Assembly (NCBI GenBank): GCA_035529635.1
Contig: DATKWJ010000022.1
Span: 1,362-65,361 of the forward strand
Direction of reading: 5' to 3'
Source: Patescibacteria group bacterium
GTDB taxonomy: Bacteria; Patescibacteriota; Minisyncoccia; Minisyncoccales; RBG-13-42-11
Length of the DNA: 64,000 nucleotides
Below, in pieces: positions 1 through 64,000 of the stretch. The notes beneath the pieces are model-generated. The model searched no databases and was not told the DNA's origin. It saw only the letters and a list, made by a program, of their open reading frames with translations. The position numbers and the translations under genes were made by a program. The stretch's first letter is position 1. Each line of letters opens with the position of its first letter.

Positions 1-1
1 G

Positions 2-259
2 AAAGGAATCAGATTAACTTTCAACATCTCCCGGCACGATTTGGAAACCAGAGTCCGCCAAGCGGAAAAATTCTTAAAAAGAGGAGACAGGGTAAGAGTG
101 AATTTGCCTCTAAAGGGCAGACAAAAGGCCCTTCAGGATTTTGCCAGGGAAAAAGTGGAAACATTTCTTGAAATTTTAAAGGCCTCTTTGCCGATAAAAA
201 TCGAAAGGGAACTGAAAAGAGAACCGAGAGGCTTCAGTATGATAATCACCAAACAATAA
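2..259 (+). CDS. infC: translation initiation factor IF-3, C-terminal portion (gene starts upstream of window)
   Basis: Frame is open from base 2. KGIRLTFNISRHDLETRVRQAEKFLKRGDRVRVNLPLKGRQ is an IF-3 C-domain sequence, and the conserved infC-rpmI-rplT order follows. The track start at 41 is an internal TTG. Confidence 0.85.
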   Translation, partial: KGIRLTFNISRHDLETRVRQAEKFLKRGDRVRVNLPLKGRQKALQDFAREKVETFLEILKASLPIKIERELKREPRGFSMIITKQ

Positions 260-261
260 CA

Positions 262-453
262 ATGAAAAAAGCAAAAACGAGAAAATCGATCACCAAGCGT
301 TTTAAATTTACCAAAACCGGCAAGATTCTCAGAAGAGCAACCGGTATTAACCACTATCTGGCTAAAAAAACAAGGAAAAAAGTCAGACAAGACAGAAAAT
401 GGGTCGAAGTTTCCAAAACGGAAATAAAAAGAATAAAAAGATTATTAAAATAG
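262..453 (+). CDS. rpmI: 50S ribosomal protein L35
   Basis: 63 aa, very basic, MKKAKTRKSITKRFKFTKTGKILRR; lies between infC and rplT. Confidence 0.9.
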   Translation: MKKAKTRKSITKRFKFTKTGKILRRATGINHYLAKKTRKKVRQDRKWVEVSKTEIKRIKRLLK

Positions 454-460
454 GACTATT

Positions 461-808
461 ATGACGCGGGTAAAAAGAGGCAAAATGGCGCATAAGCGGA
501 GGAAAAACGTCTTAGAACAGACTAAGGGTTTTCGCTGGGGAAGAAAATCAAAATACAGATTGGCCAAAGACGCGCTCTATCACGCCTGGGAATATGCTTA
601 TCGCGACAGAAAAACCAAAAAAAGGGAATTCCGAAAGCTTTGGCAGATAAAAATCAACGCCGCTTCCCGGGAATCCGGCCTGGCTTACAACAAATTCATC
701 AACTTATTGAAAAAGAAAAACGTCATTCTTGACAGAAAAATCCTGGCTGCTCTGGCGGAAAAAAAGCCGGATACTTTCAAAAAAATCGTTGAAGAAATCA
801 AAAAATAA
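461..808 (+). CDS. rplT: 50S ribosomal protein L20
   Basis: 115 aa, MTRVKRGKMAHKRRKNVLEQTKGFRWGRKSKYRLAKDAL is the typical L20 N-terminus. Confidence 0.95.
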   Translation: MTRVKRGKMAHKRRKNVLEQTKGFRWGRKSKYRLAKDALYHAWEYAYRDRKTKKREFRKLWQIKINAASRESGLAYNKFINLLKKKNVILDRKILAALAEKKPDTFKKIVEEIKK

Positions 809-828
809 TCAAACTTGAACAGACGCAA

Positions 829-855
829 AAAAGCCGCTTCGATGAAGCGGCTTTT
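829..855. terminator. bidirectional rho-independent terminator hairpin
   Basis: AAAAGCCGCTTC-GAT-GAAGCGGCTTTT is a perfect 12-bp inverted repeat that includes an A-run and a T-run. It lies between the convergent rplT (+) and purF-like (-) genes. Confidence 0.6.
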
Positions 856-860
856 AATTA

Positions 861-2204
861 TCAATCCTCCAAAGAACAATCGAAACAAAGAGTTTCTTCA
901 GGCAAGCCGATTATCTCGAGCAGATCTTCGCGGGTGTTGAATTCTATGCTCTGAATGCCCAGAAAATCGATTTTCTCCTTCATCCCGGGATATTTCAACG
1001 AGAAAAGATCGCCTTTCCTGGTTGTTTTCCCCCAAGGGCAGTAAGAGAACAATTCAATACTGGAAATCCTGAAATGAATTTCAATCACTCCCAGATCCTT
1101 GAGCTTGGGCACCAGATTGGTCTGAGTCTGAGTCCCTCTGACAATCGAATCGTCGCAAACCACCATTATTTTCCCTTGATACTGCTCGCTGCTTTCCAGA
1201 AGCTTGATAGAGGCTTCCTGTCTCCTTGTTTTTTCATCTTGAGGAGTAAAACTCCGACCGGCATAAGGGTATTTGACCAGAACTTCGTCATACAAAGGCA
1301 TCCTTTTTATCTTTCCTTGGCTTATCTGCCGGCAAAATTCCTGGTAATAGCCGATAGCGTGATAACGCCCGGAATCAGGGACAGGAACCACCAGATCGGG
1401 AATAAAACCGTTTTCAATATCTTTTTTGGCCAAGGCAGCTCCCAATCTTTTCCTGATCAGGGAAACCGGAATTCCCCTGAACGAACCTGTCGGAAAAGCC
1501 GTATAAACCCATAAAAAGCTGCAAATGCGGCTTTGATTCGGAGGGATAATACTTTTTGTCTGGCAAACCCCGTTTTTCAGCAAAACGATTTCACCGGGTT
1601 CCAAATCCCTGACGATTCTAAAACCCATATTTTTAAATCCTGAAGGATCGGTGGCTGCGGCCAACGCACCTTTTTTTTCTCCGATCACCAAAGGCCAATG
1701 TCCCGAGAAGCTCGCGGCATACAGTCCTTGTTCGCTCAAAACCAACAGAGCGTAAGAACCCTGGACCTTTTCGTTCATTCTGACAATGCCGTCGATCACG
1801 TCTTTACCTTGGGAAAGAAGCTTGATGATAATTTCTATATCATCCCCTCTTTCGAAAGTATGGCCGGAAAGCATCAGCTCTTCGGCCAGATGAGAACGGT
1901 TAAGGATATTGCCGGAAAAACAAACGGCAATCTTGCCGAGTTTGGTCTGGCGGAAAAACGGCTCTTGTTGCGGACCGCAATATCCTACGGCTTCCGTCCC
2001 TTTCAAAGTTTCCAACTGGTGGTAAAAATTGGAGCGGAAAAGCCCAAGATAAGATTGGTTGGTAATGGCGCCGTTGTTGTAAACGGCTGCTCCGGCGTAT
2101 TCTTCTCCCAAATGCTGCTGATAAAAAGTTTCCCAGAAAAAATCTCTGGGGAAGTCACCATCATAAACTCCGGGTTGAACGCTCAAAGCGAAAATTCCTG
2201 CCAT
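861..2204 (-). CDS. amidophosphoribosyltransferase-like protein (PurF family) with degenerate glutaminase domain
   Basis: 447 aa. The C-terminal type-I PRTase motif IMVVCDDSIVRGTQTQ is present and the N-terminal half has Ntn-amidotransferase-like layout. The protein starts MAGIF rather than MCGI, and the HNGNL-type motif reads FSGNI. A GAGGAG SD lies 6 nt upstream of the ATG. Confidence 0.75.
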   Translation of the reverse strand: MAGIFALSVQPGVYDGDFPRDFFWETFYQQHLGEEYAGAAVYNNGAITNQSYLGLFRSNFYHQLETLKGTEAVGYCGPQQEPFFRQTKLGKIAVCFSGNILNRSHLAEELMLSGHTFERGDDIEIIIKLLSQGKDVIDGIVRMNEKVQGSYALLVLSEQGLYAASFSGHWPLVIGEKKGALAAATDPSGFKNMGFRIVRDLEPGEIVLLKNGVCQTKSIIPPNQSRICSFLWVYTAFPTGSFRGIPVSLIRKRLGAALAKKDIENGFIPDLVVPVPDSGRYHAIGYYQEFCRQISQGKIKRMPLYDEVLVKYPYAGRSFTPQDEKTRRQEASIKLLESSEQYQGKIMVVCDDSIVRGTQTQTNLVPKLKDLGVIEIHFRISSIELFSYCPWGKTTRKGDLFSLKYPGMKEKIDFLGIQSIEFNTREDLLEIIGLPEETLCFDCSLED

Positions 2205-2269
2205 TCTTTTCTCCTCTCTTCTTCCATTATTTTTTTGTTAAGCTGCAGTCTTTCTGTTTTTATCGTTTT

Positions 2270-3763
2270 CTATTGTGGAGGGAAACAGCGAATATCGGCT
2301 GATTCCTGCAGCTCTTTTATACTACTGAATCCTTGTTTTTGCAAACTCTGCCTCACTCCAGCAATGAGTTTCGGCAGGAAATCGTAGCCCGAACCGCGGT
2401 AAGGAACCTTTATCACCTTGCCTTCCGGAACTTTCACTTTCACTTTATCCATGCTGTATCTGACCCCCGAACGCCGTTCCATGGCTTCCGCAGAACCCAT
2501 GCCGCGGTATTTTTTTATCATTTTATCGCTTTCATAATCAAATTCTTTTTCTCCCGGAGCTTCGTCCAAGCCGGCCAGCAGCGAACCCATCATCACCGTT
2601 TGGGCGCCCAAAGCCAGAGCTTTGCTGATATCACCCGGTCTACTTATCTCCTGATTTTCCATGTCGGGAACTTTGATTCCGCCGTCGGCAATCACCGGCA
2701 CGAAACCGTATTGTCTTTCCATTCTTTTAGCCGTCTCGGAACAATCCCAAACCGCCGAAGCCTGAGAGCGGCCCGTGCCGAGTTCCTGCTGGGTAATGCA
2801 AGCGGCTCCCGGACCGATGCCGATTCTCAAACCGTCGCACCAAGCCGAGGCCTCTTTTATTATTTTTTCCGCCGCTTCTCCAGAACCGATGTTTCCCAAA
2901 ATTATCTCCAAACCCGGAAAATTCTCTTTGGCATATCTGGCGATTTCAATTTGTTCGCGGAAAGCGATGCCGGCATCCACAATAATGCCATCAACTCCGG
3001 CCTGAGATCCTAAACCAATTCTCTTTTTGGCCAATTCCAATCTAGATTCAACGGCCATGAATACCCTCAGCTGCTTGTTTTCGTTTTTGGTGGCCAAAGG
3101 ATACTGCTCGTTCTTCTTCAAATCGCTGTCAGTGACCAAAGCAATGATTCTGTCCTCTTTGTCGACAATCGGCAGAGTGTCAAGATTGTATTCTTTGATG
3201 ATTTTATTGGCGAAATCCAAATCATTTTTATCGACTGTGTCGATTTTCCGGGCAACCCGCATTTTTCCCCTGACTGTCATAACCTCGGCCAGCCGGCTCT
3301 CCATGTCCTGCCGGTATCTGATGTCGCGGTGCGTGACGATTCCTTTCAGTTTGGAATTCAGCGTGCCGTCTTCGGTAATCGGCAAGCTGAAAAAGCCGTA
3401 TTTCTTATTGATCTCGTGAACGTCTTTAATAGTATGCTGGGGTGACAAAACAACCGGCTTAAAAACAAAGCCGGCTTCGAATTTTTTGACTTTTTCAATC
3501 TCTTCTATCTGTTCGGCTATAGTTTCAAAATTGTAATGGATTACCCCGATGCCGCCGTGCAAAGCCATAAGAATCGCCATCTCCGCTTCAGTGACGGTAT
3601 CCATGGGAGAAGAAACCAAAGGGGCTTTGAGCTTTATCTTCTTGGTGAAATCGGTCGTCAAATCAACCTCCTCTCGTTCTAAATCAGGCAGCCGGTTGGG
3701 CAGCAAGGTAATGTCTTTATACTGAAATTCCTTATTAATCAAATTTTTGTCCAATTTGGCCAT
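2270..3763 (-). CDS. guaB: IMP dehydrogenase
   Basis: 497 aa with catalytic loop GLRIGIGPGAACITQ, a CBS-pair insertion and C-terminal GSLLAG...YRGMGS. Confidence 0.9.
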   Translation of the reverse strand: MAKLDKNLINKEFQYKDITLLPNRLPDLEREEVDLTTDFTKKIKLKAPLVSSPMDTVTEAEMAILMALHGGIGVIHYNFETIAEQIEEIEKVKKFEAGFVFKPVVLSPQHTIKDVHEINKKYGFFSLPITEDGTLNSKLKGIVTHRDIRYRQDMESRLAEVMTVRGKMRVARKIDTVDKNDLDFANKIIKEYNLDTLPIVDKEDRIIALVTDSDLKKNEQYPLATKNENKQLRVFMAVESRLELAKKRIGLGSQAGVDGIIVDAGIAFREQIEIARYAKENFPGLEIILGNIGSGEAAEKIIKEASAWCDGLRIGIGPGAACITQQELGTGRSQASAVWDCSETAKRMERQYGFVPVIADGGIKVPDMENQEISRPGDISKALALGAQTVMMGSLLAGLDEAPGEKEFDYESDKMIKKYRGMGSAEAMERRSGVRYSMDKVKVKVPEGKVIKVPYRGSGYDFLPKLIAGVRQSLQKQGFSSIKELQESADIRCFPPQ

Positions 3764-4046
3764 TTTCTATTTTTACGCCTTCTTTTTCCAACAGTTTAAT
3801 TTTATTTTCGGCTCCTTTATTATAGCCGCCAACCCGGCCGTCCGACCTGACCACCCGATGACAGGGAATTCCAAGATCAACGTTTTTATTTAAAATATTG
3901 CCTACGGCCCGGCAGGCACGGGAACAACCGGCTCTCCGGGCAACCTCAGTATAGCTTAAAACTTTTCCTTTTGGAATATTTTTAACGATTTCACAAACCT
4001 TTTTCCGAAAGGAAATTATTGGCTTTTTCAAGAATTTCCTTGGCAT
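3735..4046 (-). CDS. ogt: methylated-DNA-protein-cysteine methyltransferase (DNA-binding/active-site domain only)
   Basis: 103 aa with the active-site motif IPCHRVV and a helix-turn-helix region YTEVARRAG. Overlaps the guaB start by 29 nt. Confidence 0.8.
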   Translation of the reverse strand: MPRKFLKKPIISFRKKVCEIVKNIPKGKVLSYTEVARRAGCSRACRAVGNILNKNVDLGIPCHRVVRSDGRVGGYNKGAENKIKLLEKEGVKIENGQIGQKFD

Positions 4047-4431
4047 TTTTGTAAGTCAATCGGTTATTTGCTTCTTGATACGGCAGCCATTGAAAACCCG
4101 CATGCTCCCCGGAGATTTTTATTTCTTTTTCTGCCGTGCCGGCCAGATAAAAAGTCACGAATTTGAAAACGGTTTTCCCCTGCCATTTGAAGAAATAACT
4201 GATTATTTCTCTGAATCCCTTGATGAAATCAATGTCCGACAGGCCGGTTTCCTCCCTGACTTCTCTTTTGACGGCGGTGATTTCATCTTCCCCTTTCTTA
4301 ATATGGCCTTTTGGCAAATCCCAGTAATCTTTTTTGGCCCGGGAACCGCCAGGATAGTGTAAAAGCAAAAAGAACGCCTTATCGCCTTCCTTTCTGAAAA
4401 TTATCGCGCCGGCCGAACGTTCCACCGGCAT
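3991..4431 (-). CDS. NUDIX hydrolase
   Basis: Nudix box GHIKKGEDEITAVKREVREETGL. I prefer the ATG at 4431 (MPVERSAGAIIF), which sits just after the polX stop, over the track start at 4473, which would overlap polX. Confidence 0.8.
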   Translation of the reverse strand: MPVERSAGAIIFRKEGDKAFFLLLHYPGGSRAKKDYWDLPKGHIKKGEDEITAVKREVREETGLSDIDFIKGFREIISYFFKWQGKTVFKFVTFYLAGTAEKEIKISGEHAGFQWLPYQEANNRLTYKNAKEILEKANNFLSEKGL

Positions 4432-4432
4432 A

Positions 4433-6196
4433 TCATTTGAAATATTTAAGCATTTTATCCAACGGCCAGGCATTGGCGATATCTTCTTTCTCCGCCCAGC
4501 CGCGGCGGGCCTGGGCGATGCCGAATTCCATCAGATTCAATTGGTCCTTATGATGGGAATCGGTATTAATAACCATTTTCACCCCCGCTTCTTTCGCCCG
4601 GCGGATGTTCCGATCGTTGAGATCCAGCCTTTCGGGATAAGAGTTTATTTCCAGAACCACCCCGTATTCTTTGGCCGCCCTTAAAATTTTGTCGAAATCA
4701 ATCTGGTATTCGTCCCTTTTTTTCAATATCCGGCCCGTGGGATGGGATAAAACATCAATATGGGGATTTTTCATCGCCCGGATGATCCTCTCCGTCATTT
4801 TCTCTTTTTCTATTTTAAAGCTGGAATGAACGCCGGCAATGACATAATCCAATTTTTTCAAAGCCTCGTCTTTGATATCGATCGAGCCGTCATTCAAAAT
4901 ATTGGTTTCAGCGCTTTTCAAGATCCTGAAATTTCCGTATTTTTGGTTAAGCTTGTCAATTTCCTTGTTCCGGCGCTCCAGCTCTTTCTCGTCCAAACCG
5001 TTTTCAATTCTTAAAAACTTCGTATGGTCGGAAATGCCCAGATATTGATAACCCATTCCAACGGCCGCTTGGGCCATCTCTTCAATAGTATTCTCGCCGC
5101 CGTCCCAATCCGAATGACAGTGCAAATCTCCTTTAATGTCTTGATAGCCGATGATTTTGGGAAGTTTATTGGCTTTACCCTGGGCTTGCCGGATGGCTGC
5201 TTCAATCTCTCCTTGGTTTTCCCGCAATTCCGGTTCAATCCAGGCCAAACCGAGAGCTTTGTAAATTCCGCTTTCACTCCAGCCGGCGATCATTTTCTTG
5301 CCCCTGAAAAGGCCGTACTCCGATAATTTCAGGCCTTTTTCAATGGCTATCCTCCTGACAACGATGTTATGCTCTTTTGAACCTGTGAAATACTGGAGGG
5401 CTGAACCGTAGCTTTTCTTTTTGACCACCCTTAAATCCACGTCAAATCCTTCAGCCATCCTGATAGAAGATTTGCTGGGACCTTTCATCCAGATTTTAAC
5501 TATGCCTGGCAGCCGGACGAAAAAATCCATTATTTTGTCGGCCGAATCCTTGGCGGAAGCGGAATCTTTCGTTGTTATCAAAATATCGACATCACCGATA
5601 GTCTCTTTCTTCCTTCTGATGGAACCGGCCGCGCTGATTTGTTCGACTTCCTTCAGTCTTTCCAATTTTTCCGAAATTTCTTTCACTTTGGACAAAATAT
5701 CGCCCAAAAGGAACCTTCCTTTGCTTTTTTTCAGAAAAGCGATGCCTTCCAAAATATTCTGTTCGGTTTTTTCGCCGAAACCGAACAAAGGGGAAATTTT
5801 GCGCGATTTGGCCGCTTTTTCCAAATCCTTTAAATTCCTGATCCCCAATTTCTGGTAAAGAATTTTGGCTTTTTGAGGGCCTACTCCTTCTACGCCGGTT
5901 ATCTCCTCCAAATCAAGAGGAAGCTTCTTTTTAAATTCTTGATAATATTTGATTTTGCCAGTTTTCAGATATTCCTCGATCTTTTCGGCAATACTCTTGC
6001 CCACGCCGGGTATTTCTTCCAGGGCTTTGACCCCTCCTTCCCTGTAAATCTCTTCAACGCTTTCCGGCAGAGTTTCCAAAACAGCAGCTGCTTGCTGATA
6101 AGCGTAAGGCTTAAAAGGAACTTTTTCCATTTCCAAATAATCGGCTATTTCGTAAAATATCCGGGAAATTTCTTTGTTTTTCACATCAACAGTCAT
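4433..6196 (-). CDS. polX: family X DNA polymerase with C-terminal PHP domain
   Basis: 587 aa with N-terminal HhH repeats (IPGVGKSIAEKI, VEGVGPQKAKIL), a nucleotidyltransferase core (GSIRRKKETIGDVDILI) and PHP motifs (DLHCHSDWDGG, GISDHT). Confidence 0.85.
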   Translation of the reverse strand: MTVDVKNKEISRIFYEIADYLEMEKVPFKPYAYQQAAAVLETLPESVEEIYREGGVKALEEIPGVGKSIAEKIEEYLKTGKIKYYQEFKKKLPLDLEEITGVEGVGPQKAKILYQKLGIRNLKDLEKAAKSRKISPLFGFGEKTEQNILEGIAFLKKSKGRFLLGDILSKVKEISEKLERLKEVEQISAAGSIRRKKETIGDVDILITTKDSASAKDSADKIMDFFVRLPGIVKIWMKGPSKSSIRMAEGFDVDLRVVKKKSYGSALQYFTGSKEHNIVVRRIAIEKGLKLSEYGLFRGKKMIAGWSESGIYKALGLAWIEPELRENQGEIEAAIRQAQGKANKLPKIIGYQDIKGDLHCHSDWDGGENTIEEMAQAAVGMGYQYLGISDHTKFLRIENGLDEKELERRNKEIDKLNQKYGNFRILKSAETNILNDGSIDIKDEALKKLDYVIAGVHSSFKIEKEKMTERIIRAMKNPHIDVLSHPTGRILKKRDEYQIDFDKILRAAKEYGVVLEINSYPERLDLNDRNIRRAKEAGVKMVINTDSHHKDQLNLMEFGIAQARRGWAEKEDIANAWPLDKMLKYFK

Positions 6197-6208
6197 CTCT
6201 TTATTTTA

Positions 6209-6832
6209 TTAAAACATTTCCTCTTTAGGCGGAATTTTGGGAGCAAAACCGTCTTTGGGGAAAACCTGGTGCCGGATTAAAAGCAAAAGGAAAGAAGAAG
6301 CCAGCCCGAAAACGCTTATCAAGATAAAAATCGCTTTAAAGCCCAGAATACTGGCCAGAACTCCGCCGAAAGCGGCCGCAAAACCGAAAGCAAAACCGAT
6401 GGCCGTGCTTTCAATGCTCCAGGAAAATGCTTCCCAGCCTTTATCTATGTGCCTGGTGAAGATTCCCGACCAGCTGGGAATAACGCAAGCCATGGCCAAC
6501 CCCCTGATGAATTCCAGCAAAAAGATATGTTCTATTTGACTGGAAAAAAGGTAGCCGATCGGAATCAGATTGGCCATAAACATGCCACCGATCAAAAATC
6601 TGAAGTCGTCTTTCTCCCCCTTTTTCAGATCGAAATAATAAGCTATGAACGGCTGGATTATCGACTTTGTCAGCCAATAAGTGGCGGCCACAAAACCAAC
6701 CATAACCACGCTTCCACCGGAAATATGCCTGGTTATGAAAATGGCGAAAATCGGACCAATCAAACCCCAGCCGGACTGGAGCAGAAAATCGGAAAAAACG
6801 AGAACTTTGATGACTTTATTGATGCCTATCAT
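6209..6832 (-). CDS. half-size (6-TM) MFS-like membrane protein
   Basis: 207 aa with about 6 hydrophobic helices and a motif-A-like loop YFDLKKGEKDDF between TM2 and TM3. No second 6-TM half follows; polX starts 12 nt downstream. Confidence 0.5.
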   Translation of the reverse strand: MIGINKVIKVLVFSDFLLQSGWGLIGPIFAIFITRHISGGSVVMVGFVAATYWLTKSIIQPFIAYYFDLKKGEKDDFRFLIGGMFMANLIPIGYLFSSQIEHIFLLEFIRGLAMACVIPSWSGIFTRHIDKGWEAFSWSIESTAIGFAFGFAAAFGGVLASILGFKAIFILISVFGLASSFLLLLIRHQVFPKDGFAPKIPPKEEMF

Positions 6833-6865
6833 TTTATACTGTTTTTATTAAGGGAAACAAACTCT

Positions 6866-7879
6866 TTACGAACCTGAAGAGTGGTTGACGAAATTGCTTA
6901 TTTTGCTGAAAAATGCGTCTTTTATCAAAAACAGACCGAAACGGAATAAAATTATTATGCCGAAAAGGGCGACTATCAGCTCAGCTCCCCTGATAATCAT
7001 GGCAAAGGCAGTGGCAGTAGCAGCTTTTAAACCAAGAGGGCTGAAAGCGAACGTTTGAATAACTTCATGTGAACCCAAAGCCGTAGGTATGGGAATCATC
7101 ACCGCCAAATAAGTAAAACCGAGAACAGCCAAGGCGGGTAAGAAACCGGGGCTTCTGTCCAAAAAGGCGAGCAACAGCCAAGTCCGCAAAAGCATAACGC
7201 CGGCTTTCAGAAAATTCAAACTGAAAATTTTCCATTTTATCCTGTTTTTCAGTCTGAAAAAGGCAAAAATTTCCTTCTCAATCTCGGCTGGCTGGCCGCC
7301 CAGTTTGTTGTTTAAAAGTTTGCTGAATATTTTCAGAATGCTTTCTTTTTTAAAAGCCTTGAAATAAAAAAAACAAATGCCGGCCAAAAAAAACAAAAAG
7401 AGTCCGCCGGAAATTATTATAAGCTTCAGCGACGACAAGCCGATTATCGAAAAGAAAAACAGGCCACCAGAGAAAATCACCGCCAAATTAACCGTCCACT
7501 CTAAAATCCTGTCAATAATGATCGTGGCCATGCCCCGTGACCAAGGGACGGAATTTTCTTTTTTTAAAGCGTAGCCCTGGAAAAGTTCCGCGCCGACGAC
7601 AATTATCGGCATCAAAAACCTGATGGAAAAACCGGCGAGATAAATCCGCCAAACGTTCTGGAAAGGAACTTCCACACCCCGGCTTTTAAGAATCTCTCTC
7701 CATTTCCAAGTTCCGATCAAAGCCGTTAAAAAGGTAAGAAGCAAAATCAGCATTCCCTGAAAGCCGCTGAAAACCAAAAATGAGTTTTTAATCTCCTGCC
7801 AGCCAACGGTTTTCAGAATCCAAATGAAAAGCGCCAGACCGATGCAAAACGACAATAAAAGAAGAAAAATCTTCTTCAT
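6866..7879 (-). CDS. flippase-like / lysylphosphatidylglycerol-synthase-TM-region family membrane protein
   Basis: 337 aa, about 8 TM helices. The N-terminus MKKIFLLLLSFCIGLALFIWILKTVGWQEI is typical of the UPF0104/LPG_synthase_TM family as I remember it. Confidence 0.6.
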   Translation of the reverse strand: MKKIFLLLLSFCIGLALFIWILKTVGWQEIKNSFLVFSGFQGMLILLLTFLTALIGTWKWREILKSRGVEVPFQNVWRIYLAGFSIRFLMPIIVVGAELFQGYALKKENSVPWSRGMATIIIDRILEWTVNLAVIFSGGLFFFSIIGLSSLKLIIISGGLFLFFLAGICFFYFKAFKKESILKIFSKLLNNKLGGQPAEIEKEIFAFFRLKNRIKWKIFSLNFLKAGVMLLRTWLLLAFLDRSPGFLPALAVLGFTYLAVMIPIPTALGSHEVIQTFAFSPLGLKAATATAFAMIIRGAELIVALFGIIILFRFGLFLIKDAFFSKISNFVNHSSGS

Positions 7880-7962
7880 AATTATATAATTCTACCCTAT
7901 TTCCTGAAAAAGACAAAACCCACTTCTTTTGAAAAAGAAAAACAAGTTGTCTTTAAATTAAT

Positions 7963-7992
7963 AAAAAAAAGAGAAGCAAGCTTCTCTTTTTT
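7963..7992 (-). terminator. rho-independent terminator downstream of greA
   Basis: A8-GAGAAGC-AA-GCTTCTC-T6. On the minus strand the hairpin is followed by a T8 run, 23 nt after the greA stop. Confidence 0.55.
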
Positions 7993-8014
7993 ATTCGAAA
8001 GGCGAGAAAATTTC

Positions 8015-8491
8015 CTAACTGATCCTGTATTTTATTTTTTTGATTCTATAAGCCGTCTGGACAGGAGAAGAAATGAAGACTTTATCACCGATCTTATGGC
8101 CTATCAGAGCATGGCCGACCGGCGATTCATTGGAAATCTTCCCGAGGGAAGGATCAGCTTCCAAAGAGCCCAAAATAGTGAATTCGTCCCTCTGGCCGTC
8201 CACCTCGACCAAAACTGTTGCCCCCAGATCAATACTGTCTTGCTTTTCTTTTTTAGGCGGCCGGATCAACTCGGCGTTCTTAATGATATTTTCAAGTTCT
8301 ATGATTCTTGATTCCAAAAAGCTGATATCTTCCTGAAAGACGAGATACTCCGGATTCAAATCTTCGGAATGCAAAATCTTAGGAGATTCTCCTCTGGTTT
8401 TGGCGAGTTTCAAATCTTTCAGCGTCTTATATTCTTTTCTGATCCTTTCCATTCCCTCTTTAGTTAAGTAAAACTTTTTTTCTTCCGTCAT
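8015..8491 (-). CDS. greA: transcription elongation factor GreA
   Basis: 158 aa with an N-terminal coiled coil (YLTKEGMERIRKEYKTLKD) and the C-terminal FKBP-like domain (ISNESPVGHALIGHKIGDKV). Confidence 0.9.
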   Translation of the reverse strand: MTEEKKFYLTKEGMERIRKEYKTLKDLKLAKTRGESPKILHSEDLNPEYLVFQEDISFLESRIIELENIIKNAELIRPPKKEKQDSIDLGATVLVEVDGQRDEFTILGSLEADPSLGKISNESPVGHALIGHKIGDKVFISSPVQTAYRIKKIKYRIS

Positions 8492-8878
8492 AGAGATAAA
8501 TTTGTTTAAAATTTATCGAAGATCGAAATGAATCAAAGATTCATTGAACATCGAAGTAAATTATTTTTTATAAAATCCCCTTGGCTGAGGGGATTAGAGA
8601 AATTTTCGTATTTAACTAATCCCTCAACAAATCATTTTTCCGAAAGTCAAAACAATGGAAGTATAGACCTTTTTTGAAAACGGCCAGGTTTTAAGAGAAT
8701 TATTTTCTTTTACGTCTTTGATTAACATAAATAACTGCGATATCTTTTCTTTTTTCTAATTATAGAGAATGAAGAAACTCTGTCAAGAGTTAAAAAAAGT
8801 TATCAAAAAGCTTTCTTTTCTTTGTTTTCTAAAGCTTTTTTCCAGATATAGTTTATTTTATTAAATCAAAGAAGATTG

Positions 8879-9751
8879 TCAAGAGGAAATTGGAGGATTC
8901 CAGCCTTTCGGGATTATCGGCAACTCCCCGACTTGGACTTCGATATGTTTCACTTCCGGCTCTTTCCTTATCTCTTTAGCGATAAAATTCTCAATGCTCT
9001 CCAAATTCGGAGTGGCGATGCTCAACATCAGATTATACCTTCCCGAAGTTTTGACCAAATGATAAACCAAGGGAGATTTTTCGAATTTTTCTATCAAGCG
9101 GTTGATGGTTTTGTTGTCGGCTTCGATCTCGATATGAGCCGTGACCGAATAAACTTTTTCCATATTCAATAGCCCCCGGACTTTTAAAACTTCATCGACA
9201 ATCAGTCTTTCCACCCTGTTTTTTATGGCTACCGGACTCAAACCGGTATTCTTGGCGATTTCAACAAAAGGTTTCCGGCCGTCTTCGGAAAGAGCTTGGA
9301 TGATCTTCAAATCCAAACCGTCCAATCTTTCCAAACTCCAGGGGGCGTAAGCGGAATACCCTTCAACAGAAAAGTCGGCCAAGCCCGTCCGGTCGCAAAG
9401 AACGGCGAATTTTATGTCTTTTAACTTCAGACGCTCCTTTTTCGCCCTCATTGTTTCCATCGTTCTCTTATAACTCTTGCCCGAGATAATATCATTGTCG
9501 ATTATCAAGATCTTCCTTCCTTTGAGTTTTTCCTCGTCCAAGTTTCTGCCGTTGTCATCCATGGACGCGAAATTGATTTTTTTGTTTTTAGTGCTCAGCC
9601 ATTGATAGAGGCCCAAGCCGTAAATGAAACCGTCGTCGCCGAGGCCGACGATGCAGCCTTTATCGTTCCTGAAATATCTGGCCACGTCCTTGCCGATGCC
9701 GTCCACCAATTTTTGGATCGGCTTAAGATTTGAAAGAAAATTTTTCTCCAT
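8879..9751 (-). CDS. fusion protein: type-I phosphoribosyltransferase-like domain + Lrp/AsnC HTH + RAM domain
   Basis: 290 aa. The N-terminus has a PRPP-loop-like KILIIDNDIISGKSYKRT. The middle has DLKIIQALSEDGRKPFVEIAKNTGLSPVAIKNRVERL (AsnC-type HTH). The C-terminus has VYSVTAHIEIEADN...LMLSIATPNLESIENF (RAM/ACT-like). Confidence 0.65.
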   Translation of the reverse strand: MEKNFLSNLKPIQKLVDGIGKDVARYFRNDKGCIVGLGDDGFIYGLGLYQWLSTKNKKINFASMDDNGRNLDEEKLKGRKILIIDNDIISGKSYKRTMETMRAKKERLKLKDIKFAVLCDRTGLADFSVEGYSAYAPWSLERLDGLDLKIIQALSEDGRKPFVEIAKNTGLSPVAIKNRVERLIVDEVLKVRGLLNMEKVYSVTAHIEIEADNKTINRLIEKFEKSPLVYHLVKTSGRYNLMLSIATPNLESIENFIAKEIRKEPEVKHIEVQVGELPIIPKGWNPPISS

Positions 9752-10616
9752 ATTTTTTTAAATAATATTTTATTAATTCATCGCGAATTTTAGCGTTGGC
9801 GGCGGCAATTAATAAATCCACTTTATCGTGTTGCCGGCCGGGCAAAAATTCGTAATCTTTATAACTACCGTCCGTATCGATGGTTACGACCGGACAACCC
9901 GCCTTTTTGGCTATTGAAAAGCCGGGGTCTATTTCCGAGCGCGGCTCGTCAAACATGACGTAGGCATCGACCAAGCCGGCGGCCAAAAAAGCGTAGATAA
10001 ACGAACCACCTTGAGGATAAAGCAAAGCTTTGGAATGCATTTCTTTCAAAAGATCTCCGAAAATGTCCAAAAATTTGGTGGAGTATTGCGAACTCATTAT
10101 ATAAGAAGCCAGAACAATCGGTTTTTTCAAACTTTTGTTTTTTGAAGGCATTATTTTATTTTTCCGGCCGGTTTTCAAATCCAAAACGTAATTTCCTTCC
10201 TCGTCGGAAAGATAAAATTTCTCGTTCAAAATGTCGCTGACGCCACAGCAAATAGGATTCTTCTTTTTGTCGAAAAAGCTCAAAACACTGTACCAATTGT
10301 GCTGGAATCCCCTTAAGTAAAGGACTGAACCGTCAAAAGGATCTATTGAACCGTAGATCTCCGGATTTTCCCCGTTAGTTTTGATATCCCGGCCGTCCGG
10401 CTCAGAAAAGATGGTTGCTTTCAATTCGTATTTTTTGACGAGTTTTTCCAAAATTTTCTCTCCCACCCTGTCTATGCCTATTTCAATATCCTCTGGCCTA
10501 TTGATAACCTCTCCCAAAATTTCCCTGCCTTTGCCGCCGGATGCTATTCTTTTAACTTCCTCCGTAACCTGCGTCAAATATTCCACCAGCAGATTTTTTA
10601 TTTTTTTAGATTCCAT
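9723..10616 (-). CDS. inositol-monophosphatase/FBPase-fold phosphatase (possible HisN-like histidinol-phosphatase)
   Basis: Contains the metal-site-like IFSEPDGRD, GSIDPFDGSVLY (compare the WxxDPxDGT motif) and C-terminal EIDPGFSIAKKAGCPV (compare WDxAAG). The ATG at 10616 is preferred; the track start at 10661 is a TTG overlapping hisC. Confidence 0.55.
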   Translation of the reverse strand: MESKKIKNLLVEYLTQVTEEVKRIASGGKGREILGEVINRPEDIEIGIDRVGEKILEKLVKKYELKATIFSEPDGRDIKTNGENPEIYGSIDPFDGSVLYLRGFQHNWYSVLSFFDKKKNPICCGVSDILNEKFYLSDEEGNYVLDLKTGRKNKIMPSKNKSLKKPIVLASYIMSSQYSTKFLDIFGDLLKEMHSKALLYPQGGSFIYAFLAAGLVDAYVMFDEPRSEIDPGFSIAKKAGCPVVTIDTDGSYKDYEFLPGRQHDKVDLLIAAANAKIRDELIKYYLKKYGEKFSFKS

Positions 10617-10657
10617 AATATTATACCCTGTCAATTTTACTCCATCGGAAAAACTTG

Positions 10658-11722
10658 TCAACCCTTTATAGCCTCTTTGAAAATTCCGATAAAACGCTCC
10701 GTTTCTCTTAAGGCGCCGATGCTTACCCTGATGGCTCTGCCGCCGCCGGCGTTTTCTTTTGGCCTCACCAAAACGCCTTTGGCGGCCAATTTTTCGATTA
10801 TTTTTTCTGGATTTTCGACTTTAAGCATCAGAAAATTGGCCGAGCTAGGATAGAAAGGGATTTTCTCCTGCCGCAAGAAATTCTCCAATTTCGGTTTTGA
10901 CGTTTCCATCACTTCCTTGGCGTAATCTTCCATATATTTTATATCCTGCAAAGCCGCCAAAACAGCTGTTTTGGCGAACATATTCACATCGTAAGGCCCC
11001 CTGATTTTAAGCATTTCTTGGATATTCTTTTCCTGGGAAACGAGATAGCCGGCCCTGGTTGAAACCAGGCCGAAAGCCTTGGCGAAGGTTCTGGCAAGGT
11101 AAAGATTGTCGTATTTTTCGATCAAATCTTTAGCCGTAATTTTCGAAAATTCGAAATAGGCCTCGTCGTGCAGGAGAACGATGTCTTTTCTCCTGGCTTT
11201 TTCCAGGATTCTTTCAACTCCAGTAACGGGAGTGGCAATGCCGGTGGGATTGCTGGGGTTGGAAAAGATTATCAGTTTCACCTTTTCATCATCCATCAAT
11301 TCCAGAATCTCTTCCAAGGGAAGCTTGCCTTCCTCCCTGTATCTCGGCTCCAGAATTTCAGCCCCCTGAATTCCGGCTGATTGGTAATGCATGGCGAACT
11401 CCGGAAAAGGAATGATAACTTTATCCCCTTCTTCAAGATAAGCCCGGCAGACAACGTCAATCGCCTGGTCGCCGCCGTTGGTCGCCATAGCCTGGCCTGT
11501 TTTTACCCCGGCATATTCGGCGATTTTTTCCTCCAAATTCCCGTATTCCGGATAAATCTGCAGCCTGTCGGCATCAATGAATTTTTTAAGAGCTTCTTTG
11601 ACTTTCGGAGACGGACCGCCGGTCCTTTCGTTGAAATCCAAAAGCAAATAATTCTTTTCCGACCTGCCTTCCAAAGGAGGCTTGTAATGACTCATTTTTC
11701 TGATCCGCTCTTTTATGGCCAT
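10658..11722 (-). CDS. hisC: histidinol-phosphate aminotransferase (class-II PLP aminotransferase)
   Basis: 354 aa with FSNPSNPTG and PLP-lysine region RTFAKAFGL. Starts 1 nt after the hisB stop. Confidence 0.8.
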   Translation of the reverse strand: MAIKERIRKMSHYKPPLEGRSEKNYLLLDFNERTGGPSPKVKEALKKFIDADRLQIYPEYGNLEEKIAEYAGVKTGQAMATNGGDQAIDVVCRAYLEEGDKVIIPFPEFAMHYQSAGIQGAEILEPRYREEGKLPLEEILELMDDEKVKLIIFSNPSNPTGIATPVTGVERILEKARRKDIVLLHDEAYFEFSKITAKDLIEKYDNLYLARTFAKAFGLVSTRAGYLVSQEKNIQEMLKIRGPYDVNMFAKTAVLAALQDIKYMEDYAKEVMETSKPKLENFLRQEKIPFYPSSANFLMLKVENPEKIIEKLAAKGVLVRPKENAGGGRAIRVSIGALRETERFIGIFKEAIKG

Positions 11723-11723
11723 A

Positions 11724-12314
11724 TCAGATTAAACCCTTGGTCGAGGGCAGTTCTTTTAAAATTCTTTTTTCCTTAGAACAGGCCGTTTTCATAGCTTTGC
11801 CGAAAGCCTTGAAAATCGATTCCGCCTTGTGATGCTCGTTTTCACCGTACAAAACCCTGAAATGGATGGTGGCTGCCAAATGTCTGGCAAATCCCCAGAA
11901 AAATTCTTTAATCAAATCTGCGTCCAAATTTCCTATTTTGTCTTTTTTGAATTTGCAATCGAAATTCAGGAAAGCCCGGCCGGATATGTCGACAACCGCC
12001 ACTGAAAGGGCTTCATCCAAAGGGAAAACATAATAACCGGCGCGGTTTATCCCTTTTTTGTCTCCTAAAGCGTTTTTAAAAGCTTCCCCGAGGCAAATGC
12101 CGATGTCTTCCACTGTATGATGCTGGTCTATTTCGATATCGCCCTTGGCTTCCAATTTCAAATCAAAAAGCCCGTGCTTGGCGAAATTATTAAGAAGGTG
12201 GTTTAAGAACGGAATAGGGGTAGCAACAACGGTTTTGCCTTTCCCGTCGATGTTTAATTCTATTTTTATGTCCGTTTCTTTGGTTTTTCTTTGGAAAAAC
12301 GATTTTCTCGGCAT
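11724..12314 (-). CDS. hisB: imidazoleglycerol-phosphate dehydratase
   Basis: 196 aa with RKTKETDIKIELNIDGKG, DQHHTVEDIGICLGEAF and GENEHHKAESIFKAFG, the classic IGPD motifs. Confidence 0.9.
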   Translation of the reverse strand: MPRKSFFQRKTKETDIKIELNIDGKGKTVVATPIPFLNHLLNNFAKHGLFDLKLEAKGDIEIDQHHTVEDIGICLGEAFKNALGDKKGINRAGYYVFPLDEALSVAVVDISGRAFLNFDCKFKKDKIGNLDADLIKEFFWGFARHLAATIHFRVLYGENEHHKAESIFKAFGKAMKTACSKEKRILKELPSTKGLI

Positions 12315-12366
12315 AATATATTATCTTAACAAAATTTCGGACAAGATTCAAACTCTGCGTCCATCC

Positions 12367-12396
12367 TTGACAAAACTCCCAATAATACCATATAAT
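12367..12396 (+). promoter_or_regulatory. sigma70-type promoter for the HAD hydrolase gene
   Basis: TTGACA (12367-12372), 18-nt spacer, TATAAT (12391-12396). An AAGGAG SD at 12435-12440 precedes the ATG at 12449. Confidence 0.5.
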
Positions 12397-12448
12397 AAAC
12401 TATCAGTTTTTTAACAATCAGAAAAACGAATTAAAAGGAGTATAGGAA

Positions 12449-13231
12449 ATGAAAAAGAATATCAGATTCATCCTGATCGACATTGACGACTGTCTTCTGC
12501 CGACAGACGGCCGGTTTCACCTCAATTATTTTACCGGCCTGCCGGAAGTCGCCCACTGCGTAAAAAAAGCGGAAAGAGGGGAAATCCCGCCAATCGGCTT
12601 TTGTACCGGTAGAGACAGAAATTACGTGGAAGCGGTTGCTTTCTCCCTTCTTCTGCCGAATTCCTGGTCGATAATCGAAAGTGGCATTTCTCTTTTCAAT
12701 CCGTTCACTAAAGAAATGCTTCTCAATCCGATGCTGACTCCGGAAATCGAAGAAGCTTTCCGCAGAATCAAACAGGAAAGGCTGCCTCAAATTCTGAATA
12801 AATTCCCCGGACTTTTCAACTATCCGGGAAATATCATCAACATCGCTTTGGAACGACGAAACGGCATGGAACTCGACATCGAAGAGTGCTACGAAGCGGT
12901 GGCTAAAGAGTTTGACGATCTGGTTTCGCAGGATTTGGTCACCATTCATCACTCAAACTCAGCTGTTGACATCAGTCCCCAGGGGATCGACAAAGCGGCT
13001 GGCATAAAGTTTCTGGCTGAAAAAACCGGAATAACTCCCGCCCAAATGCTGGGTATCGGCGATTCAAGAGGAGACTTTCCTATGCTAAGGATAGTCGGTT
13101 CATCCGGCTGTCCGTCCAACGCTTCGGAAGAATGCAAAAAATTAATAGGGAAAAAAGGAGGATATATTTCCCCCCATCAATATGCCAAGGGCGTGGCCGA
13201 CGTCCTTGACCATTATTTCAACAAGGGTTAG
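12449..13231 (+). CDS. HAD-superfamily (IIB-like) hydrolase/phosphatase
   Basis: 260 aa with motif I ILIDIDDCLL, motif II FCTGR and motif IV GIGDSRGDFPML. Confidence 0.7.
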   Translation: MKKNIRFILIDIDDCLLPTDGRFHLNYFTGLPEVAHCVKKAERGEIPPIGFCTGRDRNYVEAVAFSLLLPNSWSIIESGISLFNPFTKEMLLNPMLTPEIEEAFRRIKQERLPQILNKFPGLFNYPGNIINIALERRNGMELDIEECYEAVAKEFDDLVSQDLVTIHHSNSAVDISPQGIDKAAGIKFLAEKTGITPAQMLGIGDSRGDFPMLRIVGSSGCPSNASEECKKLIGKKGGYISPHQYAKGVADVLDHYFNKG

Positions 13232-14204
13232 AGATTCTAACCCTTGTTATTTTATAAAGAGACTCGATGCCTTCAGCCCGATCTAAAACATATTTTCGAA
13301 AATACTTTTTTTCTTTTCTTCCGGTTGAACTAAAATATTTGACCGCTCCCCACCAAAACATAACTAAAACGTTGGTTAAAGCGCCGTAATATATCTTGCC
13401 GTCGTCCAGATCCTTCCCGTATATCTTTTTGGCTTCTTTTAAAAACTTTTCGAAATTTTCAATGATTATCGGGTTTTTATGGAAAAGATTTCCCCCTAAA
13501 ATGATTCCCAAATCGTAATGAAGGCCGTCCCGGATATTCAAGCCGGCGTATTCGAAATCTATCAGATAAACTTTTCCGTTTTTATCCAATATCAGATTCT
13601 CGAAAATGAGATCATTATGAGTCGAAATTTTTCCGCCGAATTCGAGGTTTTTCTCGACGATTTTCCCGATTTTTTCTATTATCCTGATTTTTTCATCGCC
13701 GACCAGTTTTCCCAAAGGATATTTTTTCGCCTTTTTCCTGTATTTCTGCACTTCATCCCGAAAAACGTCGTAGCTGTTGATGAACTTAACCTTGCTCGAA
13801 TGAAAAGCGTGCAGCGTCTTCAATAAAGCTCGCCTGATTCCGGGATTTCCCAAATCTTTGCCGTTTATTTCCCTGCCTTCAATGTATTTCGTTATCATCG
13901 TGCCATCAGGAAAGTTTATTCTTCCGGCCGGTTTCAGAATATTTTTCCTTTTATAAACGTAAAGAAAACATTCAGGAACGACGCCCTTTAATTTTTTACA
14001 CCTGTTAATGGCCAAAATATTTCCGGCTTCCGTTTTCCTGTCAACGATATCCGTTCTTTCCCAAGGGAATCTGACGAAAAATTTTTCGCGGCCGCATTTA
14101 ACAATCCAGTTCCTGTTGGTCTGCCCGCCGGCTTTTTCAATTTTAATTTTTTCCGACCGCCAATCTTTATCCAATCGAGAAATTAATTTAATATCTTTAA
14201 GCAT
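13218..14204 (-). CDS. choline/ethanolamine-kinase-family (APH fold) small-molecule kinase
   Basis: 328 aa with the Brenner motif and DFE region STHNDLIFENLILDKNGKVYLIDFEYAG. Confidence 0.7.
   Translation of the reverse strand: MLKDIKLISRLDKDWRSEKIKIEKAGGQTNRNWIVKCGREKFFVRFPWERTDIVDRKTEAGNILAINRCKKLKGVVPECFLYVYKRKNILKPAGRINFPDGTMITKYIEGREINGKDLGNPGIRRALLKTLHAFHSSKVKFINSYDVFRDEVQKYRKKAKKYPLGKLVGDEKIRIIEKIGKIVEKNLEFGGKISTHNDLIFENLILDKNGKVYLIDFEYAGLNIRDGLHYDLGIILGGNLFHKNPIIIENFEKFLKEAKKIYGKDLDDGKIYYGALTNVLVMFWWGAVKYFSSTGRKEKKYFRKYVLDRAEGIESLYKITRVRISNPC
13220..13248. terminator. bidirectional terminator hairpin shared by convergent genes
   Basis: AACAAGGGTTAG-AGATT-CTAACCCTTGTT is a perfect 12-bp stem followed by ATTTTA. 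It contains the stop codons of both the HAD gene (+) and the kinase gene (-). Confidence 0.6.
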
Positions 14205-14226
14205 CTTTTATTTTAGCTTCAACGTT

Positions 14227-14255
14227 TTGTTTTATTTTCTTAAAAATTCTAAAAT
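14227..14255 (+). promoter_or_regulatory. candidate promoter abutting the rtcA start
   Basis: TTGTTT (14227-14232), 17-nt spacer, TAAAAT (14250-14255), then only 8 nt to the ATG at 14264. No SD is visible. Confidence 0.35.
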
Positions 14256-14263
14256 GGAATATC

Positions 14264-15298
14264 ATGCTGGAAATAGACGGCTCCGTCGGGGGCCAAGTTT
14301 TAAGAACCGCCTGCGCTCTCTCGGCAATAACCAAGCAGCCTTGCCGTATTTTCCATATCCGCCGGAATCGGCCCAAGCCCGGTTTAATGCCCCAGCATCT
14401 TCTGGGAATACAGGCTCTGGCCGAGCTTTGCCGTGGCCGTTTAGAAGGAGACAGGCTTAATTCCGAAGAAATCAATTTCTGGCCAACGGAAATCGTGGCC
14501 AAAAACCTGCACCTGAAAATTGAAACCGCCGGCAGTATCACTCTGATGCTACAGACTTTGCTTCCCCTGTCTCTGGTAACAGCCGAACCGATGAAAATAA
14601 TTTTTGAAGGCGGTGCGACCGACACTTTCTTTTCGCCGACTATTGATTATTTCCGCTGCGTCTTTTTAAAAATCTTGGAAAAAACGGGGATCAAGATTGA
14701 AACAGATGTTTTAAAACGGGGCTATTATCCCGAAGGCGGAGCAAAAGTTGAAGTGAAGATTTATCCTTCAAAACTGGAAAAAATCAAGCTGACTGAAAGG
14801 GGAAATCTCAAAAAAATTCTGATGATTTCCGGCGCTGCCGATTCTCTGAAAAGCAAAAAAGTGGCGGAAAGGCAGCTGGCCGGAGTCAAAGAAATCTTCG
14901 GGAAACTGAATCTGCCTTCTGAAGAAAAAATCGAATACTACGAAACACGGTCTCCCGGCAGTCAAATTTGCCTGGCTGCGGAATTCGCTCTCGAATCGAC
15001 TGATACGGCCGCTGTTTTTATGGGAACCGACAATTTGGGTAAACTGGGCAAACGGGCCGAAGACATCGGCAAAGAAGCTGCTTTGGAATTATTGAAAGAA
15101 CAGAAATCCGGAGCTTGTCTGGATAAACACTCAGCCGACCAAATTCTTCTTTATCTGGCTTTGGCCGGCAGCGGCAGTTCTGCGACTGTTTCCGAAATTA
15201 CGGAGCATTGCCTGACCAATATCGGAACAATTGAAAAATTTTTAAAAGGAAAATTCGGGATAAAAAACAATCTGATTATTTGGCAATCCCTAAAATAA
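14264..15298 (+). CDS. rtcA: RNA 3'-terminal phosphate cyclase
   Basis: 344 aa with MLEIDGSVGGQVLRTACALSAITKQPCRIFHIRRNRPKPGLMPQHL and the HSADQIL region containing the catalytic His. Confidence 0.9.
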   Translation: MLEIDGSVGGQVLRTACALSAITKQPCRIFHIRRNRPKPGLMPQHLLGIQALAELCRGRLEGDRLNSEEINFWPTEIVAKNLHLKIETAGSITLMLQTLLPLSLVTAEPMKIIFEGGATDTFFSPTIDYFRCVFLKILEKTGIKIETDVLKRGYYPEGGAKVEVKIYPSKLEKIKLTERGNLKKILMISGAADSLKSKKVAERQLAGVKEIFGKLNLPSEEKIEYYETRSPGSQICLAAEFALESTDTAAVFMGTDNLGKLGKRAEDIGKEAALELLKEQKSGACLDKHSADQILLYLALAGSGSSATVSEITEHCLTNIGTIEKFLKGKFGIKNNLIIWQSLK

Positions 15299-16540
15299 AC
15301 TCTTTTGGCCGGAAACTTCTTTTCTGTCTTCGGGTTGGCCGAAAATCTTGATTTTCCCGTAAACGCCGTCGTAACCCGGCTCTTTGATCACTTTTCCTTC
15401 TCTCACCCTTATTACTGCTTGGCTGATTTCAACAAGGGTGGCGGCTGCCAGTTCTTTTTCGGAAATATTTAGAAGCACCTTGAACTCCGAACCGAATTTT
15501 TCAATCAGGTCTTTATATTCCTTTTCCACCGCTTTGGTGCCGACCGAACAATTTAAGACATCGGCGATTATTTCTCCCAAAGGGACCAAACTTTTAAAAG
15601 GCAGAGACTTTTCCGGGATAAAACCTTCCTCTCTGTCGGCCAATTCTTCAATCCTGTTCAAAACTCCGACCGTCAAAGGTTTGCCGCAAACCGGGCAAAG
15701 GCCGTTATGTTTTTTAGTCTCTTGGGGAGAAAATCTGATTCCGCAGTTCCGGTGGCCGTCAAAGTGATATTTTCCTTCTTCCGGAAAAAATTCAATCGTG
15801 TATAAAAATTCTCGGGAATTTTTTGTTTTGATCGCCTCGACAATTGATTGGTAACCGAGCTCCGTATCAAAAACATTCGCTTCTCTGCCCAGTTTGGCCG
15901 GACTGTGGGCGTCCGAATTCGAAATTAAAGCGATTTTATCCAAATTCGAATTTCTCCAGCTCATCGGCGGGTCTGACGACAAGCCGGTTTCCCCGGCAAA
16001 AATATATTTTGAATATTCTTCAAAACATTCTTCAATCGAATCAAAACCGGATTTCGAACCAAAAAGGGAAAACCAGGGCGTATAAATATGCGCCGGCACG
16101 ACCAGGCAATCCGGCGAAGCGCTTAAAGCGATTTTAGCCAGTTCTTTGGCATCCAATCCCAAGATCGGCCGGCCGTCTGATTTTAAATTGCCTATCCAGT
16201 TGAGCTGGGTATTGATTTTCTCCACTGCCTGAAAATCAGGGGCGAAAATTATAATATGGATTTTCCTTACTTTTCCTCCTTTTGAATATATGCAGCTGAT
16301 TTCAGCGGTTAAAACAAAACGCGTTCCGGAATTTGAGTTCTTTAATTTAAACAAACCTGGCTCGGCAGGTTCTAATTTTTCCTTCAAATTCTCAAGCCAG
16401 GCCGGATGGGTGAAATCTCCCGTCCCCAAAACTTTGATTCCTTTGATTCTGGCGACCGCATCCAGATATTCCAAATCCATCTGAGGGGAAGTGGCTCTTG
16501 AATATTTGGAGTGAATATGAAAATCCGCTATAAACTCCAT
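15290..16540 (-). CDS. endonuclease Q-like PHP-domain protein with Zn ribbon (COG1379-type)
   Basis: 416 aa with N-terminus ADFHIHSKYSRATSPQM...LGTGDFTHPAWL and Zn ribbon CPVCGKPLTVGVLNRIEELADR. Converges on rtcA with a 9-nt overlap. Confidence 0.7.
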   Translation of the reverse strand: MEFIADFHIHSKYSRATSPQMDLEYLDAVARIKGIKVLGTGDFTHPAWLENLKEKLEPAEPGLFKLKNSNSGTRFVLTAEISCIYSKGGKVRKIHIIIFAPDFQAVEKINTQLNWIGNLKSDGRPILGLDAKELAKIALSASPDCLVVPAHIYTPWFSLFGSKSGFDSIEECFEEYSKYIFAGETGLSSDPPMSWRNSNLDKIALISNSDAHSPAKLGREANVFDTELGYQSIVEAIKTKNSREFLYTIEFFPEEGKYHFDGHRNCGIRFSPQETKKHNGLCPVCGKPLTVGVLNRIEELADREEGFIPEKSLPFKSLVPLGEIIADVLNCSVGTKAVEKEYKDLIEKFGSEFKVLLNISEKELAAATLVEISQAVIRVREGKVIKEPGYDGVYGKIKIFGQPEDRKEVSGQKSLF

Positions 16541-16559
16541 CTAGGCTGTTGATATTCGT

Positions 16560-17009
16560 TTATTTTTTCAATATTTTTTCTTCCAGCAGACCCAAGCCGG
16601 CGAAAATTAAGAGAGTTAAAAAAGTTCCTGTAACGGACAAAAAATAAAAGCCCGAACCCACGGCAATGCCGATGCCGGACGCCACCCAGAGGCCGGCGGC
16701 GGTAGTCAACCCCACCATGCCGGAAGATTGCCGGAAAATGACTCCGGCCCCGATAAAGCCGATGCCCACGGCAATCGCCTGGATTATTCTGGAAGGGTCA
16801 AAACTGATGCCTTCTTCAAAAACAAAAAGGCTGAATAAGCGAAAGGAAATTACGGTGAAAAGACAGGAACCCAAAGTCACCAAACTGTAGGTTTGCAGGC
16901 CCGCTTCTTTTCTTTTGAATTCCCTTTCCAAACCGATCAAGCTGCCTAAAAAAGCGGCTAAAAACAACTGAATGATAATTTGAGAACCCTCGTAAAAATC
17001 CATTGTCAA
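16560..17009 (-). CDS. MgtC/SapB-family membrane protein
   Basis: 149 aa with 4-5 TM helices and GLEREFKRKEAGLQTYSLVTLGS, the family signature. Confidence 0.8.
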   Translation of the reverse strand: MTMDFYEGSQIIIQLFLAAFLGSLIGLEREFKRKEAGLQTYSLVTLGSCLFTVISFRLFSLFVFEEGISFDPSRIIQAIAVGIGFIGAGVIFRQSSGMVGLTTAAGLWVASGIGIAVGSGFYFLSVTGTFLTLLIFAGLGLLEEKILKK

Positions 17010-17266
17010 CCTTTGTAAACTTTATACCCTTCCCGAACCTTTTGCTCCACCTTTAAGCCGACAGAATCGCCTTTTTTGGCCTGGTTGATCTTTTGGCGCT
17101 CAACTTCCATGGATTTGACTTCCTGGACGAAGTCGGTTTCTCCGCCGACGATTCTTATGGTTTCTCCCACCTTAAGCTTATCGGAAAGATTGATCACCGC
17201 CACGCCAAGATGGCCGAAATAATGGGTGATTTTTCCTATCGGCTTTTCCTCGGTTTCTTTTGGCAT
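17006..17266 (-). CDS. small beta-barrel protein resembling translation-factor domain II (hypothetical)
   Basis: 86 aa. KITHYFGHLGVAVINLSDKLKVGETIRIVGGETDF...KGDSVGLKV resembles an EF-Tu domain-2-like fold. Its stop forms an ATGA overlap with the MgtC gene. Confidence 0.4.
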   Translation of the reverse strand: MPKETEEKPIGKITHYFGHLGVAVINLSDKLKVGETIRIVGGETDFVQEVKSMEVERQKINQAKKGDSVGLKVEQKVREGYKVYKG

Positions 17267-17293
17267 AAATATTTAGAAATATGTTTTATCGAA

Positions 17294-17872
17294 TTATTGG
17301 TTAAAATCGACCTTTTTGATGCTTGGAGTTGTCTTTTTTTCTTTTTTGATTTGAGCAATCAGTTTTTCCACCAGTTTCTTGGGGTCTTTTTCATAAATGA
17401 TTTTTTTCGATCCCCGATGTGGCCCGGTGGCGATTTTCCTTATTTTATCGGCCATGCCGCCAGTTCCCTCCAAAACGGCAATCGGCTTCTGGATTTCAAA
17501 AGCAGTAACAAACTCATGCAAAGTTCCCATCCGGCCGCAAATGATAATCACGCCGTCAACCGACTTGGTCATAATCACGTTGCGGCCCACGTAGTCGGCA
17601 CCTGTGTAAATCATGACGTTGAAAGGGTCAAGGGGCAGCCGGTAGGTTTTCAAATGGGAAGCTTCGGAAATGGCCGGAGAAAAACCGACGTTAAAACCCC
17701 CTGCTTTTTGGCAGCCCAAAGCGGAAAAATAAGGAACGCCGGTAGTGGCGCCGGTCACCAGAACGCATTTTTTTTTGGCGATTTCCCGGCCGACCTCCTC
17801 GGATAATCTTTTGATATCTTGACAGCAATGGCTGATTTGGGCCGCTCCGGAAACCGCAATTTTATAATTCAT
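17294..17872 (-). CDS. LOG/TIGR00725-family Rossmann-fold protein
   Basis: 192 aa with KIAVSGAA...VLVTGATTGVPYFSALGCQKAGG...VIIICGRMGTLHEF, as in TIGR00725/lysine-decarboxylase-like proteins. Confidence 0.65.
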   Translation of the reverse strand: MNYKIAVSGAAQISHCCQDIKRLSEEVGREIAKKKCVLVTGATTGVPYFSALGCQKAGGFNVGFSPAISEASHLKTYRLPLDPFNVMIYTGADYVGRNVIMTKSVDGVIIICGRMGTLHEFVTAFEIQKPIAVLEGTGGMADKIRKIATGPHRGSKKIIYEKDPKKLVEKLIAQIKKEKKTTPSIKKVDFNQ

Positions 17873-17878
17873 GAATTT

Positions 17879-17887
17879 ATTATAACA
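17879..17887 (-). promoter_or_regulatory. extended -10 element (TGTTATAAT) abutting the LOG-family gene ATG
   Basis: The minus strand reads TGT-TATAAT-aaattc-ATG, so the -10 ends 6 nt before the start codon at 17872. It lies just downstream of the 17903-17931 hairpin. Confidence 0.3.
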
Positions 17888-17902
17888 CAGTTCAAACCAA
17901 TT

Positions 17903-17931
17903 AAAAAAGGGAAGATTTTCTTCCCGTTTTT
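17903..17931 (-). terminator. rho-independent terminator hairpin
   Basis: A6-GGGAAGA-TTT-TCTTCCC-GTTTTT. On the minus strand the stem is followed by T6. Confidence 0.5.
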
Positions 17932-18148
17932 AATGAGGGGGGAACAGTTCCTGATAAGCTTGATTTTTATCCAAATCCAGGTGGACATAACTGGGCAGCT
18001 GCTTTGATCTCCTTTATCAAAAACCGTCTGTCCTTGGGCAAAAACCCTCACCCCCTCGATTATGAGTTTAATAAAATGAAAACGATTGTCAAGCTGCTTC
18101 CTTTTAAAGAATATCCCCAATTTTTCCACAATTCAATTTTCAAAACAA

Positions 18149-18220
18149 TGCCTCCAGAAGGAGTCGAACCTTCATCCCGACCTCCGGAGGGTCGTGCTTT
18201 ATCCATTAAGCTATGGAGAC
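18149..18220 (-). tRNA. tRNA-Arg (anticodon CCG)
   Basis: Hand-folded 72-nt cloverleaf: acceptor GTCTCCA/TGGAGGC, D arm GCTT..AAGC, anticodon arm CGACC-CTCCGGA-GGTCG, T arm GAAGG-TTCGACT-CCTTC, discriminator A. No encoded CCA. Confidence 0.85.
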
Positions 18221-18245
18221 ACATTCCGGCAACAACCGAAATCGT

Positions 18246-19196
18246 CTAATTGCGGGAAACCCTGATTAAACCGGAACAAGGAATTATTTCTATACCCTGT
18301 TTTTCCAGTTCATCCAAAAACAGATTGACTCCTAAAGAATCGCTGCTCATATGGCCGGCGATAACCACGTTGAGATTGGCGGCTTCGGCTTCTTTTTTAT
18401 GCTCTTCCGAAATATGCATGCCGATGACAGTGCCGATGCCTGCCTGGGCCATTTTTTCGTAAAGTTTCGGCGAGCCCTCGGTTCCGCCGGTTATTTCGGT
18501 CACGGCTATTTTACCGCATCTTCTCTCGGGATCTCCGACGAATATTTTCGGGCCGGCGCCGAATTTTATAGCTTCCCGATATTCCGGAATTTTTTTCAAA
18601 AAATTCAGTAAATCCTCGAGCCGCATCAAATTGGCGTTTTCTTTTTCGATTTTTTCTTTTAAAAAGGCGGCAGCCAAGTTATCGCACGGCGTATGAAGGT
18701 TAATTAAATTCACTTTCAGCAATCTGGCAGTATCAACCGTCCTTTGGTGGTTGACGGAATTGACCCCTCTGGCCACTTCGGAAATTCTCTCTTTCATCAG
18801 GCCTTCGGCGATATTTATCGGCAGGCCGTAAAAATTCAAAACATCGCACTGCAGATCCATGACCTCGGCCAAATGCGCCAGACCTTTGCCGAGGGGATGA
18901 TGGGCGATAATCAGATCCACGCCGCCGATTTCTTTGGCCAGCAGAATTTCAGCGGGTTCAATATCGATGCCGGCTAAAACCTTTTTTATTTCTTTGTCCT
19001 CGGTGATATTCAAAATCCTCGAATCAAGATACGGATTCGAAACAGCTTCCGAATCGAATTCTTCCTTTTCTTGGCTGGAAAGTTTTTCGTATTTTCCCTT
19101 TCTCCTTTGAAGAAGATTTTCTATCTTTTCTCTCCCCCGGAAATCGGCTTCAATTCCCTTATTTATGGCTAGATTGTAGATTTGGTTTGTCGTCAT
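18246..19196 (-). CDS. NIF3-family dinuclear-metal-centre protein
   Basis: 316 aa with DLIIAHHPL and C-terminal VIAGHMSSDSLG, both typical of NIF3 (YbgI/YqfO) proteins, plus an inserted middle domain. Confidence 0.8.
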   Translation of the reverse strand: MTTNQIYNLAINKGIEADFRGREKIENLLQRRKGKYEKLSSQEKEEFDSEAVSNPYLDSRILNITEDKEIKKVLAGIDIEPAEILLAKEIGGVDLIIAHHPLGKGLAHLAEVMDLQCDVLNFYGLPINIAEGLMKERISEVARGVNSVNHQRTVDTARLLKVNLINLHTPCDNLAAAFLKEKIEKENANLMRLEDLLNFLKKIPEYREAIKFGAGPKIFVGDPERRCGKIAVTEITGGTEGSPKLYEKMAQAGIGTVIGMHISEEHKKEAEAANLNVVIAGHMSSDSLGVNLFLDELEKQGIEIIPCSGLIRVSRN

Positions 19197-19333
19197 TCTT
19201 TTTTATTAATTTAGCGTAAAGTTCATTGATCAATTCGCGCTGTTTTTTCAAATCCAAAACTTCCCGACGAATACGGGATTTTTCCCTTCGTATGAATTTT
19301 CTCTGGCTTTTGGCAAGCCGTAATTTGGCCATA
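19193..19333 (-). CDS. candidate 46-aa highly basic small protein (not in ORF track)
   Basis: My manual translation is MAKLRLAKSQRKFIRREKSRIRREVLDLKKQRELINELYAKLIKKE. Its TGA overlaps the NIF3 ATG in an ATGA junction. No SD is visible. Confidence 0.3.
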
Positions 19334-19426
19334 AATGAAAAATCTTTTTAGAACAAAGTATCAACGAAAACCTTGTCATGGTATTTTATAGCTTAGCTTA
19401 TTTCGTTCGAATTTTCAAGAGAAGGC

Positions 19427-20875
19427 TTATTCGCCTTTAATCACCGCCAAAGGAACGAGTTTGGCGACCTTTTTCGACAAACCCGCCCAATGGGCTATTT
19501 CCGCCACTTGATCGACGTCCTTGTAAGCCATTGGCGCTTCTTCGGCGATTCCCTGCCATGACCGGCACTTAACCAATATGCCTTTTTCTTTCAGTCTTTT
19601 GACGACTTCCTCCCCTCTGACCGCTCTGGCAGCTGCATGTCGCGACATCGCCCGACCAGCGCCGTGGGCAGTCGAATAGAACGCCTCTTCTCCCTGTTTT
19701 GTACCAACCATTACATAGGAAGCCGTACCCATGGTGCCGGGCAGAATCGTCGGCTGGCCGGTTTCTCTGTATTTTTCCGGGATTTCAGGATGATTCGGCG
19801 GAAAAGCTCTGGTGGCGCCTTTGCGGTGGACCGCCACTTCGGCCTCTTTTCCGTCAATAACGTATTTTTCTTTTTTAATGATATTATGGGCGATGTCGTA
19901 AAGGATTGCCAAAGAAGAATTTTCCTTTCCCAAAACATTCTGCCAAGATTTCCTGATGAAATGAGTTATCATTTGCCTGTTAGCCCAAGCGTAATTGGCG
20001 GCTGCCGCCATAGCTTTGAAATATTTCTGGCCTTCAGGAGAGTTGAACGGCACACAGGCAAATTCTTTGTCTGGAACTTTTATTTTATAGCGCTGCATGG
20101 CCGGGATCATCATCTTCAGATAATCGGTGCAAACCTGGTGCCCGAGGCCCCTGGAACCGGTATGAACCGTGATAACTATTTGACCTTTAAACAGCCCGAA
20201 GATTTCAGCAACCTGTCTGTCGAATATTTCAATGACTTTTTGGATTTCTATAAAATGGTTGCCGCTGCCCAATGTTCCTATTTGGTCCTGGCCGCGTTTT
20301 TTGGCAAACTCGGAAATAAAAGAGGCATCGGCTTGGGGAAGTTGTCCGCCAGATTCGCAATTTTCCAAATCCTCTTTTTCGCCATAACCCTGTTCAACCA
20401 GTTCTTTTGCCCCTTCTTCCAAAATTCTGTCTATTTGTCCGATGGAAAGCTTTGTCTGCCGGCCTCGGCCCAAACCGGAAGGGATTTCTTTTTGGATTTC
20501 ATCGGCTAAATTCTCCAATTGAGAAAGCCCGATGTCCTTTTCCGAATATGTTGATTTCAAAAGCTTCATGCCGCAATTGATGTCGAAACCGCAGGCGCCT
20601 GGTGAAATGACGCCTTGATGGATGTCAATCGCCCCGACAAAGCCGATTGGGACAGAATAACCTTCATGGCAGTCAGGCATAGCCAGAGCGTACTTGGTTA
20701 TGCCGGGTAAAACGGTTCCGTTCAATAACTGAAAAATCGACCTGTCTTGGAGCACTTCAGTCAGCATCTCTTCCGAAGCGTAAATTCTGGCCGGCACTTT
20801 CATGTCGGCCCTGAAACTTTTCGGAATTTCCCAGAGATAATCGGCTATCCGGATGAAATCTTTTTTAGAAACCAT
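19427..20875 (-). CDS. rtcB: RNA ligase RtcB
   Basis: 482 aa with MPDCHEGYSVPIGF, GFDINCGM, HTGSRGLGHQV and HGAGR, the canonical RtcB metal and GMP-His motifs. Confidence 0.95.
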   Translation of the reverse strand: MVSKKDFIRIADYLWEIPKSFRADMKVPARIYASEEMLTEVLQDRSIFQLLNGTVLPGITKYALAMPDCHEGYSVPIGFVGAIDIHQGVISPGACGFDINCGMKLLKSTYSEKDIGLSQLENLADEIQKEIPSGLGRGRQTKLSIGQIDRILEEGAKELVEQGYGEKEDLENCESGGQLPQADASFISEFAKKRGQDQIGTLGSGNHFIEIQKVIEIFDRQVAEIFGLFKGQIVITVHTGSRGLGHQVCTDYLKMMIPAMQRYKIKVPDKEFACVPFNSPEGQKYFKAMAAAANYAWANRQMITHFIRKSWQNVLGKENSSLAILYDIAHNIIKKEKYVIDGKEAEVAVHRKGATRAFPPNHPEIPEKYRETGQPTILPGTMGTASYVMVGTKQGEEAFYSTAHGAGRAMSRHAAARAVRGEEVVKRLKEKGILVKCRSWQGIAEEAPMAYKDVDQVAEIAHWAGLSKKVAKLVPLAVIKGE

Positions 20876-22083
20876 TATTTCGTTTTAATTTGGTTTTGCA
20901 ATTTTCTGAATTCATCTCTGACGATTTCCCTGTCATCCCAGGGTATTTTCTTGCCGCGGGCTTCAACCAGCCAGGGTTCCGAACCTTTGCCGGTGATGAC
21001 CACTGTATCTTCCTCCTTAGCCAAAGACAAGGCGATTTTTATCGCTTCCCTTCTGTCCAATATTTTTCTGGCTCCCTGACCTGCTCCGTCAGCCACCTCT
21101 TCGATGATTTTCATCGGATTTTCATCATAAGGATCCTCGTTGGTGACAATTACTTCCTGACAGTTCTCAGCCGCAATCCGGCCCAAAACCGGCCTTTTCC
21201 ATTTGTCTCTTCCCCCGCCGCAAGCGCCTAAAACGCAGATCATTTTGCCGTTTTCAGGCTTCAAGGCCCGGTAAACTTTTTTCAAAGCGTTGGGAGTAAA
21301 AGCGTAATCAACGAAAATTTTGAAAGGTTTTTCAATAACCAGTTCCATTCTGCCGGCCACGCCGCCGACCTTTTCCACCGCTCTCCGACAAATTTTCAAA
21401 TCGATTCCCTGAGACAGACCAGCGGCCATGGCCGCCAAAGCGTTATAAATATTGAAATCGCCGATTAAGCGCAGTTTCAAACGCAAATCTTTGTTGTTAA
21501 CGTCTCCTTTTTCCCAGCCGTAAGTGTATTTTTTCTCAGCCGGAAATTGCAGGAAATATTCCGAATTTTCGTCGTCTATGTTTATAATATGGATATTTCT
21601 CGTTACTTGGAAAAGCTTTCCTTTGGCTTTTTTATAATTTTCGAAGCCACCGTGAGCTTCGATATGCTCGGGACTCAAATTAGTGAAGATTGCCGCCTCA
21701 AAGTGAATAAACCTGTGGCGGTGCTGTTTTATTCCCTCGGAGGTGACTTCCAAAACCGCGTATTGGCAATCGACCGCCACTGCCTGTTTTAAAAATTTCT
21801 GAAGGCGAAAACGTCCCGGCATGGTCATCTTAAGGGCGTTTTCCCGCTCCTCTCCTTTGATTTTGAATTTGATCGAAGAAAGGCAAGCTATTTTGAATCC
21901 GGCTTCTTCCAAAATTTCCGCCAATAGGCTGGCTACCGTGGTTTTGCCGTTGGTCCCGGTCACGCCGATCACTTTTATCCGTCGGGAAGGGAAACAATAA
22001 AAAACCGCTCCTGAAAAAGCCAAAAAATAATGGTACCAGCTCAGCAGAAAAGAAGGAATAAATTTTTTGATTGAATCTTTCAT
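20875..22083 (-). CDS. Mur-ligase-family protein (MurE-like, lacking the canonical N-terminal domain)
   Basis: 402 aa with a hydrophobic N-terminus, P-loop VIGVTGTNGKTTV and a C-terminal domain ITGKGSEPW...WDDRE. Its stop shares one nt with the rtcB ATG (TAATG). Confidence 0.75.
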   Translation of the reverse strand: MKDSIKKFIPSFLLSWYHYFLAFSGAVFYCFPSRRIKVIGVTGTNGKTTVASLLAEILEEAGFKIACLSSIKFKIKGEERENALKMTMPGRFRLQKFLKQAVAVDCQYAVLEVTSEGIKQHRHRFIHFEAAIFTNLSPEHIEAHGGFENYKKAKGKLFQVTRNIHIINIDDENSEYFLQFPAEKKYTYGWEKGDVNNKDLRLKLRLIGDFNIYNALAAMAAGLSQGIDLKICRRAVEKVGGVAGRMELVIEKPFKIFVDYAFTPNALKKVYRALKPENGKMICVLGACGGGRDKWKRPVLGRIAAENCQEVIVTNEDPYDENPMKIIEEVADGAGQGARKILDRREAIKIALSLAKEEDTVVITGKGSEPWLVEARGKKIPWDDREIVRDEFRKLQNQIKTK

Positions 22084-22150
22084 CCTGCTTTATTCTAACC
22101 CAAACCTTTAAGCTTGCCAATTTTCTTTTTTTTTGCTATTCTTAAACATT

Positions 22151-22417
22151 ATGCCGATCATCAAAAGCGCTAAAAAAGCTCTTCGCCAGAGTGCTAAAAG
22201 AAGGACCCGCAATCTGCAGAAAAAAAGAAAACTGAAGAATCTCCTGAAAGAGATGAATCTTTTGGTTTCGGAAAAAAAGATCAAAGAAGCGAAGGAACTT
22301 CTGCCGAAAATTTATAAATTCTTGGATAAAGCGGCCAAAAGCGATTTAATCAAAAAAAACGCGGCCAGCCGCAAAAAATCAAGAATAAGCAAACTTATAA
22401 ACAAAAGCGGCAGTTAA
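22151..22417 (+). CDS. rpsT: 30S ribosomal protein S20
   Basis: MPIIKSAKKALRQSAKRRTRNLQKKRKLK. The start is taken at ATG 22151; the track start at 22133 adds 6 non-homologous residues. Confidence 0.9.
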   Translation: MPIIKSAKKALRQSAKRRTRNLQKKRKLKNLLKEMNLLVSEKKIKEAKELLPKIYKFLDKAAKSDLIKKNAASRKKSRISKLINKSGS

Positions 22418-22427
22418 GACAGACGGA

Positions 22428-23366
22428 TTAAGTTTCCGCAATCAACAAATCCAAGGCCGTTTCCGGATTGACTTTTCCGGTTTTAATATCAAGATCTGCC
22501 TGAAAAATCTTCCGGTAGATTTTTTTTAATTCGGCCAGAGTGAATTTCTGGGCCTGGTAATAGCTTTTTTTAACGACGAAAGGATGCAATTTGACAGCTT
22601 TCAAAATGGCACCATAAGGCTGGCGTCTTTCCATCAGGTCTTTTACCACCAGAAGATTCCTGAATTGGAAATTTATCATTGAAAGGAGATAAAGTGGGCT
22701 GTCGCCTTTTTTCAAATGACGGTGAATCAGCAATAAAGCCTGTTTTTTGTCTTTTTGGGCGATGGCGTCGATCGTTTTGAAAATAGCTGTTTCAATTTTA
22801 GGTTTGACCAGCAATTCCACGTCTTCAAGATTGACTTTTCTTTCCTTTTTTCTAAAAGAAACGAGCTTGTTGATTTCATTGGACAGCCGCCAAAGGTCAC
22901 TACCGACAGAATCAACTAATTTAGTCAGAGCTTCGGGGCTGATTTCCGCCTTAAATCCGGCCAGTTCTTGCCTGATCCATTTTTTCAGATTTTCGCCCTG
23001 CAAAAACTGGAAGTTCTGAGCCTTCGCTTTGTTTTTCAAAAAAGCAAAAAACTTATCCTTGGCCGGAATTTCATCTTCTTCGTAGAATAAAACGGTATCT
23101 TTCAAGCTTTCAAAAAATTCTGAGTTTTTCAAGAATTTTTCCTTGAAATCTTGGTTGGCGGAAACATTCGATATAACCAGCAGTTTCTTTTCGTCGAATA
23201 TCGAAGTTTGCCTGATTGCTTCTTTCAAAGAGGCCAATTTCAGATCTCCGCCCTCGAAAAAAACCAAACTTAAGCCGATACGATGGACTTTTTTATACTC
23301 TTCGATTATTTCGCTCAATTTCCGTTTTGATCTGTAAGTATCCGGGCCGTAAAGAAAGATTAACAT
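22428..23366 (-). CDS. holA: DNA polymerase III delta subunit
   Basis: 312 aa. MLIFLYGPDTYRSKRKLSEII and the overall helical layout are typical of HolA. Confidence 0.75.
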   Translation of the reverse strand: MLIFLYGPDTYRSKRKLSEIIEEYKKVHRIGLSLVFFEGGDLKLASLKEAIRQTSIFDEKKLLVISNVSANQDFKEKFLKNSEFFESLKDTVLFYEEDEIPAKDKFFAFLKNKAKAQNFQFLQGENLKKWIRQELAGFKAEISPEALTKLVDSVGSDLWRLSNEINKLVSFRKKERKVNLEDVELLVKPKIETAIFKTIDAIAQKDKKQALLLIHRHLKKGDSPLYLLSMINFQFRNLLVVKDLMERRQPYGAILKAVKLHPFVVKKSYYQAQKFTLAELKKIYRKIFQADLDIKTGKVNPETALDLLIAET

Positions 23367-23370
23367 AATT

Positions 23371-24111
23371 TTAAAATTGCCTTTGCTGGCATTTTGGACA
23401 ATAATGGGCGCTTCTTCCTGATATTTTAATTCTTTTTATGATCGTTCTGCAATTAGGACATTTTCCCCCTTGCTTTTGATAAACCTTATGTTGTTTAATA
23501 TAGCTTCCCTTTCGTCCACAAGCGTCAAGATAATTTTCGACTGAGGAACCGCGCCGCCTTATGGCTTCTTTCAAAATCTTTTTGATATTTTGGTGGATGC
23601 TTTTGATTTCCCGTTCCTTTAAGCTTCCGGCGTAGCGCAGCGGATGCACTTTTGAAGCGAACAAAATTTCATCCGAATAAATATTGCCGAGCCCGGCGAT
23701 GAATTTCTGATCCATCAGTAAGGGTTTTATTTTCGATCCGGAACGGCCGGACAAAAGGGTTTTGAACGTCTCCAGATCAATTGCCAAGGCCTCCGGTCCG
23801 AATTCCTTTTCGATTTTTTCCGTTCCCTTCACTTTTTTCCACCAACCGAATTTGCGGACGTCGTTGAAAATCAGCCGCGAACCGTCGTCAAAAATAAAAA
23901 CCTTGCGAGTGTGTTTCGAAGGTTTTCCGTTGAAAATCAACTGGCCGGTCAATTTCAGGTGGAAAATCAAGCTTGAACCGTCATTAAAATCGATTATTAA
24001 AATTTTCGCCCTTCTCCGCAAATCGACGATTTTCCGTCCGTCTATTTTTTTCCCGACGATTTTTTCAAATAATTGCCGCCGAATCGTTTCCACTTCAGGA
24101 AGCTCGGGCAT
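23371..24111 (-). CDS. mutM: formamidopyrimidine-DNA glycosylase
   Basis: MPELPEVETIRRQL N-terminus (catalytic Pro2/Glu3), H2TH region, and C-terminal zinc finger CPNC...CPKCQ. Confidence 0.9.
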   Translation of the reverse strand: MPELPEVETIRRQLFEKIVGKKIDGRKIVDLRRRAKILIIDFNDGSSLIFHLKLTGQLIFNGKPSKHTRKVFIFDDGSRLIFNDVRKFGWWKKVKGTEKIEKEFGPEALAIDLETFKTLLSGRSGSKIKPLLMDQKFIAGLGNIYSDEILFASKVHPLRYAGSLKEREIKSIHQNIKKILKEAIRRRGSSVENYLDACGRKGSYIKQHKVYQKQGGKCPNCRTIIKRIKISGRSAHYCPKCQQRQF

Positions 24112-24114
24112 ATC

Positions 24115-24483
24115 TTATTTACTGAAAGCGGCATTCACTTTTTCGATTATTTCTCCGGGCGTGAAATGGGCTTTTATCAGGTAATCAACCGCGCCAAGTT
24201 TCAGTCCTTTTTCCACATCTTCCCTCTGTCCGAGGTTGGAGAGAATGATGACTGGGATGGTCGCCAAACTCGGATCTGTTTTTATCTGAGATAAAACTTC
24301 AAAACCGTCGATGCCGGGCAAGATCAAGTCAAGCAGGATCAGATCCGGCTTGTCTTCCCTGGTTTTTTTGATCCCGTCTTCCCCGTCGATGGCTTCATTG
24401 ACAGTATGCCCTTCTTTAAGCAGTTTTTTGGATATCAGTTCCCTGAGAAATTTGTCGTCTTCTATTATTAAAATCTTTTTCAT
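24115..24483 (-). CDS. stand-alone response-regulator receiver domain
   Basis: 122 aa with EDD acidic pocket, phospho-acceptor in LILLDLILPGIDG, and T/K positions (ILSNLG, DYLIK). No output domain. Confidence 0.85.
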   Translation of the reverse strand: MKKILIIEDDKFLRELISKKLLKEGHTVNEAIDGEDGIKKTREDKPDLILLDLILPGIDGFEVLSQIKTDPSLATIPVIILSNLGQREDVEKGLKLGAVDYLIKAHFTPGEIIEKVNAAFSK

Positions 24484-24552
24484 AAAAAGTTTTAATTAAG
24501 ATAATTTTGAGTAAGGCGAGAAATTATCGCCATTAAAATTTTTTTCATATGA

Positions 24553-24921
24553 TTAACCGATTTGTTTTTTTACTTTATCGATTACTTCCTGAGGGTCGAA
24601 TTCTGTTTTAATCAGCCAATCTTTGGCTCCCAATTCTTTGGCTTTGTCGATTTCCACCGGTTGACCGGAGTTGGAAACGATGATTATCGGGATCTCTTTC
24701 AGTTTTTCATCTTGCCGCATTTCATCCATCACTTCAAACCCTCCTATCTTGGGCATAATGATGTCCAAAAGCACGAGATCGGGCATTATTTTTCTCATTA
24801 AATCCAATCCTTCCCGACCGTCCCGGGCAATCGAAACGTCATAGCCGTTCTGGCTCAGCTTTTTTTGGAGAAGATTAATCATAATCTCTTCGTCTTCTAT
24901 TATGATAATTTTTTTAGGCAT
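24553..24921 (-). CDS. stand-alone response-regulator receiver domain
   Basis: 122 aa with IEDEE, LVLLDIIMPKIGG, IIVSNSG and DWLIK. No output domain. Confidence 0.85.
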   Translation of the reverse strand: MPKKIIIIEDEEIMINLLQKKLSQNGYDVSIARDGREGLDLMRKIMPDLVLLDIIMPKIGGFEVMDEMRQDEKLKEIPIIIVSNSGQPVEIDKAKELGAKDWLIKTEFDPQEVIDKVKKQIG

Positions 24922-25043
24922 ATTTTTGATGATTGAAATTATTTTTAATTAGATTATCCTTAGCCAGTTCCTTCGGACTTTCCGGTTTTTTCGAAAAACC
25001 CGTTCGACACTTCTCCTGGAAATACTGGCCTATTACGTTATTT

Positions 25044-25052
25044 ATTATAGCA
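25044..25052 (-). promoter_or_regulatory. candidate extended -10 (TGCTATAAT) in the kinase-receiver spacer
   Basis: The minus strand reads TGC-TATAAT about 125 nt upstream of the receiver gene ATG at 24921. No good -35 is present. Confidence 0.3.
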
Positions 25053-25133
25053 AATTTAATCCGACAAGTGGAGGTCAAGGCGATTCCCTAGTCAGTATAT
25101 CAAAAAATAAAAAGAAAAGAAAATGAAACCTTC

Positions 25134-26726
25134 TTAAAATTCTTTCAGCAGTTTCTTGTTTTCTTCTCCGGTGGGCAGAACAATATAAAAAACAGTGCCC
25201 TTTCCCTCTTCTGACTCGAACCAAATTTTTCCGTTATGGGCTTCGACTATGTTTTTGCTGATAAAAAGGCCCAAACCAGAACCCTCGGTTTCCATTCTGA
25301 CCACGTTGGCTCCCCGGAAGAATTTGCTGAAAACCCTGAAACGCTGGTTCTGAGGAATTCCCACGCCCGAATCTCTTATGGAAAATTTTATTTCTTCCTT
25401 GTTTTTATCGTATTCCAGTAAAACCGTTATCTTGCCGCCGAGAAAAGTGTACTTAATGGCGTTGTCGAGAAGATTCTGGATAACCAATCTCATCTTTTCG
25501 ACATCCAAAGCTATCTTCGGCAATCCGGCCTGCGGTTTTTTATAATCCAAAGATATTTTTTTCCTGGCGATCTCTTCCTGGTAGGAATCGAGTACGAAAT
25601 GAACCACGTTTTCAAGATCGGAAAGGACCGGCTTGTAAAGATATCTGCCTTCTTCTATTTTGGTGATATCCAAAAGCTCGTTGATCAGGCTAATCATTCT
25701 TTCATTGGCCCGATAGCTTTTCCCGAGGAATTCCGTCTGTTCTTTGGTAATTTTTCCCAAATCGCCGTCTAAAAACATGCCGAGAGTCCATTTGATGGCT
25801 GAAAGCGGCGTTCTTAGTTGGTGGGCGGCCAGAGAGACGAATTCGGTTTTTATCCTTTCAACCATTTTCTCTCTGGTGATATCGTGTAAAACAACCAAAT
25901 TTCCCAATTCTTCCTGGCCGCTTAAGATGGGTACGGTAGACACCTCCAAGACCAAATTTTCTCCGATCAACGCCTCTTCCCTAAAAACGTCTTTGATTTC
26001 TCCCCCCAATAAATCTATTAAAGGCTTGATACCCGGTTTTTTCGCCAGTTCCGAAATCAGTTTCCCTTCAATTTCTTTGTCTTCGACTTTCAAAAAATCT
26101 TCCGCCTGAGGATTGGACAATAAGAGCCTGTTTTTTTTATCAAAAACCAAAAGCCCGTCGGTAAAATTATTGATAACCGTCAAAGTTTTGTCCCTTTCTT
26201 GTTCCGCTTTTTTCCTCGCTTCTTCAACATCTTCCAAGATGTTTATTAAGGATTTTCTCGAGCCCTCCAGTTCTTTCGTTCTTATTTTGACTTCTTCTTC
26301 AAGCTTTTCCTGGAATTTTTTTATTTCGGTGATATCGGTCAAACTGATGAAATAGCCGAGAAAAGTGCCGGACTCGTCCTGCCTTATGGAAATTGAAACC
26401 CTGACCGGAATTTCTTTTTTTTCTTTCGAAACCAAGATTAATTCGTCCGTAATAACCTGTTCTTTCGATTTGGCTTCGGCTAAGATCTCCTCGGTTTTTT
26501 TATCTTCCGAAAAAATACTCTTTAGCGATTCTCCAACTATCTCAATAGATTTGTAACGAGTTATTTCTTCGAAGGATTTATTGACGTCGATAATCCTTTC
26601 CACCGGATTAATCGAACAAATCGGCAAAGGCAGAAAAGTGGAAAACTCTTCGATATACATTTCCAAATCCGCCAAATCTTCTCTGGTTTTCTCAAGTTCT
26701 TCTTTAATTGATCTTTTCTCGACCAT
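25134..26726 (-). CDS. soluble sensor histidine kinase (coiled coil - PAS - coiled coil - PAS - HisKA - HATPase)
   Basis: 530 aa with no TM helix, H-box FVSLAAHQLRTPLSAI, N box NLLDNAIKYT and G boxes RDSGVGIP and GSGLGL. There are two PAS-like segments and an internal LEEEVKIRTKELE coiled coil. Confidence 0.85.
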   Translation of the reverse strand: MVEKRSIKEELEKTREDLADLEMYIEEFSTFLPLPICSINPVERIIDVNKSFEEITRYKSIEIVGESLKSIFSEDKKTEEILAEAKSKEQVITDELILVSKEKKEIPVRVSISIRQDESGTFLGYFISLTDITEIKKFQEKLEEEVKIRTKELEGSRKSLINILEDVEEARKKAEQERDKTLTVINNFTDGLLVFDKKNRLLLSNPQAEDFLKVEDKEIEGKLISELAKKPGIKPLIDLLGGEIKDVFREEALIGENLVLEVSTVPILSGQEELGNLVVLHDITREKMVERIKTEFVSLAAHQLRTPLSAIKWTLGMFLDGDLGKITKEQTEFLGKSYRANERMISLINELLDITKIEEGRYLYKPVLSDLENVVHFVLDSYQEEIARKKISLDYKKPQAGLPKIALDVEKMRLVIQNLLDNAIKYTFLGGKITVLLEYDKNKEEIKFSIRDSGVGIPQNQRFRVFSKFFRGANVVRMETEGSGLGLFISKNIVEAHNGKIWFESEEGKGTVFYIVLPTGEENKKLLKEF

Positions 26727-26736
26727 ATCTGTCCGT

Positions 26737-27357
26737 TTATTTCCACTCTATTAAAAATTCATGGTAAGCGTCGCCCCTGTTGGAACATTTGGTTTCTTTT
26801 ATAACGGTTTTTCCGCTTTTGACGACATATTGAACGATTCTTAAAAAATAGCCGCGGTAAAAAGTACAGATGGTCGGAGGGCAGTCGTGCTTCAGACGAA
26901 GTATCATGTATTTTTCCCTTTCATTAAGTTTGTAAGATTCCAGTTTTCCCACGTTATAATGCTTTTCCCAAGTCAGTGAACTTTCTTGGAACATTTTCTT
27001 CATAGAAACTAAATATTTCATTATCATTTTGATAACGAAAGAATATTTGGGAGCGTTGTTGCCCATTTCAAAAATATCTTTGTCTTGCCAGCCGAAGATT
27101 TCTTTGGCCGCCAAAACGACCAAATACGAAAAACTAAGAGGCACTGTTTCCATGGCTTTAATTTCGTTGAAATCGATGTTGTAGCCCAATTCTCTCAATC
27201 TTGCCTGTACCTTTTTTACTCCTTCTTCTCCTTTTTTATCCCGAATAAAATGGAGATGGCTCAATACCGCCGCACCGATACCGTTACCTTTGATCCGCTT
27301 GGTTCTCTCTATCTCTTTTTCCAATGAAATGTCTTTTGTCTTATTTTCTATTTCCAT
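26737..27357 (-). CDS. V4R/DUF2378-like putative ligand-binding protein, paralog B
   Basis: 206 aa and soluble. Clearly paralogous to 27348-27932, sharing KKGEEG.KKV, FGWQ, APxxSF(V/I)(I/V)K, W.KHY.VG.L and the C-terminal E(T).C....GD.YHE..I.WK. The family assignment is from memory of V4R/TIGR02265 C-terminal motifs. Confidence 0.45.
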   Translation of the reverse strand: MEIENKTKDISLEKEIERTKRIKGNGIGAAVLSHLHFIRDKKGEEGVKKVQARLRELGYNIDFNEIKAMETVPLSFSYLVVLAAKEIFGWQDKDIFEMGNNAPKYSFVIKMIMKYLVSMKKMFQESSLTWEKHYNVGKLESYKLNEREKYMILRLKHDCPPTICTFYRGYFLRIVQYVVKSGKTVIKETKCSNRGDAYHEFLIEWK

Positions 27358-27932
27358 TTTATGACGTACTCGTGATAAGAATCGCCTTTAAAGGAACATC
27401 TGGTTTCTTCGATGCCAATTATTTTCTGCTGGGCGCCGAGTTCGGCGATTTTACGGAAATAACCGAGATAATAAAGGCAAAGAATCGGATGGATTTCAAA
27501 ATTTGAGAGATGCAGAACCAAATGTTTCTTTTCTTCGTTGTATTCGGGGACTTTCAGTTCCCCGACATCGTAATGCTTGGTCCAATAGCTGGGGCTCCTT
27601 TCGTATGTTTGTTTGAGAGTCAAAAAATATTTCATCAGCAATTTGACTATGAAGGAATGGGAAGGAGCGGAATAGCCCATATCTTCTATTTCGTTATTCT
27701 GCCAGCCGAACGCTTCTTGGACGGCCAGCAGAGAAACGACTCTCAATCCCACCGGATACCATTCCATATTCCTGATTTTTTTATATTCAATCGGCCGGCC
27801 CCATTCTTTGGTTTTCTCTTCCACCTTTTTCAAACCCTCTTCCCCTTTTTTGCCCAAGATATATTCGGCGTCGGTATTGAAAACCACGCCTCTTACTTGT
27901 CCGGATTTTTTAAATAAATTATCGAGTTCCAT
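27348..27932 (-). CDS. V4R/DUF2378-like putative ligand-binding protein, paralog A
   Basis: 194 aa. Ends ...EETRCSFKGDSYHEYVIKWK. Its stop overlaps the start of paralog B by 10 nt. Confidence 0.45.
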   Translation of the reverse strand: MELDNLFKKSGQVRGVVFNTDAEYILGKKGEEGLKKVEEKTKEWGRPIEYKKIRNMEWYPVGLRVVSLLAVQEAFGWQNNEIEDMGYSAPSHSFIVKLLMKYFLTLKQTYERSPSYWTKHYDVGELKVPEYNEEKKHLVLHLSNFEIHPILCLYYLGYFRKIAELGAQQKIIGIEETRCSFKGDSYHEYVIKWK

Positions 27933-27979
27933 TTTCGCAAATATAATTAAATTATTGGATTAAATTAACGACCTTTAAC

Positions 27980-28633
27980 TCATTGTGACTCTAAAACGTT
28001 CTCGCCGCCGTTCTTGAATTTCTCTATTTCTTTTTTAAGCTCCGCCATTTTCAATTCACGTCCGACAATCAATTTATGCAGTCTTTCCAGTTCGTCAACC
28101 CTGTCTTGGAGCTGTTTCGTCCTTTCCCCGACTCTCTCTTCCAAATTCACGTTCAATTCCTTCAATTCCCTGGTTCTAGCAGCCACTTTTATTTCCAAAC
28201 TCTGTTTTTCTTCCTCAATCAAAGAATAACTTTCTTCCAAATCAGCCGCCATCTTATTAAAAGAATCGGCTAGAATTTCAAACTCATCACTGGTCTTGAT
28301 GTCAATCCTGACGGCCAAGTTGCCGTTTCCCAATTCCCTCGTTCCTATGATTAACTTCTTAATGGGATAAGTTATTTTCTGACTGAGTAAAACGCTGAAG
28401 AAGATGATAAAAGTGACAATCAACAAAAAAATCAGGAAAGTTTGATTTTTTACGTTTTGATAACTGAGATTCGTCTCGGAAATTAATTCCGGATTTTCAG
28501 CTTCAAGATAGGGAGTATATTTTTCAATCAGTCCTTGGTAGCTGTCTATGGTTAAAAAAGTAAAAACGGTTATAGGAAATAAACCGATTACCAGTAAAAT
28601 AAGAACGATTTTGTTCAGAATGCCTATTCTCAT
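27980..28633 (-). CDS. membrane HAMP + coiled-coil protein without output domain
   Basis: 217 aa with TM1, a roughly 35-aa loop, TM2 and HAMP (PIKKLIIGTRELGNGNLAVRIDIKTSDEFEILADSFNKMAADL). It then has only the coiled coil EIKVAARTRELKELNVNLEERVGERTKQL...VGRELKMAELKKEIEKF. Confidence 0.7.
   Translation of the reverse strand: MRIGILNKIVLILLVIGLFPITVFTFLTIDSYQGLIEKYTPYLEAENPELISETNLSYQNVKNQTFLIFLLIVTFIIFFSVLLSQKITYPIKKLIIGTRELGNGNLAVRIDIKTSDEFEILADSFNKMAADLEESYSLIEEEKQSLEIKVAARTRELKELNVNLEERVGERTKQLQDRVDELERLHKLIVGRELKMAELKKEIEKFKNGGENVLESQ
28085..28199 (-). repeat. dispersed repeat copy 1 (coiled-coil-coding segment shared by two HAMP genes)
   Basis: By manual alignment with 29444-29558 I count 9 mismatches over 115 nt. 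The 3' 88 nt (plus-strand sense) have only 3 mismatches. Confidence 0.8.
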
Positions 28634-28634
28634 T

Positions 28635-29342
28635 TTAAGATTCCTGCTTTAAAAAAGAATTTTCCAAAGATTCTCCGCTATAACAAAGATAAGCTATAAG
28701 CACGGCGAACATTTCAATTATCCTGATCAAAAACAATTGAAGGCCGCCGTAGTGAATCGCCCATTCGTCGAAAAAAGCGGCGGAGATATATAAAAAAACG
28801 GAAAAACTGGCGAAGAATCGTCCGATATCCGTTATTTTTTTGTTTTTAATCCAAAAAATTATTCTTTTTGACAGGTCATAAACCATCAAACCTATAATTA
28901 TGAAAATAATGGCGAAAAAATTATACTTCATCAGCTGAGGAGGAACAAAAGCTACACCCCAATCGGTTATTATTGGCTCCGGCATAGGATAAATAATGAG
29001 TAAAAATATGTAAAAAATGCCTAAAAAAGCTATGCTGAAAATTGTCCATTTGCTTATTTTTTTATTTGGCCAGATTTTATGGGAAAAGTGGTAAACTACG
29101 GCAAAAAAAGTAGTAGTAATAAATATCTGACCACCCTTAATGGGAAATTTATTTATAATCGGCAGAGATAAAGTATAAACTACGATACAAAACCAGAAAA
29201 AAGACGTAGAAAGCCAAATAAGAGCAAAAGAAATTGCTTCTTTATTTTTTCTCTTTTTCCAGAGAATATACAGACTGGTATAAAGAGAAACCAAAACAAT
29301 CATTGAAGAACAGAAAATATTATAATAAACGGGTTTAATCAT
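28635..29342 (-). CDS. stand-alone 7-TM membrane protein (possible 7TM sensor module)
   Basis: 235 aa. I count seven hydrophobic helices separated by short loops and see no soluble domain. It has an ATGA overlap with the upstream sensor gene. Confidence 0.55.
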   Translation of the reverse strand: MIKPVYYNIFCSSMIVLVSLYTSLYILWKKRKNKEAISFALIWLSTSFFWFCIVVYTLSLPIINKFPIKGGQIFITTTFFAVVYHFSHKIWPNKKISKWTIFSIAFLGIFYIFLLIIYPMPEPIITDWGVAFVPPQLMKYNFFAIIFIIIGLMVYDLSKRIIFWIKNKKITDIGRFFASFSVFLYISAAFFDEWAIHYGGLQLFLIRIIEMFAVLIAYLCYSGESLENSFLKQES

Positions 29343-30313
29343 TTTTCATTTTCCCGCTCTTTCAGCTTTTGTTCCAGTTCTTTAATTTCTTTTTTCAGTT
29401 CCATCATTTTCGTTTCCCGGCCTACGGTCACCCGGTGAAAAGCTTCCAGTTCGTCGACTCTCTCCTTAAGCTGTTTCGTCCTCTCCCCGACTCTCTCTTC
29501 CAAATTCACGTTCAATCCCTTCAATTCCCTGGTTCTGGCAGCCACTTTTATTTCCAAAACGTTTTTTGACTCTTCCAAATGGGATTTGGACGCCTTCAAA
29601 TCTCCAAGCATTTTATTGAAAGTATCGGTCAGTTCGCCGATTTCGTTTTTGGATTTGATGTCAATTTTTACATCCAAATTGTCTCTTCTGATTCCTTCGC
29701 AAGCCAAAGTTATCTTTTTCAGAGGATTGATGATGGCGTTGCGCAATACCAGAAAAATAAAGAAAATGACCAATATCAATATGCTCAAAATCGCCAATTC
29801 GCGAAGGATCATGCCTTGAATTATATTTTCAACATTAGCCAAAGAAAATCCTATCCAAATAGTATTGTTCTGGTAAGCAGGATAGATAATAGTTTTTATT
29901 TTCTCTCCCTCAAAAACTTCATCTTTAACTATTGCTTTTTTGGCAGTAATTGCTTCAATAATATCCGGATCTTCAACGACTCCCGACACTTTTTCCTCTA
30001 GGCTGCTCTGTTGAATAGTTCCGTTCATGTCGACTATTCTGATATAACGGATATCTCTGGTTTTAGCTATTTCCGTGATAAAAACTTCCTGCTTTACTCC
30101 AGAAGTTAAAGCGAAACGAGAAAGGAGAAGTAAAGTCGGCGAGAAAATTATTTCGTTTATACTTGAAGCCAAAGCCACCTTTTCCTCAATAGACGTTTTA
30201 ATCAAACTTTCCCGCTGGTGACTTACGGAAAAATAAATGGAAATGGAAATTCCCACCACCAACACCAAAAATATACCTAAAACAACACTATATAGCGAGT
30301 ATCTTTTTTTCAT
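29339..30313 (-). CDS. membrane sensor: TM - ~140-aa extracytoplasmic domain - TM - HAMP - coiled coil, no output domain
   Basis: 324 aa with HAMP PLKKITLACEGIRRDNLDVKIDIKSKNEIGELTDTFNKMLGDL. The C-terminus EIKVAARTRELKGLNVNLEERVGERTKQL...VGRETKMMELKKEIKEL is nearly identical to that of 27980-28633. Confidence 0.7.
   Translation of the reverse strand: MKKRYSLYSVVLGIFLVLVVGISISIYFSVSHQRESLIKTSIEEKVALASSINEIIFSPTLLLLSRFALTSGVKQEVFITEIAKTRDIRYIRIVDMNGTIQQSSLEEKVSGVVEDPDIIEAITAKKAIVKDEVFEGEKIKTIIYPAYQNNTIWIGFSLANVENIIQGMILRELAILSILILVIFFIFLVLRNAIINPLKKITLACEGIRRDNLDVKIDIKSKNEIGELTDTFNKMLGDLKASKSHLEESKNVLEIKVAARTRELKGLNVNLEERVGERTKQLKERVDELEAFHRVTVGRETKMMELKKEIKELEQKLKERENEK
29444..29558 (-). repeat. 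dispersed repeat copy 2
   Basis: See 28085-28199; both copies are in the same orientation and the same reading frame. Confidence 0.8.
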
Positions 30314-30347
30314 ACTTTTTCCCGGTCGGGATTTAAAAATATCCGAT

Positions 30348-30377
30348 TCAGCCCCCGCTCTTACGGGCGGGGGCTGA
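30348..30377 (-). terminator. GC-rich terminator hairpin downstream of the MBL-fold gene
   Basis: TCAGCCCCCGC-(8 nt)-GCGGGGGCTGA is a perfect 11-bp stem, 9 nt after the stop at 30386. A T-rich tract follows on the minus strand. Confidence 0.65.
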
Positions 30378-30385
30378 AATCTCTT

Positions 30386-31372
30386 TTATTTCAATATATA
30401 CTGGTCGGCTGCAGAAGCGCTTACTCCGGCAGGAGTCGCCACGGAACTGTGTAAGGCATGAACCAAATGGATTTTCATATTCTTTATCCTTTCATATCTC
30501 TTCGGGTCAAAACTGGTTAAACCCCACTCCCTTTCAGTCATAGTACCTCCGGCATTTATGGAAAGAACGGGAGATTCTATATAAGCTGACAGCCAAATTC
30601 CAAATTCATACGGTGCGACTATTATTGGGTCATAAGCTTTACTCCATTTTTGCATATCATCCACGGACATATGGTCGAAATGAGCGTGAGTCAAGAGTAT
30701 CAAATCAACGCGTTCAAACTGAGTCAAATCTCTGTGCTTATCAAGAAGGGAAAGGTTAAATTGCATTGATGGATCAATGAAGAACCTCGCTCCGGTGGGA
30801 CTGACAAAGAACCAGCTGCTTCCGCCGAGGAATAAAACCTTTACTCCCATTATCTCTTTTTCTTCTCCTACTTCAAAGATTAATGGCTGAGCTTTTACAC
30901 TATATTTATCCAAAGCGGCAGAAAACTCGTTTATATCTGCGTTTACCATAGGACAACTGGTTTTGCCGTAATGAATAGGAACCACATAATCAAGCCCTTC
31001 CGGATTTATCACGGAGGCTGCAAAAGCGGCGCTGTCAACACCCATAGTATAAACATCTCCAATAGGCAAGAAAGCAACATCAGCTTTGTAATAATCTCCG
31101 GCCACAAACTTCATATCGTAAGTTAAAGCAGTGTCTCCGGCAAAATAAAATTTAGCCCCGTTTTCGAATTCAATTACATAACCAACCGGATTCCCCGTAT
31201 AAATATAAGGGGTCGATTTGTTGTTTAAGACTTGTATCTCATTACCTATTCTTTGAATCATTTCTTGGAAAGATATCCCCAATTTTTGGGGGCCGCTAAC
31301 AGCTAAATATAAAGCTACTACCGAAATCACCAAGACTACAGTCATTCCTATGGCGTAAATTTTTTTATCCAT
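30386..31372 (-). CDS. membrane-anchored MBL-fold (UPF0173-like) hydrolase with permuted domain order
   Basis: 328 aa with an N-terminal TM anchor. The first half, GYVIEFENGAKFYFAGDTALTYDMKF...LPIGDVYTMG...PIHYG, resembles the C-terminal half of UPF0173 proteins. The second half, KVLFLGGSSWFF...FFIDP...DLILLTHAHFDHMS...IHLVHALHSS, resembles the N-terminal half. Confidence 0.7.
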   Translation of the reverse strand: MDKKIYAIGMTVVLVISVVALYLAVSGPQKLGISFQEMIQRIGNEIQVLNNKSTPYIYTGNPVGYVIEFENGAKFYFAGDTALTYDMKFVAGDYYKADVAFLPIGDVYTMGVDSAAFAASVINPEGLDYVVPIHYGKTSCPMVNADINEFSAALDKYSVKAQPLIFEVGEEKEIMGVKVLFLGGSSWFFVSPTGARFFIDPSMQFNLSLLDKHRDLTQFERVDLILLTHAHFDHMSVDDMQKWSKAYDPIIVAPYEFGIWLSAYIESPVLSINAGGTMTEREWGLTSFDPKRYERIKNMKIHLVHALHSSVATPAGVSASAADQYILK

Positions 31373-31424
31373 AATAATTTTTTTGAATTAATTATTGATG
31401 TTCGACCTTTATTCTTTTTTTATT

Positions 31425-32432
31425 TTACCACAACTTCATTTTTTTTTGTATTGTTTTTTGTCCAGTATCCGCTTTTTCTTCTTGGCCGAGCCGTCCATTC
31501 TTTAATAATCTTGAAGCCAAGCTGTTGAATCCCCATTTTTTGAAAATTTCCAAAACTTCTTTTTCGTCGTATTCCAGCCAGCAATATTCGTCAAAATCAA
31601 AATCAACTTCAACGTCTTTTCTGATAACGGCCAGCCGCCTGCTTAGAAAGGCCTGTTCTTTGCCTTGCCGGAGAGTTTCTTTCAATTTTGGCCGGAGATT
31701 TTCCGTTTCCTCGGAATTTTCCTCTACCTCCCGAGAAAGAGAAGAAGATTTATCTTCTTCGATTTCTTTATATATGTTTTCCAAATTGCCGAATCGCCGG
31801 AGAAGTTCGAGGGCGGTTTTCCCGCCAATTCCCCTGACTCCGGGAATATTATCGGAAGGGTCTCCCCTCAGCGCCTTGAAATCCAAAATCTGTTCGGGAA
31901 CCAGGCCTTGGAATTTTTCTTCAGTCAGCTTTTCATCGTATAGAACAATGTCTTTCACTCCTTTTTTTAAAAAATAAACTTTCGTCCGAGAATCAACCAG
32001 TTGGAAAACATCCGAATCACCACTCAAAATAATCGTTTCAATCCGCCCCGACGAAATTCCGGCTTTTCCGGCAATCGTTCCGATAATGTCGTCTGCTTCG
32101 AATCCTTGTTTCTCAAAAACCGGCACTTTAAAGGCTTTTAAAATTTCTTTCACTTTGGGAATTTGTTCGGATAAGTCCTCCGGCGTTTTAGGCCTTTTGG
32201 CTTTATATTCTTTATATTCCTTATGTCTGAAAGTCAAAGCCGGAAAATCAAAAGCGGCCGCGATAAAATCCGGCCGGAAATCTTTTATGGCTTTTAAAAA
32301 AACCAGTAAAAACCCGTAAACGGCATTGACCAATTCCCCTTTATTTGTCGACAGGGGAGGCAAAGCGTGAAAAGCCCGATGAATTATCGAATTACTGTCG
32401 ATAATAAGCAAAATTTTTTTCTTATTTTCCAT
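31425..32432 (-). CDS. 5'-3' exonuclease (stand-alone Pol I N-terminal / FEN-like domain)
   Basis: 335 aa with LLIIDSNSIIHRAFHAL, EADDIIGT, SGDSDVFQL and H3TH GIGGKTALELLRRFG. There is no polymerase domain. Confidence 0.85.
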   Translation of the reverse strand: MENKKKILLIIDSNSIIHRAFHALPPLSTNKGELVNAVYGFLLVFLKAIKDFRPDFIAAAFDFPALTFRHKEYKEYKAKRPKTPEDLSEQIPKVKEILKAFKVPVFEKQGFEADDIIGTIAGKAGISSGRIETIILSGDSDVFQLVDSRTKVYFLKKGVKDIVLYDEKLTEEKFQGLVPEQILDFKALRGDPSDNIPGVRGIGGKTALELLRRFGNLENIYKEIEEDKSSSLSREVEENSEETENLRPKLKETLRQGKEQAFLSRRLAVIRKDVEVDFDFDEYCWLEYDEKEVLEIFKKWGFNSLASRLLKNGRLGQEEKADTGQKTIQKKMKLW

Positions 32433-32532
32433 TTTATCAATTTTACGCCCCTATTACATAAAATACAAACTTCGTCCACCGAATAAGGCGAAGCCGAGCG
32501 AAGATCGAAAAGAGATTTATCTCTTTGACTCT

Positions 32533-33066
32533 TTAAAAATCGGCGATAATTTTCCTTGTTTTTTCATTAATGAACTCAAACTTCAATATCGCGGCATCAT
32601 CAGGCAATATTTTCTTAATTTTGTCCGCCCATTCGACGGCCACGATATTCCGGTTCGACGAAATGATTTCTTTAAAGCCCAAATCCGAAATCTCGGCCGC
32701 TTTTTTCGTCCGGTAGCAGTCGATATGGCAGAAAATTTTGAAATTCGGATTCTTTATCCCGAATTTCTTCATAATAACGAAAGTCGGGCTGGTTATTTTT
32801 TCCTTGATTCCCAGACCTTTGGCAAAACCCTGTAAAAAAGTGGTTTTACCCCCTCCCAAATCGCCCAACAAACCGATAACAAAAGCTTGTCCCGTTGGCC
32901 CCCTCTTCTGAAGTAGGGGGCCCTTTGGGGCTCTTTTTTTAAGTTGAGTTCTTAAAATATCTTTGGCTAAAATCTCTCCCAATTTTTTAGTTTGGGAAGG
33001 GCTGGTAGTGAAATATTCTTTTTTCATTAAATTTCTAACGGTGGCGATGAAATTTGCCTTTTTCAA
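32533..33066 (-). CDS. tsaE: tRNA t6A37 biosynthesis ATPase TsaE
   Basis: 177 aa with GDLGGGKTTFLQGFAKGLGI..SPTF and HIDCYR. It carries about 20 extra residues (TQLKKRAPKGPLLQKRGPTGQ) before the P-loop. Confidence 0.8.
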   Translation of the reverse strand: MKKANFIATVRNLMKKEYFTTSPSQTKKLGEILAKDILRTQLKKRAPKGPLLQKRGPTGQAFVIGLLGDLGGGKTTFLQGFAKGLGIKEKITSPTFVIMKKFGIKNPNFKIFCHIDCYRTKKAAEISDLGFKEIISSNRNIVAVEWADKIKKILPDDAAILKFEFINEKTRKIIADF

Positions 33067-33168
33067 AGTTTGCCTTCATTTTTACCTTCACTGCGGCTCG
33101 GGTGTTTGACTTTTTGAGTAAAAATGATAAATTGAAACAAACGAATGCTTTTTTAATTTTAACTTTTT

Positions 33169-34479
33169 ATGGCGGAAATTTCAAAAAAAATCGTCGGCCA
33201 AATAACCATACCTCAGGAAAAATTCGATCTCTTCCAGAAAAAGATAAAAAACATTTTCGATTTAAAAAAAGAAATTCAAAAAGCATTGGATAAAAGCGCC
33301 ACCGAGATTTTGGAAATAATTGTCGGCGGAGCGATTACTCTGGATGCTTCCGACATCCATATCGAACCGGAAGAGAAAATAACCAGGCTACGGCTGAGAA
33401 TCGACGGGATTCTGTTGGATGTCATCACTTACCAGCAAAAAACATACGGAACTCTGCTTTCCAGAATCAAGCTCCTTTCCGGACTTAAATTAAACGTTGC
33501 TGACCGGCCCCAAGATGGCCGTTTTTCCGTTTTAATAGACAGTTCACCAATTGAAATCAGGACTTCCGCTTTGCCGGCAGAGTACGGAGAAGCGATCGTC
33601 CTAAGGCTTTTGAATCCTAAAAATTTAATTGAGATCAAGGATTTGGGCTTGAGGTCCGATTTGCTCGGTATTTTTGAAAAAGAAATCAAAAGACCGAATG
33701 GCATGATTATCGTCACCGGACCCACTGGTTCGGGAAAAACCACCACCCTTTACGCCATCTTGAAAAAAATCAACAAGCCGGAAATAAAAATCATCACCAT
33801 CGAAGACCCGGTGGAATACCATCTTCAGGGCCTTTCCCAGACCCAAGTTGACCCGAAAAAAGATTACACTTTCGCCAGCGGACTTAGATCGATTATGCGT
33901 CAGGACCCAGATGTAATTTTAATAGGTGAAATTAGGGATTTGGAAACAGCTGAAATCGCCTGCCAGGCGGCCTTGACCGGCCATTTGGTTTTTTCGACCC
34001 TGCACACCAACGATGCGGCCGGCGCCGTAGCCAGATTGATTGATCTGGGCATCCGCCCCATTACCATTGCTCCGGCCATCAATATAGTCATTGCCCAGCG
34101 TTTGCCGAGAAAGATTTGCAAAGAATGCGTCAAATTCGTTCAGGCGCCGGCGCCGGAACTGGCAAAAATCAGAGAAGGTTTAAAAGGAGTGCCAAAAGAA
34201 ATCCTGCCTTCTTCTCTCTCCGACCCGAAATTGAAAATTCCCCAAGCTGTCGGCTGTAAAAACTGCAACTCTACCGGTTACCGCGGCAGAATTGGCATTT
34301 ATGAAACATTCTTGATCGACGATAAAATGGAAAAATTCATTTTAACCTCGCCTTCCATTGTGGATATAAGGGAATCGGCCATAAAAAACGGCATGGTTTT
34401 AATGCATCAAGACGGCTTGATCAAGGTTTTGGAAGGCGTTACCACCATAGAAGAAATCGAAAGAGCGACCGGAGAATAA
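33169..34479 (+). CDS. GspE/PilB-family type II/IV secretion (pilus assembly) ATPase
   Basis: 436 aa with Walker A GPTGSGKTTT, Asp box, Walker B VILIGEIRD and His box VFSTLHTND, plus the tetracysteine CKEC...CKNC. Confidence 0.85.
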   Translation: MAEISKKIVGQITIPQEKFDLFQKKIKNIFDLKKEIQKALDKSATEILEIIVGGAITLDASDIHIEPEEKITRLRLRIDGILLDVITYQQKTYGTLLSRIKLLSGLKLNVADRPQDGRFSVLIDSSPIEIRTSALPAEYGEAIVLRLLNPKNLIEIKDLGLRSDLLGIFEKEIKRPNGMIIVTGPTGSGKTTTLYAILKKINKPEIKIITIEDPVEYHLQGLSQTQVDPKKDYTFASGLRSIMRQDPDVILIGEIRDLETAEIACQAALTGHLVFSTLHTNDAAGAVARLIDLGIRPITIAPAINIVIAQRLPRKICKECVKFVQAPAPELAKIREGLKGVPKEILPSSLSDPKLKIPQAVGCKNCNSTGYRGRIGIYETFLIDDKMEKFILTSPSIVDIRESAIKNGMVLMHQDGLIKVLEGVTTIEEIERATGE

Positions 34480-34485
34480 AAAACA

Positions 34486-34605
34486 GCCCTGGGGCTGGGG
34501 GGACTAGAGTACTAGGGACTAAAGCTTAAAATCTTAATGAGGAGAAGTTCAGTGAAAAACCGAACTATCCATCAAGAAAAGATTCCATCCCCCAGCCCGA
34601 GGGCT
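34486..34605 (+). other. GC-rich long-range inverted repeat (candidate structured RNA or atypical terminator)
   Basis: AGCCCTGGGGCTGGGGGG (34485-34502) is nearly complementary to CCCCCAGCCCGAGGGCT (34589-34605), enclosing about 85 nt. It sits between the pilB-like stop and the comEA-like start. Confidence 0.3.
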
Positions 34606-34634
34606 ATTTCCTAATAAGAAGATTCTAACAGATT

Positions 34635-35603
34635 ATGTCAGTTTTGTCAAGCCCCCGGGCCAGTCATCCGCTAAAAAGGCTGCAAATTGCCGTTTTTTTG
34701 TCTCTTCTTTATATTTGGGCCGGAACAGCAGCTGCGGAAAAAATAGACGTTAACACGGCCCCTTTGGAAAAATTGGTTAAAATCATTCATATAGGAGAAA
34801 CCAGGGCCGGAGAATTGATTTTCTTAAGGCCGTTCTCTTCCCTGGATGAACTCACCGGAATAAAAGGCATAGGCGAAGCAAGGCTGCTGGATATTAAAAA
34901 ACAAGGACTAGCCTGGGTCGCTTCTCAGTTGCCGGAATCAGAGCAGGAACAGCCAATTGGACCTGACAGCGAAAAAATTGGAGAAGAACAAATTTATCCT
35001 ACGGCTGCCATAAGGATTAACGAAATCCTCCCTTCTCCTGAAGGGTTTGACGAAACCGAAGAATGGATTGAAATTTTCAATCAGGATGATTTCGAAGTCG
35101 ACCTTTTTAAATGGCAGATAACCGACATTGCCGGCCAAACCACCACTTACACCTTTCCAGAGGAAACAAAAATTTCAGCTCAAGGATTTCTGGTTCTTGG
35201 CCGGCCTGAAAGTAAAATCATTTTAAACAATGACGGCGACGGTTTGAATCTAATCGAACCAGACGGGAGAATTATTGATTCGATCTCTTATGAAAAAGCG
35301 CCGCGGGGGCAATCGTATAATTATCAGGAAGCCGGTTGGTTCTGGAGTTCCGGCTTAACTCCCGGTTCCGCCAATATTATGCCAGTTCCGATTTCTGGAA
35401 CCGAAAAAAAAGACAAAAAAGCCGTTCCCTTGGAAAAATCTGAAGAGGTGCTGATTGATGAACCGCTCATGATTTATGATATTCGAAATGAGAACTTTCC
35501 TAAGCCTTTCTCTCCCCTGTCGATTGCCTCTGTTTTGGCGGTTTCCTCGGGTATCTCAATTTTGGTTCTTAAAAGGAAAATTAAAAAAAATTTGACCAAT
35601 TGA
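34635..35603 (+). CDS. secreted ComEA-like HhH DNA-binding domain + lamin-tail domain (LTD) protein with C-terminal TM anchor
   Basis: 322 aa with a signal peptide (..WAGTAAAEK) and ComEA HhH IDVNTAPLEKL...LTGIKGIGEARLLDI. The LTD reads IRINEILPSPEG..EWIEIFN...NNDGDGLNLIEPDG. The C-terminus is hydrophobic plus KRKIKK. Confidence 0.7.
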   Translation: MSVLSSPRASHPLKRLQIAVFLSLLYIWAGTAAAEKIDVNTAPLEKLVKIIHIGETRAGELIFLRPFSSLDELTGIKGIGEARLLDIKKQGLAWVASQLPESEQEQPIGPDSEKIGEEQIYPTAAIRINEILPSPEGFDETEEWIEIFNQDDFEVDLFKWQITDIAGQTTTYTFPEETKISAQGFLVLGRPESKIILNNDGDGLNLIEPDGRIIDSISYEKAPRGQSYNYQEAGWFWSSGLTPGSANIMPVPISGTEKKDKKAVPLEKSEEVLIDEPLMIYDIRNENFPKPFSPLSIASVLAVSSGISILVLKRKIKKNLTN

Positions 35604-35619
35604 AAAAATCAGCTAAAAT
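35592..35619 (+). promoter_or_regulatory. candidate promoter abutting the yebC start
   Basis: TTGACC (35592-35597), 16-nt spacer, TAAAAT (35614-35619), then 8 nt to the ATG at 35628. It lies within the last codons of the upstream gene. Confidence 0.4.
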
Positions 35620-35627
35620 ACAAACAT

Positions 35628-36347
35628 ATGTCAGGACATTCCCACGCCAAAAAAATAAAACACGACAAAGCGATTACGGACAAAAAGCGGGGGCAGATTT
35701 TCTCCAAGCTTTCCCAGGAAATTTCGCTTGCCGCCAAAGAAGGAATCGACCCGAATATCAACGCCAAATTGCGCCTAGTTTTGGAAAAAGCCAAAAAATG
35801 GAATATGCCGGGGGGCAATATTGAACGGGCCATAAAACGGGGCGGCGGCGGAACGGAAAGCGAAAATTTGATCGAGATCGCCTATGAAGCTTACGGACCG
35901 GGCGGCATTGCCATGATTATCACCGGCATCACCGACAATAAAAACCGGACTTTAAGTGAAATCAAACAGATTTTAAACCAATACGACGGAAAATTAGCCA
36001 GAGAAGGTTCTGTAAAGTGGCTTTTTGAGAAAAAGGGGGTAATAACCACGACTGTTGAAGATTTGCAAGATAAAGAAAAATCAGCCATGGCAGCCATTGA
36101 AGCAGGCGCCGATGACATCTATTGGGAAGAAAACGTTCTGAATATTTATACGGCGCCCGAATTACTAGAAGAAGTCAAAAAAAACTTGGAAGCGAAAAAT
36201 ATTAAAATTGATTCCGCTTCATCCGACTGGGTGACCAAAGAAACGGTTCCTGCTGACGAAAAAACCAAAGAAACCTGCCAAAAACTGTTCGACGCTCTGG
36301 ATGAGAACGATTCCGTCCAAGAAGTTTATTACAATATCGATTTATAA
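35628..36347 (+). CDS. yebC: YebC/PmpR-family transcriptional regulator
   Basis: 239 aa. MSGHSHAKKIKHDKAITDKKRGQIFSKL is the family-defining N-terminus. Confidence 0.9.
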   Translation: MSGHSHAKKIKHDKAITDKKRGQIFSKLSQEISLAAKEGIDPNINAKLRLVLEKAKKWNMPGGNIERAIKRGGGGTESENLIEIAYEAYGPGGIAMIITGITDNKNRTLSEIKQILNQYDGKLAREGSVKWLFEKKGVITTTVEDLQDKEKSAMAAIEAGADDIYWEENVLNIYTAPELLEEVKKNLEAKNIKIDSASSDWVTKETVPADEKTKETCQKLFDALDENDSVQEVYYNIDL

Positions 36348-36369
36348 ACGGAAACATCTTTATATTCGC

Positions 36370-36672
36370 ATGGCCAAAGAAGCCGAAATCAGAAAAAAAG
36401 CGATCGGTAAACTCCAAGCTGACGGCTGGATAACCTGGTTTGCGCCCAAAGTTAAATTCAAGCAAACGGATGTTTTTGGAATAATAGATTTATTGGCCCT
36501 TAAAGGGAAAAAGAAGAAAAACATCCAACTGACCACTCTATCTAACCTTTCGGCCAGAAGAAGAAAAATAACCGGCTTTCTTAAAGAAAATAAGGTTGAA
36601 ATGACGGTTGAAATCTGGGCCTGGAACGGAATGAAAAAACAGTTTAAAAAAGAAAAAATCAACGGAAAATAA
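36370..36672 (+). CDS. small hypothetical protein, possibly PD-(D/E)XK nuclease fold
   Basis: The ATG at 36370 gives 100 aa, MAKEAEIRKKAIGKLQADGWITWFAPK..TDVFGIIDLLALKGKKKKNIQLTT, which loosely resembles Hjc/VRR-NUC cores. The track start at 36301 overlaps yebC. Confidence 0.35.
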   Translation: MAKEAEIRKKAIGKLQADGWITWFAPKVKFKQTDVFGIIDLLALKGKKKKNIQLTTLSNLSARRRKITGFLKENKVEMTVEIWAWNGMKKQFKKEKINGK

Positions 36673-36693
36673 GCCGGATCTGAAATTAGAAAC

Positions 36694-36721
36694 TTGACAA
36701 AATTTTCTTGGCGAATATAAT
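36694..36721 (+). promoter_or_regulatory. consensus sigma70-type promoter
   Basis: TTGACA (36694-36699), 16-nt spacer, TATAAT (36716-36721). Both hexamers match the consensus perfectly. Confidence 0.55.
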
Positions 36722-36789
36722 TTGAATAGAACCATCCGAACGGCAATTCGTTCCGCTCGTTCGGAAAAGGTCGAACCTTAAAGTCGACG

Positions 36790-36861
36790 ATGAATAAGCT
36801 CCGTCTTAAAAACGGAGCAAATCAATTAATAATTAACGCAAAAAGGCCTAAATTAACATGA
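36790..36861 (+). CDS. candidate 23-aa basic micro-ORF
   Basis: My manual translation is MNKLRLKNGANQLIINAKRPKLT. Its TGA overlaps the next ATG (ACATGA). No SD is present and it overlaps hairpin 36798-36818. Confidence 0.2.
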   Translation: MNKLRLKNGANQLIINAKRPKLT

Positions 36862-36983
36862 TTAAAAATGAAATTTTAACCCCTTTTGTTAATCAAGAGG
36901 AAACTCCGGCAGAGACTCCAGCCGAAACTCCGGCAGAGACTCCAGCCGAAGAAACTTCGAAAGAAGAAACTCCGGCAGAATAA
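36858..36983 (+). CDS. candidate 41-aa acidic repeat peptide
   Basis: My manual translation is MIKNEILTPFVNQEETPAETPAETPAETPAEETSKEETPAE. The stop is followed directly by a terminator hairpin. Confidence 0.3.
   Translation: MIKNEILTPFVNQEETPAETPAETPAETPAEETSKEETPAE
36900..36947 (+). repeat. perfect 24-bp tandem duplication (2 copies, plus a partial third copy at 36966-36979)
   Basis: GAAACTCCGGCAGAGACTCCAGCC occurs twice back to back and encodes ETPAETPA in frame. Confidence 0.9.
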
Positions 36984-36986
36984 AAA

Positions 36987-37013
36987 AATCCCCCGTTTCA
37001 GCGGGGGATTTTT
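36987..37013. terminator. bidirectional terminator hairpin
   Basis: AAATCCCCCG-TTTCAG-CGGGGGATTT flanked by an A-run and a T-run. It lies between the micro-ORF (+) and the tyrS stop (-). Confidence 0.65.
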
Positions 37014-38208
37014 AAATTATTTTCGCGAACCTTCTTTTTCCCACCCTGATTACCAGTTCTTTTTTAATTCCGATTGTTTTCTTCCAGTCATTCTGGATTT
37101 CTTCTCCAATTTTAACGCCTTTCTGTAAAATTAACCTTTTAGCTTCTGCTTTAGAATCGGCCAATTTCGTTTTAACCAGCAAATCCAGAATATTCAGGGA
37201 TTTTTCTCTTATTTTAATTACCGGCATTTTCGAAGGCGGTTTTTTTTCTTTGAAAACCTTGTCGAACTCCTCGGCCGCCCTCTCAGCTGATTTACTCCCG
37301 TGGTAAAGGCCGACGATTTCTTGGGCCAATTTCGTTTTAAGATCGCGAGGATTTATTTTCCCAAGCTCCAAGTCTTTTTTTATTTTTTCCGTCTCCAATA
37401 AAGAAATATCTGTACAGAGTTCGAAATATTCCGGTATTAGCCCGTCTCTCATCGACATGATCTTTCCGTACATATCCTCGGGTTTATCGACAACCGTCAC
37501 TACATTCCCCCAGCTGGTTGACATTTTTCTTCCGTCCAAGCCCGAAAGCATTTTCAGAGTCATGATGTCCTGGGGCGTCTGACCGGACGTCTTTTGGATT
37601 TCCCGGCCTACCTTCAGGTTAAACAGCTGGTCGTAACCGCCGATTTCCACATCTGCTTTTACCATCAGAGAATCGTATCCCTGGAACAAAGGGTAAGTCA
37701 ATTCATGGATGCCGATCGGCTTACCCTGTTCCCATCTTTCTTTGAAATTTCTTCTTTGAATCATCTGCTGACAAGTCCAACACATAGCCAAAGAAAGCAG
37801 CTCTTTTATAGTCAATTTATCCAACCATTGGCTGTTATAACGGATTTCAACTTTTTCCATGTCCAGGATCTTAGCGATCTGTTTTTTATAATCTTTCATA
37901 TTCTCTTTGATCTCTTTGGCGGACAAAGGTTTTCTCATAGCCTGTTTATCTGAAGCATCTCCGATTTGAGCCGTGAAATCGCCGATAATCAAAACAATCT
38001 GATGGCCCAATTCCTGAAATTTTTTAAGCTTTCTGAATTGAACCGCCCGGCCGATGTGGATTTTGGGACCAGTCGGATCAACACCGTGTTTTATGCGAAG
38101 TTTCCTGCCTGATTTCAATTTTTTAAGCAGGCTTTCCTTTTCGATAATCTTTTCCACGTTTCTAGTGAGCAAATCTTCGATTTTTCGGGAATCAGTGATT
38201 ATTTTCAT
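37012..38208 (-). CDS. tyrS: tyrosyl-tRNA synthetase
   Basis: Contains a HIGH-type motif (GPKIHIGRAV), KMSKS-type KMSTSWGN and a C-terminal S4 domain. The start is ATG 38208 (MKIITDSRK); the track's 44-aa N-terminal extension overlaps the PBP promoter and is not homologous. Confidence 0.9.
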   Translation of the reverse strand: MKIITDSRKIEDLLTRNVEKIIEKESLLKKLKSGRKLRIKHGVDPTGPKIHIGRAVQFRKLKKFQELGHQIVLIIGDFTAQIGDASDKQAMRKPLSAKEIKENMKDYKKQIAKILDMEKVEIRYNSQWLDKLTIKELLSLAMCWTCQQMIQRRNFKERWEQGKPIGIHELTYPLFQGYDSLMVKADVEIGGYDQLFNLKVGREIQKTSGQTPQDIMTLKMLSGLDGRKMSTSWGNVVTVVDKPEDMYGKIMSMRDGLIPEYFELCTDISLLETEKIKKDLELGKINPRDLKTKLAQEIVGLYHGSKSAERAAEEFDKVFKEKKPPSKMPVIKIREKSLNILDLLVKTKLADSKAEAKRLILQKGVKIGEEIQNDWKKTIGIKKELVIRVGKRRFAKII

Positions 38209-38257
38209 AATCCCATCATAACAAAACTTAATAAAAAACGCTACTCTGGCAGCCAGG

Positions 38258-38286
38258 TTGAAAATTGCCTTCCGACGGGGTAAAAT
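38258..38286 (+). promoter_or_regulatory. promoter abutting the PBP1A start (leaderless-type)
   Basis: TTGAAA (38258-38263), 17-nt spacer, TAAAAT (38281-38286), then 6 nt (tagaac) to the ATG at 38293. Confidence 0.5.
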
Positions 38287-38292
38287 TAGAAC

Positions 38293-40281
38293 ATGCCCGA
38301 AAGAAAAATATACCGCAAAACCTATCGGAAAAACAGGCAAAAAGTTTTATTTTTTTCGATTCTAAAGCTGCTCTTTGCCGGCTGTCTGCTGGCGTTTTTT
38401 CTTATTCTGCTCGCTTTTGTTTTTTACGCCAAAGATCTGCCCAGGCCGGAAATTTTCACGGAAAAACATTTCGCCCAGTCGACCAAAATCTACGACCGCA
38501 CCGGCCAAACCCTGCTTTATGAGATATACAACGAAGAAAAAAGAACCATTGTCTCTTTGGAGGCGATTCCGGACTATTTGAAAAACGCGGTAATCGCCAC
38601 TGAAGACGCCAATTTTTACAATCATTTCGGCATTGATTTCGAAGGAATATTAAGATCCGTATTGATTAATCTGAAAATCGGCCAGCCGTTCGCCGGAGGG
38701 TCGACTATCCCTCAACAGCTGATAAGGTCCACTTTTTTCACTCCGGAAAAAACGATAAAACGCAAAGTAAGGGAAATAATTCTGGCTTTGGAATTGGACA
38801 GGCGTTATTCAAAAGAACAAATTCTGGAATGGTATCTGAACCAAATTCCTTTCGGTCAGAACGCTTACGGCGTGGAATCAGCCAGCCAGATTTATTTCGG
38901 CAAAACTGTTTCGGAAATCAGCACGGCAGAATCGGCAGTTTTGGCGGCTCTTATCCAATTGCCTTCTTATTTTTCTCCCTACGGAGAAAACAAAGAAAAA
39001 CTTTTAACAAGGAAAGATTACGTTTTGGAAAGAATGACTGGGGAAGGATATTTAACGGAAGAAGAAGCGAAAAAAGCCAAAGAGGAAATAATCGACTTTA
39101 AAAATCCCACGGGGATTAAAGCTCCTCATTTCGTGCTATATATAATCGAAAATTATCTTAAACCTAAGTACGGCCAAGACCTGGAATATTTGAAAGAGAA
39201 CGGAATAAAAATCTACACCTCTTTGGACTGGCCTATGCAAGAACTGGCTGAAAAACTGATAAAAGAAGGCGTTGAAAGGAATAAAATGTATAACGCTTAT
39301 AATGCCGCTCTGACGGCGATTAATCCCCAAACCGGCGAAATTTTAGCTATGGTCGGTTCAGCCGACTGGTACGCCACCAGTTCCTATCCCGAAGGGTGCG
39401 AAAATTCGAGAGAAAAATGCTTATTCGACCCGAAATTCAATATTGCCACGCAGGGAGAACGCCAGCCGGGTTCGGCCTTCAAACCTTTCGTCTATACCAC
39501 TGCTTTTGAAAAGGGTTATAACGACGAAATGAAAGTAAGCGATGAAGAAACCAACTTCGGAATCTGGGGCAATAAGAAATATTCTCCCCAAAACTACGAC
39601 GGAATGTTCCGGGGTTTAGTCAGCCTGCGGCAAAGTTTGGCCCAATCGCTGAACATACCATCAATAAAAGTTCTTTTCTTGGCCGGTTCGGATGATAAAA
39701 TGGAAAGTTTGGAAATCAATAATTTCCTCGGTCTGGAAAACATTTTTCTTAAGGGTTTGGAAAAAAGTATTGAAACAGCGAAAAAACTCGGCATAACTAC
39801 TCTGAACAGGCCGATTTCTTCTTACGGGCCGTCCATTGTTTTAGGAGGAGGAGAAGTGAAGCTTCTTGATATGACGTCGGCTTACGGAGTTTTCGCCACT
39901 AATGGCCTGACTGTCCCACCGGTTTCAATTTTAAAAATCGAAGATTACGAAGGAAACATTATCGAAGAAAATAAAAAAACCTCAAAAAGGGTTTTATCTG
40001 AAGAAATAGCCCGACTTATCACTGATATTCTATCGGATAATGAAGCCAGAACGCCTATGTTCGGACCGAGATCTCATTTGTATTTTGACGGCTACAAAGT
40101 GGCGGCGAAAACTGGGACAACCGATAATTTCAGAGATGCCTGGACAATAGGCTATACCTCTTCAATAGTAGTGGGGGTTTGGGTCGGTAATAATAACAAT
40201 ATGTCGATGACGAAGAGCCAGCCGGCAGCCACGGTTGCCGGACCTATTTTTCATAGTTTTCTCGCCGAATTTTTGAAATAA
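38293..40281 (+). CDS. class A penicillin-binding protein (glycosyltransferase + transpeptidase)
   Basis: 662 aa with an N-terminal TM helix, GT51 motifs ATEDANFYNHFGID and RKVREIILALELDRRYSKEQILEWYLN, and TP motifs SAFKP (SxxK) and KTGTT. Confidence 0.9.
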   Translation: MPERKIYRKTYRKNRQKVLFFSILKLLFAGCLLAFFLILLAFVFYAKDLPRPEIFTEKHFAQSTKIYDRTGQTLLYEIYNEEKRTIVSLEAIPDYLKNAVIATEDANFYNHFGIDFEGILRSVLINLKIGQPFAGGSTIPQQLIRSTFFTPEKTIKRKVREIILALELDRRYSKEQILEWYLNQIPFGQNAYGVESASQIYFGKTVSEISTAESAVLAALIQLPSYFSPYGENKEKLLTRKDYVLERMTGEGYLTEEEAKKAKEEIIDFKNPTGIKAPHFVLYIIENYLKPKYGQDLEYLKENGIKIYTSLDWPMQELAEKLIKEGVERNKMYNAYNAALTAINPQTGEILAMVGSADWYATSSYPEGCENSREKCLFDPKFNIATQGERQPGSAFKPFVYTTAFEKGYNDEMKVSDEETNFGIWGNKKYSPQNYDGMFRGLVSLRQSLAQSLNIPSIKVLFLAGSDDKMESLEINNFLGLENIFLKGLEKSIETAKKLGITTLNRPISSYGPSIVLGGGEVKLLDMTSAYGVFATNGLTVPPVSILKIEDYEGNIIEENKKTSKRVLSEEIARLITDILSDNEARTPMFGPRSHLYFDGYKVAAKTGTTDNFRDAWTIGYTSSIVVGVWVGNNNNMSMTKSQPAATVAGPIFHSFLAEFLK

Positions 40282-40309
40282 AAGAATCCCCGGCGCTCTT
40301 TCCGACTTA

Positions 40310-41449
40310 TTAACTATTTTTAATAGGCATCACCAAATAAAGATAATTTTCTTCGTCTTTCAGTTTTAAAACACCCGGCTTTTCCGAACCGGACAGCTGC
40401 AAAACCGCTTCCGGTTTTTTTTGAGGTAGAGAACTGATATTTAACAGGCCGTCCAACAGAAACCGGTAGTTAAAAGAAATCTCGCAGGATTTTCCTTCAA
40501 CCTTGCCGTTTATAAAACTTTGATATTCCCCGACCTCAGAATTCTGGCTGAAAAAATTAATTCTGTTTTTAGAAGAATCGATCTTCAATTTAATTTCATT
40601 AATCTTTCCGCTGAAAAGCGAGGCTAACTTGATTTGGTTAATAAATTCTTCAAGAGGAAAAACAAGACGGGTTTCGTGTTTTTTAGGGATAATTTCCTGA
40701 TAATTAGGGTAATCCCCTTCGATCAACCTCGAAATAAATTGAATTTGAGGATGGGGAATTTCAGCAAAAGAAGTTTCAAACAAAATTTGATTCGGAGAAA
40801 AATAGATCGTCAAAATTCCTTCCTTCTCGCCGAAAATATTGATAATTTCCTTAGCTGCTTTCTGAGGCAGGATTAAAGAATAATCTTTGGAAATATTGCT
40901 ATTTAAATAAATTTTCTTTTCTGCCAAACGGAAGCTGTCGGTAGCCGCCATTGTTATTAAATCTTTTTGGAAAAGAAAATATATTCCGGAAATTTCCGGT
41001 TTAGTCGAAGAAAGACTGGCAATATCCGCCACACTACTCAAACCTTTACAAAAAGGCTTGATTTGAACTTCAATTTTTTCTTCATTGGAAATTTGAGGTA
41101 TAAGAGGAAAATCTTCCGGATTAACGCCTTTTATTATTGTGTGGTGATTTTCGCATTCAATATTCAGATTAAGATCTTTTAATTCCAAATTTACCGATTT
41201 ATTTGGTAAAAAATTAATGAAACTGGATAATATTTTTGAAGAAACCGCGATTTTTCCTTCTTTTTCCGTCTTAACCAAGGCCCACCATTTTAATCCCACT
41301 TCCAAATCAGTAGCGATTAAATTTAAAAAGTTTTTTTCCACCGAAATTAAAACATTATTCAAAATCGGCAAATTTATGGATTTGGCCGAAATTTTTTCAA
41401 TTATATTAATACCTTCTTTGAATTTATCTTTTAAAATTGTAATCTTCAT
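40310..41449 (-). CDS. dnaN: DNA polymerase III beta sliding clamp
   Basis: 379 aa. MKITILKDKFKEGINIIEKISAKSINLPILNNVLI is typical, and the gene lies downstream of dnaA. Confidence 0.9.
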   Translation of the reverse strand: MKITILKDKFKEGINIIEKISAKSINLPILNNVLISVEKNFLNLIATDLEVGLKWWALVKTEKEGKIAVSSKILSSFINFLPNKSVNLELKDLNLNIECENHHTIIKGVNPEDFPLIPQISNEEKIEVQIKPFCKGLSSVADIASLSSTKPEISGIYFLFQKDLITMAATDSFRLAEKKIYLNSNISKDYSLILPQKAAKEIINIFGEKEGILTIYFSPNQILFETSFAEIPHPQIQFISRLIEGDYPNYQEIIPKKHETRLVFPLEEFINQIKLASLFSGKINEIKLKIDSSKNRINFFSQNSEVGEYQSFINGKVEGKSCEISFNYRFLLDGLLNISSLPQKKPEAVLQLSGSEKPGVLKLKDEENYLYLVMPIKNS

Positions 41450-41678
41450 TGTTTATTAATCTAATAAATAAATTATAAATTTATTGTTGATTATTAGTGG
41501 TGTTGATAATTTTTATTTAAACCGTTTTTGAATATATTTTAAAAAGTTCAAAAATATACTAAAAGAAGTTTGATTTCCTGTGGATTTTTTTAATATCTCT
41601 GTTTATCCACAATTTTCCCACGGGAAATCTTATTTTTATCCCCGGTTTCTTGATAATTTTTTTATTTTAAAATACAAA
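41450..41678. other. candidate oriC segment (dnaA-dnaN intergenic)
   Basis: 229-bp AT-rich spacer. It holds one perfect DnaA box, TTATCCACA (41603-41611), and near-matches TGTTGATAA (41501-41509), TGTTGATTA (41486-41494), TGTGGATTT (41579-41587) and TCTTGATAA (41648-41656). It also has A/T runs usable as an unwinding element. Confidence 0.55.
41603..41611 (+). promoter_or_regulatory. perfect consensus DnaA box
   Basis: TTATCCACA read directly from the sequence. Confidence 0.6.
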
Positions 41679-43028
41679 TTAAGCACTGAAAATACGTTGT
41701 TTTATCAAGTCAATTTCATCATTAAGATTTTCGTTGTTTTTCAATTCTTTGATGATTTTTTCACAAGAATGAATGACGGTGGTATGGTCTTTCCCATTGA
41801 ATTTTTTACCTATAAAAGGATAGGAACTTTTTAATAATTCCCTTAATAAAAACATAGCTATTTGGCGCGGTTTGACCACTTCTTTTTTTCTTGAAATTGA
41901 AAACATGTCTTTTTCTTTTAAATCGTAAAATTCGGATACCGCCTGAATTATTTTTTTATAATTGGCCACTTTATTTGGGGAAAGAAACAGCGTTTTTAAC
42001 AGGGATTTGGCTATTTCCAAATCGGGCGGCTGATTGTTTATTTTCTCATAAGTGATTAACCTGTTTAACGCTCCCTCAAGCTCCCTTATATTTTTTTGAA
42101 TATTGACCGCGATATAATCCAAAACTTCGTCCGAGAAATTTATTCCTTTTTCCTGAATTTTGGTTTTAAGAATGGCTATTCTTGTTTCATAATCGGGATA
42201 GCTGATGTCGCCGATCATCCCCCCTTCAAAACGTGACCTTAATCTTTCGGTCAGGGCCGGAATGGCTTTCGGCGGACGGTCCGAAGAAATGATTATTTGT
42301 TTGTTTTCTTCATACAAAGCGTTGAAAATATGGAAAAATTCTTCTTGGGTTTTTTCTTTGCCGGCCAAAAATTGGACGTCGTCTAAAATTAAAACATCGA
42401 TGGCTTTATAGGCGTTTTTAAACCGTTCGATCTCATGGTTTTTTATTGACGAAACCACGCCGGTGGTGAATTTTTCAGACGGAATATATTTTACTTTTTT
42501 CTGCGAAAAATTCTTAATTACGGCGTTACCAACGGATTGTAGAAGATGGGTTTTTCCCAAACCCACTCCACCGTAAATAAAAAGAGGGTTGTAAACCAAG
42601 CCCGGTTTTTTTGAAACCTGCCAACCTGCGGCATGAGCCAATTCATTAAAAGATCCCACTATAAAATTTTCAAAGCTGTAGCGGGGGTTAAGATTCGTTT
42701 CTTTGTCGATTTTAAACTCTTCAAATTCAAGCTGTCCTGCGCCGGAAACGGAAACAGACGGTTTTCTGATTATTTTCAACTCTGATTTGCCGACAACGTA
42801 TTTGACCTCCTTTATCTCTTTATCCAGGTTATAAAAAATCTTGAAAATGGTTTTTCCATATTTGTTTTCCAACCATTCTTTGGCAAAAGAATTGGGGGTG
42901 GAAACGATTATCTGTCCTTCTTTGTAATCGGTTATACCAGTATCCTTAAACCAGGTGGCAAAATTGGCTTGCGAAATATTTAATTGAATTTGGGCTAAAA
43001 CCGCCTGCCAAAGCTCTTCTTTTACCAT
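41679..43028 (-). CDS. dnaA: chromosomal replication initiator DnaA
   Basis: 449 aa with Walker A GGVGLGKTHLL, Walker B LILDDVQFL, sensor motifs and the C-terminal DNA-binding GKKFNGKDHTTVIHSCEKI. Confidence 0.95.
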   Translation of the reverse strand: MVKEELWQAVLAQIQLNISQANFATWFKDTGITDYKEGQIIVSTPNSFAKEWLENKYGKTIFKIFYNLDKEIKEVKYVVGKSELKIIRKPSVSVSGAGQLEFEEFKIDKETNLNPRYSFENFIVGSFNELAHAAGWQVSKKPGLVYNPLFIYGGVGLGKTHLLQSVGNAVIKNFSQKKVKYIPSEKFTTGVVSSIKNHEIERFKNAYKAIDVLILDDVQFLAGKEKTQEEFFHIFNALYEENKQIIISSDRPPKAIPALTERLRSRFEGGMIGDISYPDYETRIAILKTKIQEKGINFSDEVLDYIAVNIQKNIRELEGALNRLITYEKINNQPPDLEIAKSLLKTLFLSPNKVANYKKIIQAVSEFYDLKEKDMFSISRKKEVVKPRQIAMFLLRELLKSSYPFIGKKFNGKDHTTVIHSCEKIIKELKNNENLNDEIDLIKQRIFSA

Positions 43029-43071
43029 AGATTAATATGACTGTTATTGTCCGCTGATCGGCATTAAGCAT

Positions 43072-43155
43072 TATATCACAATGTCAAAATAAGTAAAAAT
43101 AAGCAGGAAAGTGCCATACTTGTTGATAAAATGAGGAAAAAGTGTGAAAAACACA
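43072..43155. other. second DnaA-box-like cluster upstream of dnaA
   Basis: TGTTGATAA (43121-43129; reverse complement TTATCAACA), TATATCACA (43072-43080) and the palindrome TGTGAAAAACACA (43143-43155). It lies between the divergent dnaA and rpmH. Confidence 0.4.
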
Positions 43156-43160
43156 GAATG

Positions 43161-43189
43161 TTGACGGCAATATTTTTTTCTGATATAAA
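43161..43189 (+). promoter_or_regulatory. promoter abutting the rpmH start (leaderless-type)
   Basis: TTGACG (43161-43166), 17-nt spacer, TATAAA (43184-43189), then 6 nt to the ATG at 43196. Confidence 0.45.
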
Positions 43190-43195
43190 TAGCAT

Positions 43196-43330
43196 ATGTC
43201 TGTCACTTATAACAAAAAAACGAAAAAAAGGAAAAGAACGCACGGCTTCAGAAAAAGAATGAAAACAAGCAACGGCAAGCGGACTTTGTCCAGGCGGAGA
43301 AATAAAAAAAGATGGAAATTGGCGGTTTAA
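43196..43330 (+). CDS. rpmH: 50S ribosomal protein L34 (absent from ORF track, under 60 aa)
   Basis: My manual translation is MSVTYNKKTKKRKRTHGFRKRMKTSNGKRTLSRRRNKKRWKLAV, with the L34 signature KRTHGFR.RM....G...L..RR.KGR. It lies immediately upstream of rnpA. Confidence 0.9.
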   Translation: MSVTYNKKTKKRKRTHGFRKRMKTSNGKRTLSRRRNKKRWKLAV

Positions 43331-43336
43331 GCGCTT

Positions 43337-43681
43337 ATGCTTTCGCAAAAGAACCGGATTCAAAAAAAGGATGATATTGAGAGAATTTTCAAGAAAGGGA
43401 AAAGTTTTAAGGAAGGTTCTTTACTTTTGAAAACATTGAAAAACGATTTAGACGCCAGCCGGTTCGGCTTTGTCGTTTCAAAGAAAATTTCAAAAAAAGC
43501 CCATATCAGGAACAAGATTAAGAGAAGATTAAGAGAAATAATCAGGTTGGAAATCAAATTATTGAAACCCGGCACAGATAATCTGTTTGTCGCGCTCCCC
43601 GGTCTGGAGAAAAAAGAAAAATTCGAGGATTTCAAAGAAATAGTCGGAAAACTTTTAAAGAAAGCCGATATACTGCCTTAA
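43337..43681 (+). CDS. rnpA: RNase P protein component
   Basis: 114 aa with RFGFVVSKKISKKAHIRNKIKRRLREI (the RNR motif region) in the conserved rpmH-rnpA order. Confidence 0.85.
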   Translation: MLSQKNRIQKKDDIERIFKKGKSFKEGSLLLKTLKNDLDASRFGFVVSKKISKKAHIRNKIKRRLREIIRLEIKLLKPGTDNLFVALPGLEKKEKFEDFKEIVGKLLKKADILP

Positions 43682-43890
43682 TGTTTTCAAAAGCAATTTT
43701 AAAAATCATAAGATTATATCAACTGCTGGTTTCCCCTGTTTTGGGCCGCCATTGCCGCTTTTACCCCAGCTGTTCCGAATATACGGCCGAGGCCGTCCGT
43801 AAATACGGGTTTTTAGAAGGACTGGCTAAGGGTTTCCACAGGATATTGAAATGCCAGCCTTTTAATAAAGGCGGCATAGATATGCCTTAG
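43681..43890 (+). CDS. yidD: membrane protein insertion efficiency factor YidD
   Basis: 69 aa with YQLLVSPVLGRHCRFYPSCSEYTAEAVRKYG. Confidence 0.9.
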   Translation: MFSKAILKIIRLYQLLVSPVLGRHCRFYPSCSEYTAEAVRKYGFLEGLAKGFHRILKCQPFNKGGIDMP

Positions 43891-43908
43891 TTGGAAATTT
43901 TCAAAATT

Positions 43909-44646
43909 ATGGATTTTTTAATTTCGATTTTCAATGTATTTTTATATCAGCCGCTGTTCAACGCTTTGGTTTTTTTGTATCAGTTTCTCCCGGGAAAAGA
44001 TTTCGGTATAGCCATAATTTCTTTAACCGTTGTTATTAGAATCGCTCTTTATCCTTTAATGCTGAAATCCATTAAATCTCAGAAAGCGCTTTCCGAATTA
44101 CAGCCGCGAATCCAGGAAATCCAGCAAAAATACAAGAATGACAAAGAACAGCAAGCCAAGGAAACAATGGCTTTGTACCGGAAAGAGAAAATCAATCCGT
44201 TCGGAGGCTGTTTCCCTCTTTTGATACAATTGCCGATCTTAATCGCCCTTTACAGAGTTTTTTGGAGAGGCATGTCGCCGGAAGCCATGAGCTATCTTTA
44301 CAGTTTCGTATCCAACCCCGGAGAGATAAACCCGACTTTTCTCGGTCTGATAAATTTGGCCGAACCGAATTTGGTTCTGGCCTTCCTGGCCGGCATCTGC
44401 CAATTTTTCCAAACGAAAATGATGATGTCCAAAAACAAGAAACCGGCCGGAGCCAAAGACCAGAAATCCCAGTTTGCGGACGTAATGCAGAAACAGATGC
44501 TTTATTTTTTTCCGTTTTTCACCGTTTTCATCCTTTGGAAGCTGCCGTCGGCCATCGGGCTTTACTGGTTGATTATCGCCCTTTTCTCGATTCTACAGCA
44601 ATATTTAGTTTTAAGACCGTCGTTAAAAACAAAACAAAATGTTTAA
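43909..44646 (+). CDS. yidC: YidC/Oxa1-family membrane insertase (short form)
   Basis: Contains LYQPLFNALVFLY, LQPRIQEIQQKYKNDKEQQAKETMALYRKEKINPFGGCFPLLIQLPILIALY. ATG 43909 is preferred; a TTG at 43891 is an alternative start. Confidence 0.85.
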   Translation: MDFLISIFNVFLYQPLFNALVFLYQFLPGKDFGIAIISLTVVIRIALYPLMLKSIKSQKALSELQPRIQEIQQKYKNDKEQQAKETMALYRKEKINPFGGCFPLLIQLPILIALYRVFWRGMSPEAMSYLYSFVSNPGEINPTFLGLINLAEPNLVLAFLAGICQFFQTKMMMSKNKKPAGAKDQKSQFADVMQKQMLYFFPFFTVFILWKLPSAIGLYWLIIALFSILQQYLVLRPSLKTKQNV

Positions 44647-45127
44647 TTCAGAAACAATAAAAACAATTGAAAAAATTATCAGCGAATTTTTCCAAAAATC
44701 CACCCTTGAGGCGGAGATGATTGAAGTCCGGGAAGAAGACGGAATTGTTTCCGTCAATCTCAGAACCGAGGAACCTCAGATTTTAATCGGCGAAGGGGGC
44801 CAAACTTTGGCTGATATCCAACATCTGTTGAAAATAATTCTGAAAAGAAAACTGGTTTCCCTTAATGAAGCGGATTTGGTTTCCGGATCTTTCTACCTTA
44901 ATCTTGATATTAATAATTATAAGCAAAAAAAATGCGAATACCTGAAGGAAATGGCAGCTGCGGCGGCCGATGAAGTCGCTCTGGATAAAAAAGAGAAAAT
45001 TTTGCCTGCCATGCTTCCTTACGAAAGGAGAATCGTCCATCTGGCTTTGGCCGACCGTTCGGATATCGTTACTGAGAGCATCGGCCAGGAACCGGAGAGG
45101 AAAATAGTCATACGCCCCAAATCTTGA
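44639..45127 (+). CDS. jag: Jag/KhpB-type KH + R3H RNA-binding protein
   Basis: 162 aa with a KH-like LIGEGGQTLADIQHLLK and the R3H region YERRIVHLAL. It occupies the conserved position after yidC. Confidence 0.8.
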   Translation: MFNSETIKTIEKIISEFFQKSTLEAEMIEVREEDGIVSVNLRTEEPQILIGEGGQTLADIQHLLKIILKRKLVSLNEADLVSGSFYLNLDINNYKQKKCEYLKEMAAAAADEVALDKKEKILPAMLPYERRIVHLALADRSDIVTESIGQEPERKIVIRPKS

Positions 45128-45162
45128 TTTAAGGCACTCGCTTAGGATTTCGAAACGTTCTG

Positions 45163-46956
45163 TCAAGCTAAATCTTTTTTAGCTTTTTTTATTTTCAAAA
45201 GTTCTTCCGGAGAAGTGGTAATGAATTGGTCTTCGGCGTAAGAAGCGATTACTTTCACGGCCACGCGTTTTTGACCGGCAAAGAAGATTCCTTCTCCGAT
45301 GTCACATTCCAGCAGTAGATATTTTTCTTCTTCGGTTATGTTGAAAGTTTTTTGAATGGTGGTGATGGCAGCCGGCGATTGCTTCATTAAAAACTGCAGA
45401 GAGGAGTTGGTGATGATCGGCTTGCCGTAATCGGATTTCATGAAATCGTTGACGTCTTGGGTGATGGTCGTCACACCTAGCCAGTATTTTCTTCCTCTCT
45501 TGCAAATACCGAACAGGAAAGAAGCACCTTCTTCAGACCGCATCATCCACCAGGCTTCGTCAACCACTAAAATTCTTTTCTTCAACTCCGACCTGACCTT
45601 GTTCCAAACGTAACGCATAACAATAAACATGGCTGTCGGCCTTAATTCGTCTTCCATATCCCTGATACCGAAAACAACGAGGGGTTTTTGGGTTGAAATG
45701 TTGGTCTGCTGGTTGAAAAAAGAGGCGAAAGTTCCTTTGGTGAATTTCCTTAATTTTCTGACCAAGGCTTCCGTTCCCTCCATACCCTCGAGAATCTGTT
45801 CTAAATCTTCCATCAAGGGAATTCTTTCCTGCCAGTCGGCCGGATCGGTCTCAAGAGTAATATCTTTGGCGGCGTAGGTTTCGGTCAGCGCCCTGTCTAT
45901 AATACTGTCTTCTTCCGGCGTCAAACCGCCCAGCATGATTCTCAAAAGGCCAACCAGGTTGATGATGTTCGAGCGGAGGACGTCTTCCGGATTTTCGTCT
46001 TCCTGGGGGACCGGCAAATCAAAAGGGTTGATGTGGTGGGGCGAAGACAGGGAAAAATTAAGGAAAGAGCCGCCGGTGGCATCAGCCAGATTCCTGTATT
46101 CGTTTTCCGGATCAAGGATTATCACATCCACGCCGGTCATCAGATATCTCAGGATTTCCAATTTGACCGCGTAAGATTTACCGGAGCCGGATTTGGCGAA
46201 AATCACGCTGTTGGCGTTTTCCAGACTGAAACGGTCGAACAATATCAAAGAGTTGTTATGCTTGTTGATGCCGTATAAAATCCCTTCGTTCGAACTTAAA
46301 TCAAAAGAAATAAAAGGGAAAATGGAAGAAAGGGGTTCCGTATTCATCGAGGTATGGACCTGGATTTGATCCAAGCCGTAGGGCGAGGTTGAATTGAATC
46401 CCTCTTTCTGTTGATAAAGGGTCGGTTTGATATAAATCAATTTCGATTCCAAAATCGACCTCAAAGTTATTTCCACTTCTTTTATCTTTTCAAGAGTATT
46501 GCCGTAAACGGTCAAATAAAGGCCGAATCTGAACATTTTTTCCTGAGCGGTCTGCAATTTATCCCTAAGATCTTCTAGATCCCGATAAGCCGTTTCTAAA
46601 ATCGGATTCCTGACCAGGCCCTTTTCTTCGTTTTCCATGATTTCCGCTTCCACTTCCGTCACTTTTCTTCTTAGTTGTTTCAAAATCATTCCCGTGTCAA
46701 CCGGATGAATGTGAAAACTGATATCCATAGGCTGGTCGAGGTTGATGATGGGAGACAGCCAGGCCGTACTCAGATATCTCGGATAAGAAAAGATGAAAAA
46801 CGATTTGGCAAATCTTCTGCCCAGTTTCAGATGGTCGGATTTCACCTCGATCGAAGAGGGCGCGATAATATCTTTGATTTCCACGGCTGGCGCTTCGAAA
46901 AAACTTTCCATCTCTGCCGAAGTTTTCTTTTTAAAATTGAAAAAAGGAAATTTCAT
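45163..46956 (-). CDS. VirB4/TraC-like type IV secretion ATPase
   Basis: 597 aa with Walker A FAKSGSGKSYAVK, Walker B RILVVDEAWWMM, and an N-terminal VirB4-type domain (FFIFSYPRYLSTAWLSPII). Confidence 0.8.
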   Translation of the reverse strand: MKFPFFNFKKKTSAEMESFFEAPAVEIKDIIAPSSIEVKSDHLKLGRRFAKSFFIFSYPRYLSTAWLSPIINLDQPMDISFHIHPVDTGMILKQLRRKVTEVEAEIMENEEKGLVRNPILETAYRDLEDLRDKLQTAQEKMFRFGLYLTVYGNTLEKIKEVEITLRSILESKLIYIKPTLYQQKEGFNSTSPYGLDQIQVHTSMNTEPLSSIFPFISFDLSSNEGILYGINKHNNSLILFDRFSLENANSVIFAKSGSGKSYAVKLEILRYLMTGVDVIILDPENEYRNLADATGGSFLNFSLSSPHHINPFDLPVPQEDENPEDVLRSNIINLVGLLRIMLGGLTPEEDSIIDRALTETYAAKDITLETDPADWQERIPLMEDLEQILEGMEGTEALVRKLRKFTKGTFASFFNQQTNISTQKPLVVFGIRDMEDELRPTAMFIVMRYVWNKVRSELKKRILVVDEAWWMMRSEEGASFLFGICKRGRKYWLGVTTITQDVNDFMKSDYGKPIITNSSLQFLMKQSPAAITTIQKTFNITEEEKYLLLECDIGEGIFFAGQKRVAVKVIASYAEDQFITTSPEELLKIKKAKKDLA

Positions 46957-46957
46957 A

Positions 46958-47578
46958 TTATTTTATTATTTCGGGAGGAATTTCCGGATAATAGCCGACT
47001 TCCGCTTCTTCCGGATGATACAAGCTCCAAAAAAATTCGATCAGTTCCAAAGTGTTGAGTGGAGTGCATTGCAAACCGCACCTTCTCAAACCGGAAGCCA
47101 CGAATTCTATCCTTTGCCATAATTGGGATTTGGATCTTTGGAATTGTTCTTCACTGATGCCGCTTTCTCTTTTACCTTTTAATTTGGGGATTTCAATCAG
47201 AGTATAAGGTACGGTGACGAAAAAGCTTTTGGCCAGGATTTGCCGGCCACCGACCAATTCATTAATGAATTTTCTGTATTCGGCGGTTTGGATTTTCATC
47301 AGTTCGTTTTTCTGGGACATTTCCATTTTTTTTAACTTGTCTAAATAACCGGTAATGTTCAGAATGCGTGATTGGATGACGATTTCAATGGAAAAATCCA
47401 AAGAGTTCAGAAAATTCTGAAATTGATAAATAATCGCCTGTTGTTCTTCTTCTGATTTTAAAGCGAAATTTAAAGAGGAAACCATTAAAATGCCTTTGAG
47501 AGATTTGTCTTTCAAAAGCACGGCCCCTTCTTTTATCTGTTCGATCTCCAAAAATTGCTGCGTGGATGTTTTAGCCAT
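46958..47578 (-). CDS. hypothetical T4SS-associated protein resembling a VirB4 N-terminal domain
   Basis: 206 aa. FLEIEQIKEGAVLLKDKSLKGILMVSSLNFALKSEEEQQAIIYQFQNFLNSLDFSIEIVIQSR resembles the VirB4/TrsE N-terminus. Its stop is 1 nt from the VirB4 start. Confidence 0.4.
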   Translation of the reverse strand: MAKTSTQQFLEIEQIKEGAVLLKDKSLKGILMVSSLNFALKSEEEQQAIIYQFQNFLNSLDFSIEIVIQSRILNITGYLDKLKKMEMSQKNELMKIQTAEYRKFINELVGGRQILAKSFFVTVPYTLIEIPKLKGKRESGISEEQFQRSKSQLWQRIEFVASGLRRCGLQCTPLNTLELIEFFWSLYHPEEAEVGYYPEIPPEIIK

Positions 47579-47580
47579 TT

Positions 47581-48006
47581 TTATTTTCTCGTTTTGGTTT
47601 CAATTTTAGTCTGTAATTTTTTAAGACGGCTTTTGGCCACTATTTTCAAAGGCAATTTTTCCTCGTTTTCCGTAATTTCGTCTTCAAGAGGTTTTATTTC
47701 TTTTTTGTAAATATTAATGGTGGGTTGTTCGTTTTTTTTCCAAATATAGATGTTGGAAGTGAGGCTGTATCTTAAAAAATTAGCCAGAACCGAGAGCAGG
47801 GATTTCCCTCCGATTTTCAGAAAAGCCAAAGCAGCTCCCCCTCCTATCAAAATGATAGAGCAGATCAAAAAAAGATAAAAAGGCAGCAAGAAATAAAGAA
47901 TAAAACAAATAACGGCAGCCATCCCAATATAAAGAACCTGTTTAAAAACCAAAGGTCCGATGATTTTCGCCTCTTCTTCGATGAATTGCGGAACAGTAAA
48001 TCTCAT
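47581..48006 (-). CDS. PrgI/VirB3-like small membrane protein
   Basis: 141 aa. MRFTVPQFIEEEAKIIGPLVFKQVLY is followed by two TM helices, the arrangement of PrgI-family proteins that precede VirB4 in Gram-positive-type T4SS. Confidence 0.5.
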   Translation of the reverse strand: MRFTVPQFIEEEAKIIGPLVFKQVLYIGMAAVICFILYFLLPFYLFLICSIILIGGGAALAFLKIGGKSLLSVLANFLRYSLTSNIYIWKKNEQPTINIYKKEIKPLEDEITENEEKLPLKIVAKSRLKKLQTKIETKTRK

Positions 48007-48031
48007 GATCGAGGTAAGATTAACGGAAATA

Positions 48032-48889
48032 TTAGTTTCCTTTATTTTTATTATAACAAGTTTTGTCTACCATGCCAAAACTTTTGCATAGGTTAAGCCA
48101 GTCGTTGACTCCCAGGTTTTCCGCCCTTGAACTCGGCTTGATGCTGTTTTTCACCAGCCAGTTTTCAATTGTTTCCCGGTCAGGATTTATTTTTTTCAAA
48201 TTATTGGTCAACTGTTTTCTTGGTTGGGAAAATCCCGCTTTGACGATTATAAAAAACCTTTCGCGTAATTGCTGCGGAAAGGGGCCGGGAATTATTCTAA
48301 TAATAACCGAGTCCACCTTCGGCCTGGGCCAGAAAGATTTTTTGGAAATATGGGAAATGATTTTAGCTTTGGCGTAAAACTGGACCGAGACAGCCAATAA
48401 GTTCATTCTAGGCGGTTCGGCGCAGATTCTCTGCCCCACTTCTTTCTGGACCACCAAAATCATTTCCTTCGGCGGCCGGTCCTCTTCCAGGAATTTTCTG
48501 ATTACGGCTGCTGTAAGATAAAAAGGAAGATTGGCCGCTATTTTGTAAGATTTGGGTTTCAGACTGCAGGACGCAGGATTGAATTTCAGGATATCTCCAT
48601 GGATAATTTCCACGTTTTCGACGTTTTGCCCGACCAGCAGATTTTTAAGCACTTCGGTTATCCTCTGGTCTTTTTCCACGGCAACCACTTTTTTAGCCAG
48701 CTTGGCCAGTTTGACGGTAAGAACCCCCAAGCCGGGTCCAATTTCCAAAACAGTTTCATCAGCTTTAATCCCGGCCGCCCTGACGATCCTTTCAATTATT
48801 TTTTTATCCGCCAAAAAATTCTGCCCTAGTCCCTTGGAAGGCAGAATAGCGTGTTTTTTAAGCAGGTTTTTGGCGCTTTTTTCCAACAT
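48032..48889 (-). CDS. rsmA: 16S rRNA (adenine1518/1519-N6)-dimethyltransferase
   Basis: 285 aa with GQNFL, SAM motif VLEIGPGLGVLT and NLPFYLT. Confidence 0.9.
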   Translation of the reverse strand: MLEKSAKNLLKKHAILPSKGLGQNFLADKKIIERIVRAAGIKADETVLEIGPGLGVLTVKLAKLAKKVVAVEKDQRITEVLKNLLVGQNVENVEIIHGDILKFNPASCSLKPKSYKIAANLPFYLTAAVIRKFLEEDRPPKEMILVVQKEVGQRICAEPPRMNLLAVSVQFYAKAKIISHISKKSFWPRPKVDSVIIRIIPGPFPQQLRERFFIIVKAGFSQPRKQLTNNLKKINPDRETIENWLVKNSIKPSSRAENLGVNDWLNLCKSFGMVDKTCYNKNKGN

Positions 48890-48930
48890 TAAAGCATTTT
48901 AGCACGATTTCGGGATTGTGGATAAGATTC

Positions 48931-48958
48931 TTGACTTTCCTGTTTGAAAAGCTAAAAT
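48931..48958 (+). promoter_or_regulatory. candidate promoter for the LysM-M23 gene
   Basis: TTGACT (48931-48936), 16-nt spacer, TAAAAT (48953-48958). The ATG is at 48974. Confidence 0.35.
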
Positions 48959-48973
48959 GGAAAAAGTTTACTA

Positions 48974-50116
48974 ATGTTGGATTATTTACGTAGTAAATTT
49001 TCATATGGGGCGGGGAAAAAAACTTCTCCGGCCGATAGTAAAAAATCAAATTATCTAACAGGAAAAATCAAGGGTTCTCTGAAGAACCCTCCTCTTTGTC
49101 TGGGGCTGGCCGCCCTTTTTTTGCTATTTATCGCCCTTATGGGCTGCTCTGGTCCGGCCGAGAAAGTTTTGCCCGATAAAAGTGATTTTCATCTTCTGGA
49201 AGAATCTGAGAAAGACGCTTTGTTTATTGATTCAACTAAAATCTCTTTGCCGGAATCCCCGGAATTTATTCTGGTGGATAATTTTATGCTTAAAGCCATT
49301 TCTCCTCCAGTGACTTTTTCTTCGCAGGTTTTGGGCTCTTTGGTAGCTGGTTATGAAGAGGAAGACGTTAAGATGGTTATTACCGAATATATCGTTGAAG
49401 AAGGAGACAGTTTACTGTCCTTGGCCGCCAAATTCAATATTTCTTTAAAAACCATTCTTTGGACCAATGATTTGACTGAAAAATCAATCATAAAACCGGG
49501 CGACAAGCTGGTTATTTTGCCGGTTTCAGGAGTTATTCATCACGTTAAAGATAAAGATACGATTTCCGGTGTTGCTCAAACCTATAAAGTTGAAATAGAT
49601 GAAATAATCGTTTTTAATCACCTTTCGGAAGGAGGCAGAATCTACGTCGGAGACATTCTTATTGTTCCTAACGGTACGATGCCCGCTCCCAGTGTCGCCC
49701 CTGTCAGCGTTCCTCTGGCTTCAAGCTATTTCTTCGTTCCGGTTTCTTCGCCTTATAAAATTACCCAGGGACTTCACTGGTATAATGCCATAGATTTTTC
49801 CCATGAAGGAAGCGCTTGCAGCAAACCGATTTATGCCGCGGCCGGTGGAACGGTTTTAAAGGTTCAATTGACGAGTTCCACTTCCCGTTGGGCCTTTGGC
49901 GGAGCCGGCAATCATATAACCATTTTGCATCCTAACGGAGTGGTGACAATGTACGGCCATATCAGCGCCAGTTTTGTCAATCCGGAAGAACAGGTTTTTC
50001 AAGGCCAGATTATAGCCCTAATCGGCGGCCAGCCGGGAACTCCGGGCGCCGGGCTTTCAACCGGCTGCCATCTGCATTTCGGAGTGACCGGAGCCAAAAA
50101 TCCTTTTGCCAGGTAA
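48974..50116 (+). CDS. lipoprotein with two LysM domains and an M23 peptidase domain
   Basis: 380 aa with lipobox LFIALMGCSG, LysM repeats (YIVEEGDSLLSLAAKFNISL; HHVKDKDTISGVAQTYKVEI) and M23 motifs HITILHPNG...YGH and GCHLHFGV. Confidence 0.85.
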   Translation: MLDYLRSKFSYGAGKKTSPADSKKSNYLTGKIKGSLKNPPLCLGLAALFLLFIALMGCSGPAEKVLPDKSDFHLLEESEKDALFIDSTKISLPESPEFILVDNFMLKAISPPVTFSSQVLGSLVAGYEEEDVKMVITEYIVEEGDSLLSLAAKFNISLKTILWTNDLTEKSIIKPGDKLVILPVSGVIHHVKDKDTISGVAQTYKVEIDEIIVFNHLSEGGRIYVGDILIVPNGTMPAPSVAPVSVPLASSYFFVPVSSPYKITQGLHWYNAIDFSHEGSACSKPIYAAAGGTVLKVQLTSSTSRWAFGGAGNHITILHPNGVVTMYGHISASFVNPEEQVFQGQIIALIGGQPGTPGAGLSTGCHLHFGVTGAKNPFAR

Positions 50117-50142
50117 TTTCAATCCTTCCTGATTTTTTAACT

Positions 50143-50179
50143 AAAAACCGACCATAATTTCATTAAGGTCGGTTTTTTT
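50143..50179 (+). terminator. rho-independent terminator
   Basis: AAAAACCGACC-(13 nt)-GGTCGGTTTTT followed by further T residues, 27 nt after the stop. Confidence 0.65.
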
Positions 50180-50204
50180 ATTCTTAAGCCGTTAACCGGC
50201 AAAC

Positions 50205-50594
50205 TTATTTATTGCTTGGTTTATTTTCCTGGCAGATGAGGCAGGTTTTGGCTTCGGGAAACGCTTTCAATCTTTCTTCCGGGATCTTTTTGCCGCATTT
50301 TTCGCAGATTCCGTATTCGCCTTTTTTGATTTTTTCCAAAGCTGAATTGATGTTTTTCAAACGCAATTCCAGATTATGCTCAACAGGCAGAAGGTTGCCG
50401 TATTCTTCCACTTCGTCAGCAGCTTCTTCAAGGGCGCCTGAACCCGCTCCACGGCCGTTGAAAAGAGGGAAGCGGGAGTCCCAGTCGCCTTTGAGCTTGT
50501 CGTCTTTCTTGGCAAATCCGGTCAGCTGCTTTTCAATGATTTTTTTGGTTTTTTCCAATTTTTCTTTTGATTCTTCGATAAGCTTTTTGTCCAT
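50205..50594 (-). CDS. DksA/TraR-family C4 zinc-finger protein
   Basis: Has a coiled-coil N-terminus and CEKCGKKIPEERLKAFPEAKTCLICQ. ATG 50594 (MDKKLIEESKEKL) is preferred because the track start overlaps the upstream gene. Confidence 0.75.
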   Translation of the reverse strand: MDKKLIEESKEKLEKTKKIIEKQLTGFAKKDDKLKGDWDSRFPLFNGRGAGSGALEEAADEVEEYGNLLPVEHNLELRLKNINSALEKIKKGEYGICEKCGKKIPEERLKAFPEAKTCLICQENKPSNK

Positions 50595-50608
50595 AAAATA
50601 TTTCGTTA

Positions 50609-53600
50609 TTATTCCGCGCTTATTAAATCGTACAGCGGACCCTGGCATTTGTTCATGTCGTTGGCGGCGACTAAGAAGCTTTTCGTATTGTCATATTGGC
50701 AAATCATTTCCTTGTCAATCCAGTTAGGATCAGGGTTGGCAAGGAATTTCGATTTTACCGCGCATAAGCCGTTACTGGGGCCGATTATCTCGTAATAATA
50801 GGTTATTACGCCTATTTCCGCCAAATCCATGGAAACGATATATTGGGCCGGTCGGCATTTTTCGAATCTTTCTTCGATGCAATTCTGAACTTCTCCGTTC
50901 AGGTCGGGGTTATTCGGCCCGATCTCTCCGCAATCTACCATGGTCCCAGCCGCCGCCGCTTCTTTCGTCAATTTGTCGATCGTTTTTATCATGCTTCCTC
51001 CTGAAGTGGTCAAGACGAGTTTGTCTTTGATTATCGCCCAACAAATGCCGAAATTGTTCGAAGGGAAGGAGGCATAGCGGAAAACATTGTTTTGGTAAGT
51101 TGTTTCCTTGAAAACGACGGGGGCAGCCGATCCTTCTTTCCCCAGAATTTCAAAAAGATTTTCAGTGTCTTTTTCTATGGTCGATTCCCAAGAAAGCATT
51201 GAACCAGCGAGATTCTCTTCTTTTATTTTTGCTATGAATCCCAAACGGTTGGCTCCTTCGTTGCTATAAACGAACAGGGTAAAATTATCGTCCAGCTTTC
51301 CTAAAATCTCTTCGGGAATTTCAGTCGCTGCGGCAGCGAAAAATTCCCTCAAACCGACGATTTCGTTTTTATCCGTATTTTTAAATAAGATTCTGGCATA
51401 TTCTTCCTTTCCGAAGGTTTTTCCCAAAATCTGACTGAGCAGTGTTGGAATTTCCGAGATATCCGTAACTTCCGCGGTTTCCGTGGTATTGGTCGAAATT
51501 AAAGCATCGGGGATTGTAATTTCCGGCTTTCCGGGCGTTTTTTCTTCAGTTTTTTCTTCCAAAGAAGGGAGAACTATCGGCTCTTCGGGCGTTTTGTCTT
51601 TTTGCATGACGAAAAACAAATAAGCCAAACCGGCCAGTGACAGAACGAATGCGCTGATTAAAGTTCTGACGAACAGTTTTTGGGCAAAGGATGGTTTCTC
51701 AGGCGGTTTGGGGATTATGGTTTCGGTTATTCTTTTTTCTGTTTCCGGGTTTTCGGGAGGGAATTTCGTTTCGTCCGCCCTCAGCCGGTTTCTGCCGAAA
51801 AATATCTTTTTTTCCGTCCAGAGATTTTCTTCCTGCCTTCTTTCCGTTTCTTTGGTAATTCTCTTTTTTATTTCCTCTTCAATAATTTTTTTTCTTTCTT
51901 CCTCTCCTCTTTTTTTTGTTTTTTCCGCTTGGTTTACCTTTTCTTCGTTAAATTTCGGCTTTTGGATTTCAACCGTTTCTTTTTCTTTTTTCTTTTTTTC
52001 CTCTTCCGGGAGCTCGGCGGCCGGAAGTTTTTCTTCTTCTGGCGGAGATATTTTAAGCAGCCGGTCGATTTCAATTAATCTTTCTTTTAAAGGTTTTTCT
52101 TTTCTTAAAATTTCCTGTTTTTCTTTTTCCGTTTTTTTCAATTCGATGGAAAAATCTTTTTCTTCTTGTTCCAATTTCCATCTTTTGCCCTCTAGGGCTT
52201 TTCTATCATCTTCGATTTTCCATCTGCTTTTCTCAATTTTTTTCTGTTCCGCCGGGTTTAAAGCTTCTTTTTCTTTTCTTTCGATGTTTCTGATCATTTC
52301 TTCGGTCGTCTGCTCTTCCGCCAAAATTTCTTCCAAACCGTCTTCGATTTTGTTCTTTTGGCCTGTCAGTTCGTTCTTTTTGTTTTCTATCGTTTTTTCT
52401 TCTTCAATCAATTGCGCCAGTTCGTTTTTCAAGCGCGATTTTTCCTGAATAAGCCTTTTTTCTTCTTTTTTCTGCAGAATTTTATCTCTTTCCTTTTTCA
52501 ATCCTTCCTCGTTTCTCGAAATCTCCCCGTATTTCAACTCAAGACCCTTGATTTGCTCTTTTACTTTTTCTATTTTTTCCTGGATCGTCCATTTGGCGTT
52601 TTCCAATTCCCGCCTTCTGGTCGTTGTTTCCCATCTCCGTTTCTCAATTTGTTTTTTCTTTTCCAGAGGGGTTATTTTTTCCAATTCCTCTATTTCCAGA
52701 ATTTTGTTTTCAACGATGTCTTCTTCTCCTAAAATAGGTTTCAGCTGGGTTTCGAAATTTTTAATTTCCGTCAAAAACTGTTCTTTTTCTCCGTCCAACA
52801 CCTCTTTTTTCGGAATGAGGTCTTCAATTTCCTTGTTGATGTTGATTAATCTTTGCTCTTCAGCTTTTTCCGCCAGAAGTTTTTCCTGTTTTATCCTTTC
52901 TTCTCTTCTGGCTATTCTTTCCTCTTCCTGTCTTTTCTTTTCTTCCTCAGCCTCTTTTATTTTCCTTACTCTTTCTTCCTCCTGCCTTTTTCTTTCCTCT
53001 TCCTGTCTTTTCTTTTCTTCCTCAGCCTCTTTTATTCTCCTCAGCCTATCTGCTTCCGCCTGGGCAGCCGCTCTTTTCTTTTCTTCTTCCGCTTCCTTTA
53101 TTTTCCTTATTCTTTCCTCTTCCTGTCTTATTTTTTGTTCTTCTTCCTGTTTTTTCCTTAATTCTTCTTGTTTTGTTTTTTCGTTTTCTTCTTTCTTTTT
53201 TAACTCTTCCTCTTCTTTCAATTTCCTCAGTCTGTCCTCTTCCGCCTGGCTAGCAGCTTTTCGTTTTTCCTCATCTGTTTCTTTTATTTTTTCTTCTTGT
53301 TCCGCCCTTTCCTCTTCTTGTCTTTTCTTTTCCTCTTCTTCCCTTAGTTTTTTTAATTCTTCATTTTCTTTTTGGGCAGCTATTCTTTTTCTTTCTTCTT
53401 CCGCTTCCTTTATCTTTTTTATTCTTTCCTCTTCCTGTCTTTTCTTTTCTTCTTCTTTCTCGATTGTTTCTGTTTTTTTGATTTTGAGCGGTTCTGTTTC
53501 TTTGGCCTTCGGTTCAAATCCGGAAATTTTCTCTCTTTCTATCTGAAAACCACGTTCTCTCAATTTAACGATGTCTTTTTTCATCGTTTTAATATCCTCC

Positions 53601-53653
53601 CTTTTCAGTAGCATCGTTTTTTCTTTATTTATGAAGTCGAATTCTTCGGCCAT
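50609..53653 (-). CDS. 1014-aa hypothetical: E/K/R-rich repeat region + single TM + Cys-containing C-terminal domain
   Basis: It is the only long ORF that is not low-complexity antisense. About 640 aa of EEEKKRQEEER-type repeats are followed by a TM helix (LFVRTLISAFVLSLAGLAYLFFVM), then about 330 aa of ordinary composition ending in a roughly 120-aa segment with several Cys. Confidence 0.6.
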   Translation of the reverse strand: MAEEFDFINKEKTMLLKREDIKTMKKDIVKLRERGFQIEREKISGFEPKAKETEPLKIKKTETIEKEEEKKRQEEERIKKIKEAEEERKRIAAQKENEELKKLREEEEKKRQEEERAEQEEKIKETDEEKRKAASQAEEDRLRKLKEEEELKKKEENEKTKQEELRKKQEEEQKIRQEEERIRKIKEAEEEKKRAAAQAEADRLRRIKEAEEEKKRQEEERKRQEEERVRKIKEAEEEKKRQEEERIARREERIKQEKLLAEKAEEQRLININKEIEDLIPKKEVLDGEKEQFLTEIKNFETQLKPILGEEDIVENKILEIEELEKITPLEKKKQIEKRRWETTTRRRELENAKWTIQEKIEKVKEQIKGLELKYGEISRNEEGLKKERDKILQKKEEKRLIQEKSRLKNELAQLIEEEKTIENKKNELTGQKNKIEDGLEEILAEEQTTEEMIRNIERKEKEALNPAEQKKIEKSRWKIEDDRKALEGKRWKLEQEEKDFSIELKKTEKEKQEILRKEKPLKERLIEIDRLLKISPPEEEKLPAAELPEEEKKKKEKETVEIQKPKFNEEKVNQAEKTKKRGEEERKKIIEEEIKKRITKETERRQEENLWTEKKIFFGRNRLRADETKFPPENPETEKRITETIIPKPPEKPSFAQKLFVRTLISAFVLSLAGLAYLFFVMQKDKTPEEPIVLPSLEEKTEEKTPGKPEITIPDALISTNTTETAEVTDISEIPTLLSQILGKTFGKEEYARILFKNTDKNEIVGLREFFAAAATEIPEEILGKLDDNFTLFVYSNEGANRLGFIAKIKEENLAGSMLSWESTIEKDTENLFEILGKEGSAAPVVFKETTYQNNVFRYASFPSNNFGICWAIIKDKLVLTTSGGSMIKTIDKLTKEAAAAGTMVDCGEIGPNNPDLNGEVQNCIEERFEKCRPAQYIVSMDLAEIGVITYYYEIIGPSNGLCAVKSKFLANPDPNWIDKEMICQYDNTKSFLVAANDMNKCQGPLYDLISAE
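52850..53480 (-). repeat. imperfect internal DNA repeats within the E/K-rich gene
   Basis: The plus-strand motif CCTCTTCCTGTCTT recurs at 52921, 52996, 53116 and 53428, extending to CCTCTTCCTGTCTTTTCTTTTCTTC in three of the four copies. CCGCTTCCTTTAT recurs at about 53091 and 53401. A 75-bp (25-aa) period is visible between the first two copies. Confidence 0.6.
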
Positions 53654-53665
53654 GGAAAATTGGAT

Positions 53666-55798
53666 TTATTTTTTTATTTCTTTAAGAGACAGGTTTATTC
53701 TTCCCTGTTCGTCTATGGAAATTACTTTTACCGGTATAATGTCTCCCACCTTGACCACGTCTTCCACTTTTTCAACCCGGAAATTGGCCAATTGAGAAAT
53801 GTGGACCAGGCCTTCTTGTCCGGGCAGGATTTCAACGAAAGCTCCGAAATTCAGGATTCTTTTGACTTTTCCCTGAAAGATTTCGTCCACCTTGACTTCA
53901 TGAGTGATGTTTTTTATCCAGTCTACGGCTTTGCCGGCAGCTTCTTCTTTCTCGGCCGTGATGAAAATTCTGCCTGAATCTTCAATATCTATGGAAACGC
54001 CGCACTCGCCGATGATTTCATTGATGACTTTTCCGCCCGGTCCTATTACTTCCCTAATTTTAGCAGGATTTATCTGTAAAATTAATATCCTGGGCGCGTA
54101 AGGCGAGAGTTCCGGCTTGGCTTTGGAAATCACTTTGGTTATTTCCCCCAAAATTTGCAGCCGTGCCTTTTCTCCCCGGGATAAAGTTTCTTCCATAATT
54201 TTCCTGCCGATGCCGTCTATTTTGACGTCCATCTGCATGGCCGTGATTCCTTTTTCCGTCCCAGCGATTTTAAAATCCATGTCTCCATGGTGGTCTTCTG
54301 GACCTTGGATATCAGTCAAAATTTTATAATTTCCTTTATTATCCTGCATCAGCCCCAAGGCAATGCCGGTAGCCGGCCTCGGGATGGGCACACCGGCGTC
54401 CATCAAAGCCAGGGAACCACTGGAAACAGAAGCCATGGAAGTCGAACCGTTGGAGGAAAGGATTTCAGTGACTATCCTGATGGTGTAGGGAAAACTGTCG
54501 AAACCGGGAACCAGCGGCATCAAAGCTTTTTCCGCCAGAATGCCGTGGCCTATTTCTCTTCTGCCTGGTCCTCTCATCGGCTTGACTTCGCCCGAAGAAT
54601 AAGGAGGGAAATTATAATGGTGCATGAATCTTTTCTTGCCGGTTTTTTCCATGCCTTCGAGCAGCTTCACGTCTCCCGGCGCACCTAGAGTCAGAATGGA
54701 AAGGGCTTTGGTCTGGCCCCTGGTAAAAAGTCCGGAACCGTGGGTTCTGGGCAGCAATCCGGTTTCACACTCGATATTCCTTATAGCGTCGATTTTTCTT
54801 CCGTCTGGTCTTTTTTCGTGTTTGATGATGTTTTCGTGAATTGTCTTTTCTATTATTTTTTCAAAAAAATCTTTGGCATAATCCTCCTTTTCCTTATCCG
54901 GGTATTTTTCTTGGATATACGAAACCAATTCCTTTTTCAGGAGATTGGCTTCGTTCATCAGGTCGTTTTTGTTTTCTTGATAAAGGGCCTTTTCCAGTCT
55001 TTGACCCAGAAAATTTTCTATTTCTTTTTCCAGTTCCGGATTTTCAGCCGGTGCTTCGATTTTGTCTTTCGGCCGGCCGATTTTTTCAACGATTTCTTTT
55101 TGAAAATCAATCAGTTTTTCAAGAAAAGGCTTGGCGAAATCCACGGCTTTCAGGATCGTTTCTTTTTCCGTTTCGTTTCCTTCCATTTCAACCATGTTAA
55201 TCAGGATTTCATCGCCTTTTTTATTGCCCAAAAATTCGGCCGCAGGAGATTTCAAACCGGCTATGGCCAGATCCAGATTGTTTTTTTCCCTTTCCTGATA
55301 AGTGGGATTAAGAATGAATTCTTGTTCGTTCTGGCCGATTCTTAAAATTCCTATCGGTCCGGACCAGGGGATATTGGAAACAGAGAGAGCCAGGGAAGCC
55401 GCAAAACAGCCGATAATATCCGGATCGTTTTCTCCGTCCCAGGAAAGGCAGGTGACCACCACTTGGATATCTCTTTTAATGTGTCCGGGGAATCTTGGCC
55501 TGATTGTCCTGTCAATGAATCTTGAAGTTAAAATAGCCTCGTCTGAAGGCCGGCTTTCCCTTCTCATATATCTTGAACCGAGAATTTTCCCGGCCGCATA
55601 GTATCTTTCTTCGTAATCAACCGTCAGAGGAAAGAAACTCACTCCTTCCCTTTCATAGTTTGCCATAACTGCCGTAGCTAAAACCATGGTCTCGCCGTAC
55701 TGGACCAAGACATTGCCTGAAGCCTGCTCGGCCAGATTTCTGGCCTCGACCTTCAGTTCTTTCCCACCGATTTCCAGTTTGAATTTTTCGTAAGGCAT
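53666..55798 (-). CDS. pnp: polynucleotide phosphorylase
   Basis: Has two RNase PH domains, a KH domain and an S1 domain (GKVKRILNFGAFVEILPGQEGLVHISQL). The start is ATG 55798 (MPYEKFKLEIGGKEL); the track's 61-aa extension runs into the NYN gene. Confidence 0.95.
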   Translation of the reverse strand: MPYEKFKLEIGGKELKVEARNLAEQASGNVLVQYGETMVLATAVMANYEREGVSFFPLTVDYEERYYAAGKILGSRYMRRESRPSDEAILTSRFIDRTIRPRFPGHIKRDIQVVVTCLSWDGENDPDIIGCFAASLALSVSNIPWSGPIGILRIGQNEQEFILNPTYQEREKNNLDLAIAGLKSPAAEFLGNKKGDEILINMVEMEGNETEKETILKAVDFAKPFLEKLIDFQKEIVEKIGRPKDKIEAPAENPELEKEIENFLGQRLEKALYQENKNDLMNEANLLKKELVSYIQEKYPDKEKEDYAKDFFEKIIEKTIHENIIKHEKRPDGRKIDAIRNIECETGLLPRTHGSGLFTRGQTKALSILTLGAPGDVKLLEGMEKTGKKRFMHHYNFPPYSSGEVKPMRGPGRREIGHGILAEKALMPLVPGFDSFPYTIRIVTEILSSNGSTSMASVSSGSLALMDAGVPIPRPATGIALGLMQDNKGNYKILTDIQGPEDHHGDMDFKIAGTEKGITAMQMDVKIDGIGRKIMEETLSRGEKARLQILGEITKVISKAKPELSPYAPRILILQINPAKIREVIGPGGKVINEIIGECGVSIDIEDSGRIFITAEKEEAAGKAVDWIKNITHEVKVDEIFQGKVKRILNFGAFVEILPGQEGLVHISQLANFRVEKVEDVVKVGDIIPVKVISIDEQGRINLSLKEIKK

Positions 55799-56322
55799 TA
55801 TCGTTTCGGTTTGATTGTTTTTAAAAGGTATTTTTCCGGATTCTCTTCCAGGTCGATGAATTCGTCGGCCGTTTCTTTCAATCTGGCGGAAGAAGACCTG
55901 CCGAAAGCCACGACCTCCACTCTTTTTCCTTGATTTTTCAGATATTCCACCAGCTGGATGAAATCGCCGTCGCCCGAACACAAAATAATGGTGTCGCAGC
56001 TCGGCGCGATTCTGATGGCGTCAACCGTAATGCCGACGTCCCAGTCGGCTTTTTTGACTCCTCCGAAGAATTCCTGCAGGTCCCTGACCCTGGTTTCGAT
56101 TCCCAATTTGATCAGCGCTTCGAAAAAAGGTTTTTCCTCGCCGGTTTTCGTTCTGACCACGTAAGCGAAAGCCCTGATCAGATTCCTGTTGGAAACAGCT
56201 GTTTTTAAAATAGCCCCGAAATTGACGCGGGTGCCGTAACTGTACAGGTTTTTGGCGGAGTGATAAAGATTTTGCACGTCCATCAAGACGGCGATGCGCT
56301 GTCCGAGATGTTTGATTAGCAT
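55798..56322 (-). CDS. NYN-domain (LabA-like) putative ribonuclease
   Basis: 174 aa with IAVLMDVQNLY...KKADWDVGITVDA...ILCSGDGDFIQLV, the NYN/LabA acidic motifs. Its stop shares 1 nt with the pnp ATG (TAATG). Confidence 0.8.
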   Translation of the reverse strand: MLIKHLGQRIAVLMDVQNLYHSAKNLYSYGTRVNFGAILKTAVSNRNLIRAFAYVVRTKTGEEKPFFEALIKLGIETRVRDLQEFFGGVKKADWDVGITVDAIRIAPSCDTIILCSGDGDFIQLVEYLKNQGKRVEVVAFGRSSSARLKETADEFIDLEENPEKYLLKTIKPKR

Positions 56323-56330
56323 AAAAAAAT

Positions 56331-56606
56331 TTATTTTTTAACCTTTGCCAGTCCTATTTTTTTCATGATGGCGTTGTATCTTTTAATATCCTCTTTTTTC
56401 AGATAAGCCAATAAAGCTCTTCTTTTCGAAACCATTTTTAACAGTCCTCTTTTTGAGTGGAAATCTTTGGCGTGCTTTTTCAAATGCAAAAGCAGCTGTT
56501 TGATTTCTTCGGTCAGCAGGGAAATTTGAACTTCCGGAGAACCGGTGTCCATATTGTGCAGTTTGTATTTTTCTATGATTTTTGTTTTTTGTTGCGCTGT
56601 CAGCAT
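56331..56606 (-). CDS. rpsO: 30S ribosomal protein S15
   Basis: 91 aa with [49 protein letters not shown]. Confidence 0.95.
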
Positions 56607-56635
56607 AATTTTATTTTTATTTTATAAAATCTATG

Positions 56636-56709
56636 TGCCCCCACCAGGACTCGAACCTGGAACCTTATTCTTAAGAGGAATCTGCTCTAACCAATTGAGC
56701 TACGGGGGC
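56636..56709 (-). tRNA. tRNA-Lys (anticodon CTT)
   Basis: Hand-folded 74-nt cloverleaf: acceptor GCCCCCG/TGGGGGC, D arm GCTC..GAGC, anticodon loop CTCTTAA, T arm CCAGG-TTCGAGT-CCTGG. There is one 27:43 mismatch and no encoded CCA. Confidence 0.85.
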
Positions 56710-56821
56710 AGAGAAGGCGTGGGGGTTCGTCATTATTATATCAGAATTTTATTGAAAATGAAATTGTTCTGATTAATTTTAGCTTATTTCGGAAAATTTT
56801 ACAAATATAAACGGTTGGTAA

Positions 56822-56852
56822 GAGAAAAAGCCCTTATACCAGGCTTTTTCTC
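56822..56852 (-). terminator. hairpin immediately 3' of tRNA-Arg(TCG)
   Basis: GAGAAAAAGCC-(9 nt)-GGCTTTTTCTC is a perfect 11-bp stem, 2 nt after the tRNA CCA end on the minus strand. Confidence 0.5.
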
Positions 56853-56854
56853 GC

Positions 56855-56929
56855 TGGTGCCCCCGGAAGGACTTGAACCCTCATCACTGGTTCCGAAGAC
56901 CAGTACTCTATCCATTAAGCTACGGGGGC
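56855..56929 (-). tRNA. tRNA-Arg (anticodon TCG), with genomically encoded CCA
   Basis: Hand-folded 75-nt cloverleaf: acceptor GCCCCCG/CGGGGGC, anticodon arm CTGGT-CTTCGGA-ACCAG, T arm GAGGG-TTCAAGT-CCTTC, then ACCA. Confidence 0.85.
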
Positions 56930-57061
56930 TCTGGACAAAATTTCTTTCTTGAAGAAATATTGGCTTTTATATTATGCCATAACGGTCCATTTCGGACAAG
57001 GCGTTGAAAAAAAGGAATTTTTAATTTAAAATTCAAATATAACAGCGGAGCGTCAATCAAA

Positions 57062-58531
57062 ATGCAGATACCTAAAGAAGTAAAATCCATTATCGATAAA
57101 TTAGCAAAGAGCGGCTTTGAGGCCTATATTGTCGGCGGCTGTTTGAGGGATTTTTTAAGAGGCGTGGAACCGGAGGACTGGGATGTGACGACTTCGGCCA
57201 AGCCCGAGGAAATCCAGAAAATATTCGTTGAAAGTTTTTACGAAAATAAATTCCTGACAGTGACCGTCCGGACGAAAAGTAAAAGTCCGAAGCTGGCAGA
57301 AATCGAAATCACCACTTATCGTTCCGAAGCTAAATACGAGGACAAGCGCCATCCCGATAAGATAGAGTTCGCCGAAACCATTGAAGAAGATCTGACCCGC
57401 CGCGATTTCACCATCAATGCCATGGCTTTGAAACCCGGTCTTAAGCCAGCGCCAGTCGGCATTGTCGATCCGTACAACGGACAGAAAGATTTAAAAAACA
57501 AGATCATCCGGGCAGTCGGCCAGCCGGATGAAAGGTTCAACGAAGACGCTTTGAGGATGATGAGAGCGGTCAGATTCGCCGCTACCCTGGGTAAAGGCTG
57601 GCAGATTGAACCGGCGACCATGACAGCGATTAAAAAAAACGCCCTTTGGATTTCCGCTATTTCCAAAGAAAGAGTCAGAGATGAGTTTCTAAAAATCATC
57701 ATGTCGGAAAAGGCGGCCGAGGGCATCGAACTGATGAGAGAAGCCAGGCTCCTGAAATTCGTTCTGCCAGAATTGGAAGAAGGCTGCGGAGTTTCACAGA
57801 ACAAGCATCATCTCTACGACTGTTACGAGCATAATCTGAAATCGCTCGACTATGCTGCCAAGAAAAATTTCAACAAATACGTCAGACTGGCTGCTTTGTT
57901 CCATGACATCGCCAAGCCGCGCGCCAAAAGGGGCCAAGGATCTGAGGCCACTTTTTACGGCCATGAAATCCTTTCAGCCAAGCTGACTTATCAGATTTTG
58001 AACCGTTTGAAATTTTCCAAAAAAGACGTTGAAAAAATCGTCAAACTGGTCAGATACCATCTTTTTTATTATAATGTCGGCGAAGTTTCGGAAAGCTCGG
58101 TCAGGAGATTAGTTTTCAAAGCCGGTTCGGAAAATATGGAAGAACTGCTGCAATTGAGAATGGCGGACAGAATCGGCTCCGGCGTGCCCAAAGCAGAACC
58201 TTACAAATTAAGGCATTTGAAATACATTATTGAAAAAGTCAGTCAGGATCCTATTTCCGTAAGAATGCTCAAAGTAAGCGGCAAAGACGTCATGGAAATT
58301 TTGAAAATCCAGCCCGGATCCAAGATAGGACAAATCTTGGATATCTTGCTCGGTTGCGTTTTGGCTGATCCTAAAAGAAACGAAAGAGAATTTTTAGAAA
58401 AGGAAATTAAAAAATTGGGAAGATTGCCGGAAAAAGAATTAAAAAATTCAGCCAAAAAAGCCGGAGAAGAAAGGGAAAAAATAGAAACAAAAAAAGATGA
58501 AATGACCAAAGCGAAATACTGGGTAACTTAG
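57062..58531 (+). CDS. cca: CCA-adding tRNA nucleotidyltransferase with HD domain
   Basis: 489 aa with GGCLRDFLRG..EDWDVTT, RRDFTINAMA and the HD region LAALFHDIAKP. Confidence 0.85.
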   Translation: MQIPKEVKSIIDKLAKSGFEAYIVGGCLRDFLRGVEPEDWDVTTSAKPEEIQKIFVESFYENKFLTVTVRTKSKSPKLAEIEITTYRSEAKYEDKRHPDKIEFAETIEEDLTRRDFTINAMALKPGLKPAPVGIVDPYNGQKDLKNKIIRAVGQPDERFNEDALRMMRAVRFAATLGKGWQIEPATMTAIKKNALWISAISKERVRDEFLKIIMSEKAAEGIELMREARLLKFVLPELEEGCGVSQNKHHLYDCYEHNLKSLDYAAKKNFNKYVRLAALFHDIAKPRAKRGQGSEATFYGHEILSAKLTYQILNRLKFSKKDVEKIVKLVRYHLFYYNVGEVSESSVRRLVFKAGSENMEELLQLRMADRIGSGVPKAEPYKLRHLKYIIEKVSQDPISVRMLKVSGKDVMEILKIQPGSKIGQILDILLGCVLADPKRNEREFLEKEIKKLGRLPEKELKNSAKKAGEEREKIETKKDEMTKAKYWVT

Positions 58532-58545
58532 TCCATTATTTTTTT

Positions 58546-58616
58546 CGGGGTGTAGTATAACGGCAGTATACAGGGTTCGGGACTCTGCGGTCTGGGTTCA
58601 ATTCCCAGCACCCCGA
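58546..58616 (+). tRNA. tRNA-Pro (anticodon CGG)
   Basis: Hand-folded 71 nt: acceptor CGGGGTG/CACCCCG, anticodon arm CAGGG-TTCGGGA-CTCTG with G37, T arm CTGGG-TTCAATT-CCCAG. The D arm is short with G-U pairs. Confidence 0.8.
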
Positions 58617-58620
58617 CATT

Positions 58621-58691
58621 GGGCCTGTGGTTCAACGGTACAACACTACATTCGCATTGTAGTAATGGCGGTTCGATTCCGCCCAGGTCCA
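58621..58691 (+). tRNA. tRNA-Ala (anticodon CGC)
   Basis: Hand-folded 71 nt: acceptor GGGCCTG/CAGGTCC containing the G3:U70 Ala identity pair, anticodon arm CTACA-TTCGCAT-TGTAG, T arm GGCGG-TTCGATT-CCGCC. Confidence 0.85.
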
Positions 58692-58720
58692 TATTAGACG
58701 ATTTGTTTTTCGCTTTGCTT

Positions 58721-61255
58721 ATGATTCTGATTTGGATTATTTTCAGTTATTTTTTGGGATCGGTACCTTTCGGTTACTTGATCTCCCGCTTTTCCGGCAA
58801 AAACATTTTAGAAATCGGCTGGAGAAAAACTTCCGGCTCAAATGTTTTCAGGAATGTCGGCAAATGGCAGGGAATATTAACCGGTCTTTTTGATGTAGCC
58901 AAAGGATATCTGGCTGTTTGGGGAGCTGCCAGGATCGGCCTTTCTCCGGAGATTCAAGTTTTTTCCGGAGTTGCGGCGGTTATCGGCCATAACTGGTCTT
59001 TGTTTCTGCGTTTTGCCGGCGGCCGGGGCATCGGCACTTTTATCGGTGCTTTTCTGGCGATTTCTCCGCCAATACTTTTTCTTTCAGTTGTTCCTTTAGT
59101 CGTTCTGGCTTTGCTTTGGGACGCGGCTGTCGGCACGCTTTTCTTTCTGGCCAGCGCTGTTTTTATTTCTCTTTATTTGAATCAGTTTGAAACAGCCGGG
59201 CTTTTCACCGTTATTTGCCTGGTGCCGATTTTTGTCAAAAGATTGAGTCCGCTTGAAGAAATCATAAAAGCAAAAAACAAAGCTGCTCTGATTGCTAGTC
59301 GTCTTTTTTTCGACAACGAGACGGCCAATTGGCAATTGAGGATAAAAAGAATTATTCAATCTCTTTTATTTCCGCCCAAACTCGGCTGGCAGGCGGCCAA
59401 GTTCGGAGCCAAGATGGCCAAGAAGCCGATTGAGAAATGGGTTTTCAGAAACCATGAAAAAATAGTCACGGAGATCACTATTGACGATTTTAAAAGAATG
59501 ATGATTGCCGCTGCCAAGAAAATCGTGGCGCATCAGGAAGAAATCAACAGGATCAACGTCTTTCCGGTGGCGGACAAAGACACGGGTTACAATCTGGCCG
59601 CCACTTTGCTGGGGGTCGAAGGCACGATTTATCCGAAAAGCTATTCGACTTTCCGCGAACTGACCCAGGACATCAAGACAGCCGCCATGATCAACGCCCG
59701 GGGCAATGCCGGCATGATTTACACCGGCTATGTCATTGAAGTTTTGGACAGGATAAAACATTTGGAAACGATTGACGCTTTCCATTTGGCTCTGGCTATG
59801 AAAAAAGGGATAAAAGCCTCCCGCCTGGCCATTCTCGAGCCGGTTGAAGGCACTATTCTGGATGTCATAAAAACAGCCGGCCAAAAATCCTTTGAATTCG
59901 CCAAAATCAGAAAAGAGAAAAACATCATTAAAGTGTTGGTGGAAGCCCATAAAGCCAGCCAGATTGCTTTAAAAGAAACAAAAGAGAAGTTGGCGGTTTT
60001 GAAGGAGAACGACGTGGTTGACGCTGGCGCCCTGGGTTTCGTAAAAATTCTGGAGGCCTGGATCGAGAGCTTGAAAGGAATGCCGGTATCGTCCGAAAGT
60101 AATTTTTCTTCTTCCTCTTTTGTTGCTATTCAGCAAACAAAAGAGGAATTGAAATACAGTAAAGAGGTTGTTTTGATGTTTGAAAAAACTCCCGGAACAG
60201 AGATGGAAGATTTGAAAAAAGAATTGTCTCTGTTCGGCGACAGTTTGGAGATCTTGGAAACAGTCGGCAAAATCAAACTGCACATCCATACCAATCAGCC
60301 GGAAGCGGTCCTGGATAAGTTCAAAAACTTGCCGGGGTTTGAATCAAGAGTCGAAAATATGGAAATTCAGATTGGGAGAAAAGGGAAAAAACCGCTCGGT
60401 TTGGTGGTGGATGAAGTTGCTGATTTGCCTAAAGATTTTTTGGAAAAAAACGATATCTTCGAGGTACCTTTCTTAACCAGGTTTCCGGCCGGGGAAATTA
60501 TTGTTTCCAAAGAAGAAATTTACGGAAAAATGGAACAAGCTTTGAAAACCGGAAAACCTTTGCCGACCACTTCAGCCCCTTCTTTCCAAGAGTTTTTTTC
60601 CGCCTTTGAAAAAGCTTTTGAAAAATTCGAAAAGATCCTGGTTATCACGATTTCCAGCAAGCTGTCCGGCGCTTACAGTTCAGCCAGGATCGCCAGAAGC
60701 ATTTATAAGAAACCGGAAAAGCTCAATATATATGTATTTGACTGCAATACGGCTGAAGTGGCCGAGGGTCTGGCAGCCGTCAAAGCAATCGAATTGATTT
60801 CGCAGGGCAAAAAAACCGAAGAGATCGTGGAGATACTGAGAGGTTTCTGTCCCAAGATTACACTGGTCGCCTGCCTTAGCGATTTCAGATACGTGGTGCG
60901 CGGCGGCAGACTTAAATTGCCGAAGATATTCGTCGGCCCTGTTTTTTTTATCCAGAAAATAGGAATCAGATTTTTGGTCGGATTGAAGAACGGCAAGCTC
61001 AGGTTTTTCAGCGTAGCTTTGGGTAAAGATGCGGCCGGAATTCTGGCAAAGGAAATCGACAAACAAAGAAACGGCCGGAAGATCAGATTGGCCATTGCTT
61101 ACGCCGGCCGCCGGGCAGAAGCTGATAAGCTCGAATCTCTTTTGCGGGGAAAACCGGGCATAGAAATTTCATTCATCTCCCCTGTTTCGCCGGTGGTAGC
61201 CACCCATACCGGCCCCGGCGCTTTATTGATAGGCTTTTATCCTGTTGACGAATGA
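58721..61255 (+). CDS. triple fusion: PlsY acyl-phosphate:G3P acyltransferase + FakA-like Dak2 kinase module + DegV (FakB-like) fatty-acid-binding domain
   Basis: 844 aa from ATG 58721. PlsY motifs: YFLGSVPFGYLI, FDVAKGY, GHNWSLFLRFAGGRGIGT. Dak2 motifs: INVFPVADKDTGYNL, RGNAGMIYTG, DVVDAGALGF. FakA middle segment: FGDSLEILETVGKIKLHIHTNQPE. DegV motifs: LPTTSAPSFQEF, ISSKLSGAYSSA. The track start at 58619 lies inside tRNA-Ala. Confidence 0.8.
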   Translation: MILIWIIFSYFLGSVPFGYLISRFSGKNILEIGWRKTSGSNVFRNVGKWQGILTGLFDVAKGYLAVWGAARIGLSPEIQVFSGVAAVIGHNWSLFLRFAGGRGIGTFIGAFLAISPPILFLSVVPLVVLALLWDAAVGTLFFLASAVFISLYLNQFETAGLFTVICLVPIFVKRLSPLEEIIKAKNKAALIASRLFFDNETANWQLRIKRIIQSLLFPPKLGWQAAKFGAKMAKKPIEKWVFRNHEKIVTEITIDDFKRMMIAAAKKIVAHQEEINRINVFPVADKDTGYNLAATLLGVEGTIYPKSYSTFRELTQDIKTAAMINARGNAGMIYTGYVIEVLDRIKHLETIDAFHLALAMKKGIKASRLAILEPVEGTILDVIKTAGQKSFEFAKIRKEKNIIKVLVEAHKASQIALKETKEKLAVLKENDVVDAGALGFVKILEAWIESLKGMPVSSESNFSSSSFVAIQQTKEELKYSKEVVLMFEKTPGTEMEDLKKELSLFGDSLEILETVGKIKLHIHTNQPEAVLDKFKNLPGFESRVENMEIQIGRKGKKPLGLVVDEVADLPKDFLEKNDIFEVPFLTRFPAGEIIVSKEEIYGKMEQALKTGKPLPTTSAPSFQEFFSAFEKAFEKFEKILVITISSKLSGAYSSARIARSIYKKPEKLNIYVFDCNTAEVAEGLAAVKAIELISQGKKTEEIVEILRGFCPKITLVACLSDFRYVVRGGRLKLPKIFVGPVFFIQKIGIRFLVGLKNGKLRFFSVALGKDAAGILAKEIDKQRNGRKIRLAIAYAGRRAEADKLESLLRGKPGIEISFISPVSPVVATHTGPGALLIGFYPVDE

Positions 61256-61279
61256 TTTTATTCAGTTATAATTAAATCA

Positions 61280-61309
61280 GTCCGTTCAGAAACGGACATA
61301 TTTTTTAAA
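61280..61309 (+). terminator. rho-independent terminator
   Basis: GTCCGTT-CAGA-AACGGAC followed by ATATTTTTT, 25 nt after the stop. Confidence 0.55.
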
Positions 61310-61324
61310 AGTTATTTTATTCTT

Positions 61325-62647
61325 ATGGATATAAAAAATTTCATGTCGGCCATCTCCCAGATTGCCGAGGAAAAAGGCATTACCAAAGAAAAGGTTTTGG
61401 AAACCATTGAAATGGCCATTGCCGCCGCCTATAAAAAGGACTACGGAAAAAAGGGACAGATAATCAAAGCCAAGCTTGACCCGGAATCGGGCGAGGTTGA
61501 GTTTTGGCAGGTAAAATTGGCGGTTGACGAAAAAATGATTTATTCCGAGGCCGAGCTGGCGGAGATGGAAGAGAAGGAAGAGAAGGAATTGAAGGAAAAG
61601 AAAAAAACGAAAGAAAGGCCGGAAAAACAAGTTGAAGAATCTTCTTCGGCCGAAGCCGTTGAAAACAGGAAAATCCGTTTCAACCCCGAGCGGCATATTA
61701 TAATTGAAGAAGCCAAAAAAATAAAGCCGCAGATCGAAGTTGACCAGGAATTGGAGATTCCTTTGGAATCGAAAATAGATTACGGCCGGATTGCCGCTCA
61801 GACGGCCAAGCAGGTTATTCTGCAAAGAGTCAGGGAAGCGGAAAAAGAAAGCGTTTTGGCGGAATACAAATCGAAAGAAGGAGAAATAATTTCCGGTATC
61901 GTCCAAAGAGTCGAAGGAAGGAACATTTTCATGGATATCGGCAAAACTCTCGGCGTTATGCCTAAAGAAGAGCAGGTGCCGAGAGAATTCTACCGGCCGG
62001 GACAGCGCCTCAAGGTTTATCTTCTGAAAGTCGAAGAAACGCCGAGAGGGCCGGTGGTGGTTTTATCTCGGGCTTATCCCAAGCTGATTTCCAAGCTTTT
62101 CGAACTGGAAGTGCCGGAAATTTCTTCCGGCCAGGTTCAGATAAAGTCGATTGCCAGAGAAGCCGGTTCCAGGTCCAAGATTTCCGTCAGCTCGGAGATG
62201 GAAGGAGTCGATCCGATCGGCAGTATGGTCGGGCAGAAAGGTACCAGAGTCATGGCGGTGATCAACGAATTGGGCGGAGAAAAAATAGATATTATAGAAT
62301 ATTCTCCGGAATCGGAGAAATACATCGCCAATTCCCTGTCTCCGGCCAAGACCTTGGAAGTAAAAATAATGCCGAAGAACAAAGCCCAGGTTATTGTGCC
62401 GGAAGACCAGCTGTCTTTGGCTATCGGCAAGGACGGACAAAACGTCAGATTGGCCGCCAAATTGACCGGTTGGAAAATAGACGTTAGAGCACCGGCTAGG
62501 GATGAGGATGAAGAAGAAGCGGCGCCGGTTGCGGAACAGGAAGAAGAAACGGAGAAAAAGGAAGAAAAAAAGAAAAAAAGAGAAAAAAAAGCGGAAGTTA
62601 AAAAAGAAACCAAAAAGAAAAAGCCGGCCAAAGAAGTCGAAAATTAA
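61325..62647 (+). CDS. nusA: transcription termination/antitermination factor NusA with E/K-rich insert and tail
   Basis: 440 aa with an N-terminal domain, S1 (GIVQRVEGRNIFMDIG) and two KH domains (IGSMVGQKGTRV; LAIGKDGQNVRLA). It has a charged insert at about aa 75-120 and a lysine-rich C-terminus. Confidence 0.9.
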   Translation: MDIKNFMSAISQIAEEKGITKEKVLETIEMAIAAAYKKDYGKKGQIIKAKLDPESGEVEFWQVKLAVDEKMIYSEAELAEMEEKEEKELKEKKKTKERPEKQVEESSSAEAVENRKIRFNPERHIIIEEAKKIKPQIEVDQELEIPLESKIDYGRIAAQTAKQVILQRVREAEKESVLAEYKSKEGEIISGIVQRVEGRNIFMDIGKTLGVMPKEEQVPREFYRPGQRLKVYLLKVEETPRGPVVVLSRAYPKLISKLFELEVPEISSGQVQIKSIAREAGSRSKISVSSEMEGVDPIGSMVGQKGTRVMAVINELGGEKIDIIEYSPESEKYIANSLSPAKTLEVKIMPKNKAQVIVPEDQLSLAIGKDGQNVRLAAKLTGWKIDVRAPARDEDEEEAAPVAEQEEETEKKEEKKKKREKKAEVKKETKKKKPAKEVEN

Positions 62648-62659
62648 CCACTTGCTTTT

Positions 62660-62687
62660 TTGCCATTTTATCTGTTTATTGTATAAT
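62660..62687 (+). promoter_or_regulatory. candidate clpP promoter
   Basis: TTGCCA (62660-62665), 16-nt spacer, TATAAT (62682-62687). The ATG is 12 nt downstream at 62700. Confidence 0.4.
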
Positions 62688-62699
62688 CAAATAAGTTAG

Positions 62700-63284
62700 A
62701 TGAATCTCATACCTACGGTTATCGAAAAAAGTCAATACGGAGAAAGGGCTTACGACATCTACTCCCGTCTTTTAAAAGACAGAATCATTTTTTTGGCCGG
62801 GCCGGTTACCGATCCTTTGGCCAATTCCATAATCGCCCAGATGCTCTTTTTGGCTTCCAAGGATTCGAACAAGGACATCCAGCTTTATATCAATACGCCG
62901 GGCGGCTCGGTTACGGCCGGCCTGGCCATTTACGATACCATGCAGTACGTTAAGCCGGACATTTCCACGGTCTGCATCGGCTTGGCCGCTTCCATGGGAG
63001 CCACTTTGCTGGCAGCCGGGAAAAAAGGCAAGCGCTTCGCCCTGCCCAATTCCCAGATTTTGCTGCATCAGGTGGCGGGCGGAGTCAGCGGTGAAGCGGT
63101 GGAAATTGAAATTACCGCCAAACAAATCATTAAAATCAAAGAAAAACTCAACAAAATCCTGGAAAAGCATACCAGCCAGCCCTTGCAGAAAATAGAAAAA
63201 GACACTGACCGGGATTTCTATTTATCGGCCGAAGAAGCCAAAGAATACGGTTTGATAGACGAGGTTATTAAACCGAAAGAATAA
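62700..63284 (+). CDS. clpP: ATP-dependent Clp protease proteolytic subunit
   Basis: 194 aa with RIIFLAGPV, the catalytic Ser in [14 protein letters not shown], and His in ILLHQ. Confidence 0.95.
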
Positions 63285-63736
63285 TGCCGAAAATGAAGAC
63301 AAAGAAAAACATTTACAAAAATTTATTAACGCTGTCTATTTTGGCAGTGTTATTTTTTTCTTCCATACCGGGATTTGTCCAAGCCGCCTTGGTCCCTTGC
63401 GGCAGGTCTGAGGATGATCCTTTCACCAGTATTGATGAAAGCCAAGCTTGCCAGCTTTGCCATGTTTTCGTCCTGTTTGATAATATCGTTGATTTTATTC
63501 TTTTTGAAGTTGTCCCCCTGCTGGCTGTTTTAATGGTAGTTATTGCCGGGGTGATATTAATGACTGCCTCGGATAACCCCGCCAATGTCAATAAAGCAAA
63601 GGACGTTTTAAAAGCGGTTGTTATCGGCCTTGTCCTGATTTACGGCGCTTGGCTTTTAATCAACTTGTTTTTCCTGGTAATTGGATTGGCCGATTGGAAA
63701 ATGAATGAGGGCTGGTTCAATTATCCTTGTCCTTAA
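63284..63736 (+). CDS. T4SS-type pilin-like protein (TrbC/VirB2-like, CPR 'T4SS pilin' family)
   Basis: 150 aa with a signal peptide (..GFVQA|ALVPCG), the Cys motif C..C (ACQLCH) and two hydrophobic helices, ending NYPCP. The start shares 1 nt with the clpP stop (TAATG). The family call is from memory. Confidence 0.55.
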   Translation: MPKMKTKKNIYKNLLTLSILAVLFFSSIPGFVQAALVPCGRSEDDPFTSIDESQACQLCHVFVLFDNIVDFILFEVVPLLAVLMVVIAGVILMTASDNPANVNKAKDVLKAVVIGLVLIYGAWLLINLFFLVIGLADWKMNEGWFNYPCP

Positions 63737-63805
63737 AATAAGATATCTGCTATAATTATAAAAAGGTCATTTAATAATTTATTTTTTATCAGAATTATAA
63801 AAAAG

Positions 63806-64000
63806 ATGGATAAAAAAAATATCGGAGTTTTGGCAGTAGTTGGCCTAATTTTTCTTTTAACAGGTTTCGGTCTCGGCAAAAGTCTCCAAAAACAGGCTGA
63901 ACCAGCTCAATCGACTGACAATCAACAGGAGATTGATTGGCTGAAATCGCAATTGGAAGTATTTTATCCTTCCCTGCCCGAAGAAGTTTTCCGCCTTTCC
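63806..64000 (+). CDS. N-terminal fragment of a membrane-anchored hypothetical protein (continues past the window)
   Basis: The ATG at 63806 gives MDKKNIGVLAVVGLIFLLTGFGLGKSLQKQAEPAQ..., open to the window end. It has an N-terminal TM/signal anchor. Confidence 0.35.
   Translation, partial: MDKKNIGVLAVVGLIFLLTGFGLGKSLQKQAEPAQSTDNQQEIDWLKSQLEVFYPSLPEEVFRLS

Follow-up and report, generated by a model that had tools for sequence, protein, structure and literature searches.

A conserved patescibacterial fusion of a PlsY-like membrane domain with a predicted fatty acid kinase and a DegV-type fatty acid binder

How do bacteria that lack PlsX and acyl carrier protein (ACP) supply acyl-phosphate to PlsY? 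This question was posed for Nealsonbacteria, in which PlsY and PlsC were found, yet neither PlsX nor ACP (Probst et al. 2020, PMC7242380). A plausible answer is offered by a single gene in the 64,000-nucleotide stretch of Patescibacteria DNA analyzed here (the window), the product of which joins a PlsY-like domain to Dak2, FakA middle and DegV domains. An earlier note, made from the sequence alone, had read this product as three Firmicute proteins in one polypeptide that would pass scavenged fatty acids straight into lysophosphatidate. In our judgment, the protein is rather likely to be a membrane-anchored, largely self-contained enzyme, predicted to activate free fatty acid and to transfer the acyl group.

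The fusion gene (58721..61255, + strand) comprises 844 codons plus stop. The open reading frame list of the window contains an interruption-free frame running from 58619 or 58721 to 61255 (+). By our own estimate, the chance of an 844-codon open frame is about 1e-18 at a stop-codon frequency of roughly 3/64. The start was assigned to ATG 58721, because tRNA-Pro(cgg) and tRNA-Ala(cgc) genes fill the upstream stretch; the TTG start at 58619 (878 aa) was ruled out, as the two tRNA genes occupy the same stretch. The single uninterrupted 844-codon frame described in the earlier note was thus borne out, and all the peptide motifs quoted there were found in the translation. The modules are arranged in the order of PlsY-like TM domain, conserved tail, linker, Dak2, linker, FakA_M, linker, and DegV. 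The AF2 model of the protein had a mean pLDDT of 80.3 and a pTM of 0.43, and the inter-domain geometry was not predicted.

All four Pfam matches scored far above the curated gathering cut-offs: G3P_acyltransf (PF02660; aa 9–168, E = 2e-30, 106.4 bits vs. 24.1), Dak2 (aa 282–448, E = 4e-25), FakA-like_M (PF21645; aa 477–551, E = 3e-11, 43.6 bits vs. 24.9), and DegV (PF02645; aa 560–841, E = 6e-47, 160.7 bits, profile positions 3–279 of 280). This profile check confirmed the proposed co-occurrence of PlsY, Dak2, and DegV in one polypeptide. Among the NCBIfam models, the DegV model TIGR00762 was passed (177.7 bits vs. 99.7), while the PlsY, FakA, YloV, and FakB1 equivalog or subfamily models all matched below their own cut-offs. 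The PlsY equivalog TIGR00023 was not reached (95.7 vs. 137.2), the FakA equivalog NF038248 remained below its cut-off, and the YloV model TIGR03599 matched, below its cut-off, with positions 1–303 of 530 alone. Since PF02660 was passed and TIGR00023 was not reached, the PlsY part is a member of the family, not a certified equivalog. FakA_C (PF13684) had no match in the fusion protein, and a full DegV domain was found at that place.

Clustering of homologues at 90% identity gave at least 118 separate clusters with the same four domains in NCBI, JGI, ENA, and Logan (51–98% identity), and full-length representatives reach down to 45% identity (P0123). The named carriers are Parcubacteria-type CPR bacteria (Pacebacteria and Nealsonbacteria), including the Nealsonbacteria genome L002. 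Comparison of fused and split forms among relatives, which the note had proposed, yielded the fused form in these clusters and a split one in a sister lineage (L009–L012), where a 220-aa PlsY-like gene runs 17 nt into the 5' end of a Dak2-M-DegV gene encoding 634 aa. This overlapping pair was seen in 24 contigs (ENA, NCBI, and JGI). The genes are split at the point corresponding to the flexible linker that connects the membrane module to the kinase (aa 214–245; 59360..59455, +), which is poorly conserved and has a pLDDT below 50. The split pair shows that adjacent-gene states do occur, as would be needed for an assembly chimera or a frameshift that merged neighboring genes. However, a 98%-identical 844-aa protein is present in independent assemblies, the linker lengths are conserved, and the architecture is uninterrupted in the clusters from all four sources. 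The chance of such an artifact is negligible, and the independent homologues refute a chimera for practical purposes. The fusion is genuine and under purifying selection.

No paper describing a PlsY, Dak2, and DegV triple fusion was found in the literature, and the database labels are only 'glycerol-3-phosphate acyltransferase' or 'hypothetical protein'. The view that the architecture is undescribed holds for the triple fusion, but not for its Dak2–DegV portion: Dak2–DegV fusion proteins were reported earlier (Erni et al. 2006, cited by bioRxiv 10.1101/2021.02.16.431466). Likewise, three modules are indeed joined, but Dak2–FakA_M–DegV already exists as a widespread single chain with DegV at the FakA_C position, represented by more than 100 PlsY-less proteins of about 585–645 aa. 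These are 28–44% identical to aa 250–840 of the query and share with the fusion the three cytosolic domains, their order, and the conserved kinase and DegV residues. They differ in having no membrane domain, and most of them (103/126) keep the FakA_L Cys. To our knowledge, they have not been characterized biochemically. Single-chain ATP-dependent dihydroxyacetone kinase (DhaK–DhaL, e.g., of Citrobacter) also combines an EDD-fold substrate domain with DhaL/Dak2 and phosphorylates the bound substrate; in contrast, the fusion has the reversed domain order, a proposed fatty acid carboxylate substrate, the extra FakA_M, and the membrane acyltransferase.

The Dak2 or FakA_N-type ATP-Mg domain spans aa 246–455 (59456..60085, +), as obtained from Pfam, alignment, and Foldseek. 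Its model superimposed on SaFakA_N with TM scores of 0.88–0.94 and an rmsd of 1.5 Å. Alignment to SaFakA_N and SsFakA showed that N279, D285, D287, T288, N329, and D434 correspond to SaFakA N32, D38, D40, T41, N82, and D185, defined as ATP/2Mg residues (PMC9136124), and they are the same in the FakA/FakB systems of Firmicutes (S. aureus and S. suis; PDB 7RM7, 6W6B, and 7W7H). All six are invariant in 121 sequences, so the decay of the metal- and ATP-binding site that the note had considered was not observed. By its residues, the Dak2 domain is predicted to be kinase-competent.

The FakA middle domain (FakA_L/M; aa 478–547; 60152..60361, +) was delimited through Pfam, alignment to SsFakA, and conservation. 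Its H-x-H pair (H521 and H523) is invariant in the fusion family and is shared with FakA, as are the EDD/DegV-fold C-terminal domain and the flexible inter-domain linkers. The fusion has lost the conserved catalytic/zinc Cys of FakA (C240 in S. aureus and C244 in S. suis), a caveat to its predicted kinase activity: the equivalent position is S480 in the query, and the family has Arg in 81, Lys in 16, Gln in 10, and Ser in 7 sequences. In SaFakA, roles have been described for the C240/H282/H284 cluster (PMC9136124, PMC10848957), and C240A lowers the activity more than 100-fold, with C240S likewise being severely compromised (PMC9136124).

A full-length DegV or FakB-type fatty-acid-binding domain (aa 555–844; 60383..61252, +) stands at the FakA_C position according to Pfam, TIGR00762, alignments, and Foldseek. 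Its model matched fatty-acid-loaded FakB/DegV structures with TM scores of 0.83–0.85. Among the 121 sequences, T617 is Thr in 108 and Ser in 7, S649 is Ser in 114, R730 is Arg in 119 and Lys in 2, and H829 is His in 103 and Tyr in 16. We take T617, S649, H829, and R730 to be the equivalents of the SaFakB2 carboxylate network T61, S93, H266, and R170 described by Broussard et al. 2016 (structure 4X9X); in that study, H266A reportedly lowers SaFakB2 activity about 1000-fold. The T/S/R/H network of the FakB fatty acid binder is thus also present in the fused domain, which, by its residues and full fold, is predicted to be binding-competent. Compared with FakA/FakB, the kinase and a complete fatty acid binder are in one chain, and the kinase carries as its C-terminal domain what is predicted to be this complete DegV/FakB-type binder, not the reduced FakA_C. 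The unit is also covalently anchored to a membrane enzyme. FakB docks onto FakA_C through R202 (and L181). The docking-Arg column is not conserved in the fused DegV (Phe in 66 and Leu in 42 of 121; L767 in the query), nor is it in the PlsY-less Dak2–M–DegV proteins; the column beside it has Arg in 64/121 and Ala in the query. The missing docking Arg would fit a covalent tether instead of docking.

The gene neighborhoods complicate the assignment of the fused DegV as the FakB. In five of the nine loci (L001, L002, L003, L004, and L019), the fusion is closely preceded by a free DegV gene, so the fused domain need not be the only, or the actual, FakB; the carboxylate network is kept, but this part of the note's proposal was weakened. 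The fused DegV may instead be the FakA_C equivalent, a docking or receiver domain, with free DegVs encoded nearby or elsewhere as the true FakB shuttles and the protein combining two functions, PlsY-like and FakA. Besides the flanking free genes, this is suggested by the L004 fused domain, a FakA_C-like remnant whose deletions span the three FakB1 segments missing from FakA_C. The DegV domain also sits exactly at the FakA_C position, full-length SsFakA aligns with the fusion over about 630 columns in Foldseek, and FakA_C itself is a reduced FakB/DegV-like fold (PMC9136124, PMC10848957). We consider this explanation unlikely: the fused DegV retains the whole carboxylate network and a full-length fold in which no insert is missing, the His is lost from the adjoining free DegVs (Ile, Leu, or Gln), and no free DegV was found nearby in the other four fusion loci, including the window. 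The carrier and docking roles of the fused domain are not mutually exclusive.

The N-terminal PlsY-family seven-TM domain (aa 1–175; 58721..59245, +) was characterized through Pfam, phmmer, AF2, and conservation. It matched aaPlsY (5XJ5; E = 7.5e-19 in phmmer), and its AF2 helices span residues 2–24, 48–71, 76–91, 104–114, 116–132, 135–152, and 156–175. The number of predicted helices and the short TMH4 agree with the reference fold and topology of PlsY (PMC5700162). Hydrophobic segments are confined to aa 1–175, and K/R-rich loops occur at aa 22–50 and beyond aa 172. Based on the seven predicted helices and the K/R-rich cytoplasmic loops, the model places the kinase part and the C-terminus of the PlsY domain on the cytoplasmic side. 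The PlsYs of Aquifex aeolicus and E. coli share the seven-TM architecture with the short TMH4, the motif 2 GGK/RG hole, H92, T41 (Ser here), and the cytoplasmic C-terminus, but the variant subfamily is only 18–31% identical to PlsY (27–28% for the query).

The key residues of the domain are W34, K36, S40, R44, H90, G100-G101-R102-G103, and K173-R174. The acyl-phosphate site of the PlsY family is kept in the fusion family. In the 120 PlsY-bearing sequences of the alignment, the phosphate hole G100–G103 (aaPlsY G102–G105) occurs in 120, S40 (aaPlsY T41) is Ser in 119 and Thr in 1, and H90 (aaPlsY H92) is His in 116 and Asn in 4. The aaPlsY variants T41S and K104R retain partial activity. By its residues, we assign the domain to the PlsY family as a predicted acyl-phosphate-dependent acyltransferase.

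The canonical glycerol-3-phosphate pocket (S35, N37, R45, S142, H177, and N180 of aaPlsY) was not found in this domain. S35 is replaced by W34 and N37 by K36, both invariantly in the fusion family; W and K are outside the top three residues reported at these positions among 7,288 PlsYs. Position 44 (aaPlsY R45) is Lys in 100 and Arg in 17 sequences of the family alignment, and the S142 equivalent is uncertain in alignment. Three alignments agree that H177 and N180 of motif 3 have no His or Asn equivalent, with KRLSP there instead. Motif 3 gives way to a conserved cytosolic tail of about 40 extra residues (aa 176–213; 59246..59359, +; conservation and AF2), which is predicted to be helical with a pLDDT of about 63–82. 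Its conserved residues are S176-P177, E180, R194, F197-D198, and R207-I208, and it is retained in the fused, split, and stand-alone variants. With these features, the PlsY part falls within a divergent paralogue subfamily. Since the glycerol-3-phosphate-binding residues are invariantly replaced or absent, lysophosphatidate is not established as the product; of the acyl flow proposed in the note, the acyl-phosphate site stands.

We considered whether the domain is catalytically dead and merely anchors a fatty acid kinase to the membrane. H177, which is indispensable in aaPlsY mutagenesis, is lost together with S35 and N180, and the TIGR00023 score is below the cut-off. This is nevertheless very improbable, as an anchor would not need about 40 invariant TM-domain positions (48 sequences at 53–87% identity), including G-G-R-G, the near-invariant H90, and the new polar W34, K36, and K173-R174. 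The variant is also found as a conserved stand-alone protein. It then always follows a second PlsY paralogue (3/3 contexts; L007, L014, and L015), a tandem arrangement in which the partner is more canonical: it has S35 in 3/3 and N37 in 2/3, and keeps H177 or N180.

The remodeled acceptor pocket makes an acceptor other than glycerol-3-phosphate, e.g., a lysophospholipid, a serious alternative. The PlsY-like domain could then acylate a lysophospholipid or lysophosphatidate, as an ACP-independent PlsC substitute or a lysolipid re-acylase; we regard this as somewhat unlikely. The loss of four pocket residues with retention of the acyl-phosphate site is consistent with it, the position of the stand-alone variant after a glycerol-3-phosphate-type paralogue suggests a division of labor, and CPR membranes are reported to be lysolipid-rich, with CPR genomes lacking ACP, the usual donor carrier of PlsC (PMC7242380). 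On the other hand, no second PlsY was found within 8–10 kb of the nine fusion loci, and the Nealsonbacteria report names PlsY and PlsC and mentions no second PlsY (PMC7242380), so the fused PlsY may be the sole first-acylation enzyme available. A phosphate clamp for glycerol-3-phosphate could be formed anew by the conserved basic residues K36, K/R44, R102, K173, and R174, and two PF01553 (PlsC-type) genes share the L007 operon with the stand-alone variant. More tentatively, and on balance improbably, the domain might represent the first member of a class of acyltransferases that use acyl-phosphate but another acceptor, such as lysophosphatidate or scavenged lysophospholipids, forming with the kinase an ACP-independent lipid re-acylation machine. 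If true, this could explain how lysolipid-rich CPR bacteria lacking FAS and ACP make diacyl membrane lipids from host-derived pieces.

In the mechanism that we favor, acyl-phosphate made by the kinase passes to the fused acyltransferase. The DegV domain would take free fatty acid from the membrane and hold its carboxylate by the T617/S649/H829 network and R730. Dak2 would phosphorylate it, in cis or across a middle-domain dimer, and the labile acyl-phosphate would be freed at the membrane surface beside the tethered PlsY-like domain, which would pass the acyl group on to a glycerolipid precursor that bears a phosphate. Glycerol-3-phosphate is the most likely acceptor, with lysophosphatidate as the product, an assignment that we hold to be evenly balanced. 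Channeling is the best-supported reading because of the conserved fusion, the split overlapping pair in the sister lineage, and the CdsA-like and PgsA-like neighbors in one relative (L019), where a CdsA/CarS-like gene and a CDP-alcohol phosphatidyltransferase (PgsA-like) gene precede the fusion. Scavenged fatty acids would thus probably enter membrane lipid without the usual fatty acid synthesis machinery.

The fusion plausibly answers the published question on the acyl-phosphate source in PlsX-less Nealsonbacteria. If so, it supplies the acyl-phosphate for the 'PlsY' of PlsX-less, ACP-less CPR bacteria, with free fatty acid and ATP being enough. This testable answer, which includes one Nealsonbacteria genome, bears on how Patescibacteria (CPR) obtain and assemble their membrane lipids. 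A natural single-chain Fak system could also be of use in dissecting the debated FakA mechanism (the roles of FakA_C and the Cys/His cluster), and it might serve as a compact module for membrane building in synthetic cells. Judging by the remodeled acceptor pocket and by the PlsY paralogues found in tandem, acyl-phosphate-dependent acyltransferases seem to hold unexplored diversity.

As for the flanks of the gene, ARAGORN placed tRNA-Pro(cgg) (58546–58617, +) and tRNA-Ala(cgc) (58620–58692, +) directly upstream. Compared with L002, L004, and L019, this tRNA pair (58546..58692) takes the slot of the free DegV gene. Consensus scans, as pattern matches only, gave an unstranded terminator-like hairpin (61280..61297), 25 nt past the stop codon, and a promoter-like TTGACG-16-TATAAT element (61245–61272) ahead of nusA.

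A single reading frame joining PlsY, Dak2, and DegV modules had been proposed for window 58721–61255 (+), and the ORF listing confirmed it. An uninterrupted frame of 844 codons runs from ATG 58721 to 61255, and every peptide string quoted in the earlier note was found in its translation. The only longer option, a TTG start at 58619 (878 aa), was rejected because it overlaps the tRNA-Pro(cgg) (58546–58617, +) and tRNA-Ala(cgc) (58620–58692, +) genes predicted 5′ of the fusion gene. These tRNA genes directly follow each other, separated by 2 nt, in the interval from the CCA-adding enzyme gene to the fusion gene; in relatives, a methyltransferase, a free DegV, and other genes fill this slot. The Pfam scan established the domain identities in one polypeptide, with four matches above the gathering scores: G3P_acyltransf (aa 9–168, 106 bits), Dak2 (aa 282–448, 89 bits), FakA-like_M (aa 477–551, 44 bits), and DegV (aa 560–841, 161 bits, profile positions 3–279 of 280). 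The same scan of the fusion protein yielded no match to FakA-like_C (PF13684). NCBIfam models matched the same regions; the DegV domain model alone passed its cut-off, and the PlsY, FakA, YloV, and FakB1 equivalog or subfamily models all stayed below theirs. Several antisense ORFs of 100–190 aa inside the gene (59366–59950, 59969–60289, and 60680–61095, all on the minus strand) are most likely spurious, mirroring the coding frame of the fusion.

The homologue search covered 5.8 billion clustered proteins and returned 1131 matches, of which the best 120 were inspected. Apart from one fragment, these 120 were 814–920 aa long, covered 97–100% of the query, and carried the same four Pfam domains at 51–98% identity. 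They came from NCBI, JGI, ENA, and Logan assemblies, and this recurrence in independent data rules out an assembly chimera or a frameshift. A genome contig search with a single-protein query located the fusion at no fewer than six loci in species-representative genomes, including Candidatus Nealsonbacteria RBG_13_42_11 and Candidatus Paceibacterota MAGs. The window and its relatives share the gene order PNPase–NYN–(S15)–CCA enzyme–…–fusion–NusA–…–ClpP. At 50% clustering, the full-length fusions collapsed into about three representatives (P0021, P0087, and P0123), which indicates a real but fairly narrow clade. NCBI labels the homologues only as ‘glycerol-3-phosphate acyltransferase’, under Candidatus Pacebacteria, Parcubacteria group, and Patescibacteria group. 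Domain databases certainly display the architecture; in the literature, where subscription journals were thinly covered, no paper describing a PlsY-Dak2-DegV fusion was found.

Related genomes contained both fused and split forms. Loci L009–L012 encode the two parts separately, as a 220-aa PlsY-like protein and a 634-aa Dak2-M-DegV protein; the first gene runs 17 nt into the second, whose product is 44% identical to the corresponding part of the query. This split pair was present on 24 contigs from ENA, NCBI, and JGI, and its break point coincides with a low-pLDDT linker of the fusion model. The occurrence of both forms is classic Rosetta-stone evidence that the two parts are functionally coupled. 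Variant PlsY-like proteins also stand alone (P0140, P0162, and P0220, with 60%, 51%, and 46% identity), directly after a second G3P_acyltransf paralogue in three of three contexts (L007, L014, and L015). In the numbering of Aquifex aeolicus PlsY (aaPlsY, 5XJ5), the upstream paralogues retain S35 in all three cases and N37 in two, plus H177 or N180. This arrangement raises the possibility of a role for the variant distinct from that of canonical PlsY. The L007 operon (1–6678; also in L008) encodes a FabK-like protein, two PF01553 PlsC-type acyltransferases, acetyl-CoA carboxylase subunits, a biotin ligase, and a PlsY pair, namely, a near-canonical PlsY of 196 aa and a variant of 225 aa sharing 60% identity with the query domain. 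The operon occupies the same position upstream of NusA–ClpP as the fusion, and it indicates that some close relatives carry fatty-acid synthesis genes; for the organism of the window, the proposed lack of fatty-acid synthesis is taken from the literature on CPR in general, including PMC7242380. In L014 (4403–6666) and L015 (3–2754), a free DegV gene precedes a tandem of two different PlsY paralogues, the upstream one being of a third subtype (GSKNxGALNxLR, an 8-aa insert, and RH/AH in motif 3).

In aaPlsY, acyl-phosphate is held by the backbone amides of K104–A107 and by H92 and T41; S35, R45, K104, and N180 hold G3P, whose 2-OH is the site of S142 and H177. Three alignments (one phmmer and two MAFFT) agreed on the residue mapping onto the fusion. 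The acyl-phosphate side is conserved in the alignment of 121 family sequences: S40 (S119, T1; residue followed by number of sequences), H90 (H116, N4), and G-G-R-G, which is present in every PlsY-bearing sequence. On the G3P side, S35 and N37 are replaced by W34 and K36, both invariant in the family, and the R45 position is occupied by K100 and R17. Motif 3 (HxxNIxRL) is gone, with an invariant K173-R174-L175-S176-P177 in its place, followed by a conserved tail of ~40 aa (R194, F197-D198, R207-I208). Among 7,288 PlsYs, W and K are outside the three commonest residues at the S35 and N37 positions. The invariance of the replacements points to a remodelled rather than a decayed pocket. Direct lysophosphatidate production, as proposed for the fusion, is therefore a possible outcome rather than a demonstrated one: the acyl-phosphate site is kept, but the G3P-binding residues and motif 3 are replaced. 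G3P is about as likely as not to be the acceptor and is the leading candidate. Another phosphorylated glycerolipid is a possible but weaker candidate, and an inactive anchor is highly improbable.

In S. aureus FakA (SaFakA), ADP-(Mg)2 is bound by N32, D38, D40, T41, N82, and D185, and combining D38A with D40A abolishes activity in vivo (PMC9136124). The equivalent residues N279, D285, D287, T288, N329, and D434 are invariant in the 121 sequences. Loss of the Dak2 metal- and ATP-binding aspartates, the sign of decay envisaged earlier, was thus absent, and a decayed kinase is excluded. In the middle domain, FakA_L, C240, H282, and H284 are each worth ~100-fold of activity (PMC9136124), and the corresponding residues of S. 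suis FakA form a C1H3 zinc site (PMC10848957). The His equivalents, H521 and H523, are invariant in the family; the query has Ser in place of the Cys (family R81, K16, Q10, S7). The fusion family has lost this Cys, whereas most of the PlsY-less Dak2-M-DegV proteins keep it (103/126). The latter proteins (585–645 aa, with over 100 representatives after clustering at 50%) match query aa 250–840 in one stretch with 28–35% identity, and all seven that were scanned contained Dak2, FakA_M, and a full DegV. According to one sentence of a preprint (bioRxiv 10.1101/2021.02.16.431466), Erni et al. 2006 had already described Dak2-DegV fusions; beyond this sentence, specific literature searches returned nothing. 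On the strength of these representatives and of this mention, the kinase–binder half is a known, widespread architecture, and the novelty lies in its being joined to the membrane enzyme. The picture of three Firmicute proteins joined needs amending accordingly: the modules are present, but Dak2-FakA_M-DegV is already widespread as a single chain.

Broussard et al. 2016 reportedly described a FakB carboxylate network of T61, S93, and H266, with R170 placed to contact the acyl-phosphate (S. aureus FakB2, SaFakB2, numbering). Alignment to 4X9X established the conservation of this fatty-acid site across the 121 family sequences: T617 for T61 (T108, S7), S649 for S93 (S114), H829 for H266 (H103, Y16), and R730 for R170 (R119, K2). 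With the T/S/R/H network intact, a full DegV profile, and no PF13684 match, an ordinary FakA_C (the reduced C-terminal domain) was rejected. FakB docking on FakA_C needs Arg R202 (S. suis data), and the contact involves a charged wedge and groove (PMC9136124). The docking Arg is not conserved in the fusion family, where F or L occupies the aligned column and only about half of the sequences have Arg in the next one, nor in the PlsY-less single-chain family; its loss is expected if a covalent tether replaced docking. Of the nine fusion loci, five have a free DegV gene immediately upstream of the fusion (L001; L002, 9989–10879; L003; L004, 9989–10873; L019), and L016, L018, L020, and the window have none near it. 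The free DegVs checked (L002, L004, and L014, 4403–5323), which adjoin the fusion or PlsY pairs, keep T, S, and R, with His replaced by I, L, or Q. In the L004 fusion (10971–13262, 763 aa), deletions in the fused DegV span three segments (a, b, and c), the ones present in FakB1 but absent from Firmicute FakA_C (PMC9136124). Although a single case, it shows that the fused DegV is the positional homologue of FakA_C, able to evolve toward it, and L004 may be a snapshot of DegV-to-FakA_C reduction. The fused DegV might accordingly act as a FakA_C-like docking or receiver domain for free DegVs; the adjoining free genes and the L004 deletions are consistent with such a role, and the intact carboxylate network makes it rather unlikely. 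The substrate-carrier and docking roles could both hold.

The AlphaFold2 model, built from 48 family sequences (mean pLDDT 80.3), predicted the individual domains confidently; their mutual arrangement was not reliably predicted (pTM 0.43). Low-confidence linkers were located at aa 214–245, 456–477, and 548–554, in line with the ‘freely rotating domains on flexible linkers’ of SaFakA (PMC9136124). The seven predicted N-domain helices (2–24, 48–71, 76–91, the short 104–114, 116–132, 135–152, and 156–175) mirror the 7-TMH fold of aaPlsY, including its short TMH4. Hydrophobic segments are confined to aa 1–175, and the K/R-rich loops establish the topology, with a cytoplasmic C-terminus that puts the kinase on the same side. 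A Foldseek search against the PDB aligned full-length S. suis FakA (~630 columns, E 5e-27). The Dak2 domain matched SaFakA_N (TM 0.88–0.94, rmsd 1.5 Å), and the DegV domain matched fatty-acid-loaded FakB/DegV structures (TM 0.83–0.85).

The best-supported reading, which we consider probable, is a relay within one chain. The DegV domain would extract a free fatty acid, the Dak2 domain would phosphorylate it, presumably in cis, and the acyl-phosphate would be channelled to its tethered PlsY-like partner on the cytoplasmic side of the membrane. The fusion is predicted to work like FakA, FakB, and PlsY, but it is not a certified FakA, FakB1, or PlsY equivalog; it unites partners of a known pathway, and its acyltransferase module is divergent. 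Probst et al. 2020 posed the source of acyl-phosphate in PlsX-less Nealsonbacteria as a question (PMC7242380). The fusion offers a direct, testable answer and bears on the wider question of lipid acquisition in Patescibacteria.

The neighbours in L019 tie the fusion to glycerophospholipid synthesis: a CDP-alcohol phosphatidyltransferase gene and a CarS/CdsA-like CTP-transferase gene (8794–9985) lie directly upstream. Downstream of the same fusion, an H+-pyrophosphatase and a DedA/VTT protein are encoded. Searches of the six-frame ORFs of the 64-kb window (phmmer/hmmsearch) found no second PlsY, free DegV, or FakA/Dak2 gene, and Pfam found no fab, plsX, plsC, cdsA, or pgsA among its ~60 ORFs, although 64 kb says little about the genome. 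The only other window genes with a possible lipid link are those for an LPG_synthase_TM (MprF-like flippase) family protein (6866–7879, −), a short MFS fragment (6209–6832, −), and a choline/ethanolamine-kinase-like protein (13218–14204, −).

The gene content of the window is typical of CPR, with dnaA, dnaN, T4SS pilins, a TraG-like ATPase, PilB, a ComEA-like protein, and large Pfam-less ORFs. The dnaN and dnaA genes (40310–43028, −) lie beside the lowest-GC stretch (0.33 at 40–42 kb), which is probably the replication origin region. Typical CPR surface machinery is represented by the TraG-like P-loop ATPase (45163–46956, −), the PilB-type ATPase (33169–34479, +), and a TrbC/VirB2-like T4SS pilin (63284–63736, +) directly after clpP. 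RNA 3′-phosphate cyclase RtcA (14264–15298, +), RNA ligase RtcB (19427–20875, −), and a PolX-PHP DNA polymerase (4433–6196, −) are also encoded in this small-genome organism. A 1014-aa ORF without a Pfam match (50609–53653, −) starts with an extremely E/K-rich coiled coil that takes up two-thirds of its length; it also has one TM segment and, at the C-terminus, a domain containing Cys. The strong GC and AT skew at 52–54 kb is due to this ORF.
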